Shown piece after piece: positions 1 to 64,000 of a stretch of 64,000 nucleotides of DNA (within the stretch, counting starts at the first letter, position 1; each line of letters starts with the position of its first letter). The stretch is taken from the NCBI GenBank assembly GCA_965208835.1, contig OZ242358.1, positions 1,152,001 to 1,216,000 of the forward strand, in the 5' to 3' direction. Source of the DNA: Candidatus Latescibacterota bacterium (GTDB lineage Bacteria; Latescibacterota; UBA2968; GCA-2709665). The notes under the pieces were generated by a model that made no database searches, was not told the DNA's origin, and saw nothing but the letters and a program-made list of their open reading frames with translations. Both the position numbers and the translations under genes were made by a program.

Positions 1-1166
1 AACCCGTCGGCCTTGGGTGCAAACGTCAATCCGGTTACGTTCGATCCACTCGCCACGCTGAAGAACGTCTGTGCGGACGTCATGTGATGCAGCATCACGT
101 GTCCGCCGGCGCTGCCCGTCAGAAACTGTTTGTCGCGCGCGGATGGCGCGATGGCGCTCACCGCCGCGCGATGCGAACGAAAGGCGTGGATCTTGCGAAA
201 TGACGCGAAGACACTGCTGTCGGGACCGCGTACCGGAAACCATGCGCTGACCTGACCGCCGGCGTCGCCCACAACCACCGATACGTCGCCAAGTACAAAC
301 GCGAGGGCCGTAATCGCCCGGTCCGAAGCACGAAAACGCTGTACGAGGGGCGGCGGCGCCTTGAGGTCCGTTATGTCCCAGCAATAAACTTCTCCGCGAT
401 CCGTGCCGGCCAGAAGAAGCCGACCGTTTCCGTCCACCAGCACGGCTGTTGGCCTGCCGTCGAGCTCAGCCGTCAGGTCGTAAGCATACGTCTCGAGTTT
501 CCCTCCGCCCAGCAGGGTCCTCTTTTGCGCCATCCCCACCACCAGCAGCCGTTCCGACGCCGTGATCCCCGCCGCGGTCGACCGACGCTCCCCGTCGTTT
601 CGATATGCAACCCGGGTGACGGGTTCACCTTCCGGGTCCAGCGCCACGTTAACCTGAATGTCCAACTCTGGCGTGACAAAACGTCTGCCTTCCGGGTAAG
701 TCACACGGTAGTTGACCTTAACCGCGACAACGCGACCGTCCGACATACCCAGGCCGAGGTATCCGTCCGTCAGCGATGGGCACACCGACACCACGCGGCG
801 ATCCTGAAAGATGTCGCCGCGTTCCCGACGAATGGTCTCACCCGTTGCCAGACGGATGAAATCGATCCCTTCCGGCCGCACCAGATACGCAACTTCGCGA
901 TATGGATCGGCGCCTGCTTCCAGCGGGCTTTGATCCTGACTGCCGTCCACGGTGTGGCTGCTCACGATCGTAGCAGGCGCCGGCGAGAGGAAGAGCGGAT
1001 AGGCTTCCCGCAACACAAATGCCAGTATGCCCAGCACAACCAGGATCACGCCCACACCACCCACGGCGATCATCCATCGGCCAACACGGTCCATTGTACG
1101 GGCCGCTTGCGTAATGCCCGGCAGGGTTCCGGACTTCTCTGCTTTTGTGTCATTCGGTTGCGCCAT
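1..1166 (-). CDS. pstC: Phosphate ABC transporter permease, long PstC-type with beta-propeller-like periplasmic region (partial, runs off window start)
   Basis: Not in ORF track. Manual translation from ATG at 1166 gives MAQPNDTKAEKSGTLPGITQAARTMDRVGRWMIAVGGVGVILVVLGILAFVLREAYPLF..., resembling the N-terminal TM helix of long PstC permeases. Lies directly downstream of pstS. Confidence 0.8.
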   Translation of the reverse strand, partial: MAQPNDTKAEKSGTLPGITQAARTMDRVGRWMIAVGGVGVILVVLGILAFVLREAYPLFLSPAPATIVSSHTVDGSQDQSPLEAGADPYREVAYLVRPEGIDFIRLATGETIRRERGDIFQDRRVVSVCPSLTDGYLGLGMSDGRVVAVKVNYRVTYPEGRRFVTPELDIQVNVALDPEGEPVTRVAYRNDGERRSTAAGITASERLLVVGMAQKRTLLGGGKLETYAYDLTAELDGRPTAVLVDGNGRLLLAGTDRGEVYCWDITDLKAPPPLVQRFRASDRAITALAFVLGDVSVVVGDAGGQVSAWFPVRGPDSSVFASFRKIHAFRSHRAAVSAIAPSARDKQFLTGSAGGHVMLHHMTSAQTFFSVASGSNVTGLTFAPKADG

Positions 1167-1219
1167 TCGCCAAACCCTGAATTGACCCTTCGAGAACGAA
1201 GGAGCCGTTCACCCGCACA

Positions 1220-2197
1220 CTACATGCCGTCCGCTTCGAGCTTCGCCAGTTCTTCTTCTGCGACTTCAAATGGTACCGGCATGTAACCATCCTTGATTGC
1301 GACTTCCTGACCCTCTTTCGAAAAAATGTACCTGCAGAACTCTCGCACCATTGGGTCGAGCGGCCTGCCAGGTGCCTTGTTAATGTAGATAAACAAAAAC
1401 CGGCCGAGCGGATAGGTGCCGTCGAGGACATTCTCCATGCTGGCGTCACTGTATCCATCCGAGGGATCATCCGCGAGAGGTACCACACGCACGTCCGACG
1501 TCCTGTATCCGATTCCGCTGTAACCGATTCCGAACCGGTCTTCCGCGACTCCCTGCACGACGGAAGCCGATCCGGGCTGTTCCTTGACCTCATCCTTGAA
1601 ATCGCCCTTGGAAAGGGCGTTCTTCTTGAAGAAACCATACGTGCCGGACGCAGAATTCCGACCGTACATGCTGATCAGCGCCATTGCGTGATCGCCGGTC
1701 CAACCCGCTTCACTCCAACGTTGTATGTCGTCCGGATGCCCTCGTCGGCGTGTCTTCGAAAAAATCGCATCCACCTGCTGCAGTGTCAATCCTCTAACGG
1801 GATTGTCCTTGTTGACGAAGACCGCCAGGGCATCGAGCGCAGTCCGCAACGGCGTGGGCGGGTACCCGAACGCCTGCTCGAACTTGTCCACCTCCGTGGC
1901 CTTCATCGCGCGTGACATCGGCCCGAACTGCGCAGTGCCTTCGATCAGCGCGGGCGGCGCCGTACTGGACCCCTTGCCTTCAATCTGGACGTTCACGGCC
2001 GGATAGTACTTGCGAAAGCCCTCAAGCCACAGCGCCATCAGGTTGTTCATGGTATCCGATCCGATGCTGCTGGCGCTACCCGAAATTCCTCGCACTTTCG
2101 TGTAAGCCGGAATTCGCGGATCGACCTCAAGCGTCTGTGCCTGGGCCGGAACCACGGTGACAATCAGCGAAATTACAACGACAATAGTACGCATCAT
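1220..2197 (-). CDS. pstS: Phosphate ABC transporter substrate-binding protein
   Basis: Signal peptide; motifs IGSDTMNNLM, EGKGSSTAPPAL, GRNSASGTYGFF, YPLGRFLFIY typical of PstS. Confidence 0.95.
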   Translation of the reverse strand: MMRTIVVVISLIVTVVPAQAQTLEVDPRIPAYTKVRGISGSASSIGSDTMNNLMALWLEGFRKYYPAVNVQIEGKGSSTAPPALIEGTAQFGPMSRAMKATEVDKFEQAFGYPPTPLRTALDALAVFVNKDNPVRGLTLQQVDAIFSKTRRRGHPDDIQRWSEAGWTGDHAMALISMYGRNSASGTYGFFKKNALSKGDFKDEVKEQPGSASVVQGVAEDRFGIGYSGIGYRTSDVRVVPLADDPSDGYSDASMENVLDGTYPLGRFLFIYINKAPGRPLDPMVREFCRYIFSKEGQEVAIKDGYMPVPFEVAEEELAKLEADGM

Positions 2198-2377
2198 CCC
2201 TTCTGTGCCTCCCGATTATGCAGGTTCTTCGTCGGATTGAATACGAACGATCGATTTATATGGCGAATGTTACAATCTCTCTTCAACAACGCAGGAAATC
2301 GCAAAACACCGGCAGAGGCGCATCGAACAATGGTCATAACGAACGGGCGGAACAGGCATGAAGGGGTTCATGTGCTA

Positions 2378-3352
2378 TTAGAATCTGTAGCACACCGTCA
2401 TCCGGGGAATCACTTCGGTATCTGCGTCCGAGGACCGGTTTATCGTCGCCACCACATTGGGCATGATGTGGATGTTCCTGGCAGGCACGACGTCGACTCC
2501 GCCAATAATCATGTACTCCTCGTCCTGCTCCGTGCTCCGGTTTGGATCGAAAAAGTCCAGGCGCCCGAATACATCGACCCCGGGTTTCACGTTGACGGCG
2601 CCGAAGGCGGAGACGCCTCGAATCTGTAAGTCGTCGCCTGCCAGCGCTTTTCTATTATTTCGGACGAATCCCTCTAAACCGAAACGGATGTTCTCGACGG
2701 ACGTACCCAGCATCCCGGCTAATGTGACGCGGTCTTTTCCTCCGGGTTTGCCTTCCCAGTCGAAGTAGACCGTGGCTTCAACGATGTCCGCGGGTTTCAG
2801 ATGAAGCAGGGAGTACACTTTCTTTCCGTTGTCCGCCTCCGGACGCTGGCCGCTGCCGTTTCCGAACATCAGATGGGCGTTCACTCTGCCTGCACCGTCC
2901 AACTTGCCCTTGAATCCAACTCCGATGTCCGCGGAAGAACCGATCTTGCGCTTGTCCATGATTGTCTTTTCGATTGATCGGTAACCCCATATTCGCTCGG
3001 AAACATTCCAGGTGGGCGTGCCGAACAGCCCCATATATACCGTCCGTCCGTTTGAACGGTATCGCAAATAACCGTGTTTCACGAACGGCCTCATCTTGTC
3101 CTCGCCGCCAAATCCCGCATCGTTTGCTTCGTAGCGCACCCGTCCGGACCAGCGGTCATTCCATTTGAGGTCGTAGGTCAGATAGATCCTTCGGAATTTG
3201 AAACCGTTTTCGTTCTTGTCCGTTCCGGCGACAACGAAATAATAATCGCCGAAGGCAACCCCTTTAATTTTGCCTTCGGCGCCCTCCAAAGACCCGAAAA
3301 GACCCAGACTCAACAACGCGGCGATTCCCAGGACAATCACCTTCATCGGCAT
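2378..3352 (-). CDS. Outer-membrane beta-barrel porin, probably phosphate-selective (OprO/OprP-like)
   Basis: Signal peptide, FKFRRIYLTY motif, alternating amphipathic strands, C-terminal aromatic beta-signal (CYRF); first gene downstream of the Pho-box repeats. Confidence 0.7.
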   Translation of the reverse strand: MPMKVIVLGIAALLSLGLFGSLEGAEGKIKGVAFGDYYFVVAGTDKNENGFKFRRIYLTYDLKWNDRWSGRVRYEANDAGFGGEDKMRPFVKHGYLRYRSNGRTVYMGLFGTPTWNVSERIWGYRSIEKTIMDKRKIGSSADIGVGFKGKLDGAGRVNAHLMFGNGSGQRPEADNGKKVYSLLHLKPADIVEATVYFDWEGKPGGKDRVTLAGMLGTSVENIRFGLEGFVRNNRKALAGDDLQIRGVSAFGAVNVKPGVDVFGRLDFFDPNRSTEQDEEYMIIGGVDVVPARNIHIMPNVVATINRSSDADTEVIPRMTVCYRF

Positions 3353-3519
3353 AGCTCCTCCCCGTATTGGCGGCTAATCGGCCCGGACTTCCTTCCAGGC
3401 GGTACTTGCGTTTTCCCAGATTTCTCGCACCGACGCGGCGACTCGACTGCCAGGGCTGGAGCGCGGTTCCGTCGACGTCGGGATAATTAAATTTGAATGT
3501 ATCAATTCAGGTTGGTCCA

Positions 3520-3573
3520 AATATGCGGCCCTTCAGTTACGAAATGGTCACTCTTGTGTTACAAAATGGTTAC
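3520..3573 (-). promoter_or_regulatory. Four tandem Pho-box-like repeats plus -10 element driving porin-pstS-pstC
   Basis: GTTAC/GTCAC/GTTAC/GTTAC at 3536, 3547, 3558, 3569 (exact 11-bp period; GTAAC/GTGAC on minus strand). Minus-strand CATATT (3525-3520) lies 10 nt beyond the last repeat, the geometry known for PhoB-activated promoters. Confidence 0.8.
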
Positions 3574-3871
3574 GATGTCGGGTCCTGGCGTCCCGCGGTG
3601 GAACCGCGCTGCGTTTCTGCGCCGGTTCATCCCATCTGGCGCCGTTGCGGAGGGATATCACTTCAGCGCGCCGTCGGTCTTTCTTGTCTTTTGCATCGGT
3701 TCAACGTATTCTTATACCAACAACTTATGCTCGATTTGGGATTGGCGTACGCCACCTTTCTCCGTCAACGGGGCGGTAGAGCGGGTGAAAGCGGAATCGT
3801 CGTTGGGCTTCACGAATTGAAACAGCTGTCCGGAGCGTACATCCCGGGCGAGCTCTGATGGATAACCAGGT

Positions 3872-5407
3872 ATGAAAAGCAAGGTATGTACACTGCGTCT
3901 GCCGGCATCGGTCAATCCACGCAGCGTATGGAACGAGGCCGTCGGCTCCCATTCCTGCGAACCGATGGACGACACAGTGCACGTCCAGACCTTTTTCGAC
4001 ACCTTCGACTGGCGCCTCTTCAACAGGAACCTGGTACTGTTACATGAAAACGACCGTTACCTTCTCTACAGCCTGCCGGACCGTGAAACCGTCGCATCGC
4101 TCAGCCTGCCGCGCGGAACCGGACCGGTATACAGCACGGATTTTCCCGAGGGACCACTGAAGGAAATCCTTCGGGCGCATTTGAGCGTACGGGCGCTCTT
4201 GCCACTCGCGCGCGCAAGAACCCGCAGGCAGACCGTGCGCGTTCTGAACCGGAACGAAAAAACCGTTGTTGTCGCAAGGCTCGAACAGGCCAGGGTGGCG
4301 GACGCCGCGCGTAACGGACAACCGCTCAATACGGTGGCGCTGCGGCCGGTCCGTGGATATGAGAAACATCTGCGACGGCTGAACCGGTCCCTGCGTGACG
4401 CCGGCGCGGAACCCCAGACCGAAGACCTGTTCCACGCAGCCACGCGGGCGGCCGGCAGGAAACCGGGAGACTATACCTCGAAACTTACTATCGTGCTGGA
4501 GCCCGACCTGAACGGCGCAGAGGCCGCGAGGCGGATTCTGGGGCACCTATTAAGGACGATCAGGCGCAACGAAGCGGGCATTAAGGAGGACATCGATACC
4601 GAATTCCTTCACGATTTCAGGGTGGGCATCCGGCGTACCCGATCGGCGCTCAGCCAGATCAAATCCGTTCTTCCGGAAGTCCCCCTCGGCCGCTTCCGCA
4701 AGGACTTTACATATCTAGGAAAACTCACCAACCGCCTTCGCGATCTGGACGTCGCCCTTCTCAAACAGGAGACGTACCGGTCTCTTCTGCCTGGATATCT
4801 GCGCTCACGGCTGGATCCGCTATTCGAATCCCTGCGGGCGGAACGTACGGAAGAACATCGTCGGCTGGTCGCCGCCCTGGACGGCGCCCGGTACCGGAAA
4901 ATCGCCGCGGACTGGGAGGCGTTTCTGAAAGGCCGGCGGGAGTCCGTTTCGCCGGACAATGCGGAAGCACCTGCGAAAGGGCTGGCGCAGAGGTTTATTG
5001 GCAAGAGATACGGTCGCGTGATCGAACTGGGAGCCGCGATTGATGCGTCCACGCCGGACGCCGACCTGCACCGGCTTCGGATCGAGTGCAAGAAACTGCG
5101 ATACCTCCTCGAGTTTTTCTCGTCGCTTTTTCCTGCTGAAGAGATCCGCATGATTGTCGACCACCTCAAGAGCCTGCAGGACAACCTGGGCGACTTTAAC
5201 GACGCTTCCGTTCAACAGGCCGACCTGAAAAAATACCTGCGTGCGTTGCCCTCGGAAAAAACTCATCCGGAAACCTTCGCCGCCATCGGCGGGCTCATCG
5301 GCTGCCTTTACCGCGAGCAGCAAAACGTCCGAGCGGCGTTTTCGAAGACCTTCGCGGAGTTCAACCGGGCGGAGGTTGCCGCCACGTTCCGACGCCTGTT
5401 CGCCTGA
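3872..5407 (+). CDS. CHAD-domain polyphosphate-binding protein with CYTH-like N-terminal region
   Basis: CHAD motifs EFLHDFRVGIRRTRSAL, LRDLDV, LHRLRIECKKLRYLLE, LQDNLGDFND; N-terminal FFDTFDWRL. Confidence 0.9.
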   Translation: MKSKVCTLRLPASVNPRSVWNEAVGSHSCEPMDDTVHVQTFFDTFDWRLFNRNLVLLHENDRYLLYSLPDRETVASLSLPRGTGPVYSTDFPEGPLKEILRAHLSVRALLPLARARTRRQTVRVLNRNEKTVVVARLEQARVADAARNGQPLNTVALRPVRGYEKHLRRLNRSLRDAGAEPQTEDLFHAATRAAGRKPGDYTSKLTIVLEPDLNGAEAARRILGHLLRTIRRNEAGIKEDIDTEFLHDFRVGIRRTRSALSQIKSVLPEVPLGRFRKDFTYLGKLTNRLRDLDVALLKQETYRSLLPGYLRSRLDPLFESLRAERTEEHRRLVAALDGARYRKIAADWEAFLKGRRESVSPDNAEAPAKGLAQRFIGKRYGRVIELGAAIDASTPDADLHRLRIECKKLRYLLEFFSSLFPAEEIRMIVDHLKSLQDNLGDFNDASVQQADLKKYLRALPSEKTHPETFAAIGGLIGCLYREQQNVRAAFSKTFAEFNRAEVAATFRRLFA

Positions 5408-5421
5408 CGGGAGAAAGCCAA

Positions 5422-5612
5422 CCTGGATTCGTCGTTTTTTGGTGACACAAAACCGTATATACGCCAGTATATAAACACGATTTGACTTCGGATTACCAGG
5501 ATACTTCAGGTCACTGGACGCGAACTGCAAAAACGTCGTTTCGGACGACCTTTATGCCCCGTTTCGGGAGTCTTCGTCGCGTCACCGCGTTGCTGTCTTT
5601 TTTGAATTGGGG
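5422..5612 (+). mobile_element. ~191-bp repeat element family D, copy 1 (MITE-like, or structured leader)
   Basis: Homologous to 34479-34670 and 38861-39051. Ends CCTGGATTC...GAATTGGGG; conserved core CGGATTACCAGGATAC..CAGGTCACTGGACG. Confidence 0.75.
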
Positions 5613-5620
5613 CTGATTTC

Positions 5621-6370
5621 ATGGCAACAGTCGCCCTTTACAACATCAAGGGCGGGGTGGGGAAGACCGCTGCGGCGGTAAACCTGGCCTACCTCGCCGC
5701 GCGCGATGGCGCACAGACCATTCTGTTTGATCTGGATCCCCAGGGATCGGCGGCGTTCTACTTTCGCATCAAACCCTCAAGAAAACTCCCCGGGCGAAAA
5801 TTTCTTCGCGGGGGGCGAAGGATAGAGAAACGCATACGCGGTACCGACTACGAAAACCTGGACCTGCTTCCGTCAAACCTGTCGTTCAGAAACCTGGACA
5901 CGACGCTGAGTAAGCTCAAGGGCTCCCCAAAGCGGCTCCGTCGTATACTGAAACCCTATCGCAAGACATACGACTTCATCTTTCTCGACTGTCCCCCGGG
6001 CATCGGCCTGGTGTCGGAAAACATGCTCTTTGCATCCGACATCGTGCTGGTGCCCTGTATTCCAACCACGTTATCCATGCGTACCTATGACCAGCTGGTG
6101 CGGTTCTTCGGATCCAAAGGCCGGGACGTCTCCCGGATCTACCCGTTCTTCGCCATGGTCGAAAAACGGAAACGAATGCACAGCGAACATCTGGCTGCCG
6201 GGAGGGAACGGGAACACCGATTTCTGGATACGCAGATTCCCTACGCATCGGAAGTCGAAAAAATGGGCATCCGCCGGGAACCGGTTCCATGTTTCGCTCC
6301 GGGCTCGCCTGCCGCGAACGCGTATCAGGATCTCTGGCTTGAACTGAAGGCGATCGTGCAGAGCTGCTGA
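5621..6370 (+). CDS. Orphan ParA/MinD-family ATPase
   Basis: Deviant Walker A KGGVGKT, DLDPQG, Walker B FIFLDCPP; no parB adjacent. Confidence 0.9.
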   Translation: MATVALYNIKGGVGKTAAAVNLAYLAARDGAQTILFDLDPQGSAAFYFRIKPSRKLPGRKFLRGGRRIEKRIRGTDYENLDLLPSNLSFRNLDTTLSKLKGSPKRLRRILKPYRKTYDFIFLDCPPGIGLVSENMLFASDIVLVPCIPTTLSMRTYDQLVRFFGSKGRDVSRIYPFFAMVEKRKRMHSEHLAAGREREHRFLDTQIPYASEVEKMGIRREPVPCFAPGSPAANAYQDLWLELKAIVQSC

Positions 6371-6507
6371 AAGGCGCCTGCGAAATTCGTCAAACCCCCG
6401 AGCAACAATGACTTGCAAGCGCGATTCCGATTGACTGAGGCATTGTGTTGGCTTATCTTGGCGCTTTCCGGATGTCCATGGCGTAGCTCAACCACGAGAA
6501 TCGCAGT

Positions 6508-8619
6508 ATGAAACTGGACGATCCAAAACTGTATACCAACCGGGAAATTTCCTGGCTTCGTTTTAATGAACGAGTGCTCGAGGAAGCCCGGGACCCGAGG
6601 AATCCTCTGCTGGAGAGGGTGAAATTCCTCGCCATCGTGGCAAACAACCTGGACGAGTTCTTCGAGATCCGCGTTGCAGGATTGCTGCAGCAGATGGAAG
6701 CCGGGGTTCCCGATGCCGGTCCCGACGGGCTGTTGCCCGAAGAGCTGTACGAAGCCGTTTCCACTGAAGCCCACCGGATGGTCGGTGAACAATATGCCTG
6801 CTGGAACGACGAGCTGTTGCCCGCGCTGAAAGAGGCCGATGTGCATATCCGTTCGTTGCAGGAACTCAATGCCGCTGAACAGGAATTCATCCGGGACTAC
6901 TGGCTGGATGAACTGCATCCGGTCATCACGCCCCTCACCGTCAACCCGGCCCATCCTTTTCCACGCGTGGTGAACAAGTCGCTTTGCCTGGCCGTATCGC
7001 TCAAGGACAGCGAGGGCGACACCCTGTTCGGGGTCGTTACGGTTCCGCGCGTGCTGCCCCGTCTCATCCGTCTGCCCAGAGAAGACGAGGTCCGGCGCGT
7101 GGATTACGTGTTTCTGGCGGACCTCGTACGCGCGCACATCCCCGAGCTTTACCGCGGTTATGAGATACTGGGCACTGCCGCGTTTCGTATCACGCGCAAC
7201 AGCGACCTCTACCTCGATGAAGAAGAAGCCGACGACCTTCTCCTGGCCATCGAAGATGAACTCAAACGCAGACGCAAGGGCGATACGGTACGGCTGGAAA
7301 TCGACGCGGCGGCGCCTAAACAGATCGAACGGAGGCTGCGGGCGATTTATCATCTTCGCGAAAAACAGGTCTACCGCGTCAACGGACCGGTCAATCTCAA
7401 TCGCCTGATGATGCTCTATGCGGCCACGAGACGTCCGGACCTGAAGGATGCGCCGTACCATCCGGCGGAATACCCCTTCGCCGAAGATCTCGACCAGCTC
7501 TTCGCCGAGATCCGGCAACGGGACATCCTGCTGCACCATCCATACGACTCGTTTTATCCGGTCGTTCAGTTTATTCAGTCCGCCGCGCGGGACCCGGACG
7601 TATTGGCCATTAAACAGACTCTTTATCGTACGACCGAAGACTCTCCCATTATGGATGCGCTGCTCAAAGCTGCGGAGGCGGGCAAAGAGGTTACCGTAAT
7701 TGTGGAACTCAAGGCCCGGTTCGACGAGGCTTCCAATATCCGATGGGCTCGGCAGCTGCAGGATGCCGGCGTATACGTCGCGTACGGCGTGGTCGGCCTA
7801 AAAACGCACTGCAAGCTCTCCATGCTGGTCCGTCGTGAGTCGGATGGTCTTCGCCGGTACGCCCACATCGGTACGGGCAACTACAACGCTACGACGGCGC
7901 GGATATATACGGATCTGGGTCTGATGACTGCCAGGGAAGACATCACCAGCGACGTGGCCGAGGTATTCAACCTGCTCACCACCCAATCTGAACGACCTGA
8001 AGTCAGGAAGCTGCTTGTCGCGCCATTCAATATGATGGATTCCATTCTGGCCAAAATCGATCGGGAGATTGAACACGCCAGGGCCGGACGACCCGCCCGC
8101 ATCGTCTGCAAAATGAACTCGCTTCAGGATGCAAGGGTCGCGCGAGCGCTCTACAAGGCTTCCCAGAATGGCGTTGACGTCGACCTGATCGTCCGTGGGA
8201 TTTGCTGTATTCGTCCCGGCATTCCCGGTATCAGCGATCGCATTCGCGTAAGAAGCATCGTCGGGCGTTATCTCGAGCACAGCCGCATTTACATGTTCGA
8301 AAACGGATCCAAGCCCGAGATATATACCGGGAGCGCGGACTGGATGCCTCGCAATCTCCGGCGACGTGTGGAAATCCTCTGCCCCATCGAAGATCCGGTA
8401 CTCATCCGGAAGATTCAGTCCTGGATTCTCTCCCCGTGCCTGGCGGATAATATCAAAGCGCGTGAAGTTCTGCCGGACGGCGACCATCGCCGCGTGGAAA
8501 CCACGAACGGACGGACACCCATTTCGTCACAGGAGATTCTGATGGGGCTGGCCAGAGGAGAACAGTTCGAGATTCCGGACTTCTTCGCCGCCAACGGGCC
8601 GGCCCAAACCTCCGCTTGA
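6508..8619 (+). CDS. ppk1: Polyphosphate kinase 1
   Basis: NREISWLRFNERVL, NLDEFFEIRVAG, LLHHPYDSF, IKQTLYRT, LKTHCK (phospho-His), GTGNYN, GRYLEHSR, GSADWMPRNL. Confidence 0.98.
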   Translation: MKLDDPKLYTNREISWLRFNERVLEEARDPRNPLLERVKFLAIVANNLDEFFEIRVAGLLQQMEAGVPDAGPDGLLPEELYEAVSTEAHRMVGEQYACWNDELLPALKEADVHIRSLQELNAAEQEFIRDYWLDELHPVITPLTVNPAHPFPRVVNKSLCLAVSLKDSEGDTLFGVVTVPRVLPRLIRLPREDEVRRVDYVFLADLVRAHIPELYRGYEILGTAAFRITRNSDLYLDEEEADDLLLAIEDELKRRRKGDTVRLEIDAAAPKQIERRLRAIYHLREKQVYRVNGPVNLNRLMMLYAATRRPDLKDAPYHPAEYPFAEDLDQLFAEIRQRDILLHHPYDSFYPVVQFIQSAARDPDVLAIKQTLYRTTEDSPIMDALLKAAEAGKEVTVIVELKARFDEASNIRWARQLQDAGVYVAYGVVGLKTHCKLSMLVRRESDGLRRYAHIGTGNYNATTARIYTDLGLMTAREDITSDVAEVFNLLTTQSERPEVRKLLVAPFNMMDSILAKIDREIEHARAGRPARIVCKMNSLQDARVARALYKASQNGVDVDLIVRGICCIRPGIPGISDRIRVRSIVGRYLEHSRIYMFENGSKPEIYTGSADWMPRNLRRRVEILCPIEDPVLIRKIQSWILSPCLADNIKAREVLPDGDHRRVETTNGRTPISSQEILMGLARGEQFEIPDFFAANGPAQTSA

Positions 8620-8622
8620 TAC

Positions 8623-8660
8623 AAAAAAAGACGGGGGACGCTTTTGCGATCCCCCGTCTT
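8623..8660. terminator. Intrinsic terminator between convergent ppk1 and phoR (probably bidirectional)
   Basis: A-run followed by AAGACGGGGGA...TCCCCCGTCTT stem. Confidence 0.75.
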
Positions 8661-8680
8661 CATTTCGTTCGCTCTGTTAA

Positions 8681-8842
8681 GAAGCTGTCTTAAAATCCCC
8701 AGCGGTCTTCGCGCGGCTGCAAAAGCGCCGGTCGGCGTTGGTCAAATCCACCCGTATAGGCAAATAGGGGCGGATTTTCCCGCCTTGACCGCCAATTTTT
8801 CGCTCGCGCTCGGGAACTCACCGGTAATTTTAAAACAGCTTC
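8681..8842. mobile_element. MITE family A, copy 1 (162 bp)
   Basis: TIRs GAAGCTGTCTTAAAAT / ATTTTAAAACAGCTTC, flanked by TAA on both sides (8678-8680, 8843-8845). Sits at the phoR stop codon; near-identical to 11742-11927. Confidence 0.85.
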
Positions 8843-10281
8843 TAAGCAATCGGCAATGTGAAGCCGAACGTCGAGCCCGAACCGAGTACGCTCTTTGCGT
8901 AAACCCGTTCTCCGTGGGATTCGATGATATGACGGACGATCGAGAGCCCCAGACCGGTTCCACCCAGACTCCTCGAACGTCCCTTTTCCACACGGTAAAA
9001 CCGTTCGAACACGCGCGGCAGCGAATCCGAAGGAATTCCGATACCGTTATCCACGACCTCCAGCACCACAACTCCGGCCGGCCTTGAAACAGAGTCCGCG
9101 CGGTCGGCTTCCGCCGCAAGAACAAACCCCGGCGTGTTGTCCGAGCCCGCGACATCCTCGTCCTTGCCGAACCGCCTGACAGCAACCCGCACCCTTCCGC
9201 CCCGCGGTGTATATTTCACCGCATTGTCCAGCAGGTTTACCACAGCCTGCTCAATCAACCTCGGGTCGCCTCGAACCGACAGTTCATCCGGAATCGCCAC
9301 CAAAACCGCAATGCCCTTGTCGGCGGCCTGTTGTCGGATTGAGTCGTACGCCCGGTCTACCGCCCGCCGGATTGCGAAGTCCTGCATTTCAACCGTCAGA
9401 CGGTCGGACTGCAGCCGTGAGAGGTCCAGCAGGTCTTCCAGCAGCAGCAGTAGCCGGTCTGAATGCGCGAGTATGGTCTGCACAAATCGATCGGCGCTGG
9501 CGCGGTCTTCAAGCGCGCCGTCGGCCAGCGTATCCGCGCACCCTTTGATGGCCGTCAGCGGGGTACGTATTTCATGGGATACATTGGCCACGAAATCCTT
9601 GCGCGCACGCTCCAGCCGATGCAATTCCGTCGTGTCGTAGAAAACCGCCACCACACCCATTCCCGCGCCCTCCCTGCGAACCGGTCCGACGTGTACGTCG
9701 AAGTGTCGTTCGGGCATACCTGAGGTCGTCATCGGATGCGTCAGGGCCTCTCCGGTTTTCAGGGTATGTTCGATCGCCTCCTGGACCCCTACGTCGCGGA
9801 TCATTTCCACCGGGGGTCGGCCTGCCGTGGTGGAAGTCACGCCGAAGAAGCGCTCGAAGGTGCGGTTGGTCAGCAGAACCCGGCCGTCGCGTCCCGTAAC
9901 AAGGATCCCCGCGGTAATGTCCGCGAGGATCGTCTCAAGTCGCGATTTTTCTCCGAGGATGTCCGCGATCCGGTCCCGGATCTGCTGCCGCGTTGAATCC
10001 AGTGCCCTTGCGAGATCCCTGATTTCTCGCGGCGAGGCGTCGGACGGAACCCTTTCATCGAAGTCGCCCGCCCCTATGGAGCGCGCGACCCCGGTCAGTT
10101 TCCGCAATGGCCGCGACACCGATCGGGAGACACTATAGGTCAGCAGCAGCGCCAGGGCCAGCCCCAGCAAAGTGGCCAGCAGGATTTCGTGAACCGTACG
10201 GTTTACGTACAGATGCACGGTTACCGTGGCAATAGCGATCACCGCCGCACAGAGCAGCATCAGCCGCCAATGCAGTCGCAT
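8842..10281 (-). CDS. phoR: Phosphate regulon sensor histidine kinase (2 TM, HAMP, PAS, HisKA, HATPase)
   Basis: RKDFVANVSHEIRTPLT H-box, NLLDNAVKY, DNGIGI, FERFYRV, GGTGLGLSIV; located in the pho island. Confidence 0.85.
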   Translation of the reverse strand: MRLHWRLMLLCAAVIAIATVTVHLYVNRTVHEILLATLLGLALALLLTYSVSRSVSRPLRKLTGVARSIGAGDFDERVPSDASPREIRDLARALDSTRQQIRDRIADILGEKSRLETILADITAGILVTGRDGRVLLTNRTFERFFGVTSTTAGRPPVEMIRDVGVQEAIEHTLKTGEALTHPMTTSGMPERHFDVHVGPVRREGAGMGVVAVFYDTTELHRLERARKDFVANVSHEIRTPLTAIKGCADTLADGALEDRASADRFVQTILAHSDRLLLLLEDLLDLSRLQSDRLTVEMQDFAIRRAVDRAYDSIRQQAADKGIAVLVAIPDELSVRGDPRLIEQAVVNLLDNAVKYTPRGGRVRVAVRRFGKDEDVAGSDNTPGFVLAAEADRADSVSRPAGVVVLEVVDNGIGIPSDSLPRVFERFYRVEKGRSRSLGGTGLGLSIVRHIIESHGERVYAKSVLGSGSTFGFTLPIA

Positions 10282-11729
10282 CTCACGCGCTTTCCTCCGG
10301 CGAACCCGTTGTATTCGTCAAGGAACCACTCGGCCTGTTTGGTCATAAAGACGCCGATCTCCTCGCCCTTGAAGCCGAATGATATCATTAGCCTTCCAAA
10401 ATACATGTCCGTAATGAGGACTTCCATGTTGATCGTCTGGTCGTCGATCCACGCGGCCGAGGCCTGGCACTCGTATTCGACGCCTGGGATCGAGCCAATC
10501 TGCTCGCCGAAGTAGTTGCGTTGCGGGAACCTGCCGGACAGCATGCGCCCGATACCGAACCGCAGCACGTTGTCGCCCTGACCGTTGGTGTACTCCCACG
10601 TGCCCCGGTCGTCTTCGAAGGACAGGCGCATGCGGGTGATCCCCATCGGGTTGTCCTCCAAAACATACCAGGTTCCGTGGACGTCCGAGGCCGCCGCCGA
10701 GTCGCGTCCTCCTGGGACCGGCAGGACTTCCAGCCGGGTGATTGTATCGGAGAGTTCCGCATGTGCGTCGGGATCCTCCGGAAGCGGCGCGTCCGAAAGG
10801 TGGGGAAGGAGTTCCTCGCGCACCACGGTGGAAATGCCGCTGCCGGACGGCGCGCCCTGCGTGTCGGAGATGCACGCGAACAGAAACGCCCGGTCTGGAA
10901 AACAAACCGCGATCTGACTACCCATCCCGCGGAACGAGAATCCGTTCTCATTCTCACGCCAGATCTGATACCCGTATCCGCAATTGCCTCGGATGGCGTT
11001 GTCGATCTGTCTGGCGGTCGCGGCTCTCACGTACTCCTCGGGCAGGACCCTTTCGTCGCCCCACGTGCCTCCGTTCATACATGCCAGCGCGACTCTGGCC
11101 AGATCGCGAAGCGTGCAGATGACACCCGACCCGCCCCACGACACGCCCTCGGGCGTACGGATGCACCACGCATCGGCAGAGAAACCGATCCGATCCAGGA
11201 AACGCGGTCGCATATAGTCCAGAAAGGGCATGCCTGAAAGCCGTTCGACCACGGCCGTTAGCACCACGGTTGCCGCCGTGTCGTAAGAAAAGATCGTTCC
11301 GGGAGGATGAGAGGGGGGTCGGTTGAAGAAGGTCCATACCCAGTCAGGATCGTCGCGTGTATAGGTAGTTCGCGAATGGGGGGTCGACATCGTCAGGAGA
11401 TCCCGGACAGTCGAGGCTGAAAGCCACGGATGAAGGTCTTCGGGCACTTTGTCCGGAAAGTAGTCCGCGACCCGATCATCGAGGGCGAGCATGCCTTCGT
11501 CGATCATCAGTCCGACAGCCAGCGCCACGAAGCTCTTGCTGACGGAATACATACGGTGCTTGCGCTCAGCCGTCCACGGGGCCCAGTAACCCTCAGCCGC
11601 GATTTTGTTGTGAAGCGCAAGCAGGAACCCGTGCATGCAAATGCGCTCAGAATCGACCCGCTTGAGGAAATTCAGGACCGCCCGTGAGGGTATCCCCAGG
11701 CTCTCAGATGAAGGCGCCAATGTAAACAT
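10260..11729 (-). CDS. Serine hydrolase, beta-lactamase class C/esterase family
   Basis: SxxK motif MYSVSKS, LLTMST, PPGTIFSYDT, YGYQIW; overlaps phoR start by 22 nt. Confidence 0.85.
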   Translation of the reverse strand: MFTLAPSSESLGIPSRAVLNFLKRVDSERICMHGFLLALHNKIAAEGYWAPWTAERKHRMYSVSKSFVALAVGLMIDEGMLALDDRVADYFPDKVPEDLHPWLSASTVRDLLTMSTPHSRTTYTRDDPDWVWTFFNRPPSHPPGTIFSYDTAATVVLTAVVERLSGMPFLDYMRPRFLDRIGFSADAWCIRTPEGVSWGGSGVICTLRDLARVALACMNGGTWGDERVLPEEYVRAATARQIDNAIRGNCGYGYQIWRENENGFSFRGMGSQIAVCFPDRAFLFACISDTQGAPSGSGISTVVREELLPHLSDAPLPEDPDAHAELSDTITRLEVLPVPGGRDSAAASDVHGTWYVLEDNPMGITRMRLSFEDDRGTWEYTNGQGDNVLRFGIGRMLSGRFPQRNYFGEQIGSIPGVEYECQASAAWIDDQTINMEVLITDMYFGRLMISFGFKGEEIGVFMTKQAEWFLDEYNGFAGGKRVRCDCIGG

Positions 11730-11741
11730 CCCAATCCCCCA

Positions 11742-11927
11742 GAAGCTGTCTTAAAATTCCCAGCGGTCTTCGCGCGGCTGCAAAAGCGCCGGTCGGCGTT
11801 GGTCAAACCCACCCGTCTTACGAGATCGAGGCTGCGCTTGCTCGCCTCTCATAGGCGGGTTCTCCCGCCTTGACCGCCACTTCTTCGCTCGCGCTCGGGA
11901 GCTCACCGGTAATTTTAAAACAGCTTC
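11742..11927. mobile_element. MITE family A, copy 2 (186 bp)
   Basis: Same TIRs as 8681-8842 with a longer central hairpin; abuts the phoB stop codon (TCA at 11928-11930). Confidence 0.85.
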
Positions 11928-12632
11928 TCAGTGTTCTTCCATGAATCGGTAACCTACGCCTCGAACCGTCTCCACCATTTCGCTGGCGCCGCCCAGCTTC
12001 TCCCGAAGTCGCCGGATATGCGTATCCACGGTCCGGCCGTAACCGGCGTAATCGTAACCCCAGACGGTGTTCAGCAGTTCTTCGCGGGACTGCACGCGCC
12101 CCCTGCGCTCTGCCAGCGTAGCCAACAGACTGAATTCGGTGGATGTCAACGCCAGTACGTCGCCGTCCACGGTTACCCTGTGGGCGGCTTTGTCGATGGA
12201 AAGAGGACCGAATGTCATCGCGTCCGCATCCGACTCTTCCCCTACTGAATCCCGCCCTTCCGCCAGCCGCCTCAGGATGGCCTGGATGCGCAGCGTCAGT
12301 TCACGGACGGAAAACGGTTTTACGACATAGTCGTCCGCTCCCAGCTCCAGCCCGACGACACGGTCGACTTCCTCGGCGCGCGCGGTCAGCATGAGAATGG
12401 GCAGGTCCCGGGTTTCTGCATCCTGCTTCAGCATCCTGCAGACTTCCAGCCCGTCCATGCCCGGCAGCATGACGTCCAGTACGACCAGATCGGGAAGCTC
12501 GTTCCGGATCAATTCGAGCGCCGCCTCGCCTGAATCGACGGCAGCCACGGTAAAGCCCGCCTTCTCAAGGTTGTACGAGACGATCTCCTGAATATCGACT
12601 TCGTCTTCAACCACCAGAATGTTGCCTGTCAT
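11928..12632 (-). CDS. phoB: OmpR/PhoB-family response regulator
   Basis: ILVVEDE, VVLDVMLPGMDG, GADDYVVKPF, RTVDTHIRRLREKL, ETVRGVGYRF; start taken at MTGNILVV. Confidence 0.85.
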   Translation of the reverse strand: MTGNILVVEDEVDIQEIVSYNLEKAGFTVAAVDSGEAALELIRNELPDLVVLDVMLPGMDGLEVCRMLKQDAETRDLPILMLTARAEEVDRVVGLELGADDYVVKPFSVRELTLRIQAILRRLAEGRDSVGEESDADAMTFGPLSIDKAAHRVTVDGDVLALTSTEFSLLATLAERRGRVQSREELLNTVWGYDYAGYGRTVDTHIRRLREKLGGASEMVETVRGVGYRFMEEH

Positions 12633-12862
12633 GGATGCCCTCGCATGAGCAACAGTCCCGTCGCCTGCCGGGTATCTGGACGTCAACGCCTCTCCAGTTT
12701 CCAATATACAAAAAGGAACAAGACGGGCAATGCTCCAGTGGCCAGTATTGAGCTACCGGCCGAAATAAACCCCGTTTGCCCACCACGCAGGATATCAACG
12801 AGACAGGAGGACACTCCGAATGATGCGGCGAATGGGTGTATTCATGCTCCCGGGAAAGGAAT

Positions 12863-14818
12863 CTATACGGGAGAAAAGGAAATCTCGCCCGGCCAGGGGT
12901 CACAGCGCCCCAATCGGACGGACACCGTGTCTCCGGGCGCCACGTCAGCGGAAGCCCTGATATCCGTCTGAAACGCAAAATCCAGCACTTCAACGCGTAG
13001 AGTCCGCTCGCGCTTATCCAGCACCACGGCTTCAAACACTCCTCCTACGCGATCCTGCAGATAACGGAACAGCCAGTACCGCTCCCGCTGCCGCTCGATG
13101 CGGATCAGGTTGCGCATCCGTTCTTCAGATTCGAAAACCACACGCTGGATGCGTTCATTGTCATAAGGAAGAGGCTGATCCAGCAGATACGCCCCCACCT
13201 GACGTTGAACGGCCAGGTCCGTGTACCGGCGCAACGGCGAAGTGGCCTGGCAATACGCATCCACACCCAGTCCGCCGTGCGGTTCCGGCGTCAGGCTTAT
13301 CGACGCCCGCCGCATTCGGCGCAGCACCCTGTACCGGCGTAGTACCTCGTTCTCCGCGTCGCTGAAATCCGCCGGTTCCGGCGCCGCCTGAACACGGTAC
13401 ACCACCGGAATATCCCGGTCCCGGCAGAACCTCGCCATCGCCGTGTTGGCCATTACCATCATCTCGCTCACGAGGAGGTTTGCAGGGGACCTGCCGTCCT
13501 GCAACGATACCTGGACATCCCCGTTATCCGTTATCCGGATCCGCCGATTCGGGTGTTCCACGTCTATTGCGCCGTTTTGCAGGCGCTCTATGCAGTGCCA
13601 CTCGGCTACCGTTTGCAGTTCCGAAAGATCACCGTGCAGTGCATGGGACGGATCCGCCAGAATTCCGTCCGCGGCTTCATACGATAGCTTTTCACGGCAT
13701 CGTACGACCGACGGGACGATTTCAACGCATTTGACCGACCCATCCGTGGAAACGTCGAAAAGCTGACTGAGAGCCAGCCGCGGCGCGCCCGGACGCAGAC
13801 TGCCCAGATCGCTCGACACCGTCTCAGGAAACATGGGAATCTTCCGGTCCGGGAAGTAGAGGCTCGACACCCTCGAGGCCGCTTCGCGGTCCGCTTCCGA
13901 ATCCAGGGGTACCAGCCCTGCAACGTCGGTGATGTGTACGCCAACCTGCCTGGTTCCGTCGGGTCGCATCAAAACCGACACGCCGTCGTCCATGTCGGTC
14001 GTTGCCGCGTCGTCGACCGCGTAAACCGCGAGGTTCGTGAAATCCCTGCGCCGTCCGTCGTCCAGCAGCGGAGACAAACGCAAACCGTCCAACGCCTCGA
14101 TGACAACCTCCGGAAAATCGACCGGCACGTCGGCGCGGATCAAATCCAGGTGTTCATCCGGACCCCAAACGCCGTCGCGGACAAGCCGATTGAAAACAGT
14201 GTGCGGGGCCACCCGCGCGCCCGCCATCCGTTCCACCCAGTCCGCGTGGACACTCCTCTCATGGCGTAAGACGTAATCCTTGAGCCGATCGACCCATCCT
14301 TCGACCGACTCCGTCGGTTCCTCCCTGCATTCGTGCAGCCAGCGCCGAAATCGGGCCCTTTCCTCGACACGCGCTGCCTGACGGACCACAGCGGCCTGTC
14401 GAGCCCGGACCTCTTCCTCGCTCAAAGCGCGGTACCCGTCCCCCCGCCTTTCCGCCTCGAAATAGAGGTTCTGCTCGAGATGTACCAGCAGCGCGGCCCG
14501 CTGATGGGCCGTAACATTTCCGCTGAAAAAGAGATCCGCCAATTCATCCACGGTCCAGGCATCCGCGTCATCACGAAGCAGTTCCCATGTATCCTCGAGA
14601 TCTATGCCTGTGCTCTGCTCCTCCGCGCGCGCCATCCATTCGGCCGCGCCGGTCCAGTCATCGGCGGTTTCACCTGTGCGGAGCAGCACGTTCTCGACCG
14701 GCGTGGTCATTGTTTCCTTCCGGGCTGTCGCGAAACGCAGTTTTCCGCCACGCGAAGACAGGCACACCCCCGCCATCAACCGGTTGCGGTATCGAAAAAA
14801 GGCAATCTCGTTTTCCAT
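12863..14818 (-). CDS. Ribonuclease II/R family exoribonuclease (RNB domain)
   Basis: AVDDAATTDMDDGVS catalytic motif, VHITDV, LVSEMMVMAN, ATSPLRRYTDL; start taken at MENEIAF. Confidence 0.9.
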   Translation of the reverse strand: MENEIAFFRYRNRLMAGVCLSSRGGKLRFATARKETMTTPVENVLLRTGETADDWTGAAEWMARAEEQSTGIDLEDTWELLRDDADAWTVDELADLFFSGNVTAHQRAALLVHLEQNLYFEAERRGDGYRALSEEEVRARQAAVVRQAARVEERARFRRWLHECREEPTESVEGWVDRLKDYVLRHERSVHADWVERMAGARVAPHTVFNRLVRDGVWGPDEHLDLIRADVPVDFPEVVIEALDGLRLSPLLDDGRRRDFTNLAVYAVDDAATTDMDDGVSVLMRPDGTRQVGVHITDVAGLVPLDSEADREAASRVSSLYFPDRKIPMFPETVSSDLGSLRPGAPRLALSQLFDVSTDGSVKCVEIVPSVVRCREKLSYEAADGILADPSHALHGDLSELQTVAEWHCIERLQNGAIDVEHPNRRIRITDNGDVQVSLQDGRSPANLLVSEMMVMANTAMARFCRDRDIPVVYRVQAAPEPADFSDAENEVLRRYRVLRRMRRASISLTPEPHGGLGVDAYCQATSPLRRYTDLAVQRQVGAYLLDQPLPYDNERIQRVVFESEERMRNLIRIERQRERYWLFRYLQDRVGGVFEAVVLDKRERTLRVEVLDFAFQTDIRASADVAPGDTVSVRLGRCDPWPGEISFSPV

Positions 14819-14899
14819 GACATCCATATCAGTGTCCGGTCCCGAGAATATCCGACTATTCTCCCGCCCAGTTATCCGGTCTCGCTGAAACGCGGTCAT

Positions 14900-14978
14900 T
14901 GAGCTTGTCGAAATGCCCGCGTTCCATTATCCGTACGGGTCCATTAAGCAATCCTGCGCCGAACCTTCGACAAGCTCA
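14900..14978. repeat. REP-like inverted repeat pair
   Basis: TGAGCTTGTCGAA (14900-14912) and TTCGACAAGCTCA (14966-14978) are perfect 13-bp inverted repeats in an intergenic region. Confidence 0.65.
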
Positions 14979-15011
14979 GGGGGCGGCTCTGCGTATCCGG
15001 CGCGCAACGGA

Positions 15012-15395
15012 CTATTGTTGCGGCTTTCTGGCGACCACGTCGATTTCCACCAGGATTTCCGGCAGGACGGACTGCACCGTGGTCCTGGCCGGCCGGACAC
15101 CCGTAAAGAACTCCGAATACACCCCATTGAAGGCGGCGAAATCGCCGATATCCGCCAGGTGGCACGTCGACTTGACCACGTCTTCCATGGTGCAACCGGC
15201 CTCGCGCAGGACCTTCCGGATATGCTCCAGCGTCGTGCGCGTCTGTGTCTCTATGTCATCCCCGATCACCTCGCCCGTGGCCAGATCCAGCGACGCATGC
15301 CCGCTCACGTAGACCCAGCCATCCGCTTCCACCGCCGCCGAATACGCCCCGGTATCCACCTGTTTGTCGGGGTGTTTGATCTCCCGTTTTCCCAT
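15012..15395 (-). CDS. RidA/YjgF/YER057c family enamine/imine deaminase
   Basis: GAYSAAV, VYVSGH, FNGVYSEFF, RPARTTV, LVEIDVVA. Confidence 0.92.
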   Translation of the reverse strand: MGKREIKHPDKQVDTGAYSAAVEADGWVYVSGHASLDLATGEVIGDDIETQTRTTLEHIRKVLREAGCTMEDVVKSTCHLADIGDFAAFNGVYSEFFTGVRPARTTVQSVLPEILVEIDVVARKPQQ

Positions 15396-15415
15396 GGTTC
15401 CGCCTCCCCTGGTAG

Positions 15416-15446
15416 AGTATCCCTTGATTGTATTGACGCGTCAATA
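15416..15446 (-). promoter_or_regulatory. Putative sigma70 promoter of the RidA gene with a 16-bp palindrome over the -35
   Basis: Minus strand TTGACG-N17-GATACT; perfect palindrome TATTGACGCGTCAATA at 15431-15446. Confidence 0.55.
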
Positions 15447-15469
15447 TAGCGAATTCCCATGTATCTATC

Positions 15470-15636
15470 CAGCCGGATCTGCGTATCGGAATATTGCCCC
15501 GATGCGCCTTGCGTTTCGCCGACGAGGGCTTTATCTTTCCAGAATCTGCGGTGTCCGGAAGGACTCCTTCGCGTCTTGCGACTTCCGGGCGCCTTGCGAG
15601 CCGGGCGAAGGCCGCTGGGAATTTTAAAACAGCTTC
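15470..15636. mobile_element. Degenerate or chimeric MITE related to family A (one intact end)
   Basis: Ends in CCGCTGGGAATTTTAAAACAGCTTC (family A end, inverted) followed by TGA. Contains two CTGCG..GCGCCTTG hairpin cores and 21 nt identical to 51880-51900. Left boundary uncertain. Confidence 0.6.
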
Positions 15637-15652
15637 TGAGGAGAAACGCCAC

Positions 15653-17641
15653 GTGGCTACCGTTGCAGATCAGACCTCCGAAGCCATACTCGACGTGCGC
15701 CTGGCCGAGTCCCGTCACGTACACACGCCATGGACACTGGCTTCCTATTCTTCCCTGAAGGCCTGGAAAACCCGCGCCGCGCAGATTCGCCGCCACATCC
15801 TCGTTGTCGCGGGTCTATATCCGCTGCCTGAGAAGAGCCCCCTCAATGCGCACATTTTCGGTCGTGTGGAACGCGGGGGCTATTCCGTGGAGAAAGTCTT
15901 CTTCGAGTCGTTGCCGGGGTTCCTGGTGTGCGGTAACCTGTACCGTCCGGCTGACGATGGACCCCACCCGGGGATCGCCTGCCCGCACGGCCACTGCCGC
16001 CACGGCCGCCTTGAGAACGACGACGCGTCCTTTGCTTCCATACCGGGCCGATGCATCAATCTGGCTCGACAGGGCCACGTTGTTTTTTCATACGACATGG
16101 CGGGGTACAACGACAGCAGCCAGATCGAGCATCGGGAGTTCGGCGGACGCAGGGAAGACCTGTGGGGAATCGGCGTCCTGGGGCTGCAGCTTTGGAACAG
16201 CATCCGCGTTATCGACTTTCTGCAGGCGCTGCCAGATGTGGACCCGGGCCGGATCGGCTGCACGGGCGCTTCGGGCGGCGGCACCCAGACGTTCCTGCTG
16301 GCGGCTGTGGACAACAGGGTCGGGGTGGCGGCCCCGGTCAATATGATTTCGGCCCATATGCAAGGCGGATGCAACTGCGAAAACCAGGGCCATCTCCGCC
16401 TGGATATCAACAACGTCGAGATCGCGGCCGCCATGGCGCCGCGCCCTCTCTTCCTGGTTTCCGCCTCGGGCGACTGGACGTGCAACACGCCCGAGCTGGA
16501 ATACCCTGCAATACGGGAAATCTACAGATTGTACGACGCCGCGGACAGCGTCGCGACCGCACAGGTCGATGCCGGGCACAACTATAACCGCGAGAGTCGC
16601 GAATTCGTCTACCGATGGTTCGGCCGGTGGTTGCTGGGCAGGGACGAGCCATTCCAGGAAACTCCCTTCACCGTCGAACCCGATGAGGGACTGCTGGTTT
16701 TCCATGACCGGAAGCCGCCCGCCGGCGCGCTGGATTCAGACGGACTCACGAGATCGTTGATCGCCCGGTCCGAGTCGCGCCTTAATGACACCCTGCCCGA
16801 CACCGCTGCCTCCCTTCGCAGGTTCAAGGAGCGGATGGCGCCGGCGCTCCGGCATGCTGTCGCGGCCCGATACCCGAAGTCGCCGCATTCCAGGGATTTG
16901 GGGCGAACAAGAAGCAGGAGACATATCGTCCAGCGGCTCCTTCTCGGCAGGCCCGATTTCGGCGACCGCGTTCCGGCGCGGCTGTTTCTGCCGCGATACG
17001 GACAGGAGAAGTCGCAGGGCACACTGCTGGTACACCCCTGCGGCACCGACGCCCTCTCCGACCCCGAGAGCGGCAGGCCCGGCCCTGCCGTCAACGACCT
17101 GCTCCGAAGGGGCCAGCGGGTTCTGACCATCAGCCCGTTCCTGGTTGGCGCATCGTCCTCAAACACCGGTCTCCGGGACACCGAGGTGCCGCATTTCCAT
17201 ACCTACAACGCCAGCGACGCATCCTGTAGAATACAGGACATCCTCACGGCCCTGGCCTATCTCCAGCGCCGCGAAGACGTGACCGTCTGCCATCTGGCGG
17301 GCATGGGCGAGGCCGGACTTTGGTGCCTGTTCGCACGGGCTCTCGCGCCTGACATCGGGCGCACGATCGTCGACGGACACCGTTTCCAAGCCGGCGACGA
17401 CGCGCATTGGGCCGAACACCTCTTCATCCCTGCAGTCCGCGCCGCGGGCGACCTTCGCACGGCCGCCGCGCTTATCGCCCCTTCACCGCTCTATGTTCAC
17501 AATGCCGGCAACGACTTCCCCGCGGACGATTTCCATTCGTGTTACCGCGCCGCCGACGCCTGCCCGGAACTGCGGATCTCTTCGCGCCGTGTCAACCGGA
17601 CCGCGTTGCACGATTGGCTTACGAATCCCCCACTCCCTTAG
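15653..17641 (+). CDS. Acetylxylan esterase-like alpha/beta hydrolase (two-domain)
   Basis: VEKVFFESLPG, CPHGH, nucleophile GCTGASGGGTQT, GGCNCEN, GHNY; GTG start after GAGGAG. Confidence 0.85.
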   Translation: MATVADQTSEAILDVRLAESRHVHTPWTLASYSSLKAWKTRAAQIRRHILVVAGLYPLPEKSPLNAHIFGRVERGGYSVEKVFFESLPGFLVCGNLYRPADDGPHPGIACPHGHCRHGRLENDDASFASIPGRCINLARQGHVVFSYDMAGYNDSSQIEHREFGGRREDLWGIGVLGLQLWNSIRVIDFLQALPDVDPGRIGCTGASGGGTQTFLLAAVDNRVGVAAPVNMISAHMQGGCNCENQGHLRLDINNVEIAAAMAPRPLFLVSASGDWTCNTPELEYPAIREIYRLYDAADSVATAQVDAGHNYNRESREFVYRWFGRWLLGRDEPFQETPFTVEPDEGLLVFHDRKPPAGALDSDGLTRSLIARSESRLNDTLPDTAASLRRFKERMAPALRHAVAARYPKSPHSRDLGRTRSRRHIVQRLLLGRPDFGDRVPARLFLPRYGQEKSQGTLLVHPCGTDALSDPESGRPGPAVNDLLRRGQRVLTISPFLVGASSSNTGLRDTEVPHFHTYNASDASCRIQDILTALAYLQRREDVTVCHLAGMGEAGLWCLFARALAPDIGRTIVDGHRFQAGDDAHWAEHLFIPAVRAAGDLRTAAALIAPSPLYVHNAGNDFPADDFHSCYRAADACPELRISSRRVNRTALHDWLTNPPLP

Positions 17642-17801
17642 CAGCCCGTTGAAAAAGCCCATCCGGGCTGCAGCCGGCCCTTGCGGTCGAAATACTACGT
17701 TGCGCTCGCTCGCCGAATCACAGGATGGGACTCGGTCGCGCGCCTTGTCTTCGACCACAATGGCTCGGCCTCACCTGCAGAGCGACTTTATCAACGGACT
17801 G
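17642..17801. mobile_element. MITE family B, copy 1 (160 bp)
   Basis: TIRs CAGCCCGTTGAAAAAG / CTTTATCAACGGACTG; flanks TTAG/TTAA; begins immediately after the TAG stop of the esterase. Confidence 0.8.
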
Positions 17802-17818
17802 TTAACCTGGACGCCTGA

Positions 17819-19129
17819 ATGAAGATCGCCCACATTTCCGACTTCCATCTCCGCCACCATCTTCCGGGCACCTCCACCATATCCCGGCGCCTAAGCCGGC
17901 ACATGCCGGAGCTGATAACGCAGGCGGTGGGCCGCATTCGCGGGGAATCCCCCGACCTCGTCGTCGTTACCGGCGACCTGGCCGACCACCCGTTTTACGG
18001 GATGCACGACGAGGAGCTTATCGCCCTCGCCGAAAAAGATCTCCGCCTGATCCGGGAATACTTTGCGTCTCTGACATGTCCCGTCGCCTGGCTCTACGGC
18101 AACCACGACCATCCGGAGTCCTTCCACCGTGTTTACGGCGACCTTCCGGCGGATTTCCACGTTGCCGGGCATCGCGTTCTGCTGTTTTTCGACGATGAAG
18201 TGGAAAGCAACTTTCCCCAGCGCATGGGGAAGCAGCGCGAACGCTTTCTCGCCGCGATGAACGACGACGACCCGTCGCCGCAGGTCCACCTTCAGCACTA
18301 CCTCGTCGCGCCGGAGCGCGAGGGCGGCTATCCCCACGCCTACAGGGAAGCCGGCAGCCTCAAGGCGGCCCTTCTGGCCGACAGCCGGGTGCGCCTGGTA
18401 CTCAGCGGTCACTATCACAAAGGGGACAGCCTGTTCAGGGAAGGCCACGTTCACTTCGCCAATGCGCCTGCGTTCGGGGAGCCGCCGCATCCGTTTCGCA
18501 TCTACGACCTGAGCGGGACAGGCATCGATCAACACGAATTTGAACTGCGTTCGACGGAAGGGCGAAGACGCAGGGCGGTCTTTCTGGATCGCGACGGCAC
18601 CCTCAGCCCCGCTCCCGCCTACCGCACGGGTCCGGACGCCTTCAGCCTTCTGCCGGGCGCAGCGGAAGCACTTGCGAAGTTGAAGCGCGCCGGATACGCC
18701 CTGGTCGTTGTCTCGAACCAGACCGCCGTCGGACAGGGGTACGTCACCACCGAAACCGTCGGTGCCGTGAACGACCGCATGGCCGCGCTGCTTGGACCTT
18801 CCGGCGTGGAACTGGACGGGGTCTACTGCCGCTATGGCGGTCCGAACGCCGTCCTGCCGGAACATCGAAACGTCCCGGCGGAAACCAAGCCCAGCCCCGC
18901 GATGCTGCATGCCGCAGCCGAAGACCTCAATCTGGACCTTTCCTCGTCCTTCATGGTCGGCGACCGGAAGACCGACGTGGACGCCGGGCGCAACGCCGAA
19001 TGCCGCGCGTCGATCCTGGTGAAGACGGGTTCCGGTCCGGAAGCGCTGGCCAAGATGCCTCCCGGACACGCGGATTTCGTCGCCGGCGATCTCGCCGCCG
19101 CCGTGGACTGGATTATGGAGAACGGATGA
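17819..19129 (+). CDS. Calcineurin-like metallophosphoesterase fused to HAD-IIIA (GmhB/HisB-like) phosphatase
   Basis: N-half SDFH, GDLAD, GNHD, SGHYH; C-half AVFLDRDGTL, VVSNQ, KPSPAM, SFMVGDRKTDVDAG. Confidence 0.85.
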   Translation: MKIAHISDFHLRHHLPGTSTISRRLSRHMPELITQAVGRIRGESPDLVVVTGDLADHPFYGMHDEELIALAEKDLRLIREYFASLTCPVAWLYGNHDHPESFHRVYGDLPADFHVAGHRVLLFFDDEVESNFPQRMGKQRERFLAAMNDDDPSPQVHLQHYLVAPEREGGYPHAYREAGSLKAALLADSRVRLVLSGHYHKGDSLFREGHVHFANAPAFGEPPHPFRIYDLSGTGIDQHEFELRSTEGRRRRAVFLDRDGTLSPAPAYRTGPDAFSLLPGAAEALAKLKRAGYALVVVSNQTAVGQGYVTTETVGAVNDRMAALLGPSGVELDGVYCRYGGPNAVLPEHRNVPAETKPSPAMLHAAAEDLNLDLSSSFMVGDRKTDVDAGRNAECRASILVKTGSGPEALAKMPPGHADFVAGDLAAAVDWIMENG

Positions 19130-19752
19130 TGGCCCTACCCTCTCTTCGATCGGTTCTGATGATCCTGATTCCGGTGGCACTCGTCGCCTCGCTTGTCGGT
19201 TTTATGCTCGACGGGTATTCGCGGGAACTGGACCGCCTTCTCGGCACGGTGCCGGATGCCCCTGCAACGTCCGGCCTCCCTTCCATTCTGGACAGGGTCG
19301 CCGACTCGCTTTCGACCGCGGACCTTGCCCGGCTGCTTGCCGATCAACTGGCGCCTCCGGATGGCCCGGATCCTGCAGGCGGGATCAAGCGCGCCTGCTA
19401 CGCCTTCCTGATCGCCCGCAAATACAAAAAAGAAAGCCTGCAGGCTTTCTTTTTCGACCGGACGCCCTTCGCCGTGACACGCAATATTTCGGTGCCAGGT
19501 TTTGCGCGCGCCGCACGAGCCTATTTCGGCGTATCTCCTGAGCAGCTGACGACGGGAGAAGCCATCCTGCTGTTCCATCTCGCCCGCTTTCCCGATGCGC
19601 CGGCGCCGGTGACCGACCCGGAACGCGCCATCGAGCTCCGGAACCGTCTGCTGCTGGAACTCATGGACGGCAAGTTGATCACGACCGCGCAGTACCGCGC
19701 TGAATCCATCCGCCCCCTCACTCTGGCCGGCAGCCATCCGGCCGTGTGGTGA
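19126..19752 (+). CDS. Membrane-anchored degenerate transglycosylase (GT51)-like protein
   Basis: N-terminal TM; AARAYFGVSPEQLTTGEAILL...P..A..LRNRLL.ELM..KLIT matches the C-terminal half of GT51; no EDxxF catalytic motif. Confidence 0.6.
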   Translation: MMALPSLRSVLMILIPVALVASLVGFMLDGYSRELDRLLGTVPDAPATSGLPSILDRVADSLSTADLARLLADQLAPPDGPDPAGGIKRACYAFLIARKYKKESLQAFFFDRTPFAVTRNISVPGFARAARAYFGVSPEQLTTGEAILLFHLARFPDAPAPVTDPERAIELRNRLLLELMDGKLITTAQYRAESIRPLTLAGSHPAVW

Positions 19753-20005
19753 CAGACCGTTCGCCCGAGCGGACGGTGCGCGTCCACGGCGTCACCACGG
19801 GACTGGACACCAGATAATACGGGCCTCTATCCGAGTATCTCCACCTGCCGGGAGGGAGAAGCAGGCTGAGTACGCGACAGAGGCCCGCGTCCTGGTTCAT
19901 GGAAAGTTTATCCGATTACTGATCAAGAGTCAAGACCCTGCGTTGGATATCCGGGGTTTCTTATATCTTCGGTCGCAGCCATGCACTCAGGATTGAGATG
20001 AGGTA

Positions 20006-20752
20006 CTATCGTACCAACTCAATACGGACCACGTTTTTTACGTTCGCGCACCTGTCGTCCGTTTCGGGAATGAACAGTCGTATAGGTCCACCGAGTCTTT
20101 CCGGTAACGGATGTTCGCCGATGCGGTAAACGAGGATGCCGTTTTCGACTGCGGAAGCGAGGGAGACCCGGGCAAAGAATCCGTCGTCGGCCGAATGAAA
20201 AACGGCCTGACTCGCCCCGTCGCCCACGGCCGCGTCTCTCAGAAGTTCGGCGACGGAAACCGCGGATCCTCGGCGACCGGGAATGATGCGGCCTACGTCC
20301 TCGATCTGCTCGGAAACACTTCGCAGGTCCGCGTACGTGAAGACTATGGGTCCGGGTAGACATCCGTCAACTGTCAGCAATGGCGCACCGGCGTCACTGT
20401 GCAGCCCCGATACCGTCTGGTCGATGTAGTCCTGCGCGATATCGACCAGACGCGCGTCGTAGCCTACCGTTGGCGTGACGTGGACTTCCGTATTGGCGTG
20501 GTCGTCGTGAAACCTCTCCACGCGCTGCCGGAGACGACGGAGCAGCTGTTTGTCCTCGCGAAACAGGAACGGCAGGACCGCGATCCGCTTCATTCCGCGC
20601 TGCACGCAGGCCGCCAGCGCGTCTTCGATCGAGGGACGGCCATCCAGAACGCCCGCCTCAGCCGCAATTCCCCGGTGCGTAAGCGCATCCACAACCTGTA
20701 TCAGGCAGTTGTCATCCGCGCGCGGCGCGACCAGTATCGTGGCCTGGGTCAT
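20006..20752 (-). CDS. CbiX/SirB-like domain fused to molybdopterin-dependent oxidoreductase-like domain
   Basis: PSIEDALAAC...IAVLPFL...TPTVGYDARLVDI (CbiX-like); FHSADDGF, PLPERLGGPIRLFIP, NVKNVVRIEL (Oxidored_molyb-like). Confidence 0.65.
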   Translation of the reverse strand: MTQATILVAPRADDNCLIQVVDALTHRGIAAEAGVLDGRPSIEDALAACVQRGMKRIAVLPFLFREDKQLLRRLRQRVERFHDDHANTEVHVTPTVGYDARLVDIAQDYIDQTVSGLHSDAGAPLLTVDGCLPGPIVFTYADLRSVSEQIEDVGRIIPGRRGSAVSVAELLRDAAVGDGASQAVFHSADDGFFARVSLASAVENGILVYRIGEHPLPERLGGPIRLFIPETDDRCANVKNVVRIELVR

Positions 20753-20848
20753 CGTTCATCTCCGTATGTCGGCGCTTTTCGTAGTTAATGTTCCCGTGGA
20801 CTCCGTATTGTCGCTCAATCTTCGCGCTTTGTCGGGTGCCGGTTTTTC

Positions 20849-20986
20849 ATGATGCCAGTCTTCGACGACCTCCCAATCATCATTCGTATTGTACTGCTGA
20901 TCTCCTCGGCCCTGATTCTCGTTGTCGGCGCCGGTCTGTTCTGGCGAATGGTGAAAACCCTGATCGGAAAGAAAGACCGCCGCTGA
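20849..20986 (+). CDS. Small single-pass membrane protein (45 aa)
   Basis: Manual translation MMPVFDDLPIIIRIVLLISSALILVVGAGLFWRMVKTLIGKKDRR*: long hydrophobic stretch plus basic tail; below the ORF-track length cutoff. Confidence 0.6.
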   Translation: MMPVFDDLPIIIRIVLLISSALILVVGAGLFWRMVKTLIGKKDRR

Positions 20987-21187
20987 CACACCTGCCGCGA
21001 CGTCCTTCCCGATCTCAGCCGAAGTCATATAGAGCTGCGACAGGCTTCCTCGAACTCATTAGTCCGCATTCGGTAACGTCGTCACCACTCAAGTGAGTCA
21101 CGATGAACACACACAAGTGTGTGTGGACATGTCAATTCACTTATTTTTCGATAGTTCCTTACATTTCCACGTCGCGGCACTGGAAGT

Positions 21188-21466
21188 TTACTCGGTTTTG
21201 TTCGAAGCCTGTTCCAGCTCGCTCCGGGCATAGTAGAGCGCCAGGACTTCGAGAGCGTTGATGAGGTATACGTCGCGCGCGTGGCTGTCCAGGGTCTCGG
21301 CCATCTGTTTCGCGAGCGCGGGGATTTCGGCTTCCATGTCGGCCTTCATTTCGTCCCAGCCGGACAGGCGACCGTGTTTTTCGCGGCATGACTCCCGGGC
21401 GGCCTGGTAGATGGCCCTGGCCAGTCTGCGCGGGTCTCCGTCGAGGTGGATCTGGGATTCGTTCAT
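21188..21466 (-). CDS. Hypothetical helical protein (92 aa)
   Basis: ORF from MNESQIHL, protein-like composition, co-oriented with the upstream gene. Confidence 0.65.
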   Translation of the reverse strand: MNESQIHLDGDPRRLARAIYQAARESCREKHGRLSGWDEMKADMEAEIPALAKQMAETLDSHARDVYLINALEVLALYYARSELEQASNKTE

Positions 21467-21490
21467 TGTGTTTATGTGTTTACGCAGAAT

Positions 21491-21517
21491 GTAAGGGCAG
21501 GTTTCAAACCTGCCCCT
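21491..21517 (+). repeat. REP-like hairpin (GTAG-family-like)
   Basis: GTAAGGGCAGGTTTCAAACCTGCCCC: GGGCAGGTTT/AAACCTGCCC stem preceded by a GTAA tetranucleotide. Confidence 0.55.
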
Positions 21518-21525
21518 TCTGTTTT

Positions 21526-24500
21526 CTATGTTCCGCCCGACCCGACCGGCTCGAAGAGGACCGTATCGCCGACGACGTAGTCCGCGATCTGAACCCATGC
21601 CCCGGTCGCCAGATTCTGAAGTCGGTCGCCGTCGCCTCTGTTGGGGTCGACGTGGACCGTCGTGCGCACGGGGCCGGGCGGCCAGGAGCGCTCGTTACTC
21701 GCGTTGGAGATCACCGCCCAGTCGTCGTTTGCGCCGGTCTGGATCCGCGTGCCGTTGAGGTTGCCCGATTTCGCCAGGATATGATAGCCGAAGTCGATTC
21801 TGCCGCCTTCGGCCGCGACCACCTTCGCGCGACCTAGGATCGAGGTGACGTCCAGCGTCAGGCGAAGCATCGGGTCGCCAAAGGGCTCAACGGCTTCGAC
21901 GCGGTAGCTGTGGGCGCGTTCGTCGGGATTGACGGCAACGCGGTCCCCGGCGGCAACGCCCTCCAGGCCCTCCACGTCGATTGTACAGGCGTCCCGGTCC
22001 AGAGCGACGATGCGGCCAATCTGCCGCGCCCGATCGACTGAAACCGGGGTGACTGAGTCGCGGAACGCGGAAGCGCCCACGGTCGATATCCGCCCGTCGA
22101 CCACGGCAGCGAGTGCGCCGTGCAACGTGACGCCGTCTTCGAAGCGCGTGGCGTCGCTCGGTCCCGCGACGGGCGACCAGTAAATGGCGATTTGCCTGCC
22201 CTGTGCCGTGTTCAGCCTGACGCCGACGGCAGATGGAGACTGCGCGGAAACGGCGACCGCTTCGGCAAGCGTCGGTTCGGCGATTCGGGGCTCGAATACA
22301 AGATCGACGCAGGTGGTGTCTTCCTGCGGCGTCCGCCGCCAGAGGACGGGATGATACAGGTAGTTGGACTCTTCGGGGGTCCCCATGGCCTGCGCCGCGC
22401 GGGCCGTGAAAAGGCGGGTTCCGGGAGAGACGTTGATCTGATGGAGATCCAGCTGGACGGCGGGTTCGGCCTGCGAACGCCATCCGCCGCTGAAGGCGTC
22501 GGGCGCCTGGCCGGTCGAGACGTCGTCCATGTACGCCAGAGCGGTATGGTCCGGGTGAGGAAGGTCGTCCGTCTGCGCGCGTTTGACCCGGGGACCGGCG
22601 ACGGTTCCGGTTTGCGGCTGAAGTCCCGCGTTGTCTGACCGAAATTCGCCTTCCAGCCCCCGGCAGGTGCGCCAGTGTTCCGCGCCTCCCGTGATCCGCG
22701 AAAGATCGATGAGTACGACGCCCTCGCCGTCGGTCTCAACAAGGGCGATGAGGCGGCGGAACGTAACCCCGAGCTTGCGCCAGCCTCGCGACTCCTCGTG
22801 CGTCCATCGATGCGCCTCGACGTCCAGTACCTGCAGCCCGTCGACAAACAGGCTGCGCACCAGGCGCCCCCGGCCGGCCGTTTGGGGTTCGCCCGCGGGC
22901 AGGTCGGACCAGACGGTGTTATGGGTTGCCCAGTGGGACTCCCACGGGGACATGCTCGCCCAGGACTGGGGGTATCCCAGGTCGGTCAGGAAGGGACGCT
23001 CGAACGCGAACAACTGCACGTCCAGAAGGTCCCGGTGGCGGTGGTGGAGGGTATCCCCGTACACGATGCCGGCCGCGGCGCGTTCGGGCGCTTCGGGCGT
23101 ACGGAGGACCGCGATGCCGACACCGTCGTGGACCGTTGGACCGAGAGCCCGGTGCCGCCTGTTCTCTGCAGCCGACCGGATTTCCCGCACGAGCGGATCA
23201 TTCGTAAATGCAACGGCACGTTCAAGAAGACTCGGATCCATCGGCGGGTGGAAGAGGTCGTCGTCCAGACGGATGGTGCCCTCTCCCTTGAATCCCGCGG
23301 AACCCGGCGCGGACCCGTCCCCGAACTGGAAATACGATTTTCCGCACATCGTGATTTCGTGCAGCGCGCGGGGCACGTGCGCCGCGCGGCGATCCTCGAA
23401 GAGCGAGGGGAAGTCAGACTCGGGGTAGGCCTCCGGCTGCCGGTCGCGCAGATGACGAAGGTGGTGCTCCAGGTCGAACAAGCCGTCGCTGTGTATGGAG
23501 TTATAACCTCCCGTAGCCTCCTGTGGCGTGCCGTCCGGGAAGAAGTCGTTGGTGGTGAAGACCCGCAGCGTGTCCGGCCCCTCGTCGTAGACCCAATCCA
23601 TCACGTCCCGCGCATCGGGTCGGTCCAGGCAGCGCAGCACGATGAGCGCGCCCTGGCTTTCTCTCGGAAGGTTGCTGGACGCGCCCCGGTCAAGTGTGAC
23701 CTGGAGCAGCGCGGCCAGCATCTCTTCCGTGAGTTGACAGGCGTCTTCCGGGGTCTGAACGGAGAGACCCATGGACTGCGCCCGTTCGACGAGTTCGCGA
23801 TCTTCGCGCATCAACGGCCAGACCGTATCGTAGGCCAGCGCGAGGCTCTCGATCAGATACGGGGTGTCGATGCTGTAACGGATGCTGCCCTTGGCCCGCA
23901 GCGCCTGCACAGGGTCGGGTTCGTCCGCCCAGTCCGGCTGGCCCCAGTCCCAGGGTTCTTCCACGCCTTTCGAGGGACCGTATCGGAACTGGGGCACGGA
24001 GGCCACGTATAGCTCTTCCACTGCATAACGCAGCAATATCAGTCCGAGTTGCCGCGCGCGCGCTTCATCGAACCCGCCGGCGCGGAGGGCGTTCGTCATC
24101 GTGTCAATTCCGGAATTACAGCTTCGGCATTGGTCCCGGTGATAGGTGGCGGCGAAGAGGTAGATGTGGCCTTCGGCGTCGAAAAAGCCGAACCCGTCAT
24201 CCGGATATTCGCCCGACAAATAGTCTTCGTTCGCCAGGTCGTTGCTCGGATAGACCGAACCGCAGTTGGGGCATTCGGACTTGAAATCACACGGCAGGTG
24301 GCTGCGCACCCAAGGATAGAAACCGCTGTATTTGAAGATCGCCGTCCCGCAATTCGGACAACCCTGGTGGCAGTTGGCGAAGTGGGCCTTGGGCAGTTCC
24401 GCGCCGGGGAGCTGTGCCCAAAGGATCTCGTCCGTTTGGGAGGACCACCACTCGACGGTCCTGTCGTCGAGACGTTCCGATACGGGTTCGTCCTGCAGCG

Positions 24501-24846
24501 TCTGGCGGGTCTTTGTCGGCTTGTAATTGCTCTCCAAAGGCCAGCGGCGTGGCCACCGCGCGCCGTTGTAGGTGTGCGGCCGGCGCAGGTCGTCCAGGGT
24601 GCTCACACGGATGGTCGTTTTCGCTGCCCCGCCTCCTTGTGTGGCGCGCAGGGTGTAGTCCCCTGCCTGCCGGGGCGATCGCAGATAGTGGTAGAGCGCG
24701 CCATCCCGTTCGGACCACCTCGTGGCGATCGTCTCGAAAGGATCGGCGGACAGTGTGACGCCGTCGCCGGCCGCCTGAACGGGCAGGCGGAAGCTGCGTC
24801 CCGGGAGGATGACCCTGGGGCGCCAGGGTATCGCTGGATCTGACAT
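21526..24846 (-). CDS. Large heparinase II/III-like (polysaccharide lyase-like) protein with CxxC zinc-ribbon
   Basis: CPNC x2 near N-terminus; DGTPQEATGGYN; HHRHRDLLDVQLFA...DLGYP...HNTV typical of Hepar_II_III domains. Confidence 0.65.
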   Translation of the reverse strand: MSDPAIPWRPRVILPGRSFRLPVQAAGDGVTLSADPFETIATRWSERDGALYHYLRSPRQAGDYTLRATQGGGAAKTTIRVSTLDDLRRPHTYNGARWPRRWPLESNYKPTKTRQTLQDEPVSERLDDRTVEWWSSQTDEILWAQLPGAELPKAHFANCHQGCPNCGTAIFKYSGFYPWVRSHLPCDFKSECPNCGSVYPSNDLANEDYLSGEYPDDGFGFFDAEGHIYLFAATYHRDQCRSCNSGIDTMTNALRAGGFDEARARQLGLILLRYAVEELYVASVPQFRYGPSKGVEEPWDWGQPDWADEPDPVQALRAKGSIRYSIDTPYLIESLALAYDTVWPLMREDRELVERAQSMGLSVQTPEDACQLTEEMLAALLQVTLDRGASSNLPRESQGALIVLRCLDRPDARDVMDWVYDEGPDTLRVFTTNDFFPDGTPQEATGGYNSIHSDGLFDLEHHLRHLRDRQPEAYPESDFPSLFEDRRAAHVPRALHEITMCGKSYFQFGDGSAPGSAGFKGEGTIRLDDDLFHPPMDPSLLERAVAFTNDPLVREIRSAAENRRHRALGPTVHDGVGIAVLRTPEAPERAAAGIVYGDTLHHRHRDLLDVQLFAFERPFLTDLGYPQSWASMSPWESHWATHNTVWSDLPAGEPQTAGRGRLVRSLFVDGLQVLDVEAHRWTHEESRGWRKLGVTFRRLIALVETDGEGVVLIDLSRITGGAEHWRTCRGLEGEFRSDNAGLQPQTGTVAGPRVKRAQTDDLPHPDHTALAYMDDVSTGQAPDAFSGGWRSQAEPAVQLDLHQINVSPGTRLFTARAAQAMGTPEESNYLYHPVLWRRTPQEDTTCVDLVFEPRIAEPTLAEAVAVSAQSPSAVGVRLNTAQGRQIAIYWSPVAGPSDATRFEDGVTLHGALAAVVDGRISTVGASAFRDSVTPVSVDRARQIGRIVALDRDACTIDVEGLEGVAAGDRVAVNPDERAHSYRVEAVEPFGDPMLRLTLDVTSILGRAKVVAAEGGRIDFGYHILAKSGNLNGTRIQTGANDDWAVISNASNERSWPPGPVRTTVHVDPNRGDGDRLQNLATGAWVQIADYVVGDTVLFEPVGSGGT

Positions 24847-24906
24847 GGCGAAGTTCCTCGGTAAAGATTAACTGGGGTCTGGGCGAGAACGAATCCGGCT
24901 TCTCGG

Positions 24907-25743
24907 TCACACCGCCATTTTGGCCCTGACAGCGGCATGGCAGCGGTAGTTGATCAGCCGGAAGTCGTCGTAGACGAAGTCGTCGATGGTCTTCTGGCCA
25001 CGGTCCTCAATGTGAAGTCGTGGTAGCGGAAACGGGTCGCGGGACAGTTGCTCCATGACCGCGTCCAGGTGATTCATATAGATGTGCGCATCGGCCAGCG
25101 TGTGGATGAATTCGCCGGGTTCGAGGCCGGTGACTCCGGCGACCATGTGCAGCAGGAGTGAGTAGGAGGCGATGTTAAGCGGGACCCCGAGAAACATGTC
25201 GCAGGACCGCTGGTACATCAGGAGGGACAGTCTGCCTTCCGCAACGTTGAACTGGAAGAAGGAATGGCAGGGAGGAAGGGCGACGTCCCCGGGCGCGACT
25301 TCCGCGGCATTCCAGGCATTCACGATCATGCGCCTGGAGTCCGGGTTGCTGCGGATCAGATCAATCGCTTCCCGCAACTGGTCGACGTTCCTCTCTGCTC
25401 CACGCCAGTGCCGCCACTGCACACCGTAGATGCGGCCCATCGAGCCGCTGTTGTCGCGCTGACCGAGTCTCTTGAGGTAGTCCTCGTAGTTGCCGTCCCA
25501 GAGTCTGTTGTAGGGATAGATCTTCTTGAGGTCATTGATGTTGTCGGATCCCGAAATAAACCAGAGAAGCTCCGAGAGCATGGATTTCCACACGAGTTTT
25601 TTCGTCGTGACAGCGGGGAATCCGTCTCTCATATCGTACCGAGCCTGGAGGCCGAAACAGGAGATCGTTCCGACGCCGGTCCTGTCCTCTTTTCTGACGC
25701 CGTGATCCAGAATATATCGTAGTTGATCGAGGTATTGTTTCAT
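24907..25743 (-). CDS. thyA: Thymidylate synthase
   Basis: MKQYLD, DRTGVGT, ELLWFISG, SRRMIVNAWN, ALPPCH, QRSCDMFLGVPLNIASY, DAHIY. Confidence 0.97.
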   Translation of the reverse strand: MKQYLDQLRYILDHGVRKEDRTGVGTISCFGLQARYDMRDGFPAVTTKKLVWKSMLSELLWFISGSDNINDLKKIYPYNRLWDGNYEDYLKRLGQRDNSGSMGRIYGVQWRHWRGAERNVDQLREAIDLIRSNPDSRRMIVNAWNAAEVAPGDVALPPCHSFFQFNVAEGRLSLLMYQRSCDMFLGVPLNIASYSLLLHMVAGVTGLEPGEFIHTLADAHIYMNHLDAVMEQLSRDPFPLPRLHIEDRGQKTIDDFVYDDFRLINYRCHAAVRAKMAV

Positions 25744-25906
25744 TATATTTCAGTCTGAATAGCCTTCGGCTGGCTGAAGTCGCCAAAAAGCGGTGAGACG
25801 GGAGCCGGAAGAGGGGAGAGATTGCCTGCCCTGTGAGGTTTCAGTTCAGACCGCAGGCATAGAGAAAGAGCAGATCGGGCAAGGATTTCCTCTACCGTCT
25901 ACCGTC

Positions 25907-26374
25907 TTACGTCTTCCGCCTTTCATAGACGCACAGGGTGAATTCGGCGCGTTCTTCTTCCTTTACCAGTCGCCATTCGCTCTCGTCGAATTCAGGGAAG
26001 CAGGTGTCGCCGTCGTAGTCGCCCCTGATCCGCGAGAGATACATTCGATCCGTGTGGGGAATGGACTGCCGGTATATCTCGGCGCCGCCCGCGCTGAACA
26101 CGGGTTTCCCGTAGGACCTTGCTTTTTTGAGCGCCGCTTCGAAAGTGCGGCAGACGTCGACGCCGGGAGTCTCCGGAAATGTACGGCTGACGATGACGTG
26201 GGGGCGGTTCGGCAGGGGCCTGCAGCCGATGGATTCAAAGGTCTTGCGGCCCATGATGAGTACGCCGCCGGTGGTGATTTTTTTGAAATGCCCGAGATCC
26301 TCGGAGACGTGCCATGGCATGGAATTGCCTTTACCGATCACCCCGTTGTCGGCTATGGCGGCGATGAGAGTCAT
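25907..26374 (-). CDS. folA: Dihydrofolate reductase
   Basis: LIAAIADNGVIG, MPW...EDLGHFK, IMGRKTFESI, PLPNR, GGAEIY, GDTCFP. Confidence 0.95.
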   Translation of the reverse strand: MTLIAAIADNGVIGKGNSMPWHVSEDLGHFKKITTGGVLIMGRKTFESIGCRPLPNRPHVIVSRTFPETPGVDVCRTFEAALKKARSYGKPVFSAGGAEIYRQSIPHTDRMYLSRIRGDYDGDTCFPEFDESEWRLVKEEERAEFTLCVYERRKT

Positions 26375-27714
26375 GGGGGCCCCGGCGCGGCGATATCCAG
26401 CAGTCGCGGGGCAGCCTTCGACCGTCCGATGAGGTCGTGATCGAGCGCGTCGGTTATTTCAACGTCAGTGAATTCGCCGACCCGCGCTTCTCCTGAAACG
26501 AAGACCTCGCCATCGATCTCGGGAGCGTCCATTCGCGTTCGGCCGATATAGTCGCAGGAAGAATCGTCCGAGGGACGATCAATCAGCACGCGAAGGCTCC
26601 GGCCTACGTATCCGGCGGTGATATCGGAGGATATGACAGCCTGGAGGCTGAGGATTCGGTCAAGCCGATCCCGTTTTTCGTCTTCCGGCACGTCGTCCTC
26701 GAGGAGACCCGCACGAGTGCCTTCCTCGTGCGAGTAGAGGAAGCCGACCAGCCGGTTGAAGCGGATTTCCTCGATGAAATCAAGAAGCTCCTGTACGTGT
26801 TCCTCTCTCTCGCCGGGAAACCCGGCGATCACGGAGGAACGCAGGGCCAGGCCGGGCACCCTTTCCCGTAGTCTTCGGATCAGCGCCCGCGTGTTTTCCA
26901 CCGTGGCGCCGCGATTCATCGCCTTGAGCATGGTATTGGAAGCATGCTGGATGGGCATATCCACGTACGCGCACAGCTTTTCCTCCCGCGCCAGGAGGTC
27001 GATCAGATCGTCGCGCCAGCCGGTGGGGTACGTGTAGAGCAGGCGGATCCATTCGAGCCCATCGATCCGCACGAGTTCGCGCAGGAGGTCGACCAGCCGC
27101 GGACGGCCGTAGAGGTCTGCGCCGTAACGCATGGTATCCTGGGCGATAAGCGCGATCTCTTTCACGCCGGCGGCGGCCATGCGCCATGCTTCTGCGACCA
27201 GGACCTCGATGGTCTCGCTGCGGTTGGCGCCCCGGATTCCGGGAATGGCGCAGAATGCGCACGTCCGGTCGCAGCCGTCGGAGATGCGCAGGTAGGCCCA
27301 GTGATTGGGGGTGAGCAGGTGACGTGCGCCCTCGTCGCGGTAGACACGAGGTCTGGAGATGCCGAGCAGCCGGTCGCAGTGGGAGACGATCTCGCTTTCG
27401 CCGGCTAGACCGACGACCAGGTCCGCCTCGGGGATTTCCGCTTCGAGTTCGTCCCGATAGCGTTCGGCCAGGCATCCGGTGAGAATCAGGCCCTTGCAGT
27501 TCCCGGATTCCTTGTAGTCAGCGGCCTCGAGGGCAGTGGAGATCGACTCCTCCTTGGCCGGTTCGATGAATCCGCACGTGTTTACAACGATGATGTCCGC
27601 GTTATCGGGATCTTCGGCCACCACGTAATCGTTGCATTCCAGCAGCCGGTGCATACGTTCCGAGTCGACGGTATTCTTCGGACATCCGAGCGTTATAAGG
27701 TTTACTGAGGGCAT
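26371..27714 (-). CDS. rimO: Ribosomal protein S12 methylthiotransferase
   Basis: ITLGCPKNTVDSE, VNTCGFIEPAKEES, radical-SAM GCDRTCAFC, GRTRMDAPEIDG. Confidence 0.95.
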   Translation of the reverse strand: MPSVNLITLGCPKNTVDSERMHRLLECNDYVVAEDPDNADIIVVNTCGFIEPAKEESISTALEAADYKESGNCKGLILTGCLAERYRDELEAEIPEADLVVGLAGESEIVSHCDRLLGISRPRVYRDEGARHLLTPNHWAYLRISDGCDRTCAFCAIPGIRGANRSETIEVLVAEAWRMAAAGVKEIALIAQDTMRYGADLYGRPRLVDLLRELVRIDGLEWIRLLYTYPTGWRDDLIDLLAREEKLCAYVDMPIQHASNTMLKAMNRGATVENTRALIRRLRERVPGLALRSSVIAGFPGEREEHVQELLDFIEEIRFNRLVGFLYSHEEGTRAGLLEDDVPEDEKRDRLDRILSLQAVISSDITAGYVGRSLRVLIDRPSDDSSCDYIGRTRMDAPEIDGEVFVSGEARVGEFTDVEITDALDHDLIGRSKAAPRLLDIAAPGPP

Positions 27715-27789
27715 TGGGAATTCCCCGGCACGACAGGTGGCGGGCGGACGCCATCGCTTCTGAGCGAAATGGCCGAAGGACCTGAAGAA

Positions 27790-27818
27790 AAAATGGTCGA
27801 TGCGCTTAATTTTGTCAA
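27790..27818 (-). promoter_or_regulatory. Putative sigma70 promoter for rimO-folA-thyA
   Basis: Minus strand TTGACA-N17-CATTTT about 75 nt upstream of rimO. Confidence 0.5.
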
Positions 27819-27850
27819 GCGGAAGATGGGTGGAGAACCCGAAGGCGCGT

Positions 27851-29077
27851 ATGAGAAATTTGATCATTCAATGGATTCCCTGCGGCTGGTTCGTACTGCT
27901 GGCAGGAGTCCTGCCTCTGGCTGCGCAGTCGTCGGAAGTGGACATTGAGCTGGTCCGTATTGACAGCGGCGAGGCGTCGGTCAGCCCCTATTGGGGTTAC
28001 AACGCGCCAAAGCTGGTGTTTGACGGCGACCACTATTACACGCTCGGCAGATGGGGGCCGCGCCAGGATACCGCCACGGGGATCGTCTATCGCAGCGGCG
28101 AAGCCGGTTGGGAAATCTTCTTCGAGTGGGGTGGGCTACACCATCAGCCGGGGATGGTCTTGCTGGACTCAAGACGGCGCCTCGTACTCATCCACGCGCG
28201 TCGCGACTCCGGACCCCGGATTCTGCATCAGCGCAAACGCGGAAGCCCGCACGGATTTGAGGAACTGACTTTGCCGAAAGGGCTGGATCGCGCGGGCTAT
28301 ATCGGGGCGGGCATGGATGGCGATCGGCTTGTCCTCGGATATATCGGCAGGCCGGGGTCCTATTCGTTTCAGGTCGCGTGGGTCGACCTGGAGTCCGGTT
28401 TCTGGGCAGGGCCGTTCGTCCTGGCGCGGGAGCAGCGTTCGAAGGAACCGTGGACGACGTGGCTGTACCCGCTGATCGTCCCGGACGGCGAGGGTTTCCA
28501 TCTCGTCGTAAGCAACAACGCATATCGCAGTCCTTATTACAACCGAATCAACTATCTGTATGTGCCATATGGAGACCCGGCGTCAGCCATCGCAGAGGTG
28601 GTCGCAGACGTCGATCCATTCAAGCAAAACCTGGCCTTCGCCCAGGCGATCCGGCGGGCGGCCGACGGCGCATTGTTAGTCTCGGCCACGCGCCGATCCG
28701 GCAAGGGGAGGAACCGGCTGATCGTCTTTCGGCGGGATCCCGATGTGCGCCGGTGGAAGACGGTATTCACTGGAAGCGCGGGAGTCGCAGCGATCTTCGA
28801 AAGTCCACACGAGCAAGGGCGTATGTGGATGTCCAGCACCGCGGGAAACGCCCTCCGCTTGTACCGCGGCGAAGATGATGGCCGAAGATGGCGCGCGGTC
28901 GTCCTGGAAGGCTTCGAGGATTTCGGACTGAGGAACACTTTCTTCCTCTATGGAATCTCACCTGCCAGCGGAAGCCTGATACCCGATGAGCCATGCGCGG
29001 TGTTCAGCAGCGGAACGCTTCCGGAAGTTGACCTCTGGTTCGTTCGAATCCGTACCTCTGAACGGCATCTGAGGTGA
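27851..29077 (+). CDS. Secreted hypothetical protein, possible beta-propeller (BNR/sialidase-like)
   Basis: Signal peptide ending LPLAAQ; aromatic beta-rich repeats; Asp-box-like YRGEDDGRRW. Confidence 0.6.
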   Translation: MRNLIIQWIPCGWFVLLAGVLPLAAQSSEVDIELVRIDSGEASVSPYWGYNAPKLVFDGDHYYTLGRWGPRQDTATGIVYRSGEAGWEIFFEWGGLHHQPGMVLLDSRRRLVLIHARRDSGPRILHQRKRGSPHGFEELTLPKGLDRAGYIGAGMDGDRLVLGYIGRPGSYSFQVAWVDLESGFWAGPFVLAREQRSKEPWTTWLYPLIVPDGEGFHLVVSNNAYRSPYYNRINYLYVPYGDPASAIAEVVADVDPFKQNLAFAQAIRRAADGALLVSATRRSGKGRNRLIVFRRDPDVRRWKTVFTGSAGVAAIFESPHEQGRMWMSSTAGNALRLYRGEDDGRRWRAVVLEGFEDFGLRNTFFLYGISPASGSLIPDEPCAVFSSGTLPEVDLWFVRIRTSERHLR

Positions 29078-29208
29078 CCGGCTGCGAGGTATTCCGGGTG
29101 CGAGGGAACGCGACGCAACCCGCGAAATGTCCGCCCGCATCCGTGGAAATGCGGGGCTCCTGGCAGGGATTCCGGGAATTTGAAAGGGGTCAGGAACAGG
29201 GTTCTTTC

Positions 29209-29236
29209 TTGACAAGCGGCGTCTGACTGGTATATT
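29209..29236 (+). promoter_or_regulatory. sigma70 promoter upstream of rpmB
   Basis: TTGACA-N16-TATATT with TG extended -10. Confidence 0.65.
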
Positions 29237-29369
29237 TGTTCTGGCTATGAAGCGCCTCTCCGCGGCGTCTTGCCTTTTTTAGGACGGCAGGCGGGAACGT
29301 GGGCGCGGATTGACATCAGCTTCACCATGACAGAGCAAGTTCAATTGGGATATACCGGAGGCACTGGTA

Positions 29370-29561
29370 ATGGCTGCAAGATGCGACATTTGCGGGAAGG
29401 GGCCGATGGTCGGCAACCACGTCAGTCACGCCAACAATAAAAAGAGACGGCGGTTCAATCCAAATCTCAGACGTGTGCGTGCGACGGTTAACGGCACAAC
29501 CAGAAGGATCAAGGTCTGCACGAAGTGCATTAAGCTCGGCCTTGTGATGAAAGCCGCATGA
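29370..29561 (+). CDS. rpmB: 50S ribosomal protein L28
   Basis: [33 protein letters not shown]...VCTKCIK; GGAGG RBS. Confidence 0.98.
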
Positions 29562-29643
29562 CGCAGCACTGAGGTCGTCAGATCCTCTCTCACGGATCCC
29601 CCGGGCAAAGGGTCGGAGAATCCCGGGAGCGGATTCCAAGCCG

Positions 29644-29680
29644 AAAAAACTCACCTTTTGTTTCCAGGTGGGTTTTTTTA
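29644..29680 (+). terminator. Intrinsic terminator after rpmB
   Basis: AAAAAACTCACCT...AGGTGGGTTTTTTT. Confidence 0.7.
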
Positions 29681-29769
29681 TTTTTATCGACGGCGCGGGC
29701 TCCTGGCGCCAACCCTGCGTGCGTTGTACGGCAATCGGACCGGATATTACCGACGGGAAAGCGCTCTGT

Positions 29770-31902
29770 ATGGATTACTTTCGCGGCAAACGCTATCTGA
29801 ATACGCTGCAGGACTGGGAAAGGGACGGGACGGCGGCGGGTACGCCGGAAGACTATCTGCCCCGGATGCGGGCTTTGTTGCACCGGACGGGAAATCCACA
29901 GAAAGACTTTCCGTCGGTCATCGTGGGCGGTACCAACGGCAAGGGGACGGTCGCGAGCGTCCTGGCCGCCCTGCTTCAGACATGCGGCCGCCGGACCGGT
30001 ATCTACTCCTCCCCCCACCTGCATACCATCCGCGAACGCATCCGGATCGACGGCCGGATCCTCGATAAGGATGACTGGGCGCAAAGGATTTCCGACCTCT
30101 ACGACCGAACGCGCGGATTTGAAGCGGAGGGGTACGGTTGCTTCACAAAGTTCGAGGCGTTGACGGCGCTGGCGACGTCTATGTTCGCAGATGCCGGCGT
30201 CGACATCGGCGTATTCGAGGTGGGCCTTGGCGGCCGTTACGACGCGACCAATGCCTGGGATGCCGGCGTGGCCGTCCTGACGCAAATCGATCTCGACCAT
30301 ACCGAAATTCTGGGCGATACGGTGGAGGCGATCGCGCTGGACAAGCTCGAAATCGCCCGTGCCGGCAGGCCGCTCTTCACCCCGGCCACACAGAAACCCG
30401 AAGTGCTCGCGCTATTGCGTCGCGAGTGTCGTGAGCGGGGCGTTGATCTTCGCGTTGTCGGCGGCGAAACGGACGGGGATTGGCGTTGGGAAGCGCGGGA
30501 ACTCCCGCTTCCGGCGATGCCGGACCGGGGGTCGGTATTCCGGAAGAACGCCCGGCTGGCGATCGCGGTCGGGCGCCACCTTATGGGGAAGGACCTTACA
30601 GATGCCCGGATCGTGGATGCCCTGACCGGACTCGAACTGCCGGGAAGGTTCGAGGCGGCGCGAGGAACGCCCCCGATCGTGCTGGACGGCGCACACAACC
30701 CTTCCGGCGCGGCGGCCCTCGCGGGCGATTTGGGCAGGATGTCGAAGAGGTGGACGTTTGTGGTGGGGGTAAACTCGGGTCACGACGCCGGGGGGATACT
30801 CGAGGCGATCCAGCCGCTGGCGGAGAAGCTGGTTTTGACGAGGTCTGATCACCCCAAAGCCCTGGCCGTCGACAAGCTCCGCCAATGCCTGCCCGCGGGG
30901 CTTTCCGCCTGTTGCGCGCCGGACGTCGTGGAAGCGCTGGGGCGTGCGGGGTTGCGGGAGGGAAATCCCGTCTGTATCATGGGATCCCTGCATCTCGTCG
31001 GCAGGGCGCGCGAAGCGCTGGGGCTGCCATGTGAGCGGGACGGATTCGGGGAAGACCTGCACCGCGAGAGTCTGGCGTGCCTCGCGAAAGCCTGCGCAAA
31101 CCTGGACCTTCCGATTGAACCGGCATCGGATGACGGAAATCTGTTCCGTATCCGGCCGCCAGGACGCGGGCCGGTCTACTTTCTGCGCAACAGGCATCCG
31201 TTCAACGACTACGTGGCGGCCCGCCTTGCGGAAGACAAGGCATATCAGTACGAGCTGTTTACGGTGGCCGGGCTTCCGGTTCCGGAAACGATGGTGGCAT
31301 TCAATCCATTTGCGGATGAGCGGTTTTCGCGCTACCGGACCCATGCGTCCGTCGACGCGGTCATCGAGGAGGTTGAACTCCGGTTCACCTATCCCGTAGT
31401 CGTAAAGCGGAACAAGGGGTCGCTTGCCCAGGGTGTTTTCCTGGAGGGAGACCGGTTTGCGCTGGAGAAACGCCTGCGAACGCTATTCGAACACAGCGGT
31501 TTTCTCGACAATTTGATCCTGGTTCAGGAGCACATCAGCGGGCCGGAGTATCGGATCGTTGCCGCCCGGGATGAATTGCTGCTGGCATACGAGAAAGTCA
31601 ATGCATCGCCGTGCGGCGACCTGAACCCGCTGCACGGGTCAACCGGATTCGCAAAGCGGGTGGATGCACCTGAAACGCTGGAAGGGCTGTCTCGGGTCAC
31701 GGCGGGCGTATCGGGTGTGATCGAACTGGGGTTCTTTGCAATCGATGTGATTCGGTCCCCGGCAGGGTTCCAGGTGATCGAAATCAACCCGAACCCGATG
31801 TGTTACTTCTATAATCTGCATAACGGGCGATCGGATTTCGTCGGCATCTACGAAAAGCTGATTCGAGAGCATCTGCAGATCTCGAAACCGACGCCGGCGT
31901 AG
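29770..31902 (+). CDS. folC: Folylpolyglutamate/dihydrofolate synthase fused to a C-terminal ATP-grasp ligase domain
   Basis: GGTNGKGTV, YSSPHL..IRERI, FEVGLGGRYDATN, IDLDHTEILG, PGRFE, LDGAHNP. Then LAEDKAYQY, YPVVVKRNKGSLAQGV, ILVQEHI.GPEYR, FAIDVI...VIEINPNP (ATP-grasp). Confidence 0.88.
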   Translation: MDYFRGKRYLNTLQDWERDGTAAGTPEDYLPRMRALLHRTGNPQKDFPSVIVGGTNGKGTVASVLAALLQTCGRRTGIYSSPHLHTIRERIRIDGRILDKDDWAQRISDLYDRTRGFEAEGYGCFTKFEALTALATSMFADAGVDIGVFEVGLGGRYDATNAWDAGVAVLTQIDLDHTEILGDTVEAIALDKLEIARAGRPLFTPATQKPEVLALLRRECRERGVDLRVVGGETDGDWRWEARELPLPAMPDRGSVFRKNARLAIAVGRHLMGKDLTDARIVDALTGLELPGRFEAARGTPPIVLDGAHNPSGAAALAGDLGRMSKRWTFVVGVNSGHDAGGILEAIQPLAEKLVLTRSDHPKALAVDKLRQCLPAGLSACCAPDVVEALGRAGLREGNPVCIMGSLHLVGRAREALGLPCERDGFGEDLHRESLACLAKACANLDLPIEPASDDGNLFRIRPPGRGPVYFLRNRHPFNDYVAARLAEDKAYQYELFTVAGLPVPETMVAFNPFADERFSRYRTHASVDAVIEEVELRFTYPVVVKRNKGSLAQGVFLEGDRFALEKRLRTLFEHSGFLDNLILVQEHISGPEYRIVAARDELLLAYEKVNASPCGDLNPLHGSTGFAKRVDAPETLEGLSRVTAGVSGVIELGFFAIDVIRSPAGFQVIEINPNPMCYFYNLHNGRSDFVGIYEKLIREHLQISKPTPA

Positions 31903-31981
31903 CCGTCCGTTGACCAGGCCGCTCCGCGGTATTTCGACCGCAAGGGCCGGCTGCGGCCCGGATGGCATTTTCAACGGGCTG
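31903..31981. mobile_element. MITE family B, copy 2 (internally deleted, inverted; 79 bp)
   Basis: Matches the reverse complement of both ends of 17642-17801 (GTATTTCGACCGCAAGGGCCGGCTGC.GCCCGGATGG..TTTTCAACGGGCTG); begins right after the folC TAG; flanks GTAG/GCAG. Confidence 0.8.
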
Positions 31982-32044
31982 GCAGGACGCGAACCGGAGC
32001 GAATGAAGAATCGTCGCACACGGAAACTACGGATTGGAAACGAC

Positions 32045-32782
32045 ATGGCGCTCACCGCCGCACAACTCGAACAGTACCGCAACGAGGGCTATGCCGTCGG
32101 CGGAAGGATTCTCGATGACGACGAACTTGCAAGGCTTCGCGCCGCACTGGATTCCATTATCGATCGTCTTCCTCCTGACCGCAGGCCCGAGAACATGCCG
32201 TCGCTTCATTACGGGAACGGGTACCTGCGCGATCTCTTCCTGAGCGACCGTCTCATCGACGTGGCGGAGCAGCTTGTGGGTCCGGACGTCGCGCTGTTCA
32301 CGTCCTACGTCATCAGCAAACGTCCGGACGACGGCCTGGCCGTGGACTGGCATCAGGATGCCGCGTTTTTTCCTGTCGCGCCGATGGATACGTTCACCCT
32401 CTGGCTGGCCGTGGACGACTCCGACGTGGATAACGGCTGCATGCGGGTGCTTCCCGGTACCCACCGGCAGCAGTCAGTGCTCTTGCACAAGGTGGATCTC
32501 GACTCCGGTACGACGCTCCCGATGTCGCTGGAAGACCTCGACCTCTCCGAAGCCAGAGACGTGCAGCTGTGCGCGGGTGAGTATTCCGTTCACGATCCCT
32601 GGATTCTGCATGGGTCCAATCCGAACAAGTCATCCCGGCGGCGCTGCGGTATAACATTGAAATACATCTCGACCCACGCCGAAATCGACCGCACGTTCGT
32701 GTCTCCGTCCGGGTTCGACTGGGACGGGCTCCGTCTCTACCTTGCTCGCGGGAATCCCGGCCGCCACAGCTATGTAAACTGA
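32045..32782 (+). CDS. Phytanoyl-CoA dioxygenase (PhyH) family Fe(II)/2-oxoglutarate oxygenase
   Basis: LTAAQLEQYRNEGY, WHQD, WLAVDD...NGCMRVLPGTH, ILHGSNPN..RR. Confidence 0.9.
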   Translation: MALTAAQLEQYRNEGYAVGGRILDDDELARLRAALDSIIDRLPPDRRPENMPSLHYGNGYLRDLFLSDRLIDVAEQLVGPDVALFTSYVISKRPDDGLAVDWHQDAAFFPVAPMDTFTLWLAVDDSDVDNGCMRVLPGTHRQQSVLLHKVDLDSGTTLPMSLEDLDLSEARDVQLCAGEYSVHDPWILHGSNPNKSSRRRCGITLKYISTHAEIDRTFVSPSGFDWDGLRLYLARGNPGRHSYVN

Positions 32783-32826
32783 TTCTTCGTGTCCTTCCAT
32801 GAAGTCTGCGAGATGATAGACAAGAT

Positions 32827-34491
32827 ATGACGGCAAGCGCTCATCGTTTTGTCCTGCTGACCGACCTCCATCTTTCGGACAACCCGGATACGGCGGCACA
32901 CCAGGCGCTTCAGTGGGCCGTCGACCGTGTGAACATGGAGAGACCCGACTTCCTGGCCGTGGCCGGAGACGTCACGACCTTTTCAACGGGCGTTTCGGCC
33001 GAACGCTGCCTGCAAGCGCTGGACCGGGTCGAAGTCCCGGTGCTCTTCACCCCGGGCAACGCTGAACGGCGGGGCGGGCACGCGATGCCGGTGTTTGAAA
33101 CTCTGGCGGCCCCCGATCGCCGGGTGGACGCGTTCGGCGACCTGCGGGTTCTCCTGCCCGATACGTCTACCGGGACCCTTCCTTCCGACGAGCGCTCGTG
33201 GCTGGTCCGGAGCATCGGGTCCAGTCGCGGGGAGCGGCGGTTGGTCATCACCCACTATCCGCTGGACAGGATGGACGGAGAGAGCCGGACGTGGCTGACG
33301 CGCTGGCTCTGTGAAAACCGCGTCGAGCTTCTCGTTGCGGGACACAGCCATTTCCACCGGACCCGGCGCGAAAACGGCGTCGTCGAGGCCGTGGTCCGCG
33401 GACTGGATCCGGACAAGGCCATCGGCGATCTACCCGGAATCAGTCTCTTCGAGAGCGGGCAAAAGGGGGCATGGACGGAGACATTCATCCCCTGGTCGCC
33501 GGCGATCCGGCTGCTGCCGTCGGACCTCCCGAACGACATGCAGCCGGTGGGCTGGTCGATACAGGGCGACCCGGTGACGGCAGCCCGGGAGACCCTCGGT
33601 TCCGGCCTGCACTGCCTCGAAATCCGGCCCGCGGATTTGGATTTTTCCCGGCAGGCGCTTTCCGCGGCGCTTGGCGACGTCCGGGATCAGGGACCGCTGT
33701 ATCTGTCCTATCATCTGCCCGACCTGCGTTGGAATTCAGGGGCCGGACGCGTCGACGGTGTGGATGCGGTCCGGGCGCACCTGGATTGCGCGATGGAAGC
33801 GGGCGCGGACAGCCTGACGGTCCACGTTCCCCGGGCGACCGCCCGCGAAATGGAGCGCGTTCGGGAGCATCGACCGGAAGCGACAGGATGTTTTCTTGCC
33901 TTCGCCAGGACATTCGGAAGCCTGTTCAGGCAGGCGGTCCGCGAGGGTGTGGGGATCGCGATCGAGAATATTCACAATCCCGACAATACGCCTGTGGACT
34001 CGCCGGATCGGGAATTCGCCACGCGGATCGACGAGTACCTGAGATGGATCGACGTGGTTGCGGCGGAGATGGCTGACTTGCCCGGAGCAAGGGTGGGCGC
34101 GTTGCTGGACGTGGGTCATGCGCGGAACAACGGGGGCGATCTGGATAATCTGCAACCGCTCGGCGACTGGTACGCCAGACTCGGGAGGCGAATCCTGGGA
34201 TATCACATCCACCAGGTGGAAACGGATCCCGGGTCGGGCCTCCTTTCCAATCATCACGAAATTACGGATCTGTTCGGCAGCCGGATTTCCTTTGCCGGTT
34301 TCCTGTGGGCGTGGTCCACGCACCAGATCACCCGCGGTCCGCTCTTCGTGGAGGTCCGCGACGCCGAGGGCCGGGTGAAGACGGTCCGACGATTCCAGCG
34401 CCTGTTTGAGAACGCATGCAGGATCCGGGAAGCAGCGGACCTGCCCGGGAGAACCACCTGCACAGTCTCGGGAGCTAACCTTGATTCATAA
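32827..34491 (+). CDS. Metallophosphoesterase fused to xylose-isomerase-like TIM barrel
   Basis: TDLH, AGDVT, PGNAE, AGHSH; C-half IAIENIH, LLDVGHA, YHIH, FVEV. Confidence 0.75.
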   Translation: MTASAHRFVLLTDLHLSDNPDTAAHQALQWAVDRVNMERPDFLAVAGDVTTFSTGVSAERCLQALDRVEVPVLFTPGNAERRGGHAMPVFETLAAPDRRVDAFGDLRVLLPDTSTGTLPSDERSWLVRSIGSSRGERRLVITHYPLDRMDGESRTWLTRWLCENRVELLVAGHSHFHRTRRENGVVEAVVRGLDPDKAIGDLPGISLFESGQKGAWTETFIPWSPAIRLLPSDLPNDMQPVGWSIQGDPVTAARETLGSGLHCLEIRPADLDFSRQALSAALGDVRDQGPLYLSYHLPDLRWNSGAGRVDGVDAVRAHLDCAMEAGADSLTVHVPRATAREMERVREHRPEATGCFLAFARTFGSLFRQAVREGVGIAIENIHNPDNTPVDSPDREFATRIDEYLRWIDVVAAEMADLPGARVGALLDVGHARNNGGDLDNLQPLGDWYARLGRRILGYHIHQVETDPGSGLLSNHHEITDLFGSRISFAGFLWAWSTHQITRGPLFVEVRDAEGRVKTVRRFQRLFENACRIREAADLPGRTTCTVSGANLDS

Positions 34492-34670
34492 GTTTTCGTG
34501 GACGTTAATTCGGATATGTGCGAGTTAATAAAGGCGATTAGACGGCGGATTACCAGGATACACCAGGTCACTGGACGTAAACTGAAAAAACGTCCTTTTG
34601 GTCGACCTCTACGCCCCATTTCAGGGGTTTTTGTGGCGTCGCCGCGTTGCTGTTTTGTTTCGAATTGGGG
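34479..34670 (+). mobile_element. Repeat element family D, copy 2 (192 bp)
   Basis: CCTTGATTC...GAATTGGGG flanked by perfect CTAA direct repeats; contains the upstream gene's stop; ends 6 nt before the next ATG. Confidence 0.8.
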
Positions 34671-34676
34671 CTAACG

Positions 34677-35750
34677 ATGATTCCTGAATTTGAAGTGAAG
34701 GGATCTCCTTTTCAACGCGGGGAACAGATCGGCCGCCGGTTCATGGCGGAGATACGGGGAAGTCTCGCCCGTTTCTCCGTGATCAGGGAAGTGCGGACTC
34801 GACAGGCCGCCCTGATGGAGGCGATGCGTGGACACCTTCAGAAGGAGTTTCCGGAGATCATCGAAGAGATTCGCGGCATTGCAAGAGGTGCGGAGATATC
34901 CGACGAGGAAGCGTTCTACAAAAATACCTATAACGCCGTCGGTCCCGCGATGGCCGACGATCTCGGCTGCAGCAGCGTGGCATTCGCCACAAGCGACGTT
35001 GGGCCCATCCTCGGCAAGACCGACGACGGGAGATTTCGACCCGATTCGAATCGTCTGGGGGGATTGACGATTCTGACGATACGACCGGAGGCGGGGTACG
35101 ACGTTCTGTGCATCAACCAGATCGGGACGGTGTGGACCGAGTGTGGCGTGAACGAGGCGGGGCTATGCATGGGGACGAACTCCGGACATCCCACGATGAA
35201 AGGGCAGGACGGATCCGGCGTGCCCCAGCACATCGCCCCCCGCCTTGTATTGCAACGGTGCGCGAACGTGAAGGAGTCGGTCGATTTCCTGAGGCAGACA
35301 AGACTGACCGGCAAGGGCATCAACATCGTGCTGGCCGATGCCGAGGGAAACGCGGCCGCTACGGAAAACGCCTGCGACATGAATGGCGTGCGGGGTCCGG
35401 AGCACGGGGTCGTATTCTCCACGAACCACTACTACAGCGAAGAAATGCAGGCCGTGGGCTGGAAGTGGGATCCGGAGTTCATCAGTACGCGGTATTTTCA
35501 GAATTCGATGAACCGGATCGCTCACCTTTACGGGAGATTCGGAGGCGGAGAAAAATCGCTCACGCTGCGGGAAATGCGGGAAGTTCTGATGGATGAACAC
35601 AATCCGGGCGGTCTTTGCCAGCGTCCGCGCAATAACGAAAACAACATGATCACGAATTTCGGCGTGATCCTGGCGTGCCGGAATCGCGAAATGTGGCTAA
35701 ACGAAGGGCTCCCTTCTCTAGACAGGTTCACGCGATATGCGCTGGGTTGA
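34677..35750 (+). CDS. Peptidase C45 family (acyl-CoA:6-APA acyltransferase-like) Ntn hydrolase
   Basis: GSPFQRGEQIG, EEIRGIARGA, G-C autocleavage site DLGCSS, GVNEAGL, STNHY. Confidence 0.85.
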   Translation: MIPEFEVKGSPFQRGEQIGRRFMAEIRGSLARFSVIREVRTRQAALMEAMRGHLQKEFPEIIEEIRGIARGAEISDEEAFYKNTYNAVGPAMADDLGCSSVAFATSDVGPILGKTDDGRFRPDSNRLGGLTILTIRPEAGYDVLCINQIGTVWTECGVNEAGLCMGTNSGHPTMKGQDGSGVPQHIAPRLVLQRCANVKESVDFLRQTRLTGKGINIVLADAEGNAAATENACDMNGVRGPEHGVVFSTNHYYSEEMQAVGWKWDPEFISTRYFQNSMNRIAHLYGRFGGGEKSLTLREMREVLMDEHNPGGLCQRPRNNENNMITNFGVILACRNREMWLNEGLPSLDRFTRYALG

Positions 35751-35788
35751 ATCCGCAGACGGACCCGTCAGGAGATAGCGAATACCGT

Positions 35789-36601
35789 ATGTCTCAACGT
35801 TCATCGTCCCCGCTGGCCGTTGTGACCGGCGCCGCGAGCGGCATCGGAAAGGCCACGGTGGCGCGCTTCGTCGAAGCGGGTTTCTTCGTTGCGGCTCTGG
35901 ACCGTTCGCGGGACGGGCTGGACCGGCTGAAGCAAACGACAATCGGCCCGCACGTCCACGCGTTCCCCTGCGACATGGCCGAGGTGGGGACCCTCACACC
36001 GCTTGCCGGGCGCATCGTTGCGAAGTTCGGGCCGCCGCGGGCGCTGGTGAATAACGCGGGCGTGTGCCTGTACGCGGATATCACCGAAACGACTGACGAG
36101 ATGTGGGAAACCTCGCTGAACACCAATCTCGTCGGCGCATCGGCGCTCATCCGCGGGTTCGTACCCGGTATGAAGGGCGTGGAGGGGGCGGCGATCGTAA
36201 ACGTGGCTTCGCGCAACGCCCTGTCGAGCAGCCCGCGCGCGGCGACCTATGACGCCGCAAAGGCGGCGCTGCTGGCGCTCACGCGCACGCTGGCCGTGGA
36301 ACTGGGCGGCGATGACATCCGCGTGAACGCGGTGCTGCCGGGGTTTGTCGACACGCCGATTCACGGGGACCTGCTTGAAGACCGGGTTTTCGTGGAGAAC
36401 TACCTCAGGCTGATACCGCTCAACCGGATTGGCAGCCCCGCGGACATCGCCAACATCATCTTCTTCCTGGCGTCGGACGCGGCCGCGTTCGTCACCGGTC
36501 AGGGCATCGTGGCGGACGGAGGGCAGATGTCCGGCCAGAACTACGTCAAGGTGTTCGGAGAACGGGAGTCATTCCGGGCTCGCCAGGAACCGGAAACATA
36601 G
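35789..36601 (+). CDS. SDR family oxidoreductase
   Basis: TGAASGIG, NNAG, YDAAK, RVNAVLPG, VTGQGIVADGG. Confidence 0.95.
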   Translation: MSQRSSSPLAVVTGAASGIGKATVARFVEAGFFVAALDRSRDGLDRLKQTTIGPHVHAFPCDMAEVGTLTPLAGRIVAKFGPPRALVNNAGVCLYADITETTDEMWETSLNTNLVGASALIRGFVPGMKGVEGAAIVNVASRNALSSSPRAATYDAAKAALLALTRTLAVELGGDDIRVNAVLPGFVDTPIHGDLLEDRVFVENYLRLIPLNRIGSPADIANIIFFLASDAAAFVTGQGIVADGGQMSGQNYVKVFGERESFRARQEPET

Positions 36602-36641
36602 ACTGGATACCGGAAATGGTGTTTTTCACAGGAGGTGGGAG

Positions 36642-38822
36642 GTGACGATACAGATTCGCGGAAGGGTGATCGATGAGGGTTCGCAACAGGGCCTGACCGG
36701 GGTTTCGGTTTCGAACGGAGAGCAGATCGTACAGACGGATGGAGACGGTCTGTACGAACTCACCGTGGAAAGCAGCACGCAGCGTTTCGTGTTTATCACG
36801 GTTCCGGACGGGTTTTCCGCGCAGGACGGGTACTACCATTCCACGTTGGACTGGTCGGAAGCGCAAGACGGAGTGAACTTCCGACTTTCGCCGTCTCCAG
36901 ACCGGGCCCGATCGTCGTTCACGCTCGCGCAGATTACCGATACGCACATTGTCACGGAAGATGATACGCACACCTCCGGTCCCGTGCTTGCGCAAGCGCT
37001 GCGCCAGATCGAACAGGAGGCGAAGCCCGACCTGATTTTCGCCAGCGGAGACCTTACGGATTGGGGGACGATTGACCAGTTGACCGCCTTTCGCGACGCC
37101 GTCCGGACGATTTCGACGGCGGTTTTTCCACTGTTCGGCGGACACGACGGAAACCAGGAGCGGATGGGAGGTATTTCCATTGATGAGTTCCTTGAGTTGA
37201 AAGCCACGCCGAACAATCCGAAATTGGCGGAGATCGGCAGAGAGTTCGCCGGTATCCCGGCTACGCTGCACTTCGAGGCGTTTCTCGGTCCAACGTATTA
37301 CAGTCTGGATTGGGGCGGACGCCATTTTGCATTTTTCCCGAATGAAGACTCGTACTACCCTCCGGAGGCCCTTGAGCGCAAGGCGCAGTGGCTCAGGGCG
37401 GACCTGGCGCTGCAACCTGCGGACCGCGAAATCGTCGTCGTGGTACATACGCCGCCGCCCGAATCATTTCTGCGCGAATTGAGCAGGTACAATGTCCGCC
37501 TCGTCCTTCACGGACACTGGCACTCAAGCAGAGTTTCCTCATACGGCGACATGGTGGTGGCCGCCGCGCCGCCGGTCTGTTTCGGTGGAATCGACACCTC
37601 TCCCCGGGGTTACCGCGTGGTGCAGTTCAGCGATCAGGGCGCGGCCCTGGGCCTTCGAGTGCTCCAGGCCGCCGGCACCGCGGCGGAATCCGGTGAGAGT
37701 TCCCCGCGAGACATCGGATTCGACGGGGGATCGCTCCGCCTGCGATGGGAGAGGGAGGTTCCGGGCGGGATTCACCGGGCGGCGCCGGTCTCGTCCGGAG
37801 AACGCGTGTTTCTCAGCCTGCGCGACGAAGGCTGGCCGATACAGGCCGGCGTCTGCTGCCTCGATGCCGCCAGCGGGGAGACGGTCTGGCACACCGTGAC
37901 GGATGCGGCGGTAAAGAACAGCGTGGCTGTCGACGGCGGCGCCTGCGCCGCGGTGTCGGTTAACGGCCGCGTACATCTGTTGGACGCGGAATCCGGCGGC
38001 TCGACGTGGGAAGCTGACCTGCCTGATTATCCCCATCGCTGGGTCTATACCTCTCCGGTGATCGCGGATGGAACGGTCTACGCGGGCGCCAAGGTTGGCT
38101 ACGCGGCTTTCGATCTGGCCACCGGGCGCCGGCTATGGCATTCGGTGAACGAAGACGGTGACAACTGGGCGTGCTACGCCGGCCCGCAGGTCTCCGATGA
38201 CCTGCTTATCCTTCTGGTTCAGCGACGGGGGCTTGTGGCGCTGGACCGCGCGACGGGAGACGTCGTCTGGGAACGTCCGGCGGGTGTCGAATTCCCCTAC
38301 GCCAGGCCGGTTCTGTCGGGAGACCTGATCGTAAGCGGGGGCGGCTCGGCCGACCTTCACCACTACTCAGGCGAGCCCTCGCTTCTCATCGCCGTCGAAA
38401 GGGACTCGGGAGGGGTCGTCTGGAAAAGGCCGATTCTACCCTCCAGGTATCCCACGGGGCTGCTCGTCCACGGCGAACGGATCTTCGCGACCACGCCGGA
38501 CGGCGAAGCCCTTTGTTTCGGCCTGGACGACGGGGCATTGCACTGGCGGTTCCGGACGGGAGACGACCTGCTGGATATGGTTCCCTATCGCCGGGGAGTG
38601 CGGTCCATACTGGCGGCGCCGGTGATGTTCGAAGGTTGCCTGATCGTCTGCGGGTGCGACGGGTTGCTGTACGTGCTGGATCCGGCGACGGGTGCATGTC
38701 TGGGAAGCGCTGCGTTCGGCTCACCGATGACGGCGCCGCCATGCGCGGTGGCGGGCGGGCTGGTTGTTGGAACCAATGACGGGCGGGTCTTCTGTTATGG
38801 GTCGAACGGGACGGGCGTCTGA
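36642..38822 (+). CDS. Metallophosphoesterase with C-terminal PQQ-type beta-propeller
   Basis: GVSVSNG..TDGDGLY N-domain, ITDTH, SGDLT, GGHD, HGHWH; repeated LDAxSGxxxW propeller blades; GTG start after GGAGG. Confidence 0.85.
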   Translation: MTIQIRGRVIDEGSQQGLTGVSVSNGEQIVQTDGDGLYELTVESSTQRFVFITVPDGFSAQDGYYHSTLDWSEAQDGVNFRLSPSPDRARSSFTLAQITDTHIVTEDDTHTSGPVLAQALRQIEQEAKPDLIFASGDLTDWGTIDQLTAFRDAVRTISTAVFPLFGGHDGNQERMGGISIDEFLELKATPNNPKLAEIGREFAGIPATLHFEAFLGPTYYSLDWGGRHFAFFPNEDSYYPPEALERKAQWLRADLALQPADREIVVVVHTPPPESFLRELSRYNVRLVLHGHWHSSRVSSYGDMVVAAAPPVCFGGIDTSPRGYRVVQFSDQGAALGLRVLQAAGTAAESGESSPRDIGFDGGSLRLRWEREVPGGIHRAAPVSSGERVFLSLRDEGWPIQAGVCCLDAASGETVWHTVTDAAVKNSVAVDGGACAAVSVNGRVHLLDAESGGSTWEADLPDYPHRWVYTSPVIADGTVYAGAKVGYAAFDLATGRRLWHSVNEDGDNWACYAGPQVSDDLLILLVQRRGLVALDRATGDVVWERPAGVEFPYARPVLSGDLIVSGGGSADLHHYSGEPSLLIAVERDSGGVVWKRPILPSRYPTGLLVHGERIFATTPDGEALCFGLDDGALHWRFRTGDDLLDMVPYRRGVRSILAAPVMFEGCLIVCGCDGLLYVLDPATGACLGSAAFGSPMTAPPCAVAGGLVVGTNDGRVFCYGSNGTGV

Positions 38823-38860
38823 CGAGGGCAGAGCCCAACCGCCATCGTTCCCGGAATTAA

Positions 38861-39051
38861 CCTTGATTCGTAAGTCTTCGTGGACGTTAATTCGAATATG
38901 TGGATGTAAATAAAGGCGATTAGAAGGCGGATTACCAGGATACACCAGGTCACTGGACGTGAAGGAAAAAGACGTCCTTCTTTACGTCGACAACGCCCCG
39001 TTTCGGAGGGTTTTATCGCGTCGCCGCGTTGCTGTTTTTTTCGGATTGAGG
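38861..39051 (+). mobile_element. Repeat element family D, copy 3 (191 bp)
   Basis: CCTTGATTC...GGATTGAGG, flanks TTAA/TCAA; ends 6 nt before ATG 39058. Confidence 0.8.
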
Positions 39052-39057
39052 TCAAGT

Positions 39058-40485
39058 ATGGATAGACCGGCGTTACATGCAGGCGCGGCACGGCGGGTGA
39101 TCACACCGCCGGTGGGCGTGTCGATGTCGGGGTGGAACCCGCGGGCTTCGGGGAATATCAGGTCGCGGTACGTGCGGGACGACCTCTACGCGAAGGCGCT
39201 GGTGCTGTCCGCCGGTGAACGGGCGTGGGCCCTGGTTGCCGTGGATCTGTCCGGAGTGGATGCGGTTGCGACGGAGGAGATCCGTCACGGCGCTGCGGAG
39301 CGGACCGGACTGAGTCCCGACACGATCATGGTCTGTGCGACGCACACCCATTCGGGACCGGCTTTCTGCCCCGTGGCCACCGCGTACAGCCCTGAAGATA
39401 TGGCCCGCCTGACAATAAGGGGCGACGGATCGGCGCCTGCCGCGATGGGCGAGTTAACGACGGTATCGTCGTCTGCCAGCTGGGTGGGCGAGACGGACGC
39501 GGATTGGAAATCGCGGTTTGTCGCGCAGGCCGTGGAGGCGGTGGAGGAGGCGCACGGCGCGCGGCGTCCGGCTTCGGTGGGGTTCGGTGAGGCCCGGGTT
39601 GCCGGCGTGGCCAGTTCGAGGCGCGTGCTGATGTCCGACGGAAGTTGGGGAGACCCGAGGCGTGACCCCGTCGAGGGCGTCCGCGTGGTTTCGCGCACGA
39701 ATATCGACCCGCTGGTGCGAGTATTCGCGGTGAGAGAGAAGGGGACGGAAGCGCCGCTGGCGGCCGTGATCAATTACGGTACCCATCCGTGGATTTTCTG
39801 CGGATCGGGGATTTCCGCCGAGATCGCGGGCGCGGCGTCCGACCGGGTGGCAAAGACGTTGGGACGGGACGGGGGCGAACCGCCGGTTGTTCTGTATACG
39901 TCCGGCCCCGAGGGCGACGCGACGCCAATTTGGAATGTCGATATCGACGCGGTATGGAAGACCCGACCCGGTGAGGACACCGAAGCAAGTCTCGCAAGAA
40001 GGGAGCGCGGATTCGACCGTGAACTGGCGCGCCTGGGCGGTCGTGTGGCGGACGGGGCGCTGACGGCCGTCCGCGGGATCGTTGGCTGGGACGGGGCCCC
40101 GGAACTCCGGGCCCGCCGGAAGGAGGTCGCACTGCCATTTAAAGAGGGCTACCGTCACGTGGATGACGTCATTCTGGCCGACTGGCAGCGGGACGCGCCT
40201 GAATGTCATCACCTTACAGAAGTGCAGGCGCTCCGGGTCGGCGAAGGGATCTTTCTGGGGCTCCCGGGAGAACCGTTTGTGTCCCTCGGCACGGAAATCC
40301 GGGCTCGATCCGGATCCCGCCGGATGCTGATCGCCGCGCTCGCGAACGAGTTCGGCGCCGTCAGCTACATCGCCGAAAGAGAAGCCTTCGAACAGGGAGG
40401 GTACGAGACCGCGTTCACTCCGTTGGGGCCGGGGAGTGGCGAAGCGCTGGTGGACGGCGCAGTCTCGTTGTTGAACGCGGCGTGA
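39058..40485 (+). CDS. Neutral/alkaline ceramidase-like amidohydrolase
   Basis: AGAARRVITPPVG, DDLYAKALVL, CATHTHSGP, NYGTHP, LPGEPF, GGYE. Confidence 0.8.
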   Translation: MDRPALHAGAARRVITPPVGVSMSGWNPRASGNIRSRYVRDDLYAKALVLSAGERAWALVAVDLSGVDAVATEEIRHGAAERTGLSPDTIMVCATHTHSGPAFCPVATAYSPEDMARLTIRGDGSAPAAMGELTTVSSSASWVGETDADWKSRFVAQAVEAVEEAHGARRPASVGFGEARVAGVASSRRVLMSDGSWGDPRRDPVEGVRVVSRTNIDPLVRVFAVREKGTEAPLAAVINYGTHPWIFCGSGISAEIAGAASDRVAKTLGRDGGEPPVVLYTSGPEGDATPIWNVDIDAVWKTRPGEDTEASLARRERGFDRELARLGGRVADGALTAVRGIVGWDGAPELRARRKEVALPFKEGYRHVDDVILADWQRDAPECHHLTEVQALRVGEGIFLGLPGEPFVSLGTEIRARSGSRRMLIAALANEFGAVSYIAEREAFEQGGYETAFTPLGPGSGEALVDGAVSLLNAA

Positions 40486-40489
40486 CTCC

Positions 40490-40675
40490 CCGTCTACAAA
40501 ACGCGTTCGCGCTGCGCGGCGGCGTCAAGCCCGGATACGATACGGAGGTGTACAGTCTTGGACTGGGATTGAAGGTAAAACCGTGCAGGGCAAGGTGGTT
40601 CGTGTAGATTTCGCTTACAGCGACGGCAACGATTTCGAACCCCCGCTTCGGTTCAGCCTGAGCGGGTCGTTCTGA
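40490..40675 (+). pseudogene. C-terminal remnant of a PorV-like outer-membrane beta-barrel gene
   Basis: Two frames joined at the A-run ~40577-40580: NAFALRGGVKPGYDTEVYSLGLGLK / TVQGKVVRVDFAYSDGNDFEPPLRFSLSGSF*; terminal Phe; no 5' part present. Confidence 0.6.
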
Positions 40676-40715
40676 CCGGCGCCTGACATCGTCTCATCCT
40701 CTTTAATCAATTCAC

Positions 40716-40748
40716 AAGAAAAACCCCGGTTTTGCCGGGGTTTTTCTT
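40716..40748. terminator. Bidirectional intrinsic terminator
   Basis: AAGAAAAACCCCGG-TTTTG-CCGGGGTTTTTCTT perfect 14-bp stem. Confidence 0.85.
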
Positions 40749-41322
40749 ATACGTGTTCAATTGCCTTGCGTCGAAAGCCATCCTGAGTTCGCCCTCGGTC
40801 CGCCAGCGTTCGGACGGTGATCAGGGCAGCCGCCGTGATGCGTGAAAGTTGCGACTGTTCGAATGGCGGCGGCTAAGGCCGTTGGCCTGCGTCCGTGGCA
40901 GTCAGGGATGATCACGTCTGGCGTACTGCCCGGTTCAAATCGACACAAAACGCTAAATTTCATCAAAAAATCATCATATAGATGCTCGAATTCAATGATA
41001 GTTCAACGATTTGTCGTTATCTTAAGAATGCCGGGGCACGAAAAGATCGAATCGCGACTTATGAGAAAAAAAGAATTCCTGAAGCGCATTGCACGTATAC
41101 CGCCTCCACGAATGTCGGCTGTTGTTCTCCGCTGCAGGCACACAAATCAACCGGAGTGCGTAACGGAAGGATGTTCAAAGACCGCGTCTTCAATTGGCAT
41201 CACCGGTAGACTACAATTAAGTGAAGGTTCGATCCGACGCTAGAGTACGAGATCTCTGAAGGGGGAAAACCATCCGTAGTCACCTTCGTGAACCCGCAGA
41301 TATCGAAAGGAGAACCGTTATA

Positions 41323-43176
41323 ATGAGATTTCGAACACCGCACGCTTCGGCAACCATGATTGCCGTTGCCGGCCTGCTCGTGCTGGCCTGCGTCTGTACC
41401 AATGCGGCTCCCGCCCTCGCAGCGTGTCCGCTTCCTCCCGGCGTTACGCCTCCTGATAACCCCGGTGTGACGGCGCGACAGGTCGTAGACGGCAGCGCGA
41501 GCCTGGAGGAATTCGCGCTGGCCGCGAGAGATTTCTACAGGAGCGAGTCCCGGGGCCAAGCGACACTTGAACGAGCGGCATACCTCGGATGTCTCACCAG
41601 GCAGGACGATGGAGTCTGGCGTTCCGGTTCCACGTATATCGTGAGCCTGACGCCCGACGGAAGGGTGTTCATTCACGCTAAGGAGATGGCATTATCGGGC
41701 AGGTTGCTTAACCCCTTGGTTTATGGAGCGATCCTTTCTGGCTTGGGCGTATCCTCAGCCGATCTGGCCAACATGGCCTCACCGGACCCTGCTACCGCCG
41801 CCCGGGCATTTGGAGCTGTGATGGGCGTGTTGATGCAAGAGCCGGACGGCCCATTCGATGCGACCACACCTGTTCCTGGCCTGCGACCCGGCATACCAGG
41901 CGCCTCAGGCCATGCAAGCGTCTACTTCTCACTCAATTTCAAGAGCCCGATCGTGATACTCGCCGGTTTCGATCTCAATGAAACTCACGTGACTGAAGAA
42001 GACATCGATTTCGGCGACCCGTCCGTTACCGCCGAGGACGTGGTGGACCGCGGGACTTTGAAGGCCTTCGTCACGGAGGCGATGAATTACTTTCGCGCAG
42101 CCTACGAATCTGGAGGAATAAGTGCTATCTCGAAGGTCAGGACAGCCTTTCGGGATCCGAATGGGCCCTGGAGACACGGTTCGGTGTATCTCTACATCCT
42201 GGATCGCACCAGCAACACAATTCTGCTTCACGGCGCGTTTCCTAATAGATTCGAGCTACAGCCTCTGGTAGCGACTGTTCGCGATGTCGTGAGCGGACAT
42301 CTCGTTCTGCCGCAGGTAATCGAAGCGGCGGCCGGCAGCAGGGAAGGCGGCTTCGTGGAGTATTACTTTGACGACCCCAATGACGAAACCGACAGAGCCG
42401 ACATCCCGAAGGTGGGATACGCACGCGAGTTCACCGGTGAAATCCAACGGCCGGACGGAAGCGTTGTCCCAACTCACTATGTTATTGGGTCAGGTTTCTA
42501 CGGACGCGCTGCCGATGCTGCGACCGGTCCCGGCACGGTCGTGGAGGCCGCGGTGCTGGGCAACGCCGTCGAGGGGCTGGACGTGGCGTTTTCCCGCGCT
42601 ATTGCCGGTCGCCAGTCCGACTACGCCTGGAGTGCCGTCACCGATGCTGCCGGCCTTTTCACCCTGACGATCACCAGCAAGCATGGCGTGAGCGGTTACT
42701 ATCGTGCCCGGGCCACCAAACCCGACGGCGAGGTCGTGGGCCGCTGGAGCAGCATTCCCCTTAATGTCGATCAACGGCAGGTGTTGGAACTGACGTTGGG
42801 CGGCGGCGCTCGAGTTGTGCGGGTCCAGCCGCTGGCGGCATCCAGTCCTGAGGCAGCAGCCAAACCGGCGTTCTCGGCCGAGGCCGTGCCGGAGGCCAGC
42901 GGTCTGTCGCCCAATTCACCCAACCCGTTCAACAGCGCCACGCTGATCACGTACCATTTGTCGAGCCCGGGGCCGGTGACGCTGGTGATCTTCAACGTGC
43001 TGGGTCAGCCCGTAAGGACGCTGGTGGACGAGACCCGCGGGGCGGGCACGTATCATGTCAGGTGGGACGCGCGCGACGACGGCGGCGGCGGCGCGTTGCT
43101 GTCGACCGGGGTGTATATCGCCCGCCTGAACTATCCCGGCGGTGTATCGACGCAACGGCTTCTCTACCTCAAGTAA
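41323..43176 (+). CDS. Secreted twin Cache-like domain protein with T9SS/FlgD-type C-terminal domain, array copy 1
   Basis: Signal peptide; CPLPPG; two repeats (VTAxxV.....L..F...W..GS.Y...L....H); second repeat GPWRHGSVYLYILD...HGAFP...EGGFVEYYFDDP...KVGYAR...IGSGFY is sCache_2-like; C-terminus PNSPNPFNSAT...NVLGQPVRTLVD...WDARDD..STGVY..RL. Confidence 0.85.
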   Translation: MRFRTPHASATMIAVAGLLVLACVCTNAAPALAACPLPPGVTPPDNPGVTARQVVDGSASLEEFALAARDFYRSESRGQATLERAAYLGCLTRQDDGVWRSGSTYIVSLTPDGRVFIHAKEMALSGRLLNPLVYGAILSGLGVSSADLANMASPDPATAARAFGAVMGVLMQEPDGPFDATTPVPGLRPGIPGASGHASVYFSLNFKSPIVILAGFDLNETHVTEEDIDFGDPSVTAEDVVDRGTLKAFVTEAMNYFRAAYESGGISAISKVRTAFRDPNGPWRHGSVYLYILDRTSNTILLHGAFPNRFELQPLVATVRDVVSGHLVLPQVIEAAAGSREGGFVEYYFDDPNDETDRADIPKVGYAREFTGEIQRPDGSVVPTHYVIGSGFYGRAADAATGPGTVVEAAVLGNAVEGLDVAFSRAIAGRQSDYAWSAVTDAAGLFTLTITSKHGVSGYYRARATKPDGEVVGRWSSIPLNVDQRQVLELTLGGGARVVRVQPLAASSPEAAAKPAFSAEAVPEASGLSPNSPNPFNSATLITYHLSSPGPVTLVIFNVLGQPVRTLVDETRGAGTYHVRWDARDDGGGGALLSTGVYIARLNYPGGVSTQRLLYLK

Positions 43177-43270
43177 CGCGAGAGCAAATTTAAAACTGCT
43201 TCTCAGAAAGAGGACAACCGTCCCACGTCACCCTGGTGAACCCGTTTTTCCTGGAAGGAGAATCGCTGAG

Positions 43271-45118
43271 ATGAAGATTCGAACATTGTTCACGTCGGCA
43301 TCCATGATTCCTGTTGTCGGGCTGCTCGCGCTGGCCAGCGTGCTTTCCACCGCACACCATGCAGAGGCGCAGGATCCTTGCCCGCTTCCTCCCGGTGTGA
43401 CTGCCCCGCCGGACCCGGCTGTGACGGCGCAACAGGTGGAAGAAGGCAGCGCCAGCCTGACCGAATTCGGACTGTCCACGAGAGACGCGTTCAGGAATCG
43501 CAGCCATGCGGAAGCGGTAACGAGCTTCGGGCAAATATCCTACTTCGGATGTCTCGTCAGGCGGGAGAACGGGCCGTGGCGCTCCGGTTCCACTTACGTC
43601 GTGATGTTGACGCCCAACGGCAGGGTGTTACTTCACTCGAAGGAAATGGCATTATCGGGCGGGCTGCTCAATCCCGCCATTTACGGAGCAATCCTCGCTT
43701 CGTTGGGCGTGTCCCTGTCGGATCTTGCCAATCTGGCGTCCCCGGATCCTGCTACCGCCGCCCAGGCGTTCGGCGCGGTCATGGCAGTTTTGTCGCAGGA
43801 ACCGGACGGCGTATTCGATGCGACCATCTCGATTCCGGGACGAACGCCAGGCATTCCGGGCGCCTCCGGCCATGCCAGCGCCTATGTCTCGGGCAGTGTA
43901 CGGCAGCCGTTCATCCTGCTCACCGGATTCGATCTCCAACGAATTCACCTGGCGCAGGAAGAGATCGACTACGGAGACCCGGCCGTTACGGCCATGGACG
44001 TGATGGACCGCGAATCCCTGAAGGCTTTCGTCAACGAAGCAGGACGGTACTGTATCGGACTCCAGGGGAGAGACGATATTGACAGAGCCAAGATTGCTCT
44101 GCGGGATCCCAACGGGCCCTGGAGACACGGTTCGGTGTACCTCTACGTCCTGGACCTTGTTTCGAACATCATCCTGATTCACGGCGCGTTTCCGGACAGA
44201 TTCGAGCTTAGACCCCTGACACCGACCGTCAAGGACGTCGTTACCGGAGAGTTCGTTCTGCCGCAGGTCCTCGAAGCAGCGAGGAGCAACCCGGAAGGCG
44301 GCTTCGTAGAGTATTACTTCGACGATCCCAATGACGACTCCGACAGCGCGGATATCCCAAAGGTCGGCTACGCCCGACAGTTCACAACTGAACTCGATAT
44401 TGGCGGACGGGTCATACCTCTCAATTTCATCATCGGATCGGGTTTTTATGGGCGTGCGGCCGATGTCGTGACGGGTCCCAGTACGGTCGTGGAGGCCACG
44501 GTGCTGGGTGATGCTGTGGAGGGGCTGGACGTTGAATTTTCCCGCGCTATCGCCGGTCGCCGGCCCGACTACGCCTGGAGTACCGTCACCGATGCTGCCG
44601 GCCTTCTAACGTTGACAATCTCCAGCCCGGATGGTGTGAGCGGTTACTACCGGGCCCGTGCCACGAACGCCGATGGCGACGTTATGGGCCGGTGGAGCAG
44701 CATTCCGCTCAATGTCAATCAACGGCAGGTTCTGGAATTGACACTGGGCGGCGGTGCGAGGGTCGTTCGTGTGCAACAGCTGGCTACAGACGCGCCGGTG
44801 GCTGCCGCCAAGCCTTCGTTCGCGGCAGAGGCCGTGCCGGTGGCCAGCGGACTTTCGCCAAATTCGCCGAACCCGTTCAACAGCGCCACGCTGATCACGT
44901 ACCACCTGGCCAGCCCGGGTCCGGCAAAGCTGGTGATCTACAATGTGCTGGGCCAGCCCGTACGGACGCTGGTGGATGAGGCCGGTGGGGCGGGCACCTA
45001 TCATGTGAGGTGGGACGCGCGCGACGACGGCGGCGCGTTGCTGTCGACGGGGGTGTATATCGCACGGCTGAGCTATCCCGGTGGGGTGCATACACAGCGA
45101 CTGCTGTACCTGAAATAG
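43271..45118 (+). CDS. Secreted twin Cache-like protein, array copy 2
   Basis: Paralog of 41323-43176; start MKIRTLFTSAS after GGAG RBS. Confidence 0.85.
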   Translation: MKIRTLFTSASMIPVVGLLALASVLSTAHHAEAQDPCPLPPGVTAPPDPAVTAQQVEEGSASLTEFGLSTRDAFRNRSHAEAVTSFGQISYFGCLVRRENGPWRSGSTYVVMLTPNGRVLLHSKEMALSGGLLNPAIYGAILASLGVSLSDLANLASPDPATAAQAFGAVMAVLSQEPDGVFDATISIPGRTPGIPGASGHASAYVSGSVRQPFILLTGFDLQRIHLAQEEIDYGDPAVTAMDVMDRESLKAFVNEAGRYCIGLQGRDDIDRAKIALRDPNGPWRHGSVYLYVLDLVSNIILIHGAFPDRFELRPLTPTVKDVVTGEFVLPQVLEAARSNPEGGFVEYYFDDPNDDSDSADIPKVGYARQFTTELDIGGRVIPLNFIIGSGFYGRAADVVTGPSTVVEATVLGDAVEGLDVEFSRAIAGRRPDYAWSTVTDAAGLLTLTISSPDGVSGYYRARATNADGDVMGRWSSIPLNVNQRQVLELTLGGGARVVRVQQLATDAPVAAAKPSFAAEAVPVASGLSPNSPNPFNSATLITYHLASPGPAKLVIYNVLGQPVRTLVDEAGGAGTYHVRWDARDDGGALLSTGVYIARLSYPGGVHTQRLLYLK

Positions 45119-45151
45119 CGTCGAACGGTTGGATAGATTGCCTTATCCCGG

Positions 45152-45218
45152 AGAACCCGTTTGGAATTGCCCCATTCAGCCTTTAGTTCGAGGCGTGCGG
45201 GGATTTCAGACGGGTTCT
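45152..45218 (+). terminator. Conserved ~66-nt 3' hairpin of array unit (after copy 2)
   Basis: AGAACCCGTTTGGAA...TTTCAGACGGGTTCT plus T-run; homologous hairpins after copies 3-6. Confidence 0.7.
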
Positions 45219-45423
45219 TTTTTCGTGGCGGACACTCACTGAAAAAGCCTGATAACCAACAGGACCTGCTTGACCACGGTTTCCTTTGCGTGCGCTGAAC
45301 ACGGATGCTGTCGTGCGACCGCATTGCGAATTTCCAGATTGGGGTGCCGGATCCAGGAACTTCCGGCGGTCAGTTTGGCAACATCGGTACAATTCAGGAA
45401 GTATCGTAGACGGTATTTTTCGA

Positions 45424-45452
45424 TTGCATGACGGATGGAATGGTCTTAACAT
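45424..45452 (+). promoter_or_regulatory. Conserved sigma70 promoter of array copy 3
   Basis: TTGCAT-N17-TAACAT; the same motif occurs at equivalent positions before copies 4, 5 and 6. Confidence 0.75.
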
Positions 45453-45558
45453 GCGCGTCTGCAAGATTCGGTCCGTAGCGACAGTCTCATTTCTCAGAGC
45501 GAGGACAACCAGCCGCATTCACGCTAGAGAGCTTGTCTTTACGTGAGGGAGAACCGTC

Positions 45559-47403
45559 ATGACGAAAGTTCGAACACTGTTCACTTCGGCATCCATTATT
45601 CCTGTTGTCAGCCTGTTGGTACTGGCCGCCGTCTCTGCCCAGGCGCCTCCCGCCCTGGCATATTGTCCACCCCCACCCGGCGTGACTACCCCCGAGGAAC
45701 CGAGCGTGACGGCGCAGCAGGTGGAAGACGGAAGCGCAAGCCTGAAGGACTTCGCGCTGGCCTCGAGGGAACGATTTGTTATGCAGATCCAGACGGCTGA
45801 GAATCTGGGACAAGTGGTATACTATGGATGTCTCTTCCGGCAAGAGGGGAGCTTTTGGCATTCCGGTTCCACCTACCTCGTGATTCTGAGGGCCGATGGC
45901 AGTATTCTGATTCACGCGAAGAACATGGCATTGGCGAGCAGACGACTCAACCCCCTTGTCTATGCAGAGATCCTTTCTTCGTTGGGATTACCCTCAACCG
46001 TTCTGGGCAACCTGGCATCTCCCGATTCTGCTGTTGCCGCCCAGGCTAGTGCCGATGTCTTTGATATGTTGTCGCAAGGACCGGATGCCGCATTCGATGC
46101 GACCACCCCTATACCAGGCCTGCGACCCGGCATACCGGGTGCCTCCGGCTATGCCGCCGCATATTGGTCGGACTTCTTTAGAGGCCCGCTTGTGATGGTA
46201 GCCGGTTTCGAACTCGATGATACTCACCTGATTGAAGAAGAGATCGATCACATTACACCGGCCGTTTCCGCCAGGGACGTGGTGGATCGAGAAACCCTGA
46301 AGGCCTTCGTCACGGAGGCCGGGGAGTACTGTCTCGAACTTAGGAAAACCGGCAATTTCCCCGGTGGGATAGCCAGGATCGCCCTGCGGGATCCGAACGG
46401 GCCCTGGAGACACGGTTCCGTGTACCTCTATGTCTTGGATACGACCAGCAACATAATCCAGATACACGCTGCGTTTCCGAACAGATACGAGCTTCGACCT
46501 CTGATAGCCACCGTCCGGGACGCGGTTACCGGAAAACTCATACTTCCGCAGGTCATCGAAGCGGCGAAGAGTGACCCGGAGGGCGGCTTCGTGGAGTATT
46601 ACTTTGACGATCCCAATGACGACACCGACAGTGCCGATATCCCCAAGGTGGGATACGCACGCGAGTTCAAGACGAAAACCGAGTTAGGTGGAAGGGTAGT
46701 CCCATACAACTTCATTATCGGGTCGGGTTTTTATGGGCGCGCGCCCGAAGTCGCGACGGGTCCCAGAACGGTCGTGGAGGCCACGGTGCTGGGCGATGCG
46801 GTGGAAGGGCTGGACGTCGAGTTTTCCCGCGCCATCGCCGGCCGCGTTTCCAACTACGCGTGGAGTGCCGTCACCGATGCTGCAGGCCTTCTGTCGCTGA
46901 CCATCTCCGGCGCGGATGGCGTGAGCGGTTACTATCGAGCCCGCGCCACGAACGTGGATGGTGAGGTCGTCGGTCAGTGGAGCAGCATTCCTCTGAACGA
47001 AGGCCACCGACAGACCCTGGAACTAACGCTGGGCGGGGGCGCGAGGGTCGTACGGGTCACGTCGCTGGATGCGGCAGAGCCGGTGGCTGCCGCCAAGCCG
47101 GTTTTCGAAGCTGAGACTGTGCCGGAAGCCAGCGGTCTTTCACCTAATTCGCCCAATCCATTCAACAGCGCCACCGTGATCACCTACCACCTGTCCAGCG
47201 CGGGCCCGGTGCAACTGGTGATCTACAATGTGCTGGGTCAGCCCGTACGGACGCTCATGGACGAGTCCAGCGCGGCGGGCACTTATAAGGTCAGGTGGGA
47301 CGCACGTGACGAGTTTGGCGTCTCTCTGTCGACGGGAGTCTATATCGCACGCCTGAGCTATCCCGGTGGTGCGCAGACTCAGCGGCTGCTGTACCTCAAA
47401 TAG
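45559..47403 (+). CDS. Secreted twin Cache-like protein, array copy 3
   Basis: Intact paralog, 614 aa, same domain order. Confidence 0.85.
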   Translation: MTKVRTLFTSASIIPVVSLLVLAAVSAQAPPALAYCPPPPGVTTPEEPSVTAQQVEDGSASLKDFALASRERFVMQIQTAENLGQVVYYGCLFRQEGSFWHSGSTYLVILRADGSILIHAKNMALASRRLNPLVYAEILSSLGLPSTVLGNLASPDSAVAAQASADVFDMLSQGPDAAFDATTPIPGLRPGIPGASGYAAAYWSDFFRGPLVMVAGFELDDTHLIEEEIDHITPAVSARDVVDRETLKAFVTEAGEYCLELRKTGNFPGGIARIALRDPNGPWRHGSVYLYVLDTTSNIIQIHAAFPNRYELRPLIATVRDAVTGKLILPQVIEAAKSDPEGGFVEYYFDDPNDDTDSADIPKVGYAREFKTKTELGGRVVPYNFIIGSGFYGRAPEVATGPRTVVEATVLGDAVEGLDVEFSRAIAGRVSNYAWSAVTDAAGLLSLTISGADGVSGYYRARATNVDGEVVGQWSSIPLNEGHRQTLELTLGGGARVVRVTSLDAAEPVAAAKPVFEAETVPEASGLSPNSPNPFNSATVITYHLSSAGPVQLVIYNVLGQPVRTLMDESSAAGTYKVRWDARDEFGVSLSTGVYIARLSYPGGAQTQRLLYLK

Positions 47404-47435
47404 CGCCAGAAGGTCAGGCGGGAAACCCTCTCCTT

Positions 47436-47501
47436 AGAACCCGTCCGGAAACACCCGATAGGCCTTGATTTCAAGGCCATAGGGGTTCTCAGACGGGTTC
47501 T
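47436..47501 (+). terminator. Conserved 3' hairpin (after copy 3)
   Basis: AGAACCCGTCCGGAAA...GGCCTTGA-TT-TCAAGGCC...AGACGGGTTCT. Confidence 0.65.
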
Positions 47502-47629
47502 ATTCGAATCAACCGAAGACCTGCTCCGGTCCAGAATACGACATAAGTAACAGGCAATCAACACGTTAAAGAAATCGTGGCCCGACGAGAAGGCAATAAT
47601 AACAAGGCGATCGTCGGCGGTTTTTTTAT

Positions 47630-47658
47630 TTGCATGCCGGGCAGAATTCCTTTAACAT
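47630..47658 (+). promoter_or_regulatory. Conserved sigma70 promoter of array copy 4
   Basis: TTGCAT-N17-TAACAT. Confidence 0.75.
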
Positions 47659-47763
47659 GCCAACTTGGGCGCACGGTCCGAAGCGTTTACCCGATATCTC
47701 AAAAAGAGGACAACCAGTAGTTGCCACGTCAGTGAGCGATTTTTCTCGAGAGGGAGATCCGTT

Positions 47764-49572
47764 ATGAAGAAAGCTCGAACACCGTTAATATCGGCATCCA
47801 TAATTCCTGTTGTCAGCCTCTTGGCGCTCGTCGCCGTCTTTGCCAACGCGGGTTCCTCCGTTGCTCAGGATCGGGGAGAATGCGTACTCCCTGAAGGCGT
47901 GACCCCTCCGGCGGACCCAAGCGTGACCGCGCAACAGGTGGAAGACGGAAGCGCTACCTTGAAAGAATTCGGGTTGGAAGCAAGAAATCGATTCAGTCAA
48001 GGGGCAGGTTCTCGTGAACTGCAACTGTACGTCGGTTGCGTCCTGCGGCAAGAGGGGAGCCATTTGAACTCCGGTTCCACATATCTTGTGCAATTGACGC
48101 CTGATGGAAGGGTGTTTATTCACGCGAAAAATATGGCGCTGTCGGGAAGGTTGCTCAATCGCCTGATTTATGGAACTATTCTTCGAGCATTGGAAATCGA
48201 TTTGGCTGGATTGCAGGACGATCCTGCCGCGTTAACGGCTGCCTTCATTGAGGCTGCAGGCAGGGATGGCGGCGAGTTCAACATGCCTGCTATCCCAGGG
48301 GCTTCAGGCTATGCCGCTGTCTACTTTTCGAGAAATTTCAGACTCCCTATTGTGTTGCTTGCCGGATTCGACCTCAACGAGTCCCACCTGGTCGAAGAGG
48401 AAATCGACTATGGTATTCCCGCCGTTACTGCAAGTGAAGTGGTGGACAGGTAAACTCTAAAAGCCTTTGTTACCCAGGCAGGGGAGGCTTTTCTCAATCA
48501 GCAGAAGGGAGGCGACCTGTCCGCGACCTCGAAGGCCAGAGTGGCCTTGAGAGACCCGAATGGGCCCTGGAGACACGGTTCCGTATACCTCTATGTCCTG
48601 GATCTAACAAGCAACATCATCCTGTTCCACGGCGCGTTTCCTGACCTGTACGAACTGCGGCCTCTGATAGCGACCGTCCGGGACGTGGTTACCGGAGAGC
48701 TTGTTTTGCCGCAGGTCATCGAGGCGGCGAAAAGCAGCCCGGATGGCGGCTTCGTGGAGTATTACTTTGACGATCCCACTGACGACACGGACAGCGCAGA
48801 TATCCCCAAAGTGGGTTATGCCCGTCAGTTTACCGGTCAACGCGAGAGAGAAGACGGGACTGTACTTCCTATAAATTTCATCGTCGGGTCAGGATTTTAC
48901 GGACGCGCGCCCGATGTTGTCGCAACGGGTCCCAGTACGGTCGTTGAGGCCACGGTACTGGGGGACGCGGTGGAGGGACTGGACGTCGAGTTTTCCCGCG
49001 CCATCGCCGGACGTCAGTCCGAGTACGCGTGGAGCGCCGTCACCGATGCTGCCGGCATTCTGTCGCTGACCATCTCCAGTGCGGATGGGGTGAGCGGTTA
49101 CTATCGTGCCCGGGCCACCAATGCCGATGGCGAGGTCGTGGGCCGGTGGAGCAGTATACCTCTGACCGAAGGCCGCCGCCAGGCCCTGGAACTGACGCTG
49201 GGCGGGGGCGCGAAGGTCGTACGGGTCGCGTCGCTGTCTGCGGCGGAGCTGGTGGCTGCCGCCAAGCCGGTTTTCGAAGCTGAGACTGTGCCGGAAGCCA
49301 GCGGTCTTTCACCTAATTCGCCCAATCCATTCAACAGCGCCACCGTGATCGCCTACCACCTGTCCAGCGAGGGTCCGGTGCAACTGGTGATCTATAATGT
49401 GCTGGGTCAGCCCGTACGGACGCTGGTGGATGAGACCCGCGGGGCGGGCAGGTATCAAGTCAAGTGGGACGCGCGCGACGACGGTGGCGCGTTGCTGTCA
49501 ACCGGAGTGTATATTGCCCGCCTGAGCTATCCTGGCGGCGTGCAGACGCAACGGCTGCTCTACCTGAAATAG
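47764..49572 (+). pseudogene. Array copy 4, interrupted by an in-frame TAA
   Basis: ORFs 47665-48453 and 48541-49572 are in the same frame; TAA at 48451-48453 replaces the GAA(Glu) of VVDRE seen in paralogs. Confidence 0.85.
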
Positions 49573-49604
49573 CGCCAGTCATCGAAGCAGAACGTGATAG
49601 TTTG

Positions 49605-49671
49605 AGAACCCGTTTGGAAACGCCCCATATAGCCTTGAGTACGAGGCTTGCGGTGTTTACGGACGGGTTCT
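49605..49671 (+). terminator. Conserved 3' hairpin (after copy 4)
   Basis: AGAACCCGTTTGGAAAC...GTTTACGGACGGGTTCT. Confidence 0.65.
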
Positions 49672-49805
49672 TCCTTTTGGGGTGTGAAGGCGGACGATCG
49701 TACCGAAAACCTTTAGTTGCGGCAACGGGTCAAGGGCCGCCAGGCGGTCATGCCGTCCCGATCGTGGACAAAGACGCAAAGACGCAAGGGATCGTGACAT
49801 TTTCG

Positions 49806-49834
49806 TTGCATAAAGAGTCGAACCCACTTAATTT
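49806..49834 (+). promoter_or_regulatory. Conserved sigma70 promoter of array copy 5
   Basis: TTGCAT-N17-TAATTT. Confidence 0.7.
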
Positions 49835-49938
49835 ACACATTCGTGCGATTCGGTCCCAGGCGACAGCCTCATATCACAGAGAGGGTAGGCAGCCGCAGAT
49901 ACGCTACTGAGCCCGGCTCTCCAGGAGGGAGAACCGTC

Positions 49939-51789
49939 ATGAAGGAAATTCGAACATCGTCCACTTCGGCATCCATAATTCCTGTTGTCGGCCTGCTGAT
50001 GCTGGCCGGCGTCTTTTTCGATCCGGGTCCCGCCGCGGCACAGGGGCTGGGAGATTGCGTACTCCCTGAAGGCGCGAATCCACCCACTGAACCGCATACG
50101 ACGGCGCAGGACGTTGAGAACGGCAGCGCAACCCTGAAGGACTTCGCGCTGGCCGCGAGAGATCAGTTCAAGGTGGGATCTCCAACTCCGGAAGAAGCGT
50201 TCTACTTCGGATGTCTCGTCAGGCAGGAGGGGAGCCATTGGCGTTCCGGTTCCACCTACATCGTGTCAATGCTGGCCGACGGAAGGGTGTTCGTTCACGC
50301 AAAGGATATGGCACTGTCGGGCAGGCTGCTCAACCCTGTAATATACGGAACGATCCTCGCCGCGCTGGGCGTATCTCCAGGCGATCTGGCCAATTTGGCT
50401 TCTCCGGATCCCGCTGTCGCCGCCCAGGCTTTCGGCGCCGTCATGGGCACATTGATGCAGGAACCGGATGGCGCATTCGATGCGACCGCCCCGATTCCAG
50501 GTCTGTCGCCCGGTATACCGGGCGCCTCCGGCTATGCCGCCGTATATTTATCGGGCAATTTCGCGCTTCCGGTTGTAATGCTCGTCGGATTTGACATCAA
50601 TGAAACTCACTTGGCTAAAGAAGACATCGATTACGGCGCCCCTGCCGTCGCCGCCGAGGACGTGGTGGACCGGGAATCCCTGAAGGCCTTCGTCACGCAA
50701 GCGGGAGAATTCATCCTCGAACTCCAGAAGACCGGCGATCTGGCCGCTTCCTCGAAACTCAGGATCGCCCTGCGGGACGCGGACGGACCCTGGAGACACG
50801 GTTCCGTTTACCTTTACGTCCTGGACCTTACCAGCAACATCATCCTGTTCCACGGCGCGTTTCCGGACAGATTCGAGCTGCGGCCTCTTGTCGCGACCGT
50901 CAAGGACGCGGTTACCGGTCAGCTCGTTCTGCCGCAGGTCATCGAGGCGGCGAAGAGCAGCCCGGAAGGCGGCTTCGTGGAGTATTATTTCGACGATCCC
51001 ACCGACGACACGGACAGTGCCGATATTCCCAAGGTGGGCTACGCCCGCGAGTACCACGGGGAATTTGACACAGGCCAACGCATACTCAGACTCAACTTCA
51101 TTGTCGGTTCAGGATTCTACGGGCGCCCGGCCGATGTCGGGACAGGTCCCAGCACGGTCGTGGATGCTACGGTGCTGGGCGACGCGGTGGAGGGGCTGGA
51201 CGTAGACTTTTCTCGCGCCATCGCCGGGCGCCAGTCCGAATACGCGTGGAGTGCGGTCACCGATGCTGCCGGCCTGTTCACCCTGACGATCTCGGGTGAA
51301 AATGACGTGACCGGTTACTACCGGGCCCGGGCCACGAACGCCGACGGAGAGGTCGTGGCCCGGTGGAGCAGCATACCTCTGAATGAGGGCAGGCGCCAGG
51401 TTCTCGAACTGACGCTGGGCGGAGGTGCGAGGGTCGTACGGGTCCGAGAGCTGACTACCGCCGAGCCGGTGGCTGCTGCCAAACCGGTTTTCGAAGCCGA
51501 GACCGTGCCGGAAGCCAGTGGTCTGTCGCCGAATTCGCCCAACCCGTTCAACAGCGCCACCGTGATCACTTACCGTATTTCCAGCGCGGGTCCCGTGAAA
51601 CTGGTGATCTACAATGTCCTGGGTCAGCCTGTACGGACGCTGGTGGATGAGTCCCGCGGGGCGGGCAGCTATCAGGTCAGGTGGGATGCGAAAGACGACG
51701 GTGGCGCGACGCTGTCGACCGGGGTGTATATCGCCCACCTGAGCTATCCCGGCGGTGCGCAGAACCAGCGACTGCTGTATCTCAAATAA
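49939..51789 (+). CDS. Secreted twin Cache-like protein, array copy 5
   Basis: Intact paralog; start MKEIRTSSTSAS after GGAG RBS. Confidence 0.85.
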   Translation: MKEIRTSSTSASIIPVVGLLMLAGVFFDPGPAAAQGLGDCVLPEGANPPTEPHTTAQDVENGSATLKDFALAARDQFKVGSPTPEEAFYFGCLVRQEGSHWRSGSTYIVSMLADGRVFVHAKDMALSGRLLNPVIYGTILAALGVSPGDLANLASPDPAVAAQAFGAVMGTLMQEPDGAFDATAPIPGLSPGIPGASGYAAVYLSGNFALPVVMLVGFDINETHLAKEDIDYGAPAVAAEDVVDRESLKAFVTQAGEFILELQKTGDLAASSKLRIALRDADGPWRHGSVYLYVLDLTSNIILFHGAFPDRFELRPLVATVKDAVTGQLVLPQVIEAAKSSPEGGFVEYYFDDPTDDTDSADIPKVGYAREYHGEFDTGQRILRLNFIVGSGFYGRPADVGTGPSTVVDATVLGDAVEGLDVDFSRAIAGRQSEYAWSAVTDAAGLFTLTISGENDVTGYYRARATNADGEVVARWSSIPLNEGRRQVLELTLGGGARVVRVRELTTAEPVAAAKPVFEAETVPEASGLSPNSPNPFNSATVITYRISSAGPVKLVIYNVLGQPVRTLVDESRGAGSYQVRWDAKDDGGATLSTGVYIAHLSYPGGAQNQRLLYLK

Positions 51790-51943
51790 TGTCCTGTCCC
51801 AAAAATATCTCACCATTCGGTCGCCGATTCATCCCGTCTCGCTGCGTTGCCTTCGCTCGCCGACCTTACGCAGGTCGGTGGCGCCTTGCGAGCCGGGCGA
51901 CTCGACGGCCGAATTCAGGCAACCTATTTCTGGGACAGAACAG
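51789..51943. mobile_element. MITE family C (155 bp) inserted in the stop codon of copy 5
   Basis: TIRs TGTCCTGTCCCAAAAATA / TATTTCTGGGACAGAACA, flanked by TA duplication; paralogs show the empty site AAA-TA-GCGCCA. Confidence 0.85.
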
Positions 51944-51978
51944 TAGCGCCACACGGTAAGGCAGGAAGGGTTTTTCTG

Positions 51979-52044
51979 AGAACCCGTCCGGAAACACCCG
52001 AATAGCGTTGAACACGAGGGTTGCGGGTTCTTCGGGCGGGTTCT
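51979..52044 (+). terminator. Conserved 3' hairpin (after copy 5)
   Basis: AGAACCCGTCCGGA...TTCGGGCGGGTTCT. Confidence 0.65.
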
Positions 52045-52169
52045 CTTCGATTCAACCGAATACCTCCGTCGGCTCAGGACACTAGGTAGGACGTATTCAA
52101 CACGCAGAAGAAAGCCCCGCCCGAATTGAAGGCATTGATTGCAAACTGATCGCAGAAAGTCTTTTTAAT

Positions 52170-52198
52170 TTGCATAACCGGTGAATTTTAATTAATAT
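52170..52198 (+). promoter_or_regulatory. Conserved sigma70 promoter of array copy 6
   Basis: TTGCAT-N17-TAATAT. Confidence 0.75.
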
Positions 52199-52304
52199 CC
52201 CCGTTCGTATGATCGGTCCCGGGCGGTGGGCCGATGTTTCAGAGAGAAGAAAATCAGCCGTGGTCGCCGTTGCGGCCTTGTCTTTAACGGGAGGGAGAAC
52301 TGAT

Positions 52305-54169
52305 ATGATAAAGTTTCGAACACTGTTCGCGCAGGCAAACGTGAATCCGGTTGTCGGTCTGCTCGTTCTGGCCGTCGTCTTGTCATTCGTACGTCCGGCC
52401 GTGGCAGTTTGTCCGCTTCCCCCGGGCGTGACGGCCCCCGACGACCCCGCTGTGACCGCGCAGCAGGTGGTAGACGGCAGCGCCACCCTCAAGGAGTTTT
52501 CTCTGGCAGTAAGAGAGCGGTCCAGAGAATACGCCAAGGGGGCCGCGGCCACGGAACAAGCCGTATATATCGGATGCATCATAAGGCTGGACGATGGGAT
52601 CTGGCGTTCGGGTTCCACCTACATCGTGAGCCTGACGCCTGACGGCAGGATATACATTCACGCGAAGGACATGTCGTTGACGGGCAGGTTGCTAAACCCG
52701 GTGGTTTATGGAGCGATCCTTTCAGCGCTGGGCGTATCCCTATCTGATCTGGCGAATCTGGCGTCTCCCGATCCTGCGACTGCCGCACAGGCTTTCGGCG
52801 CTGTCATGGGCACATTGGCGCAGGAACCTGACGGCGCGTTCGATGCGACCGGTCCTGTTCCGGGTCTATCGCCAGGTATACCGGGCGCTTCGGGCCATGC
52901 CGCCGTCTATATCGAGCCCAATGTAGGGGGGGCTCCGATTGTAATGCTCATGGGTTTCGATCTCAATGAATCTCACCTGGTCCCATTAGCGATGAAGTCA
53001 TCGATTACGGCGACCCGGCCGTCACTGCCAGGGACGTGGTGGATCGCGAATCCCTGAAGGCCTTTGTTACCCAGGCTGGAAATTACTTTCTTGAACTTCA
53101 GAATTCCGGGGATTTCGCCGCTATTGCGAAAGCCAGGATCGCCTTGCGGGATCCGAACGGCCCGTGGAGACACGGTTCCGTGTACCTCTACGTTCTGGAT
53201 CTTGTCAGCAACATCATCATATTTCACGCGGCGTTCCCTGACAGATACGAGTATCGTCCTCTGATACCGACCGTCACCGACGCCGTGACAGGCGAGTTCA
53301 TCCTGCCGCAGGTCATCGAGGCGGCGAAGGGCAGCCCTGATGGCGGCTTCGTGGAGTATTACTTCGACGATCCCACCGACGACACCGACAGCGCCGATAT
53401 CCCCAAGGTGGGATACGCCCGTGAGTTTGCCGCTGAAATTCGGCGGCCGGACGGAAGCACAATCCCGGCCGACTTCATCGTCGGTTCGGGCTTCTACGGG
53501 CGCGCGGGCGAGGTTGCCACGACGGATCCCAGCACGGTCGTGGAGGCCACCGTGCAGGGTGACGCGGTAGAGGGGTTGGACGTGGCATTTTCCCGCGCCA
53601 TTGCCGGGCGCGGGTCCGATTATGCCTGGAGCGCCGTCACCGATCCTGCCGGCCTGTTCTCCCTGACCATCTCCAGCGCGGATGGCGTGAGTGGTTACTT
53701 TCGGGCCCGGGCCACCAACGCCGATGGCGAGGTCGTGGGCCGTTGGAGCAGCATACCCCTGAATGAAGGCCGCCGCCAGGTTCTGGAACTGACGTTGGGC
53801 GGCAACGCACGGGTCGTAGGTGTCGAAGCCCTGGCCTCATCCAGGTCTGAGGCCGCCGCCAAGCCGGCGTTTGCGGTCGAGGCCGTGCCGGAAGCCAGCG
53901 GTCTGGCGCCCAATTCGCCGAACCCATTCAACAGCGCCACGCTGATCACCTACCATCTGTCCGGCGCGGGTCCTGTGAAGCTGGTGATCTACAATGTGTT
54001 GGGCCAGCCCGTACGGACGCTTGTGGATGAGTCCCGTGCGGCGGGCACGTATAAGGTCAAATGGGATGCGCGCGACGAGGGTGGCGCGTTACTGTCGACA
54101 GGTGTGTATATCGCCCATCTGAGCTATCCCGGCGGTGTGCAGTCGCAACGGCTGCTGTACCTCAAGTAG
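52305..54169 (+). pseudogene. Array copy 6, frameshifted in the interdomain linker
   Basis: Frame breaks at CTGGTCCCATTAGC (~52982-52984); adding one base restores HLVPISDEVIDYGDPAVTARDVVDRE, continuous with ORF 53036-54169. Confidence 0.8.
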
Positions 54170-54200
54170 CACCAGAGGGAAGGCAGCAAGCGATATCCTG

Positions 54201-54266
54201 AGAACCCGTTCGGAATCACCCCGTGAGCCATGCGCCCTGGGCTTGCACGGATTTCGAACGGGTTCT
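54201..54266 (+). terminator. Conserved 3' hairpin (after copy 6)
   Basis: AGAACCCGTTCGGAATC...GATTTCGAACGGGTTCT plus T-run. Confidence 0.7.
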
Positions 54267-54675
54267 TTTTGCGTTGGGCCCGGTATCTTCTGACTCCCCG
54301 GCTTGACCGTCTGTGTTCCATTTCGAAACCCGCGAGTACGGGTTTGAGCTTGACTTCCGGCCGTTGGGTCGTAATATTGGCCTTGCGGATGAGGGCTCCG
54401 GCCTGCGGGTTTTTTCACGTCGCTGCGGGTTCCCTGGCTGGTTCTACACCATTCCGAAGGTCTGGCAGATTCAGGTTACAAGCGTGCGAGGCGATGACGG
54501 AGGAATCAGCAAACATATAGATTCTGCACCGAAATCGGTTGGTTGTTCTCCACAGATTTTCGTCGAATGCACGCAGTACGGACGGCAGCCTCAGGGGGCT
54601 GCCGTTTCTGTTCAGGTACGCATTGTCCGACGGGTCTGATTCCTGAAATTGCCTTAGGTATTCGAGGAGATTTCA

Positions 54676-55779
54676 TTGGGCGAACCCGTGGTATTGCTTC
54701 GTGAAGGACCGTTGAAATTCCACGTGTTCAGGGGAAGCTCCGTCGAGATGGGCCGGGCTCATGGTTCTCTTGACCCGGAGTTTCTCCGATCGCGGCTGGA
54801 CGAATGGCTGACGTGGCCTCACGATTTCGATCACCCGTATTTTCGGAAGAACATGGCGTTCATGCGGCGCGAGTTTCCGGATTTCATCGAACGCATGGAA
54901 GCTTACGGCGCGGCGGCGGGTATCGACAACTTCGATCACACCTACTATCTGCACATGGTCGACACCGGCCGAGAGCAAGAAGCATGTTCCGCGTTCGGAA
55001 TCCTGCTGAGCGACGATGGGCCGGCCCTGCTGCGAACCTACGACCCTTCTGATTCCACCGGGACGAGCTACTTTGTCAGGGATCGCTTCGTGGCGGCGTT
55101 TCCGGATTGCCGCCCGCACGGATACCTCGGCATGGGCGGGCATCACTTCTGTGTCGTACATACCTCAGTCAACGACGCCGGCCTGCTTACGGGATGGGCT
55201 TCGGGGGCGCCGAAATTCCATTGGCCCGACAACCCGGAACACGTCAATCTCTTTCAGATCACCGGACTCGTGCCACAGCATTGCGGTGACTGCGAGGACG
55301 TGAGGCGGTTTCTCAACGAATACCGGATTTCCGGGCTGAAAGGGCTGACCGGCACGTCCGTGGACGCCAGGGGTAACATACTCGGTATCGAACTGGAATC
55401 TGAGAATATCGCATTTCGCGAACCCGAAAATGACATGGTACTGGAGGTGAACCACTGGCAGCATCCCGACCTCCAGCGCCTGGCACGGAAGAGAAAACCG
55501 GAATTCTGGACGAGCCCCTATTACTACAATTCACAGAACCGCGTGCAGTACGTGGAATACCACCGGGACAGGTTCCTGCGGATGTCCACACTCGAAGAGC
55601 TGATTGACTTTACGTTCGACGTGCACGCTCCCGGTCGAATCCTGCAGATGCCGGACGCCAACATTGCCAACTGGATGACCTCGCATGCGATCTATATGAC
55701 TGCCGCCGACCGGAGAATGCGGGTACACCCGTATCCGCTTGATAAAGACAGATACACCGAAGTCGCATATCTCGGTTGA
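54676..55779 (+). CDS. Peptidase C45 family Ntn hydrolase
   Basis: GSSVEMGRAHG, QEACSAFG nucleophile Cys, VNDAGL, VNHW; TTG start after GAGGAG; similar to 34677-35750. Confidence 0.75.
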   Translation: MGEPVVLLREGPLKFHVFRGSSVEMGRAHGSLDPEFLRSRLDEWLTWPHDFDHPYFRKNMAFMRREFPDFIERMEAYGAAAGIDNFDHTYYLHMVDTGREQEACSAFGILLSDDGPALLRTYDPSDSTGTSYFVRDRFVAAFPDCRPHGYLGMGGHHFCVVHTSVNDAGLLTGWASGAPKFHWPDNPEHVNLFQITGLVPQHCGDCEDVRRFLNEYRISGLKGLTGTSVDARGNILGIELESENIAFREPENDMVLEVNHWQHPDLQRLARKRKPEFWTSPYYYNSQNRVQYVEYHRDRFLRMSTLEELIDFTFDVHAPGRILQMPDANIANWMTSHAIYMTAADRRMRVHPYPLDKDRYTEVAYLG

Positions 55780-55831
55780 CCACGGACCGGACAGCGCGCG
55801 CCTACCGTTCGATGCCTTTGTCGGGCGGCGT

Positions 55832-56164
55832 ATGCTCGAGCCCAGTCCGATCTTCACCAGAGAGATTCTGTATCTGGGCCTTGGCGGCGCCATTGCGGCG
55901 TCATTGGCGGTGATGCGTGCGCGGTTCGTGTGGTGGCCCCTGCATCCTGTCGCGCTTCCCGTCAGCACGATTGCCTATACGGATTGCCTCTTTATCAATG
56001 TCTTTCTGGCCTGGGGAGCAAAGAGCCTGGTGTTGCGGTTTGGTGGCGCCCGGTCCACCCGGCCGTTTTTCATGGGAATCACACTGGGTGAGGCTGTTTG
56101 TACCGGGCTCTGGATTGCCGTGGACTACTTTACGGGGACGGTCTCCAATGCTTTCTTTCCATAA
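55832..56164 (+). pseudogene. C-terminal fragment of a polytopic membrane transporter-like protein (WWPLHP family)
   Basis: RARFVWWPLHPVALP...FLAWGAKSLVLRFGG...RPFFMGITLGE resembles the last helices of large DUF6785/6784-type membrane proteins; no N-terminal part present. Confidence 0.55.
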
Positions 56165-56202
56165 GCGTAGCTGAGGCCGGGTGTACGATACGGAGGGAAG
56201 AT

Positions 56203-56970
56203 ATGAAGTCGGATAGAACAGAGGAAACGGGCGGCGGAGTACCGGCTGTCGAGTTGAATCAGACCTGGGATATGGGACGGCTGGTCGACCTCACCTGTGA
56301 TTACTTCAACGGGATGCCGGTCGACATGACGGGAACCCTGCCTTCGTTTCGGATGCGGGAACTTGACGAAGAGATGGAAGCTCTTTGCAGGGGCCGTGAG
56401 TACCGCAGCTACACGCAGGAAGTCCGGATGTGCGTGCAGGCCGGCAACTACCTGGAAACCGGAGCGCACCTCTATCCGGAAATGGAATCGGTTGCCGACG
56501 TCGGCCTGGAACGGCTGTTCTTGTCCGCGGTGGTGTTGCATATCCCCAGAGGCAAGGATGAAAAAGTGACCGCCGCTGACCTGGGCATTGCTCTTGGAGA
56601 ACTTGGAGAGAAGATCCATCCGGGGGACGCGATTCTGGTCGCCACGGGTTACAACCGGTTCGGCAGCAGTGACGTTCGCTGCGAACTGACGCCACATTTC
56701 AGCTACGACGCGATCGACTGGGCGGTGAGTCGGAAACCTTCGATCCTGGCATCGGACATGGCGAGTTGGCACGATGGGGAGGAAGAACCGAGTTTCTGGC
56801 CCATGCTGATGAGGTCCGGCGTTCTGGTGATCGGATCGCTGATGAACGTGTCGGCGATAACCGTTCACCGCATCCGGTTGATCGCCCTTCCGATGAAAAT
56901 TCGAGGCGCATGCGCGGCGCCCTGCCGGCTGATCGCCGTTCTCCCTTCGTGCGGCGGACGGGCAGGGTAG
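56203..56970 (+). CDS. Cyclase (kynurenine formamidase-like) family protein with altered metal motif
   Basis: LVDLT, QAGNYLETGAHL at the HxGTHxDxPxH position, PGDAILVATG, LIALPMKIRGACAAPCRLIA. Confidence 0.75.
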   Translation: MKSDRTEETGGGVPAVELNQTWDMGRLVDLTCDYFNGMPVDMTGTLPSFRMRELDEEMEALCRGREYRSYTQEVRMCVQAGNYLETGAHLYPEMESVADVGLERLFLSAVVLHIPRGKDEKVTAADLGIALGELGEKIHPGDAILVATGYNRFGSSDVRCELTPHFSYDAIDWAVSRKPSILASDMASWHDGEEEPSFWPMLMRSGVLVIGSLMNVSAITVHRIRLIALPMKIRGACAAPCRLIAVLPSCGGRAG

Positions 56971-57022
56971 ATACGAGGATGCCCGCGGCGGCAACGAAAC
57001 ATACTGACCAGAGGAGGTCACG

Positions 57023-58153
57023 ATGAAGATCAAGAGGATATCGACCCATCGGCTGCGAGAATGTGAAATCAGCATGGAGAAGTGGACGCACTTCACGAAG
57101 TGGAAGGCAAGCGAGGAATGGATCGAAGACGAAGTCTTCGGTAAAAAGTGGATCTCTCCGACGTGCGTGTGCTACAACCCGACCGACGGCCTCGTCTACG
57201 TGGGGCTGACCGCCCTCGACAGGGATATCTTCTACACGTTCGACCCCGCGACGGATACGTGGTCGTCACTGAACTATCCCGGGGAACGGGACCGGTACGG
57301 GAGCAAGATCCACCAGGGCCTGGAGGTGGACGATGAGGGGCGCGTGTACGCGGGGGTGGCCACGCTGGGAGACGCCGATATCTGGCCGAAAGCCTCGGGT
57401 GGTCCGATCTTCCGATACGATCCCCGGAGCGGGGAGTACGAGTTCCTGTGCATCCCGATCGAGCATGACTACGTTCAGGGATTCGTCATGGACCGCCGAC
57501 GGGGCATCATCTACGGCGATACGTTTCCCGGGCGAAAGATGTTTCGATACGATGTCGGAAGCGACAGCGCGCGCGTGCTGACCATGCTGGGCGACGTATC
57601 CACCGAGCATCTTGCGCTGGACGCGGACGGAGGCGCCTGGCACACGTACGAACTCATGCAATGGGCCGGGCGCTACCCACTGCTGCGATACGATCCCGAC
57701 CGGGACGAGATCGACTTCACCAACGTCGATCTGCCGGACGTTTCACCTGGAATTAAAGGATCGAATCAGATGGATTCGTCGTTACTGACGGAGGACGGGA
57801 CGATGTACATCGGCACGACCGCCGGGGCGCTCGTACAGGTGGATCACCGGGGTCCAGGGGTGAACGCGACGTATCTGGGAAAACCCTACGTCGCGCCGCG
57901 CATGAAGGGACTGATCGAGGGTCCCGACGGCCTGATCTACGGGGTGAGCGGGGGAGACTACGATACGCATTTCTTCACGTATGACCGTCGAACGGGATTG
58001 TACAACAACCTGGGGCCGATTCGGGATACGCAGGACGGGACGCGGTGCTGGCTGGCGCACCATATGTGCATGGTGGACGCGAAGACATTCATCGTGGCCG
58101 AATCGGACAACCACTTCCGCGCGAGCTTCCTGTTCAAAGTGGAGCTGGCTTAG
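57023..58153 (+). CDS. Hypothetical beta-propeller protein
   Basis: Repeated DGxxYxG / FRYDP blades; AGGAGG RBS. Confidence 0.75.
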   Translation: MKIKRISTHRLRECEISMEKWTHFTKWKASEEWIEDEVFGKKWISPTCVCYNPTDGLVYVGLTALDRDIFYTFDPATDTWSSLNYPGERDRYGSKIHQGLEVDDEGRVYAGVATLGDADIWPKASGGPIFRYDPRSGEYEFLCIPIEHDYVQGFVMDRRRGIIYGDTFPGRKMFRYDVGSDSARVLTMLGDVSTEHLALDADGGAWHTYELMQWAGRYPLLRYDPDRDEIDFTNVDLPDVSPGIKGSNQMDSSLLTEDGTMYIGTTAGALVQVDHRGPGVNATYLGKPYVAPRMKGLIEGPDGLIYGVSGGDYDTHFFTYDRRTGLYNNLGPIRDTQDGTRCWLAHHMCMVDAKTFIVAESDNHFRASFLFKVELA

Positions 58154-58227
58154 CCGCCGGAAAGACCAATCGCAGGCCTGTTCCCGGATTGAACTCCGCG
58201 CGGATTGATCGGGTTGGTGAGAAGCGG

Positions 58228-58782
58228 ATGGCACTGATTGCAATAGGCGGATTCCCGGGCGCCGGGAAGACGACGATATGCCGGAGACTTTCCAGTGAGT
58301 TAAATCTGCCTTGCCTGAGTTCAGATACCATCGGCAGGACGATCGAGGACTCGTCCGGAATCAAGAGCGGCCGCATTGAAGCGTACCGGGTGGCGTACGA
58401 TGTGCTTTTCCGCCTTTGCGAGGAGTTCATCCGGACGTCCGCCAGCGTAATTCTCGACCTGACCCTGGGGTGGGATTTCCAGTGGCGGAAACTGAACGGC
58501 ATTCTCGAACGGCATCCACAGACTCTATTCCTGCCCGTCGTACTACAATGCTCACGCGAGTTGTGCCTGGAGCGGCTCGAGGCGCGTCACAGGGCGATGC
58601 CGGAGGCGTACGCCGCTCCGTCTTACTTCAGGAATGAGCGGAAGGTCCACGATATCTGGGAATACCTTAGGGAACTGGATCGTCCGGAGGTTTGCTTCGT
58701 CGATGCCAGCGGAGACGAGGATCAGGTGTATGAGAAAGTAAAACAGTATGTTACAGGCGCGTTTCCGAAGGCTGAAACTTAA
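58228..58782 (+). CDS. P-loop NTPase, predicted small-molecule kinase (AAA_33-like)
   Basis: IAIGGFPGAGKTT, LSSDTI, SVILD, CLERLEAR lid. Confidence 0.8.
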   Translation: MALIAIGGFPGAGKTTICRRLSSELNLPCLSSDTIGRTIEDSSGIKSGRIEAYRVAYDVLFRLCEEFIRTSASVILDLTLGWDFQWRKLNGILERHPQTLFLPVVLQCSRELCLERLEARHRAMPEAYAAPSYFRNERKVHDIWEYLRELDRPEVCFVDASGDEDQVYEKVKQYVTGAFPKAET

Positions 58783-58953
58783 AGCAAACAGAATCTGTCC
58801 ATCAATAGTACCACAACGACGGAAATGGCACATACAGGATACTGCGCCAGGAATTGCGATTTCGCACGCCAGACTGATGAATTATGGCAAATTAAAACCC
58901 CGTGGTCCCAAAAAGGGCCACGGGATCGAAAGTTATTCGGCTGTAAGTGATTG

Positions 58954-59208
58954 TTATTTTATGAGCCTGAGTCGCTTCAGGTCCGCTTCCGACCACCCTA
59001 TGCTTTCGAGAATGCCCCTCAGGATTTTTGGACCGAACGTCTTCCCGGGATGATAGTGAATCACGATTCGGGCTCCATCCTTATAGAATGGCCTTGTGCC
59101 GCTTCTTCTTTTTTCTTCTGCCCATCCATCCGTCCTTAGCGCACGAATGAGCTTCTCGACCGAAATTCCCCTTATCTGACTCCAGGCATGTCTGCCATAG
59201 TGGGCCAT
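58954..59208 (-). CDS. hicA: HicA-like toxin
   Basis: LIRALRTDGW...RIVIHYHPGKTFGPKILRGILESIGW; basic 84 aa; overlaps hicB. Confidence 0.7.
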   Translation of the reverse strand: MAHYGRHAWSQIRGISVEKLIRALRTDGWAEEKRRSGTRPFYKDGARIVIHYHPGKTFGPKILRGILESIGWSEADLKRLRLIK

Positions 59209-59501
59209 GTCAACCCGGTCCATTCGTTGGGCGTGGAGCTGGAAGGTTCTCCGATACTTGTGAAGCCCATTTCCAGGTCTTCAACCTTCTCAATTATCAA
59301 ATCCGGGCCAACGGGCAATGCCTCCCCGTGTTTTTTCAATGAATCCAGATAGGCCCTGATTCCATCCTTCGTTCGCCGAAGCGCTGTCTGCCTCGTTGGC
59401 CCGTCAATGTGAAGGCCAGGCAGTGCCGGCGCCGTGACATAGTATTGATCTTCGTCCGGTTCTACGATAACGCGGACGCGAATCTTGTACCGTGCCTGCA
59501 T
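59172..59501 (-). CDS. hicB: HicB-like antitoxin
   Basis: VIVEPDEDQYYVTAPALPGLHIDGPT...AL...KDGIRAYLDSL..HGEALP. Confidence 0.85.
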   Translation of the reverse strand: MQARYKIRVRVIVEPDEDQYYVTAPALPGLHIDGPTRQTALRRTKDGIRAYLDSLKKHGEALPVGPDLIIEKVEDLEMGFTSIGEPSSSTPNEWTGLTWPTMADMPGVR

Positions 59502-59693
59502 TTTTCATGGTCCTTTGCCAGTGGGTCTGCTCTTCTTCCCCGGGAGCGTCTGCTACTGGACTTCGCGTCTTGTCGGCACGCCTTGTCGGATCGACGATGA
59601 GGGCCGGTGTGTGCGGATAATTACGAAAACTCAGGTAGAATCCGCGACGTGAAATCGGAATTGGTACTCCGCGGGCAGACTGAATGCGCTTGT

Positions 59694-59723
59694 AATATAT
59701 ACAGCAGATTGTCGAATTGTCAA
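59694..59723 (-). promoter_or_regulatory. Putative sigma70 promoter upstream of hicB-hicA
   Basis: Minus strand TTGACA-N16/18-TATATA/TATATT. Confidence 0.5.
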
Positions 59724-59958
59724 TGCGCTTTTGGCGCACAAGCCGCGTAAATCGCCCCCAACAGTCTCTCGTTCTGTCGGAACTTTGGTACGTGCAAGAA
59801 TTCACTTGCCGTTTTGCGTGAATCGGTAAGACGTGGTCGCAATTACCGAGTCCAGTCCCACCATAGCCTATCGAATTCCAGACGTCTGGCCTCTGACTCT
59901 CCAGGGTGGAAGACGTCCGGATTTGAAAGAGATGCCGACTTGCTGAGGAAATGTCCTG

Positions 59959-60546
59959 ATGCTCCCCGATCCTTCCCTCTACATCTCCGATCTGGATGGC
60001 ACACTTCTGGATAGAGAAACGACTCTGTCCCGATACAGCAAGGATACGCTCAACGCGCTGATGGATCAGGGTCTGCTATTCACCGTGGCCAGCGCACGCA
60101 GTGTCGCCTCCATGCGCCACGTGCTGGCTGGCCTGCGCCTTTGTTTGCCGGTCGTTGAAGTCAACGGCGCCTTCGTCTCCGATCTGGCTGGCGGTCGGCA
60201 CTATGTGGTCCACGAACTGCACCGCGATATTCTGCCCGGATTGTGGCAGCAAATCACCGACGCGGGCTACCTGCCCTTCATCTCCACGTACGACGGAACG
60301 GCAGATCGTTGTTACTACCGCGATGTCACCAATGACGGCATGGCATGGTACGTGAGAAACAGGAAGCTTAACCAGGACCCGCGAATGCACTATCTGCACG
60401 ACCTGGAGCGCGGCCTGGAAGAGCAGGTGGTCAGTCTGAGGGTCATTGGAACGGGACGGGAAATGGAGGAACCTGCATTGGTCGCGTACTTCAGTTCTCG
60501 ACTGCAAAGAGAATCTTGTAAAGCACTGGCACGAACAGCAAGGTGA
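59959..60546 (+). pseudogene. 3'-truncated Cof-type HAD hydrolase
   Basis: YISDLDGTLL, TVASARS, VEVNGA present; motifs III/IV (K...GDxxND) absent; the ORF runs into the convergent RND gene end. Confidence 0.7.
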
Positions 60547-63500
60547 TCACAGTGGCAAACAGCAAGCCCACCATGATAGCCACCGCCATCGGCTCCCACA
60601 TCAACCCACCGCCCAGATAGAGGGGGACAAGGCCCAACGTCGTCGTACACGTGGTCAGCAGGATGGGGCGAAAACGCTGCTGAGCCGCGGAGACGATCGC
60701 CTCAATTGACGCCTCTTCAGACCGGTCCAGTTCGATCTGTATGCGGTCTATGAGCACGATCGCGTTGTTTATGACGATACCGGCCAGCGAGATCAATCCG
60801 AGAAAGGCAAAAAAACCAAAGAACGAGCGAAAGATAAGCAATCCGGCAATGACTCCGATTAGACCAAGAGGAATGGTGCTCAGCACGATAAAGGTCTTGC
60901 GGAAGGAATTGAACTGTACGATCAACAGCGCCAGAATGATAAAGCCGGATAGAGGCAGTTTGGCGACCACCGCGCTCATGGCCTCGCTGCTTTGTTCCGA
61001 CTCGCCGCCCAACTCGTAGCGATAGCTCTGCTTCCACGATTTGCTGTCTTCTTCGAGCCACGGGAAGAGTACGTCGGTGATATCCTGCGCCGTAAAACCG
61101 CTCTTAGCGTCGCAGGTCACGGTCAGGGTGCGGTACAGGTCGCGCCGTTTGATCTTGGCGAGTTGCCACACAGGCACGATCTGGGCCACCTGTCCGAGCG
61201 GCACGTTATCGCCGGAACTCTGGGCGTAGATGTTAATGCTCTCCAGTTGGCGCACATCCACATCCTGGCTGCTTTCGTTGAGCAGGATTACGGGGAGACT
61301 CTGATCGCCTTCGCGGAATGCTCCCGTATTGAACCCCGTGAGCGCGGTCTGCAACGAAAGGGCGATATCCTGGTTGGTCAGGCCGGCGTTCCGGGTCCTG
61401 GACTGGTCAATGTCAACGACGACTTTCTTGATCTTTGGTCCCCAATCGTCGCCGATATTCTGCGTGCTTGAGATCTCATTGAGTTTTTGCTTGATGCGCT
61501 CGGCGAGGCCGAACAGCTCGTTTGGATCCGGCCCTGTAATTCGCACGGCCACGTCACTGCCGCCTCCGCCTCCCGCCAACCGCGAAACTCGTATTTTGGC
61601 ATCCGGAAAGGAGCGGAAGCTAAAGGCATCCAGACGGTCAATGACCCACTGGTTGTCGTCGCCCGAACTGGTATTGAGCAACATATGGGCGTACCCCGAG
61701 TTGGCTTCGCCCGACTGATAACCCTGATCGTATGAGGGCGGCCCCTCGCTGACAAAGGTCGCCCAATCCGTTACCCCGCGTTGGCGGTTTTTGCTCACCA
61801 AGAGGCTATCCGAAATATACGACTCGAGCTGTTCCACCCGGGCAGTCGTCGTCTCAATCTTGGTGCCCAGGGGCAAATTCAGATTTACCGTCAATAAGTT
61901 GCGCTCGCTGTCGGGGAAGAAGATGAACGGCAATAAACCAAAGCCGAAGAGCGACAATACAAACAGACCGGCGATGATCCCCATAAATGAATAGGGGCGA
62001 CCAAGGGCCTTGAGGAGCAGCTCTTTATACTGGCTGTTGAGACGATCGATAAAAGTGCTTTTCTCGGATTGGGATGCTTGCCGTTTCACCCGGATGAAAA
62101 ACACCGCCAACAAAGTGACCATGGTTAGGGAGAGTACCCAGGAAGAAAGCAGGGCTATGGTAATCACACTGAAAAGCGGCCCCATCATCTCGCCCATGAT
62201 GGAAGCGGCCAAAAAGAAGGACAAGAACGCGGCTGAAGTGGTCAGCGAAGAGACCAAAAGCGGTACGGCCAGTTCCCGAGCCGATTCAATGGCAGCCTCT
62301 TCGGCGTCGGTGCCCCTTTCCATCTTGACCATGATGGCTTCGGACACCACGATGGCATTATCCACCAGCATGCCCAGCGCCATGATCAACGCCGCCAGCG
62401 ACACCTGATTGAGACCGATATCGAGTATCCCCATGACGAAAAGGGTCGCGACAATGGTCATGGGAATGAGGCTGGCTACCACCAGGCCAGTGCGCAGTCC
62501 CAAAAAGATCAGCATGGACAACAGCACAATGGCGACGCTCTGCAGAAGATTGTTGGTGAAATCGGCGACCGATTTCTCTACCTCAAAGTCCTGGGAAGCC
62601 ACTCTATTGAGGGTTATGCCCAGAGGCAGCCGCGCTTGGTGGAGGGCGGCCAGTTGGTCGATCTCCTCACCCAACTTGATGATGTTGGCCCCTTCGCTGA
62701 GCGCCACCGAGAGCGACAACCCCGGCTGACCGTTGATCTTGAACAGGCGTTGCCGGGGCGTCTCGTAGGTTCGCACGATGCGAGTTACATCGCCAAGGTA
62801 CACGCTCCCGTCCTTGCCCACTGAAATCAACGTCCTCCCCAGTTCGTCCAGGTCGGCGTAACTGCCGGTCGGTTCGAGCACCAGGCGTTCATCCTCCAGG
62901 CTGACCTCGCCGCCGGAAAAAACGATGTTGGTGCTGGCAATGCTGTTCTTGATTTTTTGCGCCGAGAGACCCAAATCGGCCAGCCGGGCGTCGTTGAATT
63001 TCAGGTAGATCCGTTCTTTCTGAATGCCGCTAATCTTGACCCCGGCAGCGTCTGGCAGCTTTATCAGGTCGTCTCTCAGGTCCTTTGCGTAGGACTCCAG
63101 TTCAGCAAAGGTGAAACCATCCCCGGTCAGACCGATCACGATGCCGTACACCACCCCGACCCCATCGTCCTTGACCTCGGGTCCACGGATGCCTTCGGGC
63201 AGGTCCGGGCGGATGGTCTCAATCTTGCGGCGCAGACGGTCCCATACGGCCTGCAGTTCTTCCGGATGTACTTCCTGTTTGAGTGCTACCGAAACGACTG
63301 ACAGCCCCGTCCGCGATTCACTCGTGACGGTATTCAGCTCGGGCAATTCTTGCGCGGCTTCTTCGATCCTGCTGGTGATCAGGGCTTCGACTCGCTCGGG
63401 ACCTGCACCGGGAAATCCAGTCACAACCGACGCGACTCGGACGGTATAAGGGGGCATACTGTCGCGTGGCATCGTCTGATAGCCGGCGATGCCCAGCAGC

Positions 63501-63565
63501 GCAACGACGAGCAATACCACGATGGTGGCGCGGTTGTTTTCCAGGGCAATTCGGGCCAGGTTCAT
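60491..63565 (-). CDS. RND efflux transporter permease (AcrB/AcrD/AcrF family)
   Basis: 1024 aa; FPGAGPERVE, LGMLVDNAIVV, LAGIVINNAIVLID, RFRPILLT. Confidence 0.95.
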   Translation of the reverse strand: MNLARIALENNRATIVVLLVVALLGIAGYQTMPRDSMPPYTVRVASVVTGFPGAGPERVEALITSRIEEAAQELPELNTVTSESRTGLSVVSVALKQEVHPEELQAVWDRLRRKIETIRPDLPEGIRGPEVKDDGVGVVYGIVIGLTGDGFTFAELESYAKDLRDDLIKLPDAAGVKISGIQKERIYLKFNDARLADLGLSAQKIKNSIASTNIVFSGGEVSLEDERLVLEPTGSYADLDELGRTLISVGKDGSVYLGDVTRIVRTYETPRQRLFKINGQPGLSLSVALSEGANIIKLGEEIDQLAALHQARLPLGITLNRVASQDFEVEKSVADFTNNLLQSVAIVLLSMLIFLGLRTGLVVASLIPMTIVATLFVMGILDIGLNQVSLAALIMALGMLVDNAIVVSEAIMVKMERGTDAEEAAIESARELAVPLLVSSLTTSAAFLSFFLAASIMGEMMGPLFSVITIALLSSWVLSLTMVTLLAVFFIRVKRQASQSEKSTFIDRLNSQYKELLLKALGRPYSFMGIIAGLFVLSLFGFGLLPFIFFPDSERNLLTVNLNLPLGTKIETTTARVEQLESYISDSLLVSKNRQRGVTDWATFVSEGPPSYDQGYQSGEANSGYAHMLLNTSSGDDNQWVIDRLDAFSFRSFPDAKIRVSRLAGGGGGSDVAVRITGPDPNELFGLAERIKQKLNEISSTQNIGDDWGPKIKKVVVDIDQSRTRNAGLTNQDIALSLQTALTGFNTGAFREGDQSLPVILLNESSQDVDVRQLESINIYAQSSGDNVPLGQVAQIVPVWQLAKIKRRDLYRTLTVTCDAKSGFTAQDITDVLFPWLEEDSKSWKQSYRYELGGESEQSSEAMSAVVAKLPLSGFIILALLIVQFNSFRKTFIVLSTIPLGLIGVIAGLLIFRSFFGFFAFLGLISLAGIVINNAIVLIDRIQIELDRSEEASIEAIVSAAQQRFRPILLTTCTTTLGLVPLYLGGGLMWEPMAVAIMVGLLFATVITLLFVPVLYKILFAVEN

Positions 63566-63593
63566 AGCAAATTCCGTTCAGGACGGTTCCGTC

Positions 63594-64000
63594 TCATTGT
63601 TGCAAGAGGCGCACCTTCATACCGTTCAACAGCGATCTGAGGCCAGCGGTCGCGACCAGCTCCCGGTCGGAGAGGCCGTGTTCCACGACAAAACCGTCTG
63701 CCAGCAAACTGCCGACACGAATTGGCCGACGGCGAACCGTCCCCACGCCATTTTCGACACCGTCTATGACAAATACATATTGGCCGTTGGCGTCTTCGCC
63801 AACCGCTTTAACGGGCACCACGAGCGGGTCCTCCGACGGCTCGCCTGCGCCGAAGCTGAATTCCACATCACCGGCCATGCCGGGCCGGATGGACCGGGAC
63901 GGCGCGTCGAGTTGAACAATGACCGGATATGTACTGGAGGCACCGAGCGCGTATGCAATCTCGCGGACCCGGGCCGAAAAATCCACTCCCGGCAGTGCTG
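63594..64000 (-). CDS. RND membrane fusion (periplasmic adaptor) protein, partial
   Basis: TYPV.V...IRPGMAG.V, VVPVKAV, YVFVI, VRRRPIRVG, GL....LVATAG..L.NG.KV; frame open to window end. Confidence 0.9.
   Translation of the reverse strand, partial: ALPGVDFSARVREIAYALGASSTYPVIVQLDAPSRSIRPGMAGDVEFSFGAGEPSEDPLVVPVKAVGEDANGQYVFVIDGVENGVGTVRRRPIRVGSLLADGFVVEHGLSDRELVATAGLRSLLNGMKVRLLQQ

Follow-up and report, generated by a model that had tools for sequence, protein, structure and literature searches.

A tandem array of twin-Cache proteins in Candidatus Latescibacterota predicted to be exported binding proteins without signalling output

The 64-kb stretch of Candidatus Latescibacterota DNA analysed here (the window) carries a tandem array of six paralogous genes, c1–c6 (Table 1). 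The likeliest products, as predicted from sequence, are binding proteins, secreted or displayed at the surface, that lack a signalling output and take a carboxylate-bearing ligand. Two Cache-like halves, D1 and D2, together make up what we call the module. Our preferred reading, with a probability of roughly 0.45, is that the module would recognise a carboxylated molecule of a host, a matrix or a neighbouring cell in the manner of a lectin or adhesin and would not serve as a sensor, and that it would have been transferred among co-resident bacteria that display it on lineage-specific anchors. New here are the use of the module as a portable cassette on differing anchors and the invariance of the pocket residues among the paralogs. 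What an initial annotation had observed in this DNA is partly confirmed, and its interpretation is partly supported.

Table 1. Positions of the array, its copies, the parts of c3 and the upstream leaders (window coordinates)
Feature	Position	Strand	Description
Array	41323–54169	+	six tandem paralogs
c1	41323–43176	+	intact, 617 aa: putative signal peptide, D1, D2, Ig-like domain, T9SS CTD (ORF and translation)
c2	43271–45118	+	intact, 615 aa; start taken as the ATG at 43271, 3' of the conserved GGAGAA leader
c3	45559–47403	+	intact, 614 aa; copy chosen for models and searches
c4	47764–49572	+	disrupted: in-frame TAA and 16-residue deletion
c5	49939–51789	+	intact, 616 aa
c6	52305–54169	+	disrupted: 8-nt insertion in the D1–D2 linker, frameshift near 52983
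c3 D1	45661–46245	+	aa 35–229; divergent sCache_2-like (AF2 secondary structure, hhalign)
c3 D2	46246–46752	+	aa 230–398; canonical sCache_2-like domain
c3 Ig-like beta-sandwich	46753–47082	+	aa 399–508; AF2 strands only, pLDDT 45–68
c3 T9SS type A sorting domain	47146–47403	+	aa 530–614 plus stop codon; TIGR04183 35.8 bits
Conserved leader, c3	45439–45558	+	carries Shine-Dalgarno-like GGGAGAAC
Other leaders	41203–41322, 43151–43270, 47644–47763, 49819–49938, 52185–52304	+	one per paralog, upstream

Layout, integrity and age of the array

The six copies, delimited from open reading frames and translations, share 66.7–73.3% protein identity in pairwise comparison. The listed open reading frame of c2 begins at 43142, upstream of the ATG that we prefer, and c2 is 94% identical to its ortholog at L002:7487–9475. 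The earlier description of six paralogs of about 615 aa holds for the number of tandem copies, but only four of the six are intact. In c4, the stop codon (48451–48453) stands where the VVDRE motif has its Glu codon, and the missing residues come from the lid region of D1; the orthologs at L029:7766–9673 and L006:11958–13937 are uninterrupted. The insertion in c6 gives 98 nt instead of the 90 nt found in c5 and in seven orthologous copies (loci L006, L002, L029, L035, L027 and L030), so that the reading frame shifts near 52983.

Orthologs in related MAGs are 86–94% identical, compared with 67–73% between the paralogs of the window, and the paralogs are therefore older than the split from these MAGs. 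The array had been described as amplified; the same comparison led us to reject a recent amplification. Between orthologs, the dN/dS ratio is 0.05–0.09 for D2 and 0.18–0.41 for D1. Judged by these sequence comparisons, purifying selection acts on the paralogs, whose lineages are old. The two disrupted copies, and the split copies at four related loci (L007, L008, L016 and L030), could also be taken as signs of a decaying array that has no present function. We find this hardly credible, as the other copies in the window are intact, orthologs with the low D2 ratios given above are retained in several MAGs, and the module occurs in 426 representative clusters at 50% identity.

The leaders upstream of the copies align with a mean column identity of 68%; their consensus structure is unconvincing (–3.87 kcal/mol), and an Rfam scan of the whole window, leaders included, returned no family. 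Promoter-like sites (6, versus 4.8 ± 2.2 in shuffled sequences) and terminator-like sites (9, versus 13.8 ± 3.6) are not above chance in the window.

Fold of the module and its pocket-equivalent residues

In a Foldseek search with the full-length c3 model, matches to the Ig-like part and the tail dominate and leave the Cache part uninformative, and the module was therefore modelled alone (AF2; pLDDT 89.9, pTM 0.87). Both halves of this model have the same Cache topology, in which N-terminal helices lead into an antiparallel sheet that carries a helical lid. Against the PDB, Foldseek aligns the module with the sCache_2 sensor structures 4k08, 5g4y and 2qhk/4exo at a probability of 1.00, with target TM scores of 0.61–0.65 over about 150 columns and E values of 1.3e-3 to 4e-3; no PDB match has E ≤ 1e-3. 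An ESM Atlas look-up re-found Cache clusters (scores 0.93–0.94), and relatives reached by phmmer pass the sCache_2 profile strongly (289.5 bits for P0146 and 212.5 bits for P0192). Comparison of D1 with D2 by hhalign (probability 95.5%, E 1.4e-8) indicates that the two halves are homologous. The two Cache-like repeats seen originally are thus upheld, as is the assignment of the second as the clearly sCache_2-like one, with D2 canonical and D1 the divergent half.

Direct profile matches of the copies themselves are weaker. The dCache_2 family (PF08269) matches with E values of 2e-7 to 4e-4 and 20.0–30.7 bits, and only c3 (30.7 bits) passes the cut-off of 26.5; in c1, both dCache_2 (23.7 bits) and FlgD_ig (21.8 bits) fall below their cut-offs. 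FlgD_ig is above its cut-off in the other five copies (28.4 bits in c2). None of the six passes sCache_2 (PF17200; 12–17 bits against a cut-off of 25), and N-terminal pieces covering D1 have no Pfam match. Sequence searches of PDB chains gave no match to c3 at E values up to 10, and the family profile found no Cache structure there, its one match being that of the tail to a FlgD-like chain (E 0.059). The dCache_2 matches span only profile positions ~80–190 of 298, and in the AF2 model D1 and D2 have separate N-terminal helix pairs (residues 33–50 and 54–65 for D1, 215–234 and 241–248 for D2); taken together, these features point to a tandem of single Cache domains. A dCache identity, in which a single long stalk helix would run through a membrane-distal and a membrane-proximal module, was accordingly set aside. 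The Venus-flytrap type of periplasmic solute-binding protein was also ruled out, there being no matching family in Pfam and no matching fold in Foldseek.

Every one of the six copies carries the C-[PV]-[LP]-P-x-G start motif. It holds a single Cys per copy, and a second Cys elsewhere is equally invariant, the two being paired in conservation; the "Cys-Pro-rich" start noted before is therefore real as a motif, but contains one Cys and not several. D1 of c3 opens with the Cys that is invariant in the CPxPPG motif and has a three-helix insert between β2 and β3, and D2 has an acidic loop (FDDPNDDTDSAD) after β3. The Ig-like region that follows, annotated before as Ig/carboxypeptidase-regulatory-like, appears in the model as a low-confidence beta-sandwich that matches Ig tandems in the full-length Foldseek search, but it belongs to no Pfam family at E < 0.05 (Big_1 occurs in c1 alone, at E 0.068).

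According to PMC5062169, the PscD residues Tyr90, His103, Tyr143 and Lys156 form hydrogen bonds with the carboxylate of the ligand. They correspond to Y289, H303, Y347 and K363 of c3 along an alignment chain from c3 D2 through P0192 to 5g4y, a mapping that is transitive, by way of a distant relative, and rests on alignment. The equivalents of these four residues are identical in all six paralogs, and the Tyr/His/Tyr/Lys set varies little or not at all across alignments with 65 and 79 relatives. The same holds among the copies for the D2 pocket-equivalent set (Y, Y, H, Y, F, K) and for the D1 run (Y, V, H, F, G, A, S), the next position after this run being the sole variable one in the D1 pocket (His in three copies, Tyr in three). 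The paralogs diverge instead on the D1 helices α1 and α2 (41–46% identity) and on the lid helices. Invariant pocket-equivalent residues combined with divergence on the D1 helices do not support a repertoire of different ligands, as had been proposed for a diversified family.

Export signals and signalling output

In all six copies, a basic N-terminus leads into a hydrophobic core (KD up to 2.6) that runs out in an Ala-rich stretch, a pattern that is signal-peptide-like by hydropathy. This N-terminal segment is the only strong TM-like stretch, with many consecutive 19-residue hydropathy frames above threshold; elsewhere, c2, c5 and c6b have isolated single frames just over it (KD 1.61–1.74). 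At the other end, the T9SS type A sorting domain TIGR04183 was searched in three copies and passes its cut-off of 23 bits in all of them (35.1 bits in c1, 31.5 in c5; c3 in Table 1), whereas Pfam PF18962 stays below its own (15–18.5 bits versus 27). In the full-length c3 model, Foldseek matches the tail to PorZ (5m11; 97 columns, rmsd 3.9) and PorU (6za2). The T9SS-type tail of the initial annotation is hence borne out, and its signal peptide is probable. No T9SS component is found among the 35 neighbour ORFs scanned in the 64-kb window, the literature search returned no account of a T9SS in Latescibacteria, and no copy matches the autotransporter barrel (PF03797) in Pfam.

The absence of a TM anchor and of kinase, MCP or cyclase domains, noted before, was confirmed in the copies and their neighbours: no kinase, MCP or nucleotide-cyclase domain occurs in the array or in adjoining genes. 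It extends to the relatives, as none of the 66 representatives scanned (29 plus 37, each at least 380 aa) has a signalling output domain. The survey PMC4822843 presents Cache domains as known only from proteins with output domains, and c1–c6 fall outside the definition of a Cache sensor in that paper, namely a domain between two TM helices coupled to an output. One neighbouring gene (56098–56970) matches PF04199, which is a "Putative cyclase" by Pfam name only.

A histidine kinase and a response regulator are encoded about 30 kb from the array, beside phosphate genes. Signalling encoded elsewhere would allow the ligand-loaded protein to act as an accessory sensor that docks on a separate membrane receptor in a LuxP-like manner, and receptors stimulated by solute-binding proteins have reportedly been described (PMC8050422). 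The presence of this kinase pair in the window suits such a role, but its distance and its setting among phosphate genes do not; a T9SS tail or an autotransporter barrel would put the module beyond the outer membrane, far from inner-membrane receptors, and no receptor gene is conserved beside the family. We therefore hold an accessory sensor to be very improbable.

Relatives, anchors and predicted function

Beyond the array, the module is found in MAGs labelled Alphaproteobacteria, Binatia, Acidobacteriota, Verrucomicrobiota and others. This wider sharing across lineages, on other surface anchors, had been overlooked before. The labels are inconsistent, loci that share neighbours being called Binatia, Thermodesulfobacteriota or Deltaproteobacteria, so that any count of phyla is overstated to some degree. 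In autotransporter-type relatives, the module is the passenger ahead of a PF03797 barrel, which scores at least 26 bits in 9 of 29 and 1 of 37 representatives and in 8 of 19 locus proteins; L022, L039 and L064, three locus proteins with a C-terminal W, have no PF03797 match. At L015 the module stands in front of LRR repeats, P0006 and P0009 bear two modules on one tail, and other relatives are multi-Cache chains of 4–7 modules with up to seven Cache domains. NCBIfam found nothing on the ~490-aa C-terminal extensions of Acidobacteriota-labelled forms or on "FTTLPVIP" tails, and gave a sub-threshold JDVT-CTERM match in P0143 (18.4 bits versus 27). On a module tree of 103 rows the anchor has to change 21 times, compared with a minimum of 4, and the starred branches of this tree force at least eight T9SS-type and at least seven autotransporter-type changes. 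This tree marks the module as a portable cassette with many anchor switches. GC content of the family genes relative to their flanks ranges from –7.5 to +7.6 points in no single direction, and was unused as evidence.

Among 709 neighbour ORFs of 67 loci, no gene partner is conserved across lineages, and neighbour-gene clusters track close synteny only. Five related loci (L006, L016, L027, L029 and L030) encode, upstream of the array, a TonB-dependent receptor of 1060 aa with Plug and CarboxypepD_reg domains. Such a pairing is what one would expect if tethered Cache modules captured nutrients, handing organic acids or amino acids to outer-membrane transporters as SusD-like proteins do, and the D2 pocket residues match those of sensors for C2/C3 carboxylates. 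In the window, however, no such receptor stands beside the array, and across lineages no transporter is conserved next to the gene. Small carboxylates usually cross porins and need no surface binder, and the LRR fusions and chains of 4–7 modules are better suited to avidity binding. We consider nutrient capture unlikely.

Released proteins might alternatively titrate out a diffusible, carboxylated compound of a host or competitor, be it a signal or a metabolite. A sensor-type pocket retained although the output is absent, export signals in place and a module common to several lineages would all fit such sequestration or interference, but stoichiometric uptake of small, abundant acids would be costly, and the autotransporter-anchored and multi-module forms indicate display on the cell. 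On balance this reading appears rather improbable.

Under the preferred adhesin-like reading, the proteins would be exported through Sec at the inner membrane and through a T9SS at the outer one, after which the sorting tail would be removed and the protein kept on the surface or released. D2 would bind the carboxylate-bearing ligand, perhaps together with calcium at its conserved acidic loop, and the variable surface of D1 may tune further contacts. Spread of the module by gene transfer among co-resident bacteria would leave each lineage to add its own display anchor. Known sCache_2 pockets take small free carboxylates (C2–C3), so that scavenging or sequestration fits at least as well as adhesion. 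The weak Foldseek E values, the single Pfam pass among six copies, the sequence searches that met no Cache structure, the transitive residue mapping, the window's want of T9SS components, the three W-ending locus proteins that do not match PF03797, the broken and split copies and the inconsistent taxon labels were also counted against the adhesin reading.

A bolder version appears doubtful to us, namely that the twin-Cache unit moves horizontally as a cassette that recognises a carboxylated ligand from a host or matrix, grafted by co-resident members of at least five to six phylum-level lineages (a count subject to the overstatement noted above) onto their own display devices (T9SS tail, autotransporter barrel, LRR repeats or multi-module chains), and hence a habitat-specific "Cache lectin" of one holobiont or biofilm. 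The isolate labels and the mix of taxa presumably resemble those of sponge-microbiome MAG sets. A literature search, including PMC13224822, gave no confirmation of a sponge-microbiome habitat.

The observation of interest is a sensor fold with its carboxylate residues intact, exported without output and exchanged among T9SS cargo, autotransporter and LRR proteins. No extracellular sensor module is commoner in bacteria than the Cache domain; if the reading is true, a sensor pocket has been re-used as a surface binding device, and the "Cache lectin" version, if true, would be the first bacterial case of a chemoreceptor sensor fold turned adhesin. The family would then offer a compact module of ~365 aa that folds well and lends itself to direct ligand screening, and would mark uncultured lineages with a surface trait made common through gene transfer.

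The sCache_2 domains of chemoreceptors (the PscD sensor domain, 5g4y; Adeh_3718, 4k08; the Vibrio parahaemolyticus MCP, 2qhk/4exo) share with the array proteins the fold, an extracytoplasmic location and, in D2, the Tyr/His/Tyr/Lys carboxylate residues at equivalent positions. They are flanked on both sides by membrane helices and act on an MCP signalling domain, whereas the array proteins have no membrane helix after the N-terminal segment and no output, and differ further in the tandem arrangement, the D1 insert, the D2 acidic loop and the export tail. With T9SS type A cargo of the FCB group, the window proteins have in common a sorting domain of ~85 aa and, probably, a signal peptide, the structural likeness of the tail to PorZ/PorU and the names that NCBI gives to relatives; here the cargo is a sensor fold, and the tail is known from sequence and model. 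The literature search returned no description of a Cache-type T9SS cargo. Like type Va autotransporter adhesins, module relatives ride as passengers before PF03797, but the window proteins have no barrel, and known type Va passengers are mostly beta-helices, not Cache domains. SusD-like glycan binders are likewise surface-exposed and non-catalytic and come in paralogous sets; their all-helical TPR-like fold, lipoprotein anchor and obligate pairing with SusC are not seen here. Animal alpha2-delta calcium-channel subunits and Cachd1 are, in turn, extracellular Cache proteins without enzymatic output, which bind ligands and partners and do not signal on their own. They are eukaryotic, of the dCache_1 type with a VWA domain and without detectable sequence kinship to the module, and their structures (7vfs, 8if3 and 9eq6) are weak Foldseek matches with probabilities of 0.14–0.33.

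Fold and pocket of the tandem Cache module

The intact copies share a hydrophobic N-terminal stretch, two Cache-like domains (D1 and D2, together the module), an Ig-like part and a T9SS type-A tail. Pfam matched dCache_2 in all six D2-bearing pieces (E 2.2e-7 to 4.2e-4), above cut-off in c3 only; sCache_2 stayed below threshold in every copy, and the N-terminal 230–260 residues had no Pfam match. The module of c3, the reference copy, was modeled separately (residues 30–401, 79 aligned sequences; pLDDT 89.9, pTM 0.87), giving two halves of the same topology. The top PDB matches in Foldseek are the sCache_2 sensor domains 4k08, 5g4y and 2qhk/4exo, with a probability of 1.00, target TM of 0.61–0.65 and 19–22% identity, at E-values of 1.3e-3 to 4e-3, none of which reaches 1e-3. 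In profile–profile comparison D1 and D2 match each other at 95.5% probability (E 1.4e-8), which makes the module a pair of single Cache domains in tandem, in agreement with the Cache-like fold proposed for both repeats in the initial annotation. The two halves do not share the single stalk helix of a dCache.

The chemoreceptor PscD (5g4y) holds its carboxylate by hydrogen bonds from Tyr90, His103, Tyr143 and Lys156, and Tyr90, His103 and Lys156 are conserved in the sCache_2 seed, according to the PscD study (PMC5062169). Read through the alignment of P0192, a distant family member, with 5g4y (E 7.5e-9), the equivalents in c3 are Y289, H303, Y347 and K363, which are the same in all six copies and unchanged, or almost so, across 65 and 79 aligned relatives. 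Trp92 and Trp145 of PscD correspond to Y291 and F349, again the same in 6/6 copies. Directly after strand b3 of D2 lies an acidic loop, FDDPxDDTDSAD (88% identity across copies), which the PscD sequence lacks in the same alignment; we speculate that it might be a calcium site.

The "Cys-Pro-rich start" first described holds a single Cys, in the motif C-[PV]-[LP]-P-x-G. This Cys and a second one about 55 residues downstream are invariant in 79/79 aligned relatives and 6/6 copies, and a disulfide between them is likely. The N-terminal stretch is the sole strong transmembrane-like segment; apart from it there are just isolated single windows slightly over threshold, in c2, c5 and c6b. FlgD_ig is above the Pfam cut-off in five of six copies. 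The proposed T9SS-type tail is borne out by TIGR04183 (T9SS type-A sorting domain, NCBIfam), above cut-off in all three copies tested, and by the full-length c3 model. That model is good in the tail and up to about residue 400 but poor in the Ig-like part (pLDDT 45–68), and its Foldseek matches are Ig tandems and the tails of PorU (6za2) and PorZ (5m11: 97 columns, rmsd 3.9).

Reading frames and divergence of the copies

The plus strand at 41323–54169 carries six ORFs or ORF pairs arranged head to tail, with pairwise protein identities of 66.7–73.3%. All six paralogs first described are thus present, but c4 and c6 are broken and four are intact.

Features of the window (positions within the window)
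Feature	Position	Strand	Remarks
Phosphate cluster	1220-12704		PstS-like binding protein, porin O/P, CHAD protein, ParA-like ATPase, polyphosphate kinase 1; further members HAMP-PAS histidine kinase, beta-lactamase-fold protein, OmpR-type regulator
C45/AAT-family (acyl-CoA:6-APA acyltransferase-like) genes	34647-35750, 54676-55779		two paralogs, bracket region
Calcineurin-like metallophosphatase + PQQ_2/BamB-like beta-propeller fusion	36429-38822		797 aa, just 5' of array
Conserved leaders	41203-41322, 43151-43270, 45439-45558, 47644-47763, 49819-49938, 52185-52304		~100 nt, one per copy, 68% mean identity
c1	41323-43176	+	617 aa, intact
c2	43271-45118	+	615 aa, intact
c3	45559-47403	+	614 aa, intact
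c4	47764-49572	+	broken
c5	49939-51789	+	616 aa, intact
c6	52305-54169	+	broken

Starts were placed at the ATG downstream of the leader, which in each copy ends in GGGAGAAC, 6–8 bases upstream of the start; the leaders gave no Rfam match and no convincing fold. In c4, the Glu codon of VVDRE in the other copies is an in-frame TAA (48451–48453), and D1 is 16 residues shorter than elsewhere. In c6, the GFD and VVDRE codons are 98 nt apart, as against 90 nt in c5 and in the related loci L006, L002, L029, L035, L027 and L030, which places a frameshift near 52983. The c6 ortholog in L016 carries a separate insertion in the same D1–D2 linker (L016 15200–15290). These frameshifting insertions, of 8 nt in c6 (52953–53050) and 1 nt in L016, are independent, six other orthologs are in frame, and both halves remain open in c6 and in L016 despite the frameshift; the insertions might reflect a mutational hotspot, a split that is tolerated, or decay.

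Mean identity among the paralogs rises along the protein, from 0.59 (D1) through 0.71 (D2) and 0.80 (Ig-like part) to 0.84 (tail). It is lowest within D1 at helices a1 and a2 (0.41, 0.46), strand b5 (0.44) and the lid helices (0.47–0.58). Orthologs of intact paralogs in related MAG loci are 87–88% (c1), 94% (c2) and 86–87% (c3) identical, L002 matches c1–c3 at 89.4% nucleotide identity across 6.2 kb, and ortholog dN/dS is 0.05–0.09 in D2 and 0.18–0.41 in D1. Since orthologs are closer than paralogs and their dN/dS is low, the array is old and maintained; recent amplification was rejected, each intact paralog being nearer to its own ortholog in other MAGs. The notion of a family of binders amplified into diversity is not supported: the array is old and different pockets are not shown, the D1 pocket-equivalent residues, too, being the same in six copies, with a single additional position split between H (three copies) and Y (three copies).

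Synonymous divergence among the paralogs drops from 1.28 in D1 to 0.50–0.66 in the Ig-like part and tail, and ortholog dS is highest in the Ig-like part (0.53–0.70), a pattern suggestive of gene conversion between the 3' portions of the copies at 41323–54169.

Relatives, surface anchors and signalling output

A word-index search (8000 candidates scored) gave 1429 proteins at E ≤ 1e-3; among the best 120 of these, identity is 57–91%, and the six with a name are all 'T9SS type A sorting domain-containing protein', from Gemmatimonadota MAGs. An exhaustive phmmer search with the module over 1.84 billion representatives gave 426 proteins at E ≤ 1e-3, of which 257 pass 1e-10 and 108 pass 1e-30. Some representatives have the T9SS tail, and many C-termini are of other kinds: PF03797 (Autotransporter) reaches its cut-off in 9/29 and 1/37 scanned representatives, some are chains of 3–7 Cache stretches of up to 2142 aa, and P0006 and P0009 have two whole modules upstream of one Ig-tail. 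In P0130, P0131, P0133, P0215 and P0225 the C-terminus is a recurring '...FTTLPVIP...' motif with an acidic tail behind it; in P0139 and P0143 it is a hydrophobic stretch plus Arg-rich residues (sub-threshold JDVT-CTERM match in P0143). In P0142 a transposase fragment (HTH_21, DDE_Tnp_ISL3) upstream of the module may mark the junction of an insertion sequence, or else be an artefact of gene calling.

A genome scan with the module matched 279 stretches, of which 248 were confirmed, and the best 80 of these form 67 loci. Among them, those nearest the c3 module (88–91%) carry the title Candidatus Latescibacterota or, in some cases, Gemmatimonadota; the window flanks match L035 at 93–94% nucleotide identity. 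Loci at 56–63% are titled Alphaproteobacteria, Paracoccaceae, Rhodospirillales, Binatia, Thermodesulfobacteriota, Deltaproteobacteria, Gammaproteobacteria, Terriglobia/Bryobacterales, Opitutales and Longimicrobiales, and one 2.6-kb contig Dehalococcoidia, labels that are inconsistent in that five neighbour-sharing loci carry three different ones. Short contigs are possibly mis-binned; several loci, however, lie on single chromosomes of 4–6 Mb. Assigned by end motif, the 99 locus ORFs with a near-complete module comprise 53 with the tail signature, 28 ending in W or F, 5 multi-Cache, 3 ending in GAYIPA and 10 other or truncated. Of 19 locus proteins scanned with Pfam, 8 have the autotransporter barrel, whereas W-ending L022, L039 and L064 gave no match and L034 a sub-threshold one. 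In L015 (Opitutales), a module 85% identical to c3 lies upstream of LRR repeats. Acidobacteriota-labelled forms (L047 9755–12544, L057 8859–11744, three genes of L062, and P0129) have a C-terminal extension of ~490 aa ending in ...RTGDGAYIPARE, without a Pfam or NCBIfam match, which may be another anchor, i.e., a surface-display part joined to the module.

In a quick IQ-TREE of 103 module sequences, whose starred support is to be taken with some caution, 21 anchor-type changes are required against a minimum of 4, starred branches forcing 8 or more (T9SS type) and 7 or more (autotransporter type); alphaproteobacterial-labelled autotransporter forms nest within a T9SS clade (99*), the autotransporter forms L014 and L021 also within a T9SS clade, and the LRR form within the c3 clade (100*).

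The absence of signalling output claimed at the outset is upheld. Among 35 neighbouring ORFs, Pfam identified metabolic and transport genes, the sole kinase and response regulator among scanned ORFs lying at 8842–12704, adjoining the phosphate genes, and kinase, MCP, HAMP, GGDEF/EAL and cyclase domains occur in none of 66 scanned representatives of at least 380 aa (29 + 37). According to a published survey (PMC4822843), Cache domains had been identified exclusively in proteins with output domains, the SMP_2 family excepted; the window copies and 66 relatives gave no output domain. All known module contexts appear to be devices for placing a protein at the cell surface or beyond it; none appears to signal. 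Given these contexts, we read the six genes as putative exported non-signalling binders, in which D2 is predicted to hold a carboxylate-bearing ligand. We found no published description of such output-less Cache proteins in autotransporter, Gemmatimonadota T9SS or secreted contexts, and no literature on type IX secretion in Latescibacter.

Over capture or sequestration of small molecules we prefer, as an inference, an adhesin or lectin role for the modules, given the autotransporter, LRR and multi-module contexts, the missing transporter partners, the way copies turn over and a D1 whose outer surface varies. The small-carboxylate pocket points instead to capture or sequestration.

Genomic neighbourhood

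Across the 67 loci, no neighbour family was found to recur across lineages. The array flanks include the two C45/AAT-family genes, the metallophosphatase–propeller fusion and a ceramidase-like gene; the C45/AAT gene 3' of the array is 84–87% identical to genes in the same place in L006, L030 and L054. A second locus type, in genomes of ~51% GC (L001, L003, L008, L009, L011, L012, L024, L037, L048), has family genes 4–8 GC points above their flanks, adjoining glutamine synthetase, sigma-70 factor, NtrC-type activator, PTS-EIIA(Ntr)-like and GlnD-like genes. At 29668–31902 of the window, a 744-aa protein carries a RimK-type ATP-grasp domain behind Mur-ligase middle and C domains, the reverse of the domain order in cyanophycin synthetase.

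Follow-up and report, generated by a model that had tools for sequence, protein, structure and literature searches.

Variable segments in a tandem array of six predicted surface proteins with sCache_2-like modules behave as old, conserved paralog divergence

The stretch of DNA analysed here (the window, 64 kb) carries six paralogous genes, c1 to c6, arranged in tandem on the + strand between positions 41323 and 54169 (Table 1). Their products have a CDR look, with discrete variable segments on a conserved framework, but the behaviour of these segments is that of ordinary, old and conserved paralog divergence, and it is this negative outcome that is useful. In the best reading, to which we give about an even chance, the segments are of ancient origin, specific to each paralog and by now conserved, and are carried by a binding scaffold displayed at the cell surface. 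The six copies have pairwise identities of 67-73% (protein) and 71-77% (DNA), and no other members of the family, including partial copies, were found in the window. Two of the six, c4 and c6, are disrupted, which argues against every copy being indispensable; c4 orthologs in the genomes of relatives L025, L026 and L027 are without the interruption, and c6 orthologs are intact in other genomes.

Table 1. Positions of the genes, variable segments, pocket region and hairpins of the array.
Feature	Position	Strand	Remarks
c1	41323..43176	+	intact, 617 aa; signal peptide, modules 1 (Cache-like) and 2 (sCache_2-like), beta domain, T9SS CTD
c1 segment i	41533..41580	+	helix-loop-helix, module 1 (by homology)
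c1 segment ii	41926..41949	+	last hairpin, module 1 (by homology)
c1 segment iii	42073..42141	+	helix-loop-helix, module 2 (by homology)
c1 segment iv	42427..42477	+	extended last hairpin, module 2 (by homology)
c2	43271..45118	+	intact, 615 aa from ATG 43271; ORF listing begins at GTG 43142
c2 segment i	43487..43540	+	
c2 segment ii	43886..43909	+	
c2 segment iii	44033..44092	+	
c2 segment iv	44378..44425	+	
Hairpin after c2	45153..45217	+	long, terminator-like; outer stem GAACCCGT...ACGGGTTC
c3	45559..47403	+	intact, 614 aa; sole copy above Pfam gathering score for dCache_2
c3 segment i	45772..45819	+	
c3 segment ii	46165..46188	+	
c3 segment iii	46312..46377	+	
c3 module 2 pocket region	46405..46662	+	W283-R368; tetrad Y289, H303, Y347, K363; invariant in six copies
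c3 segment iv	46663..46710	+	
Hairpin after c3	47437..47500	+	same hairpin
c4	47764..49572	+	broken by in-frame TAA 48451-48453; Glu or Gly there in other copies
c4 segment i	47989..48027	+	
c4 segment ii	48325..48348	+	
c4 segment iii	48472..48540	+	
c4 segment iv	48826..48876	+	
Hairpin after c4	49606..49670	+	same hairpin
c5	49939..51789	+	intact, 616 aa
c5 segment i	50164..50202	+	
c5 segment ii	50548..50571	+	
c5 segment iii	50695..50763	+	
c5 segment iv	51049..51096	+	
Hairpin after c5	51978..52045	+	same type; one arm different, hence missed by exact pattern search
c6	52305..54169	+	frameshift near 52983: 1-nt deletion, one T fewer in GGTTCCC vs intact orthologs
c6 segment i	52518..52565	+	
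c6 segment ii	52911..52937	+	
c6 segment iii	53069..53137	+	
c6 segment iv	53423..53473	+	
Hairpin after c6	54202..54265	+	same hairpin

A sequence-only reading of this DNA had described four CDR-like, hypervariable segments, designated i to iv, and had attributed them to diversifying selection on an exposed, antibody- or adhesin-like surface. The anatomy that it described, a framework with discrete variable segments at equivalent sites of two repeats, is present, whereas the hypervariability and the diversifying selection are not. When identity in the six-copy alignment is smoothed over 9 columns, the segments stand out as runs below 0.4 at alignment columns 76-92 (i), 211-218 (ii), 269-281 (iii) and 383-392 (iv). 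Other such runs occur at the end of the signal peptide (columns 26-39), in the linker (columns 517-518) and at columns 231-235, where the run results from the insert and frameshift in c6. Averaged over columns, identity is 0.16, 0.33, 0.39 and 0.33 in segments i to iv, respectively, and 0.70 in the framework of the N-domain, and just 2 of the 138 invariant N-domain columns are located within the 67 segment columns. The number of alignment windows below 0.4, 50, was reached in none of 5000 column shuffles (mean 7.4, maximum 29), and the column identities and shuffles together bear out a clustering of variation in four segments. The segment strings quoted in that reading were each found exactly as written, and the motifs and two Cys residues that it listed as invariant were confirmed, with C36 present in all 217 relatives and C91 in 216 of them. 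Profile-profile alignment also upholds the proposed equivalence of i with iii and of ii with iv, as modules 1 and 2 align locally over 71 columns (97.0% probability, E 1.1e-10) and globally over 150 columns (95.6%), with segment ii facing segment iv. Indels, in contrast, are not limited to the segments; 10 of the 30 gapped N-domain columns are there, and those outside are mostly deletions of c4 in the module 1 helical insert, a region (columns about 140-195) that constitutes a fifth, moderately variable zone.

The proteins consist of a signal peptide, two sCache_2-like modules that occupy the N-terminal 360 residues, a beta domain and, at the C-terminus, a T9SS type A sorting domain. The best Pfam match is dCache_2, which spans module 2 only and scores 30.7 bits in c3 (33.0 for c3 module 2 alone) relative to a gathering cut-off of 26.5, with the scores of the other five copies (19.8-23.7 bits) under this cut-off. 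The sCache_2 scores are 17.3-19.5 bits versus a cut-off of 25, and distant members of the family clear the Pfam test by a wide margin (P0146, 301.7 and 289.5 bits). With a module 2 profile enriched with distant relatives, significant matches were obtained to the solved sCache_2 chemoreceptor domains from Vibrio parahaemolyticus (2QHK, 1.3e-11; 4EXO, 5.7e-11), Adeh_3718 (4K08, 6.2e-10), PscD-SD (5G4Y/5G4Z; 1.4e-6 for 5G4Y) and TlpB (3UB6, 7.1e-5). Module 1 alone matched no Pfam family or solved structure, and with a profile of the whole protein no solved structure related to the N-domain was retrieved. Residues Y289, H303, Y347 and K363 of c3 align with Tyr90, His103, Tyr143 and Lys156 of PscD and with Tyr94, His107, Tyr147 and Lys160 of Adeh_3718, residues that, in the structural descriptions given in PMC5062169 and PMC3831638, respectively, grip a carboxylate. 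All four residues are present in module 2 of 217 of 217 relatives; module 1 is without three of the pocket residues, and the full tetrad therefore exists in module 2 only. Judged by this homology, the motifs listed as invariant in the sequence-only reading are the canonical ligand pocket itself. As the pocket in module 2 is complete and invariant, the small acidic group bound there is probably of one kind in all copies, with carboxylate binding by module 2 probable. The variable segments, as placed by homology and the published topology of the solved relatives, would be outside this pocket, with i and iii in the N-terminal helix-loop-helix of the respective module, and ii and iv in its last beta-hairpin. 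Of the five matched chains, four extend as far as this hairpin, and compared with these segment iv inserts 6 residues into it.

The similarity to sCache_2 chemoreceptor domains extends to the order of the elements, a helix-loop-helix followed by a beta-sheet, and to the pocket, in which the carboxylate-binding Tyr, His, Tyr and Lys, two flanking aromatics and a hydrophobic wall residue are kept. There are also clear differences. Unlike the chemoreceptors, the window proteins have tandem modules, the first deficient in the pocket, a longer last hairpin, an acidic loop (DDPxDDxDxAD) that separates the pocket Tyr from the pocket Lys and is invariant, and a fusion to a beta domain and T9SS sorting domain in place of transmembrane helices and a signalling output domain. 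No second hydrophobic segment or output domain was found in the window proteins, whose C-terminus is the T9SS CTD. Cache domains are described as the principal modules for extracellular sensing in bacterial signalling proteins. According to a founding survey, PMC4822843, they were found exclusively in proteins with output signalling domains, positioned between two transmembrane helices, and dCache_2 is the product of an sCache_2 duplication. The window N-domain resembles dCache_2 (PF08269) in having a duplicated sCache_2 layout, but only one of the six copies exceeds the gathering score and does so through module 2, and the window proteins depart from the Cache rule as worded there, having neither an output signalling domain nor a pair of transmembrane helices around the Cache region.

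Inspection of the alignment by eye identified a Sec signal peptide in all six copies, in which a basic start leads into a hydrophobic stretch and A/S-x-A stands directly before the invariant Cys. The three copies tested all score above the cut-off of 23 for the T9SS type A sorting domain TIGR04183 (31.5-35.8 bits), a domain shared with type A cargo, and FlgD_ig is at its gathering score in five of the six. The proteins are, by prediction, almost certainly exported and displayed at the surface, and are probably attached to it by T9SS anchoring. For Porphyromonas, the portions of PMC8545088 and PMC9143113 concerned with T9SS cargo report that the CTD is cleaved and the cargo joined to anionic LPS at the cell surface. 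The window proteins differ from known type A cargo in that the cargo is a Cache-type binding domain; a literature search found no paper combining 'Cache domain' and 'type IX secretion'. No T9SS component was found among the ORFs scanned in the 64-kb window, and there was no ligand, partner or neighbouring transporter to indicate a substrate.

Phylogenetically, each window copy forms a separate clade together with its orthologs in other genomes (SH-aLRT 96-100), and six or more distinct lineages are retained in several genomes, with ortholog dS up to about 0.7. Within these orthogroups the conservation of segments and framework is similar, and the segments are not hypervariable; among close relatives, segment identity is 0.89 where framework identity is 0.90-0.95 (327 pairs) and 0.96 where it is ≥0.95 (73 pairs), and segment length is constant in 255 of 264 instances. 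Diversifying selection is also not apparent. For segments and framework, respectively, dN/dS is 0.30 [0.23-0.38] and 0.19 [0.16-0.21] within orthogroups (132 DNA pairs), the ML estimates between orthogroups are 0.68 and 0.26, and segment dN/dS among the six copies is 0.46. Segment values never exceed 1, and only 3 of the 16 columns with pN>pS are in segments; a dN/dS of at most 1 is half of what the sequence-only reading had itself named as refuting it. The ML omega values within groups, segments/framework, are 0.17/0.19 for c1, 0.31/0.26 for c3 and 0.18/0.15 for c4. The segment value is higher in the c6 orthogroup (0.68 versus 0.17), so the constraint is not uniform. As synonymous sites are near saturation in the paralog comparisons (pS 0.63) and segment alignments between paralogs are uncertain, the between-paralog dN/dS values cannot decide for or against positive selection having acted briefly once the genes had duplicated.

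The excess divergence of the segments is between orthogroups. The ratio of segment to framework replacement rates is 2.82 between and 1.69 within orthogroups (chi-square p 1.4e-7), and segment divergence is mostly on old, post-duplication branches. Of 22 positions that are conserved within but different between orthogroups, 12 are in the 63 scored segment columns, and these data support the segments as carriers of paralog identity. The C-terminal halves, by contrast, evolve in concert and are homogenised within genomes whereas the N-domains are not, a pattern that fits with functional differentiation being located in the N-domain.

In the reading that we favour, the array would produce exported, probably surface-attached proteins with two tandem sCache_2-type modules and a predicted module 2 pocket for an acidic group common to all copies. 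The segments would have diverged mainly after the old duplications and since then have been kept by purifying selection in each orthologous lineage, and so would mark the identity of each paralog in a fixed way; diversification does not continue in them. Their most likely role is to determine what a given copy binds or docks onto in addition to the acidic group, be it a larger ligand, a protein partner or some surface, and so most likely to confer differing specificities.

Structural drift is a possible, although not the probable, explanation. The segments would then be peripheral elements tolerant of change, with constraint relaxed just after duplication and compensating changes in helix-sheet packing, no distinct specificity, and copies retained for dosage or in the process of being lost. 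All dN/dS estimates below 1, a pocket identical across copies and the two disrupted genes are consistent with this, as is the make-up of the array, which varies by species; in L003, for example, c1-c2-c3 are followed by members of other groups. Some group-specific positions in or near segment i are hydrophobic (F73, V74, V86, V87, L107 and I109), those of the segment co-occurring with the two first-strand residues L107 and I109, and these may be buried packing contacts rather than a recognition surface. Drift is less easily reconciled with the clear purifying selection on segments within orthogroups, where the upper bound of dN/dS is 0.38 and lengths are kept, with the persistence of the lineages in several genomes, or with N-domains that escape the homogenisation seen in the adjacent C-terminal halves.

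Self-association specific to each paralog seems unlikely. The helices and hairpins would form an oligomer interface, the divergence of which prevents mixed oligomers of co-expressed copies, and such an interface would match the pattern of positions conserved within and different between groups. The N-terminal helices of chemoreceptor sensor domains contribute to dimer contacts, and segments i and iii are in the N-terminal helix-loop-helix. The Adeh_3718 sensor domain, however, crystallised without oligomeric contacts, according to the account of the crystal in PMC3831638.

Still less probable is a continuing arms race with phage, host or competitors that imposes diversifying selection on an exposed recognition surface. 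In its favour, segment omega was counted as above framework, with values up to 0.68 (in the c6 group and in comparisons between orthogroups), the domain is spread across phyla and a segment can pass from one paralog to another in a short patch of gene conversion, as exemplified by a patch that spans segment iv in the relative P0023. The antibody-like role and evasion of phage or host that had been suggested are nevertheless not supported by segments that are stable in orthologs across species, with constant lengths, identities that follow those of the framework, few pN>pS columns and dN/dS below 1 in all partitions. The array does resemble antigenic-variation families and the targets of diversity-generating retroelements (DGRs) in its tandem paralogs, in having discrete variable segments on a conserved framework and in undergoing gene conversion from time to time, but differs in the stability and dN/dS of its segments and in the lack of a reverse transcriptase among the ORFs scanned. 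Programmed variation by a DGR or from silent donor cassettes, with the disrupted copies as donors, is very improbable despite these two copies, the P0023 patch and a single 100-nt identical tract shared by c3 and c4, since that tract is in the linker and CTD, outside the segments, the segments are stable across species, c4 and c6 have intact orthologs elsewhere, a scan of the 33 window ORFs of 200 aa or more revealed no reverse transcriptase, and the window has only the six family members and no sign of silent cassettes.

An extension of the favoured reading, which we offer tentatively and consider rather unlikely as a whole, is that a second recognition surface, different in each paralog, is formed jointly by the helix-loop-helix and the hairpin tips of the two modules on a Cache scaffold freed from signalling, with the array providing surface receptors or lectin-like adhesins and the domain traded between co-resident phyla. 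Copies would anchor on the common acidic group by the pocket and read different contexts by the segments, gene conversion would reshuffle segments now and then, and each recipient would use its own export anchor, a T9SS tail, an autotransporter barrel or an LRR stalk. If the copies do bind different things, they would be a natural set of related binders in which the anchor site is fixed and the elements of specificity can be exchanged, and a handle on surface recognition by these uncultured bacteria.

The family is large; one search returned at least 1425 proteins, and another at least 423 clusters at 50% identity. Its unit is a tandem sCache_2 pair with a predicted intact carboxylate pocket, predicted to be exported as cargo without an output domain, that forms multi-copy arrays and is reused in other phyla. 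PF03797 was not found in the six window proteins, which, unlike autotransporters, are without a beta-barrel domain, and a literature search for 'Cache domain' with 'autotransporter' returned nothing beyond unrelated work. In 8 of the 13 relatives scanned, however, the same N-domain precedes a PF03797 beta-domain, as do type Va autotransporter passengers, and such use in MAGs labelled Alphaproteobacteria, Binatia, Thermodesulfobacteriota and Deltaproteobacteria would fit with an extracellular role.

Six paralogous genes, designated c1 to c6, are arranged head-to-tail on the + strand at 41323-54169, each of ~615 codons and encoding a signal peptide, an N-domain, a beta domain and a tail for type IX secretion (T9SS). 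Pairwise identities are 67-73% for the proteins and 71-77% for the DNA. The lesion in c6 reads GGTCCC vs GGTTCCC in intact orthologs elsewhere, and the orthologs of both c4 and c6 in other genomes are uninterrupted; the c4 stop and c6 frameshift are either real pseudogenes or assembly errors, and both copies were read through for alignment only, with an X placed at the break. At a family locus in another genome (L012, 15280-15450), a paralog carries its own 1-nt insertion, of independent origin and some ten codons away from the c6 frameshift site; both lie within the inter-module stretch. A leader covering ~120 nt upstream of each start is conserved, with a GGAGA core that is invariant in 6/6 copies and sits in a GGGAGGGAGAA-like ribosome-binding stretch common to c3-c6. 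The leaders also share a TCGGTCC...CTCAGAAAGAGGACAACC stretch, and RNAalifold returned no supported common structure for them (-3.2 kcal/mol). Hairpins of 64-68 nt, with an outer stem GAACCCGT...ACGGGTTC and a GC-rich inner stem, are located 3' of c2-c6, c1 being without one. They fold at -40 to -44 kcal/mol (z -3.3 to -6.0), the pattern has 4 exact matches within the window vs 0 expected, and a U run follows two of them; they are probably terminators that move along with the duplication unit. As each copy has its own leader and ribosome site, and a strong hairpin follows c2-c6, the array genes look individually expressed.

Coordinates of the array genes and their conserved flanking elements in the window
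Feature	Coordinates	Strand	Remark
c1	41323-43176	+	intact
c2	43271-45118	+	intact
c3	45559-47403	+	intact
c4	47764-49572	+	in-frame TAA at 48451-48453; Glu or Gly there in other copies
c5	49939-51789	+	intact
c6	52305-54169	+	frameshift near 52983, 1-nt deletion
5' leader, c1	41203-41325		
5' leader, c2	43151-43273		
5' leader, c3	45439-45561		
5' leader, c4	47644-47766		
5' leader, c5	49819-49941		
5' leader, c6	52185-52307		
Hairpin 3' of c2	45153-45217		
Hairpin 3' of c3	47437-47500		
Hairpin 3' of c4	49606-49670		
Hairpin 3' of c5	51978-52045		
Hairpin 3' of c6	54202-54265		

A sequence-only reading of the array had described four hypervariable, CDR-like segments (i to iv) on a conserved N-domain framework, and the segment strings, invariant motifs and two Cys that it quoted are all present. 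With low identity defined as <40% after 9-column smoothing of the six-copy alignment, the segments correspond to columns 76-92 (i), 211-218 (ii), 269-281 (iii) and 383-392 (iv), the other such stretches being the signal peptide end, a short one due to an insert in c6 and two linker columns. Mean column identities in i, ii, iii and iv are 0.16, 0.33, 0.39 and 0.33 vs 0.70 in the rest of the N-domain, 2 of the 138 invariant columns fall inside the 67 segment columns, and the 50 low-identity windows observed compare with a maximum of 29 in column shuffles, with 50 reached in 0/5000, so that the concentration of variation is real. This holds less well for the indels, also said to be concentrated there: some are, but just 10 of the 30 gapped columns fall within the four segments. 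A helical insert of module 1, the first of the two halves of the N-domain, constitutes a fifth, milder variable zone. Profile-profile alignment of the modules places i opposite iii (local; 97.0% probability, E 1.1e-10, 71 columns) and ii opposite iv (global; 150 columns, 95.6%), bearing out both an internal repeat and the equivalent positions in it that had been noted.

The family has at least 1425 members among 8000 candidates scored, and another search gave 423 clusters at 50% identity. Species-representative genomes gave 248 family matches and 52 loci were kept, at least 21 of which have two or more tandem copies. Orthologs of every window copy exist in other genomes (80-98% domain identity), each copy and its orthologs form their own clade (SH-aLRT 96-100), and the c1-c2-c3 order is kept in one other genome. 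When 217 domains are compared in all 23,436 pairs, identity in the segments is 0.96 where framework identity is 0.95 or more (73 pairs), 0.89 at 0.90-0.95 (327 pairs), 0.78 at 0.85-0.90 (381 pairs) and 0.40 at 0.75-0.80 (4088 pairs). With near-identity in the closest pairs, and segment lengths matching the window copy's in 255 of 264 cases, the segments are not hypervariable. By parsimony, the segment/framework rate ratio is 1.69 within groups vs 2.82 between (chi-square p 1.4e-7, calculated over columns and branches that are not fully independent). Based on the conservation within groups, dN/dS values below 1 and the rate excess between groups, segment change occurred mostly on old post-duplication branches and has been held since. 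The CDR-like pattern is best classed as ordinary, old and conserved paralog divergence.

Estimates of dN/dS in segments and framework (ML, maximum-likelihood codon model; DNA rows were too few in the c2 group for a per-group estimate)
Comparison	Segments	Framework	Remark
Six copies	0.46	0.21	synonymous sites near saturation, pS 0.63
24 window-ortholog pairs	0.20	0.18	
132 within-orthogroup pairs of 80 sequences	0.30 [0.23-0.38]	0.19 [0.16-0.21]	
ML, 29 sequences, one per group	0.68	0.26	
ML, c1 group	0.17	0.19	
ML, c3 group	0.31	0.26	
ML, c4 group	0.18	0.15	
ML, c6 group	0.68	0.17	

In each copy, a signal sequence is apparent by eye, basic then hydrophobic and ending A/S-x-A right before an invariant Cys. 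A T9SS type A sorting domain forms the C-terminus (TIGR04183, 31.5-35.8 bits vs a cut-off of 23, in all three copies tested), with FlgD_ig at or above its cut-off in five of the six copies. Module 2 of c3 matches the Pfam family dCache_2 with 30.7 bits vs a gathering score of 26.5, and with 33.0 bits when searched alone; the match is below the gathering score in the other five copies. Against solved structures, the whole-protein profile found no relative of the N-domain and matched just the tail, weakly, to FlgD. A module 2 profile built with distant family members added matched the sCache_2 sensor domains 2qhk (1.3e-11), 4exo (5.7e-11), 4k08 (6.2e-10), 5g4y (1.4e-6) and 3ub6 (7.1e-5), and a distant seven-repeat family member matches the same structures directly. 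Module 1 alone had no match in Pfam or the PDB, and the C-terminal 212 residues had weak PorU and diabody matches at best. By sequence, the N-domain thus groups with sCache_2-type sensors and would be expected to work like them. In PMC4822843, what defines a Cache protein is its architecture, a signalling protein with the sensor placed between two membrane helices, and the array proteins fall outside this definition.

Residues Y289, H303, Y347 and K363 of c3 align in PscD with Tyr90, His103, Tyr143 and Lys156, hydrogen-bond partners of the propionate carboxylate (PMC5062169), and in Adeh_3718 with Tyr94, His107, Tyr147 and Lys160, by which acetate is held (PMC3831638). By the same two reports, the pair of stacking tryptophans is matched by Y291 and F349, and the hydrophobic wall by L329. 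Since this tetrad aligns with carboxylate-binding residues and each member is kept in 217/217 aligned family domains, the motifs previously singled out as an invariant framework would constitute the canonical ligand pocket. In module 1 the first Tyr (214/217) and the His (213/217) of the pocket are retained, a 5-residue gap replaces the second Tyr and second aromatic, and Gly replaces the Lys. An invariant acidic loop, DDPxDDxDxAD (46600-46644 in c3, with equivalents in the other copies), separates the pocket residues Tyr347 and Lys363. It is absent from the solved sCache_2 domains in the alignment, and could serve as a metal site or as a lid.

From homology to the solved sCache_2 domains, segments i and iii are predicted to span the end of helix 1, a loop and the start of helix 2 in the N-terminal helix-loop-helix, and ii and iv the hairpin joining the last two strands, which would place all four outside the canonical pocket. 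The last hairpin of module 2 is 6 residues longer than in four of the five matched solved domains, those that reach the hairpin. Twenty-two positions are conserved within groups but different between them. Of these, 12 are among the 63 segment columns that were scored, 14 are at module 1 residues 69-122 and just one (T295) is in the module 2 pocket region. The reading that we favour, at about an even chance, is that the segments are fixed paralog-specific elements that set what each copy recognises in addition to a shared acidic group. Structural drift, in which the segments have no distinct function, is rather unlikely; it is consistent with the hydrophobic nature of several group-specific positions and with the presence of two broken copies (c4 and c6). 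A paralog-specific oligomer interface seems improbable. The diversifying selection proposed earlier finds no echo in the segment dN/dS estimates, every one of which is <1 (0.17-0.68); in the within-orthogroup set the upper bound is <1 for each single segment and 3 of the 16 columns with pN>pS fall in segments, and continuing selection of this kind is highly improbable. Programmed variation has a negligible probability; no reverse transcriptase, phage or defence gene was found near the array, and searches of the window returned 0 PADLOC families, 0 Rfam matches and 0 tRNA genes.

Between the six window copies, identity is 78-87% over the beta domain, linker and sorting domain but averages 63% over the N-domains, and the C-terminal halves of orthologs in other genomes are often more divergent than those of neighbours. 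For example, c6 and its ortholog at L018 have identities of 0.89 (N-domain) and 0.66 (C-terminal half); between that ortholog and its own neighbours the values are 0.63-0.67 and 0.87-0.88, respectively. dS is 0.52-0.63 in the C-terminal part (c1 42517-43173 and equivalents in c2-c6) vs 0.97 in the N-domain. In trees of the same 53 proteins, compared with 300 shuffles, the N-domain tree requires 32 locus-label changes (shuffled mean 29.2) and the C-terminal tree 22, lower than all 300 shuffles; the latter groups by genome, with the six window tails in one clade. A tract of 100 nt in the linker and tail is the same in c3 and c4 (approximately 47080-47180 and 49250-49350). Within each genome, then, the beta domain, linker and T9SS tail evolve in concert. 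No such homogenisation was found for the N-domain framework, pS being equal within and between genomes. The relative P0023 belongs to one paralog group to about column 320, but its columns 361-400, a range with segment iv inside it, agree with the c3 group at 0.97; a conversion patch has replaced its segment iv by that of the other paralog group. P0066 has a c1-like segment iv on a different framework, and P0023, P0066 and P0024 are mosaic relatives.

In other genomes, a sigma-54 regulator and histidine kinases with Reg_prop sensors are recurrent neighbours of the arrays, and a TonB-dependent receptor is near arrays in 6 loci. These reflect the shared synteny of related genomes and are absent beside the window array. 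Genes near the window array (as a group, 15494-17641, 21526-24846, 38959-40485 and 54676-55779) have weak matches to a glucuronyl esterase, a heparinase II/III C-terminal domain and a neutral ceramidase, and there is also a C45-family acyltransferase/hydrolase. The ceramidase-like gene also adjoins arrays in L002, L012, L015 and L027. Consecutive genes at 3872-8619, for a CHAD-domain protein, a ParA/MinD-like ATPase and polyphosphate kinase 1, form a polyphosphate-related group unrelated to the array.

A search of the main texts of open-access papers found no joint report of a Cache domain with type IX secretion and, with an autotransporter, just an unrelated co-mention. Among the papers listed on Cache domains together with adhesins or secreted proteins, titles and abstracts yielded no description of a Cache domain as exported cargo, and a term search of a paper on genomes of sponge-associated Latescibacterota found mention of neither Cache nor T9SS. 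The N-domain precedes an autotransporter beta-domain in 8 of 13 proteins scanned from metagenome-assembled genomes (MAGs) labelled as other phyla. These forms (L036, L038, L041, L043, L047, L049; 56-60% identity) are in MAGs labelled Alphaproteobacteria, Binatia, Thermodesulfobacteriota and Deltaproteobacteria. In an Opitutales-labelled MAG (L037), two adjacent genes at 9959-12910 and 13441-16413 join c3-like and c6-like N-domains with 84-85% identity, and the first, the sole one of the pair scanned, has leucine-rich repeats. The presence of the N-domain in such MAGs reflects either transfer between phyla or binning error. Proteins of 1443-1886 aa with two or three complete N-domains are encoded at L036 (9929-15337), L045 (9716-15373) and L048 (9818-14146), and P0146 (2142 aa) has seven sCache_2 modules ahead of an autotransporter domain.
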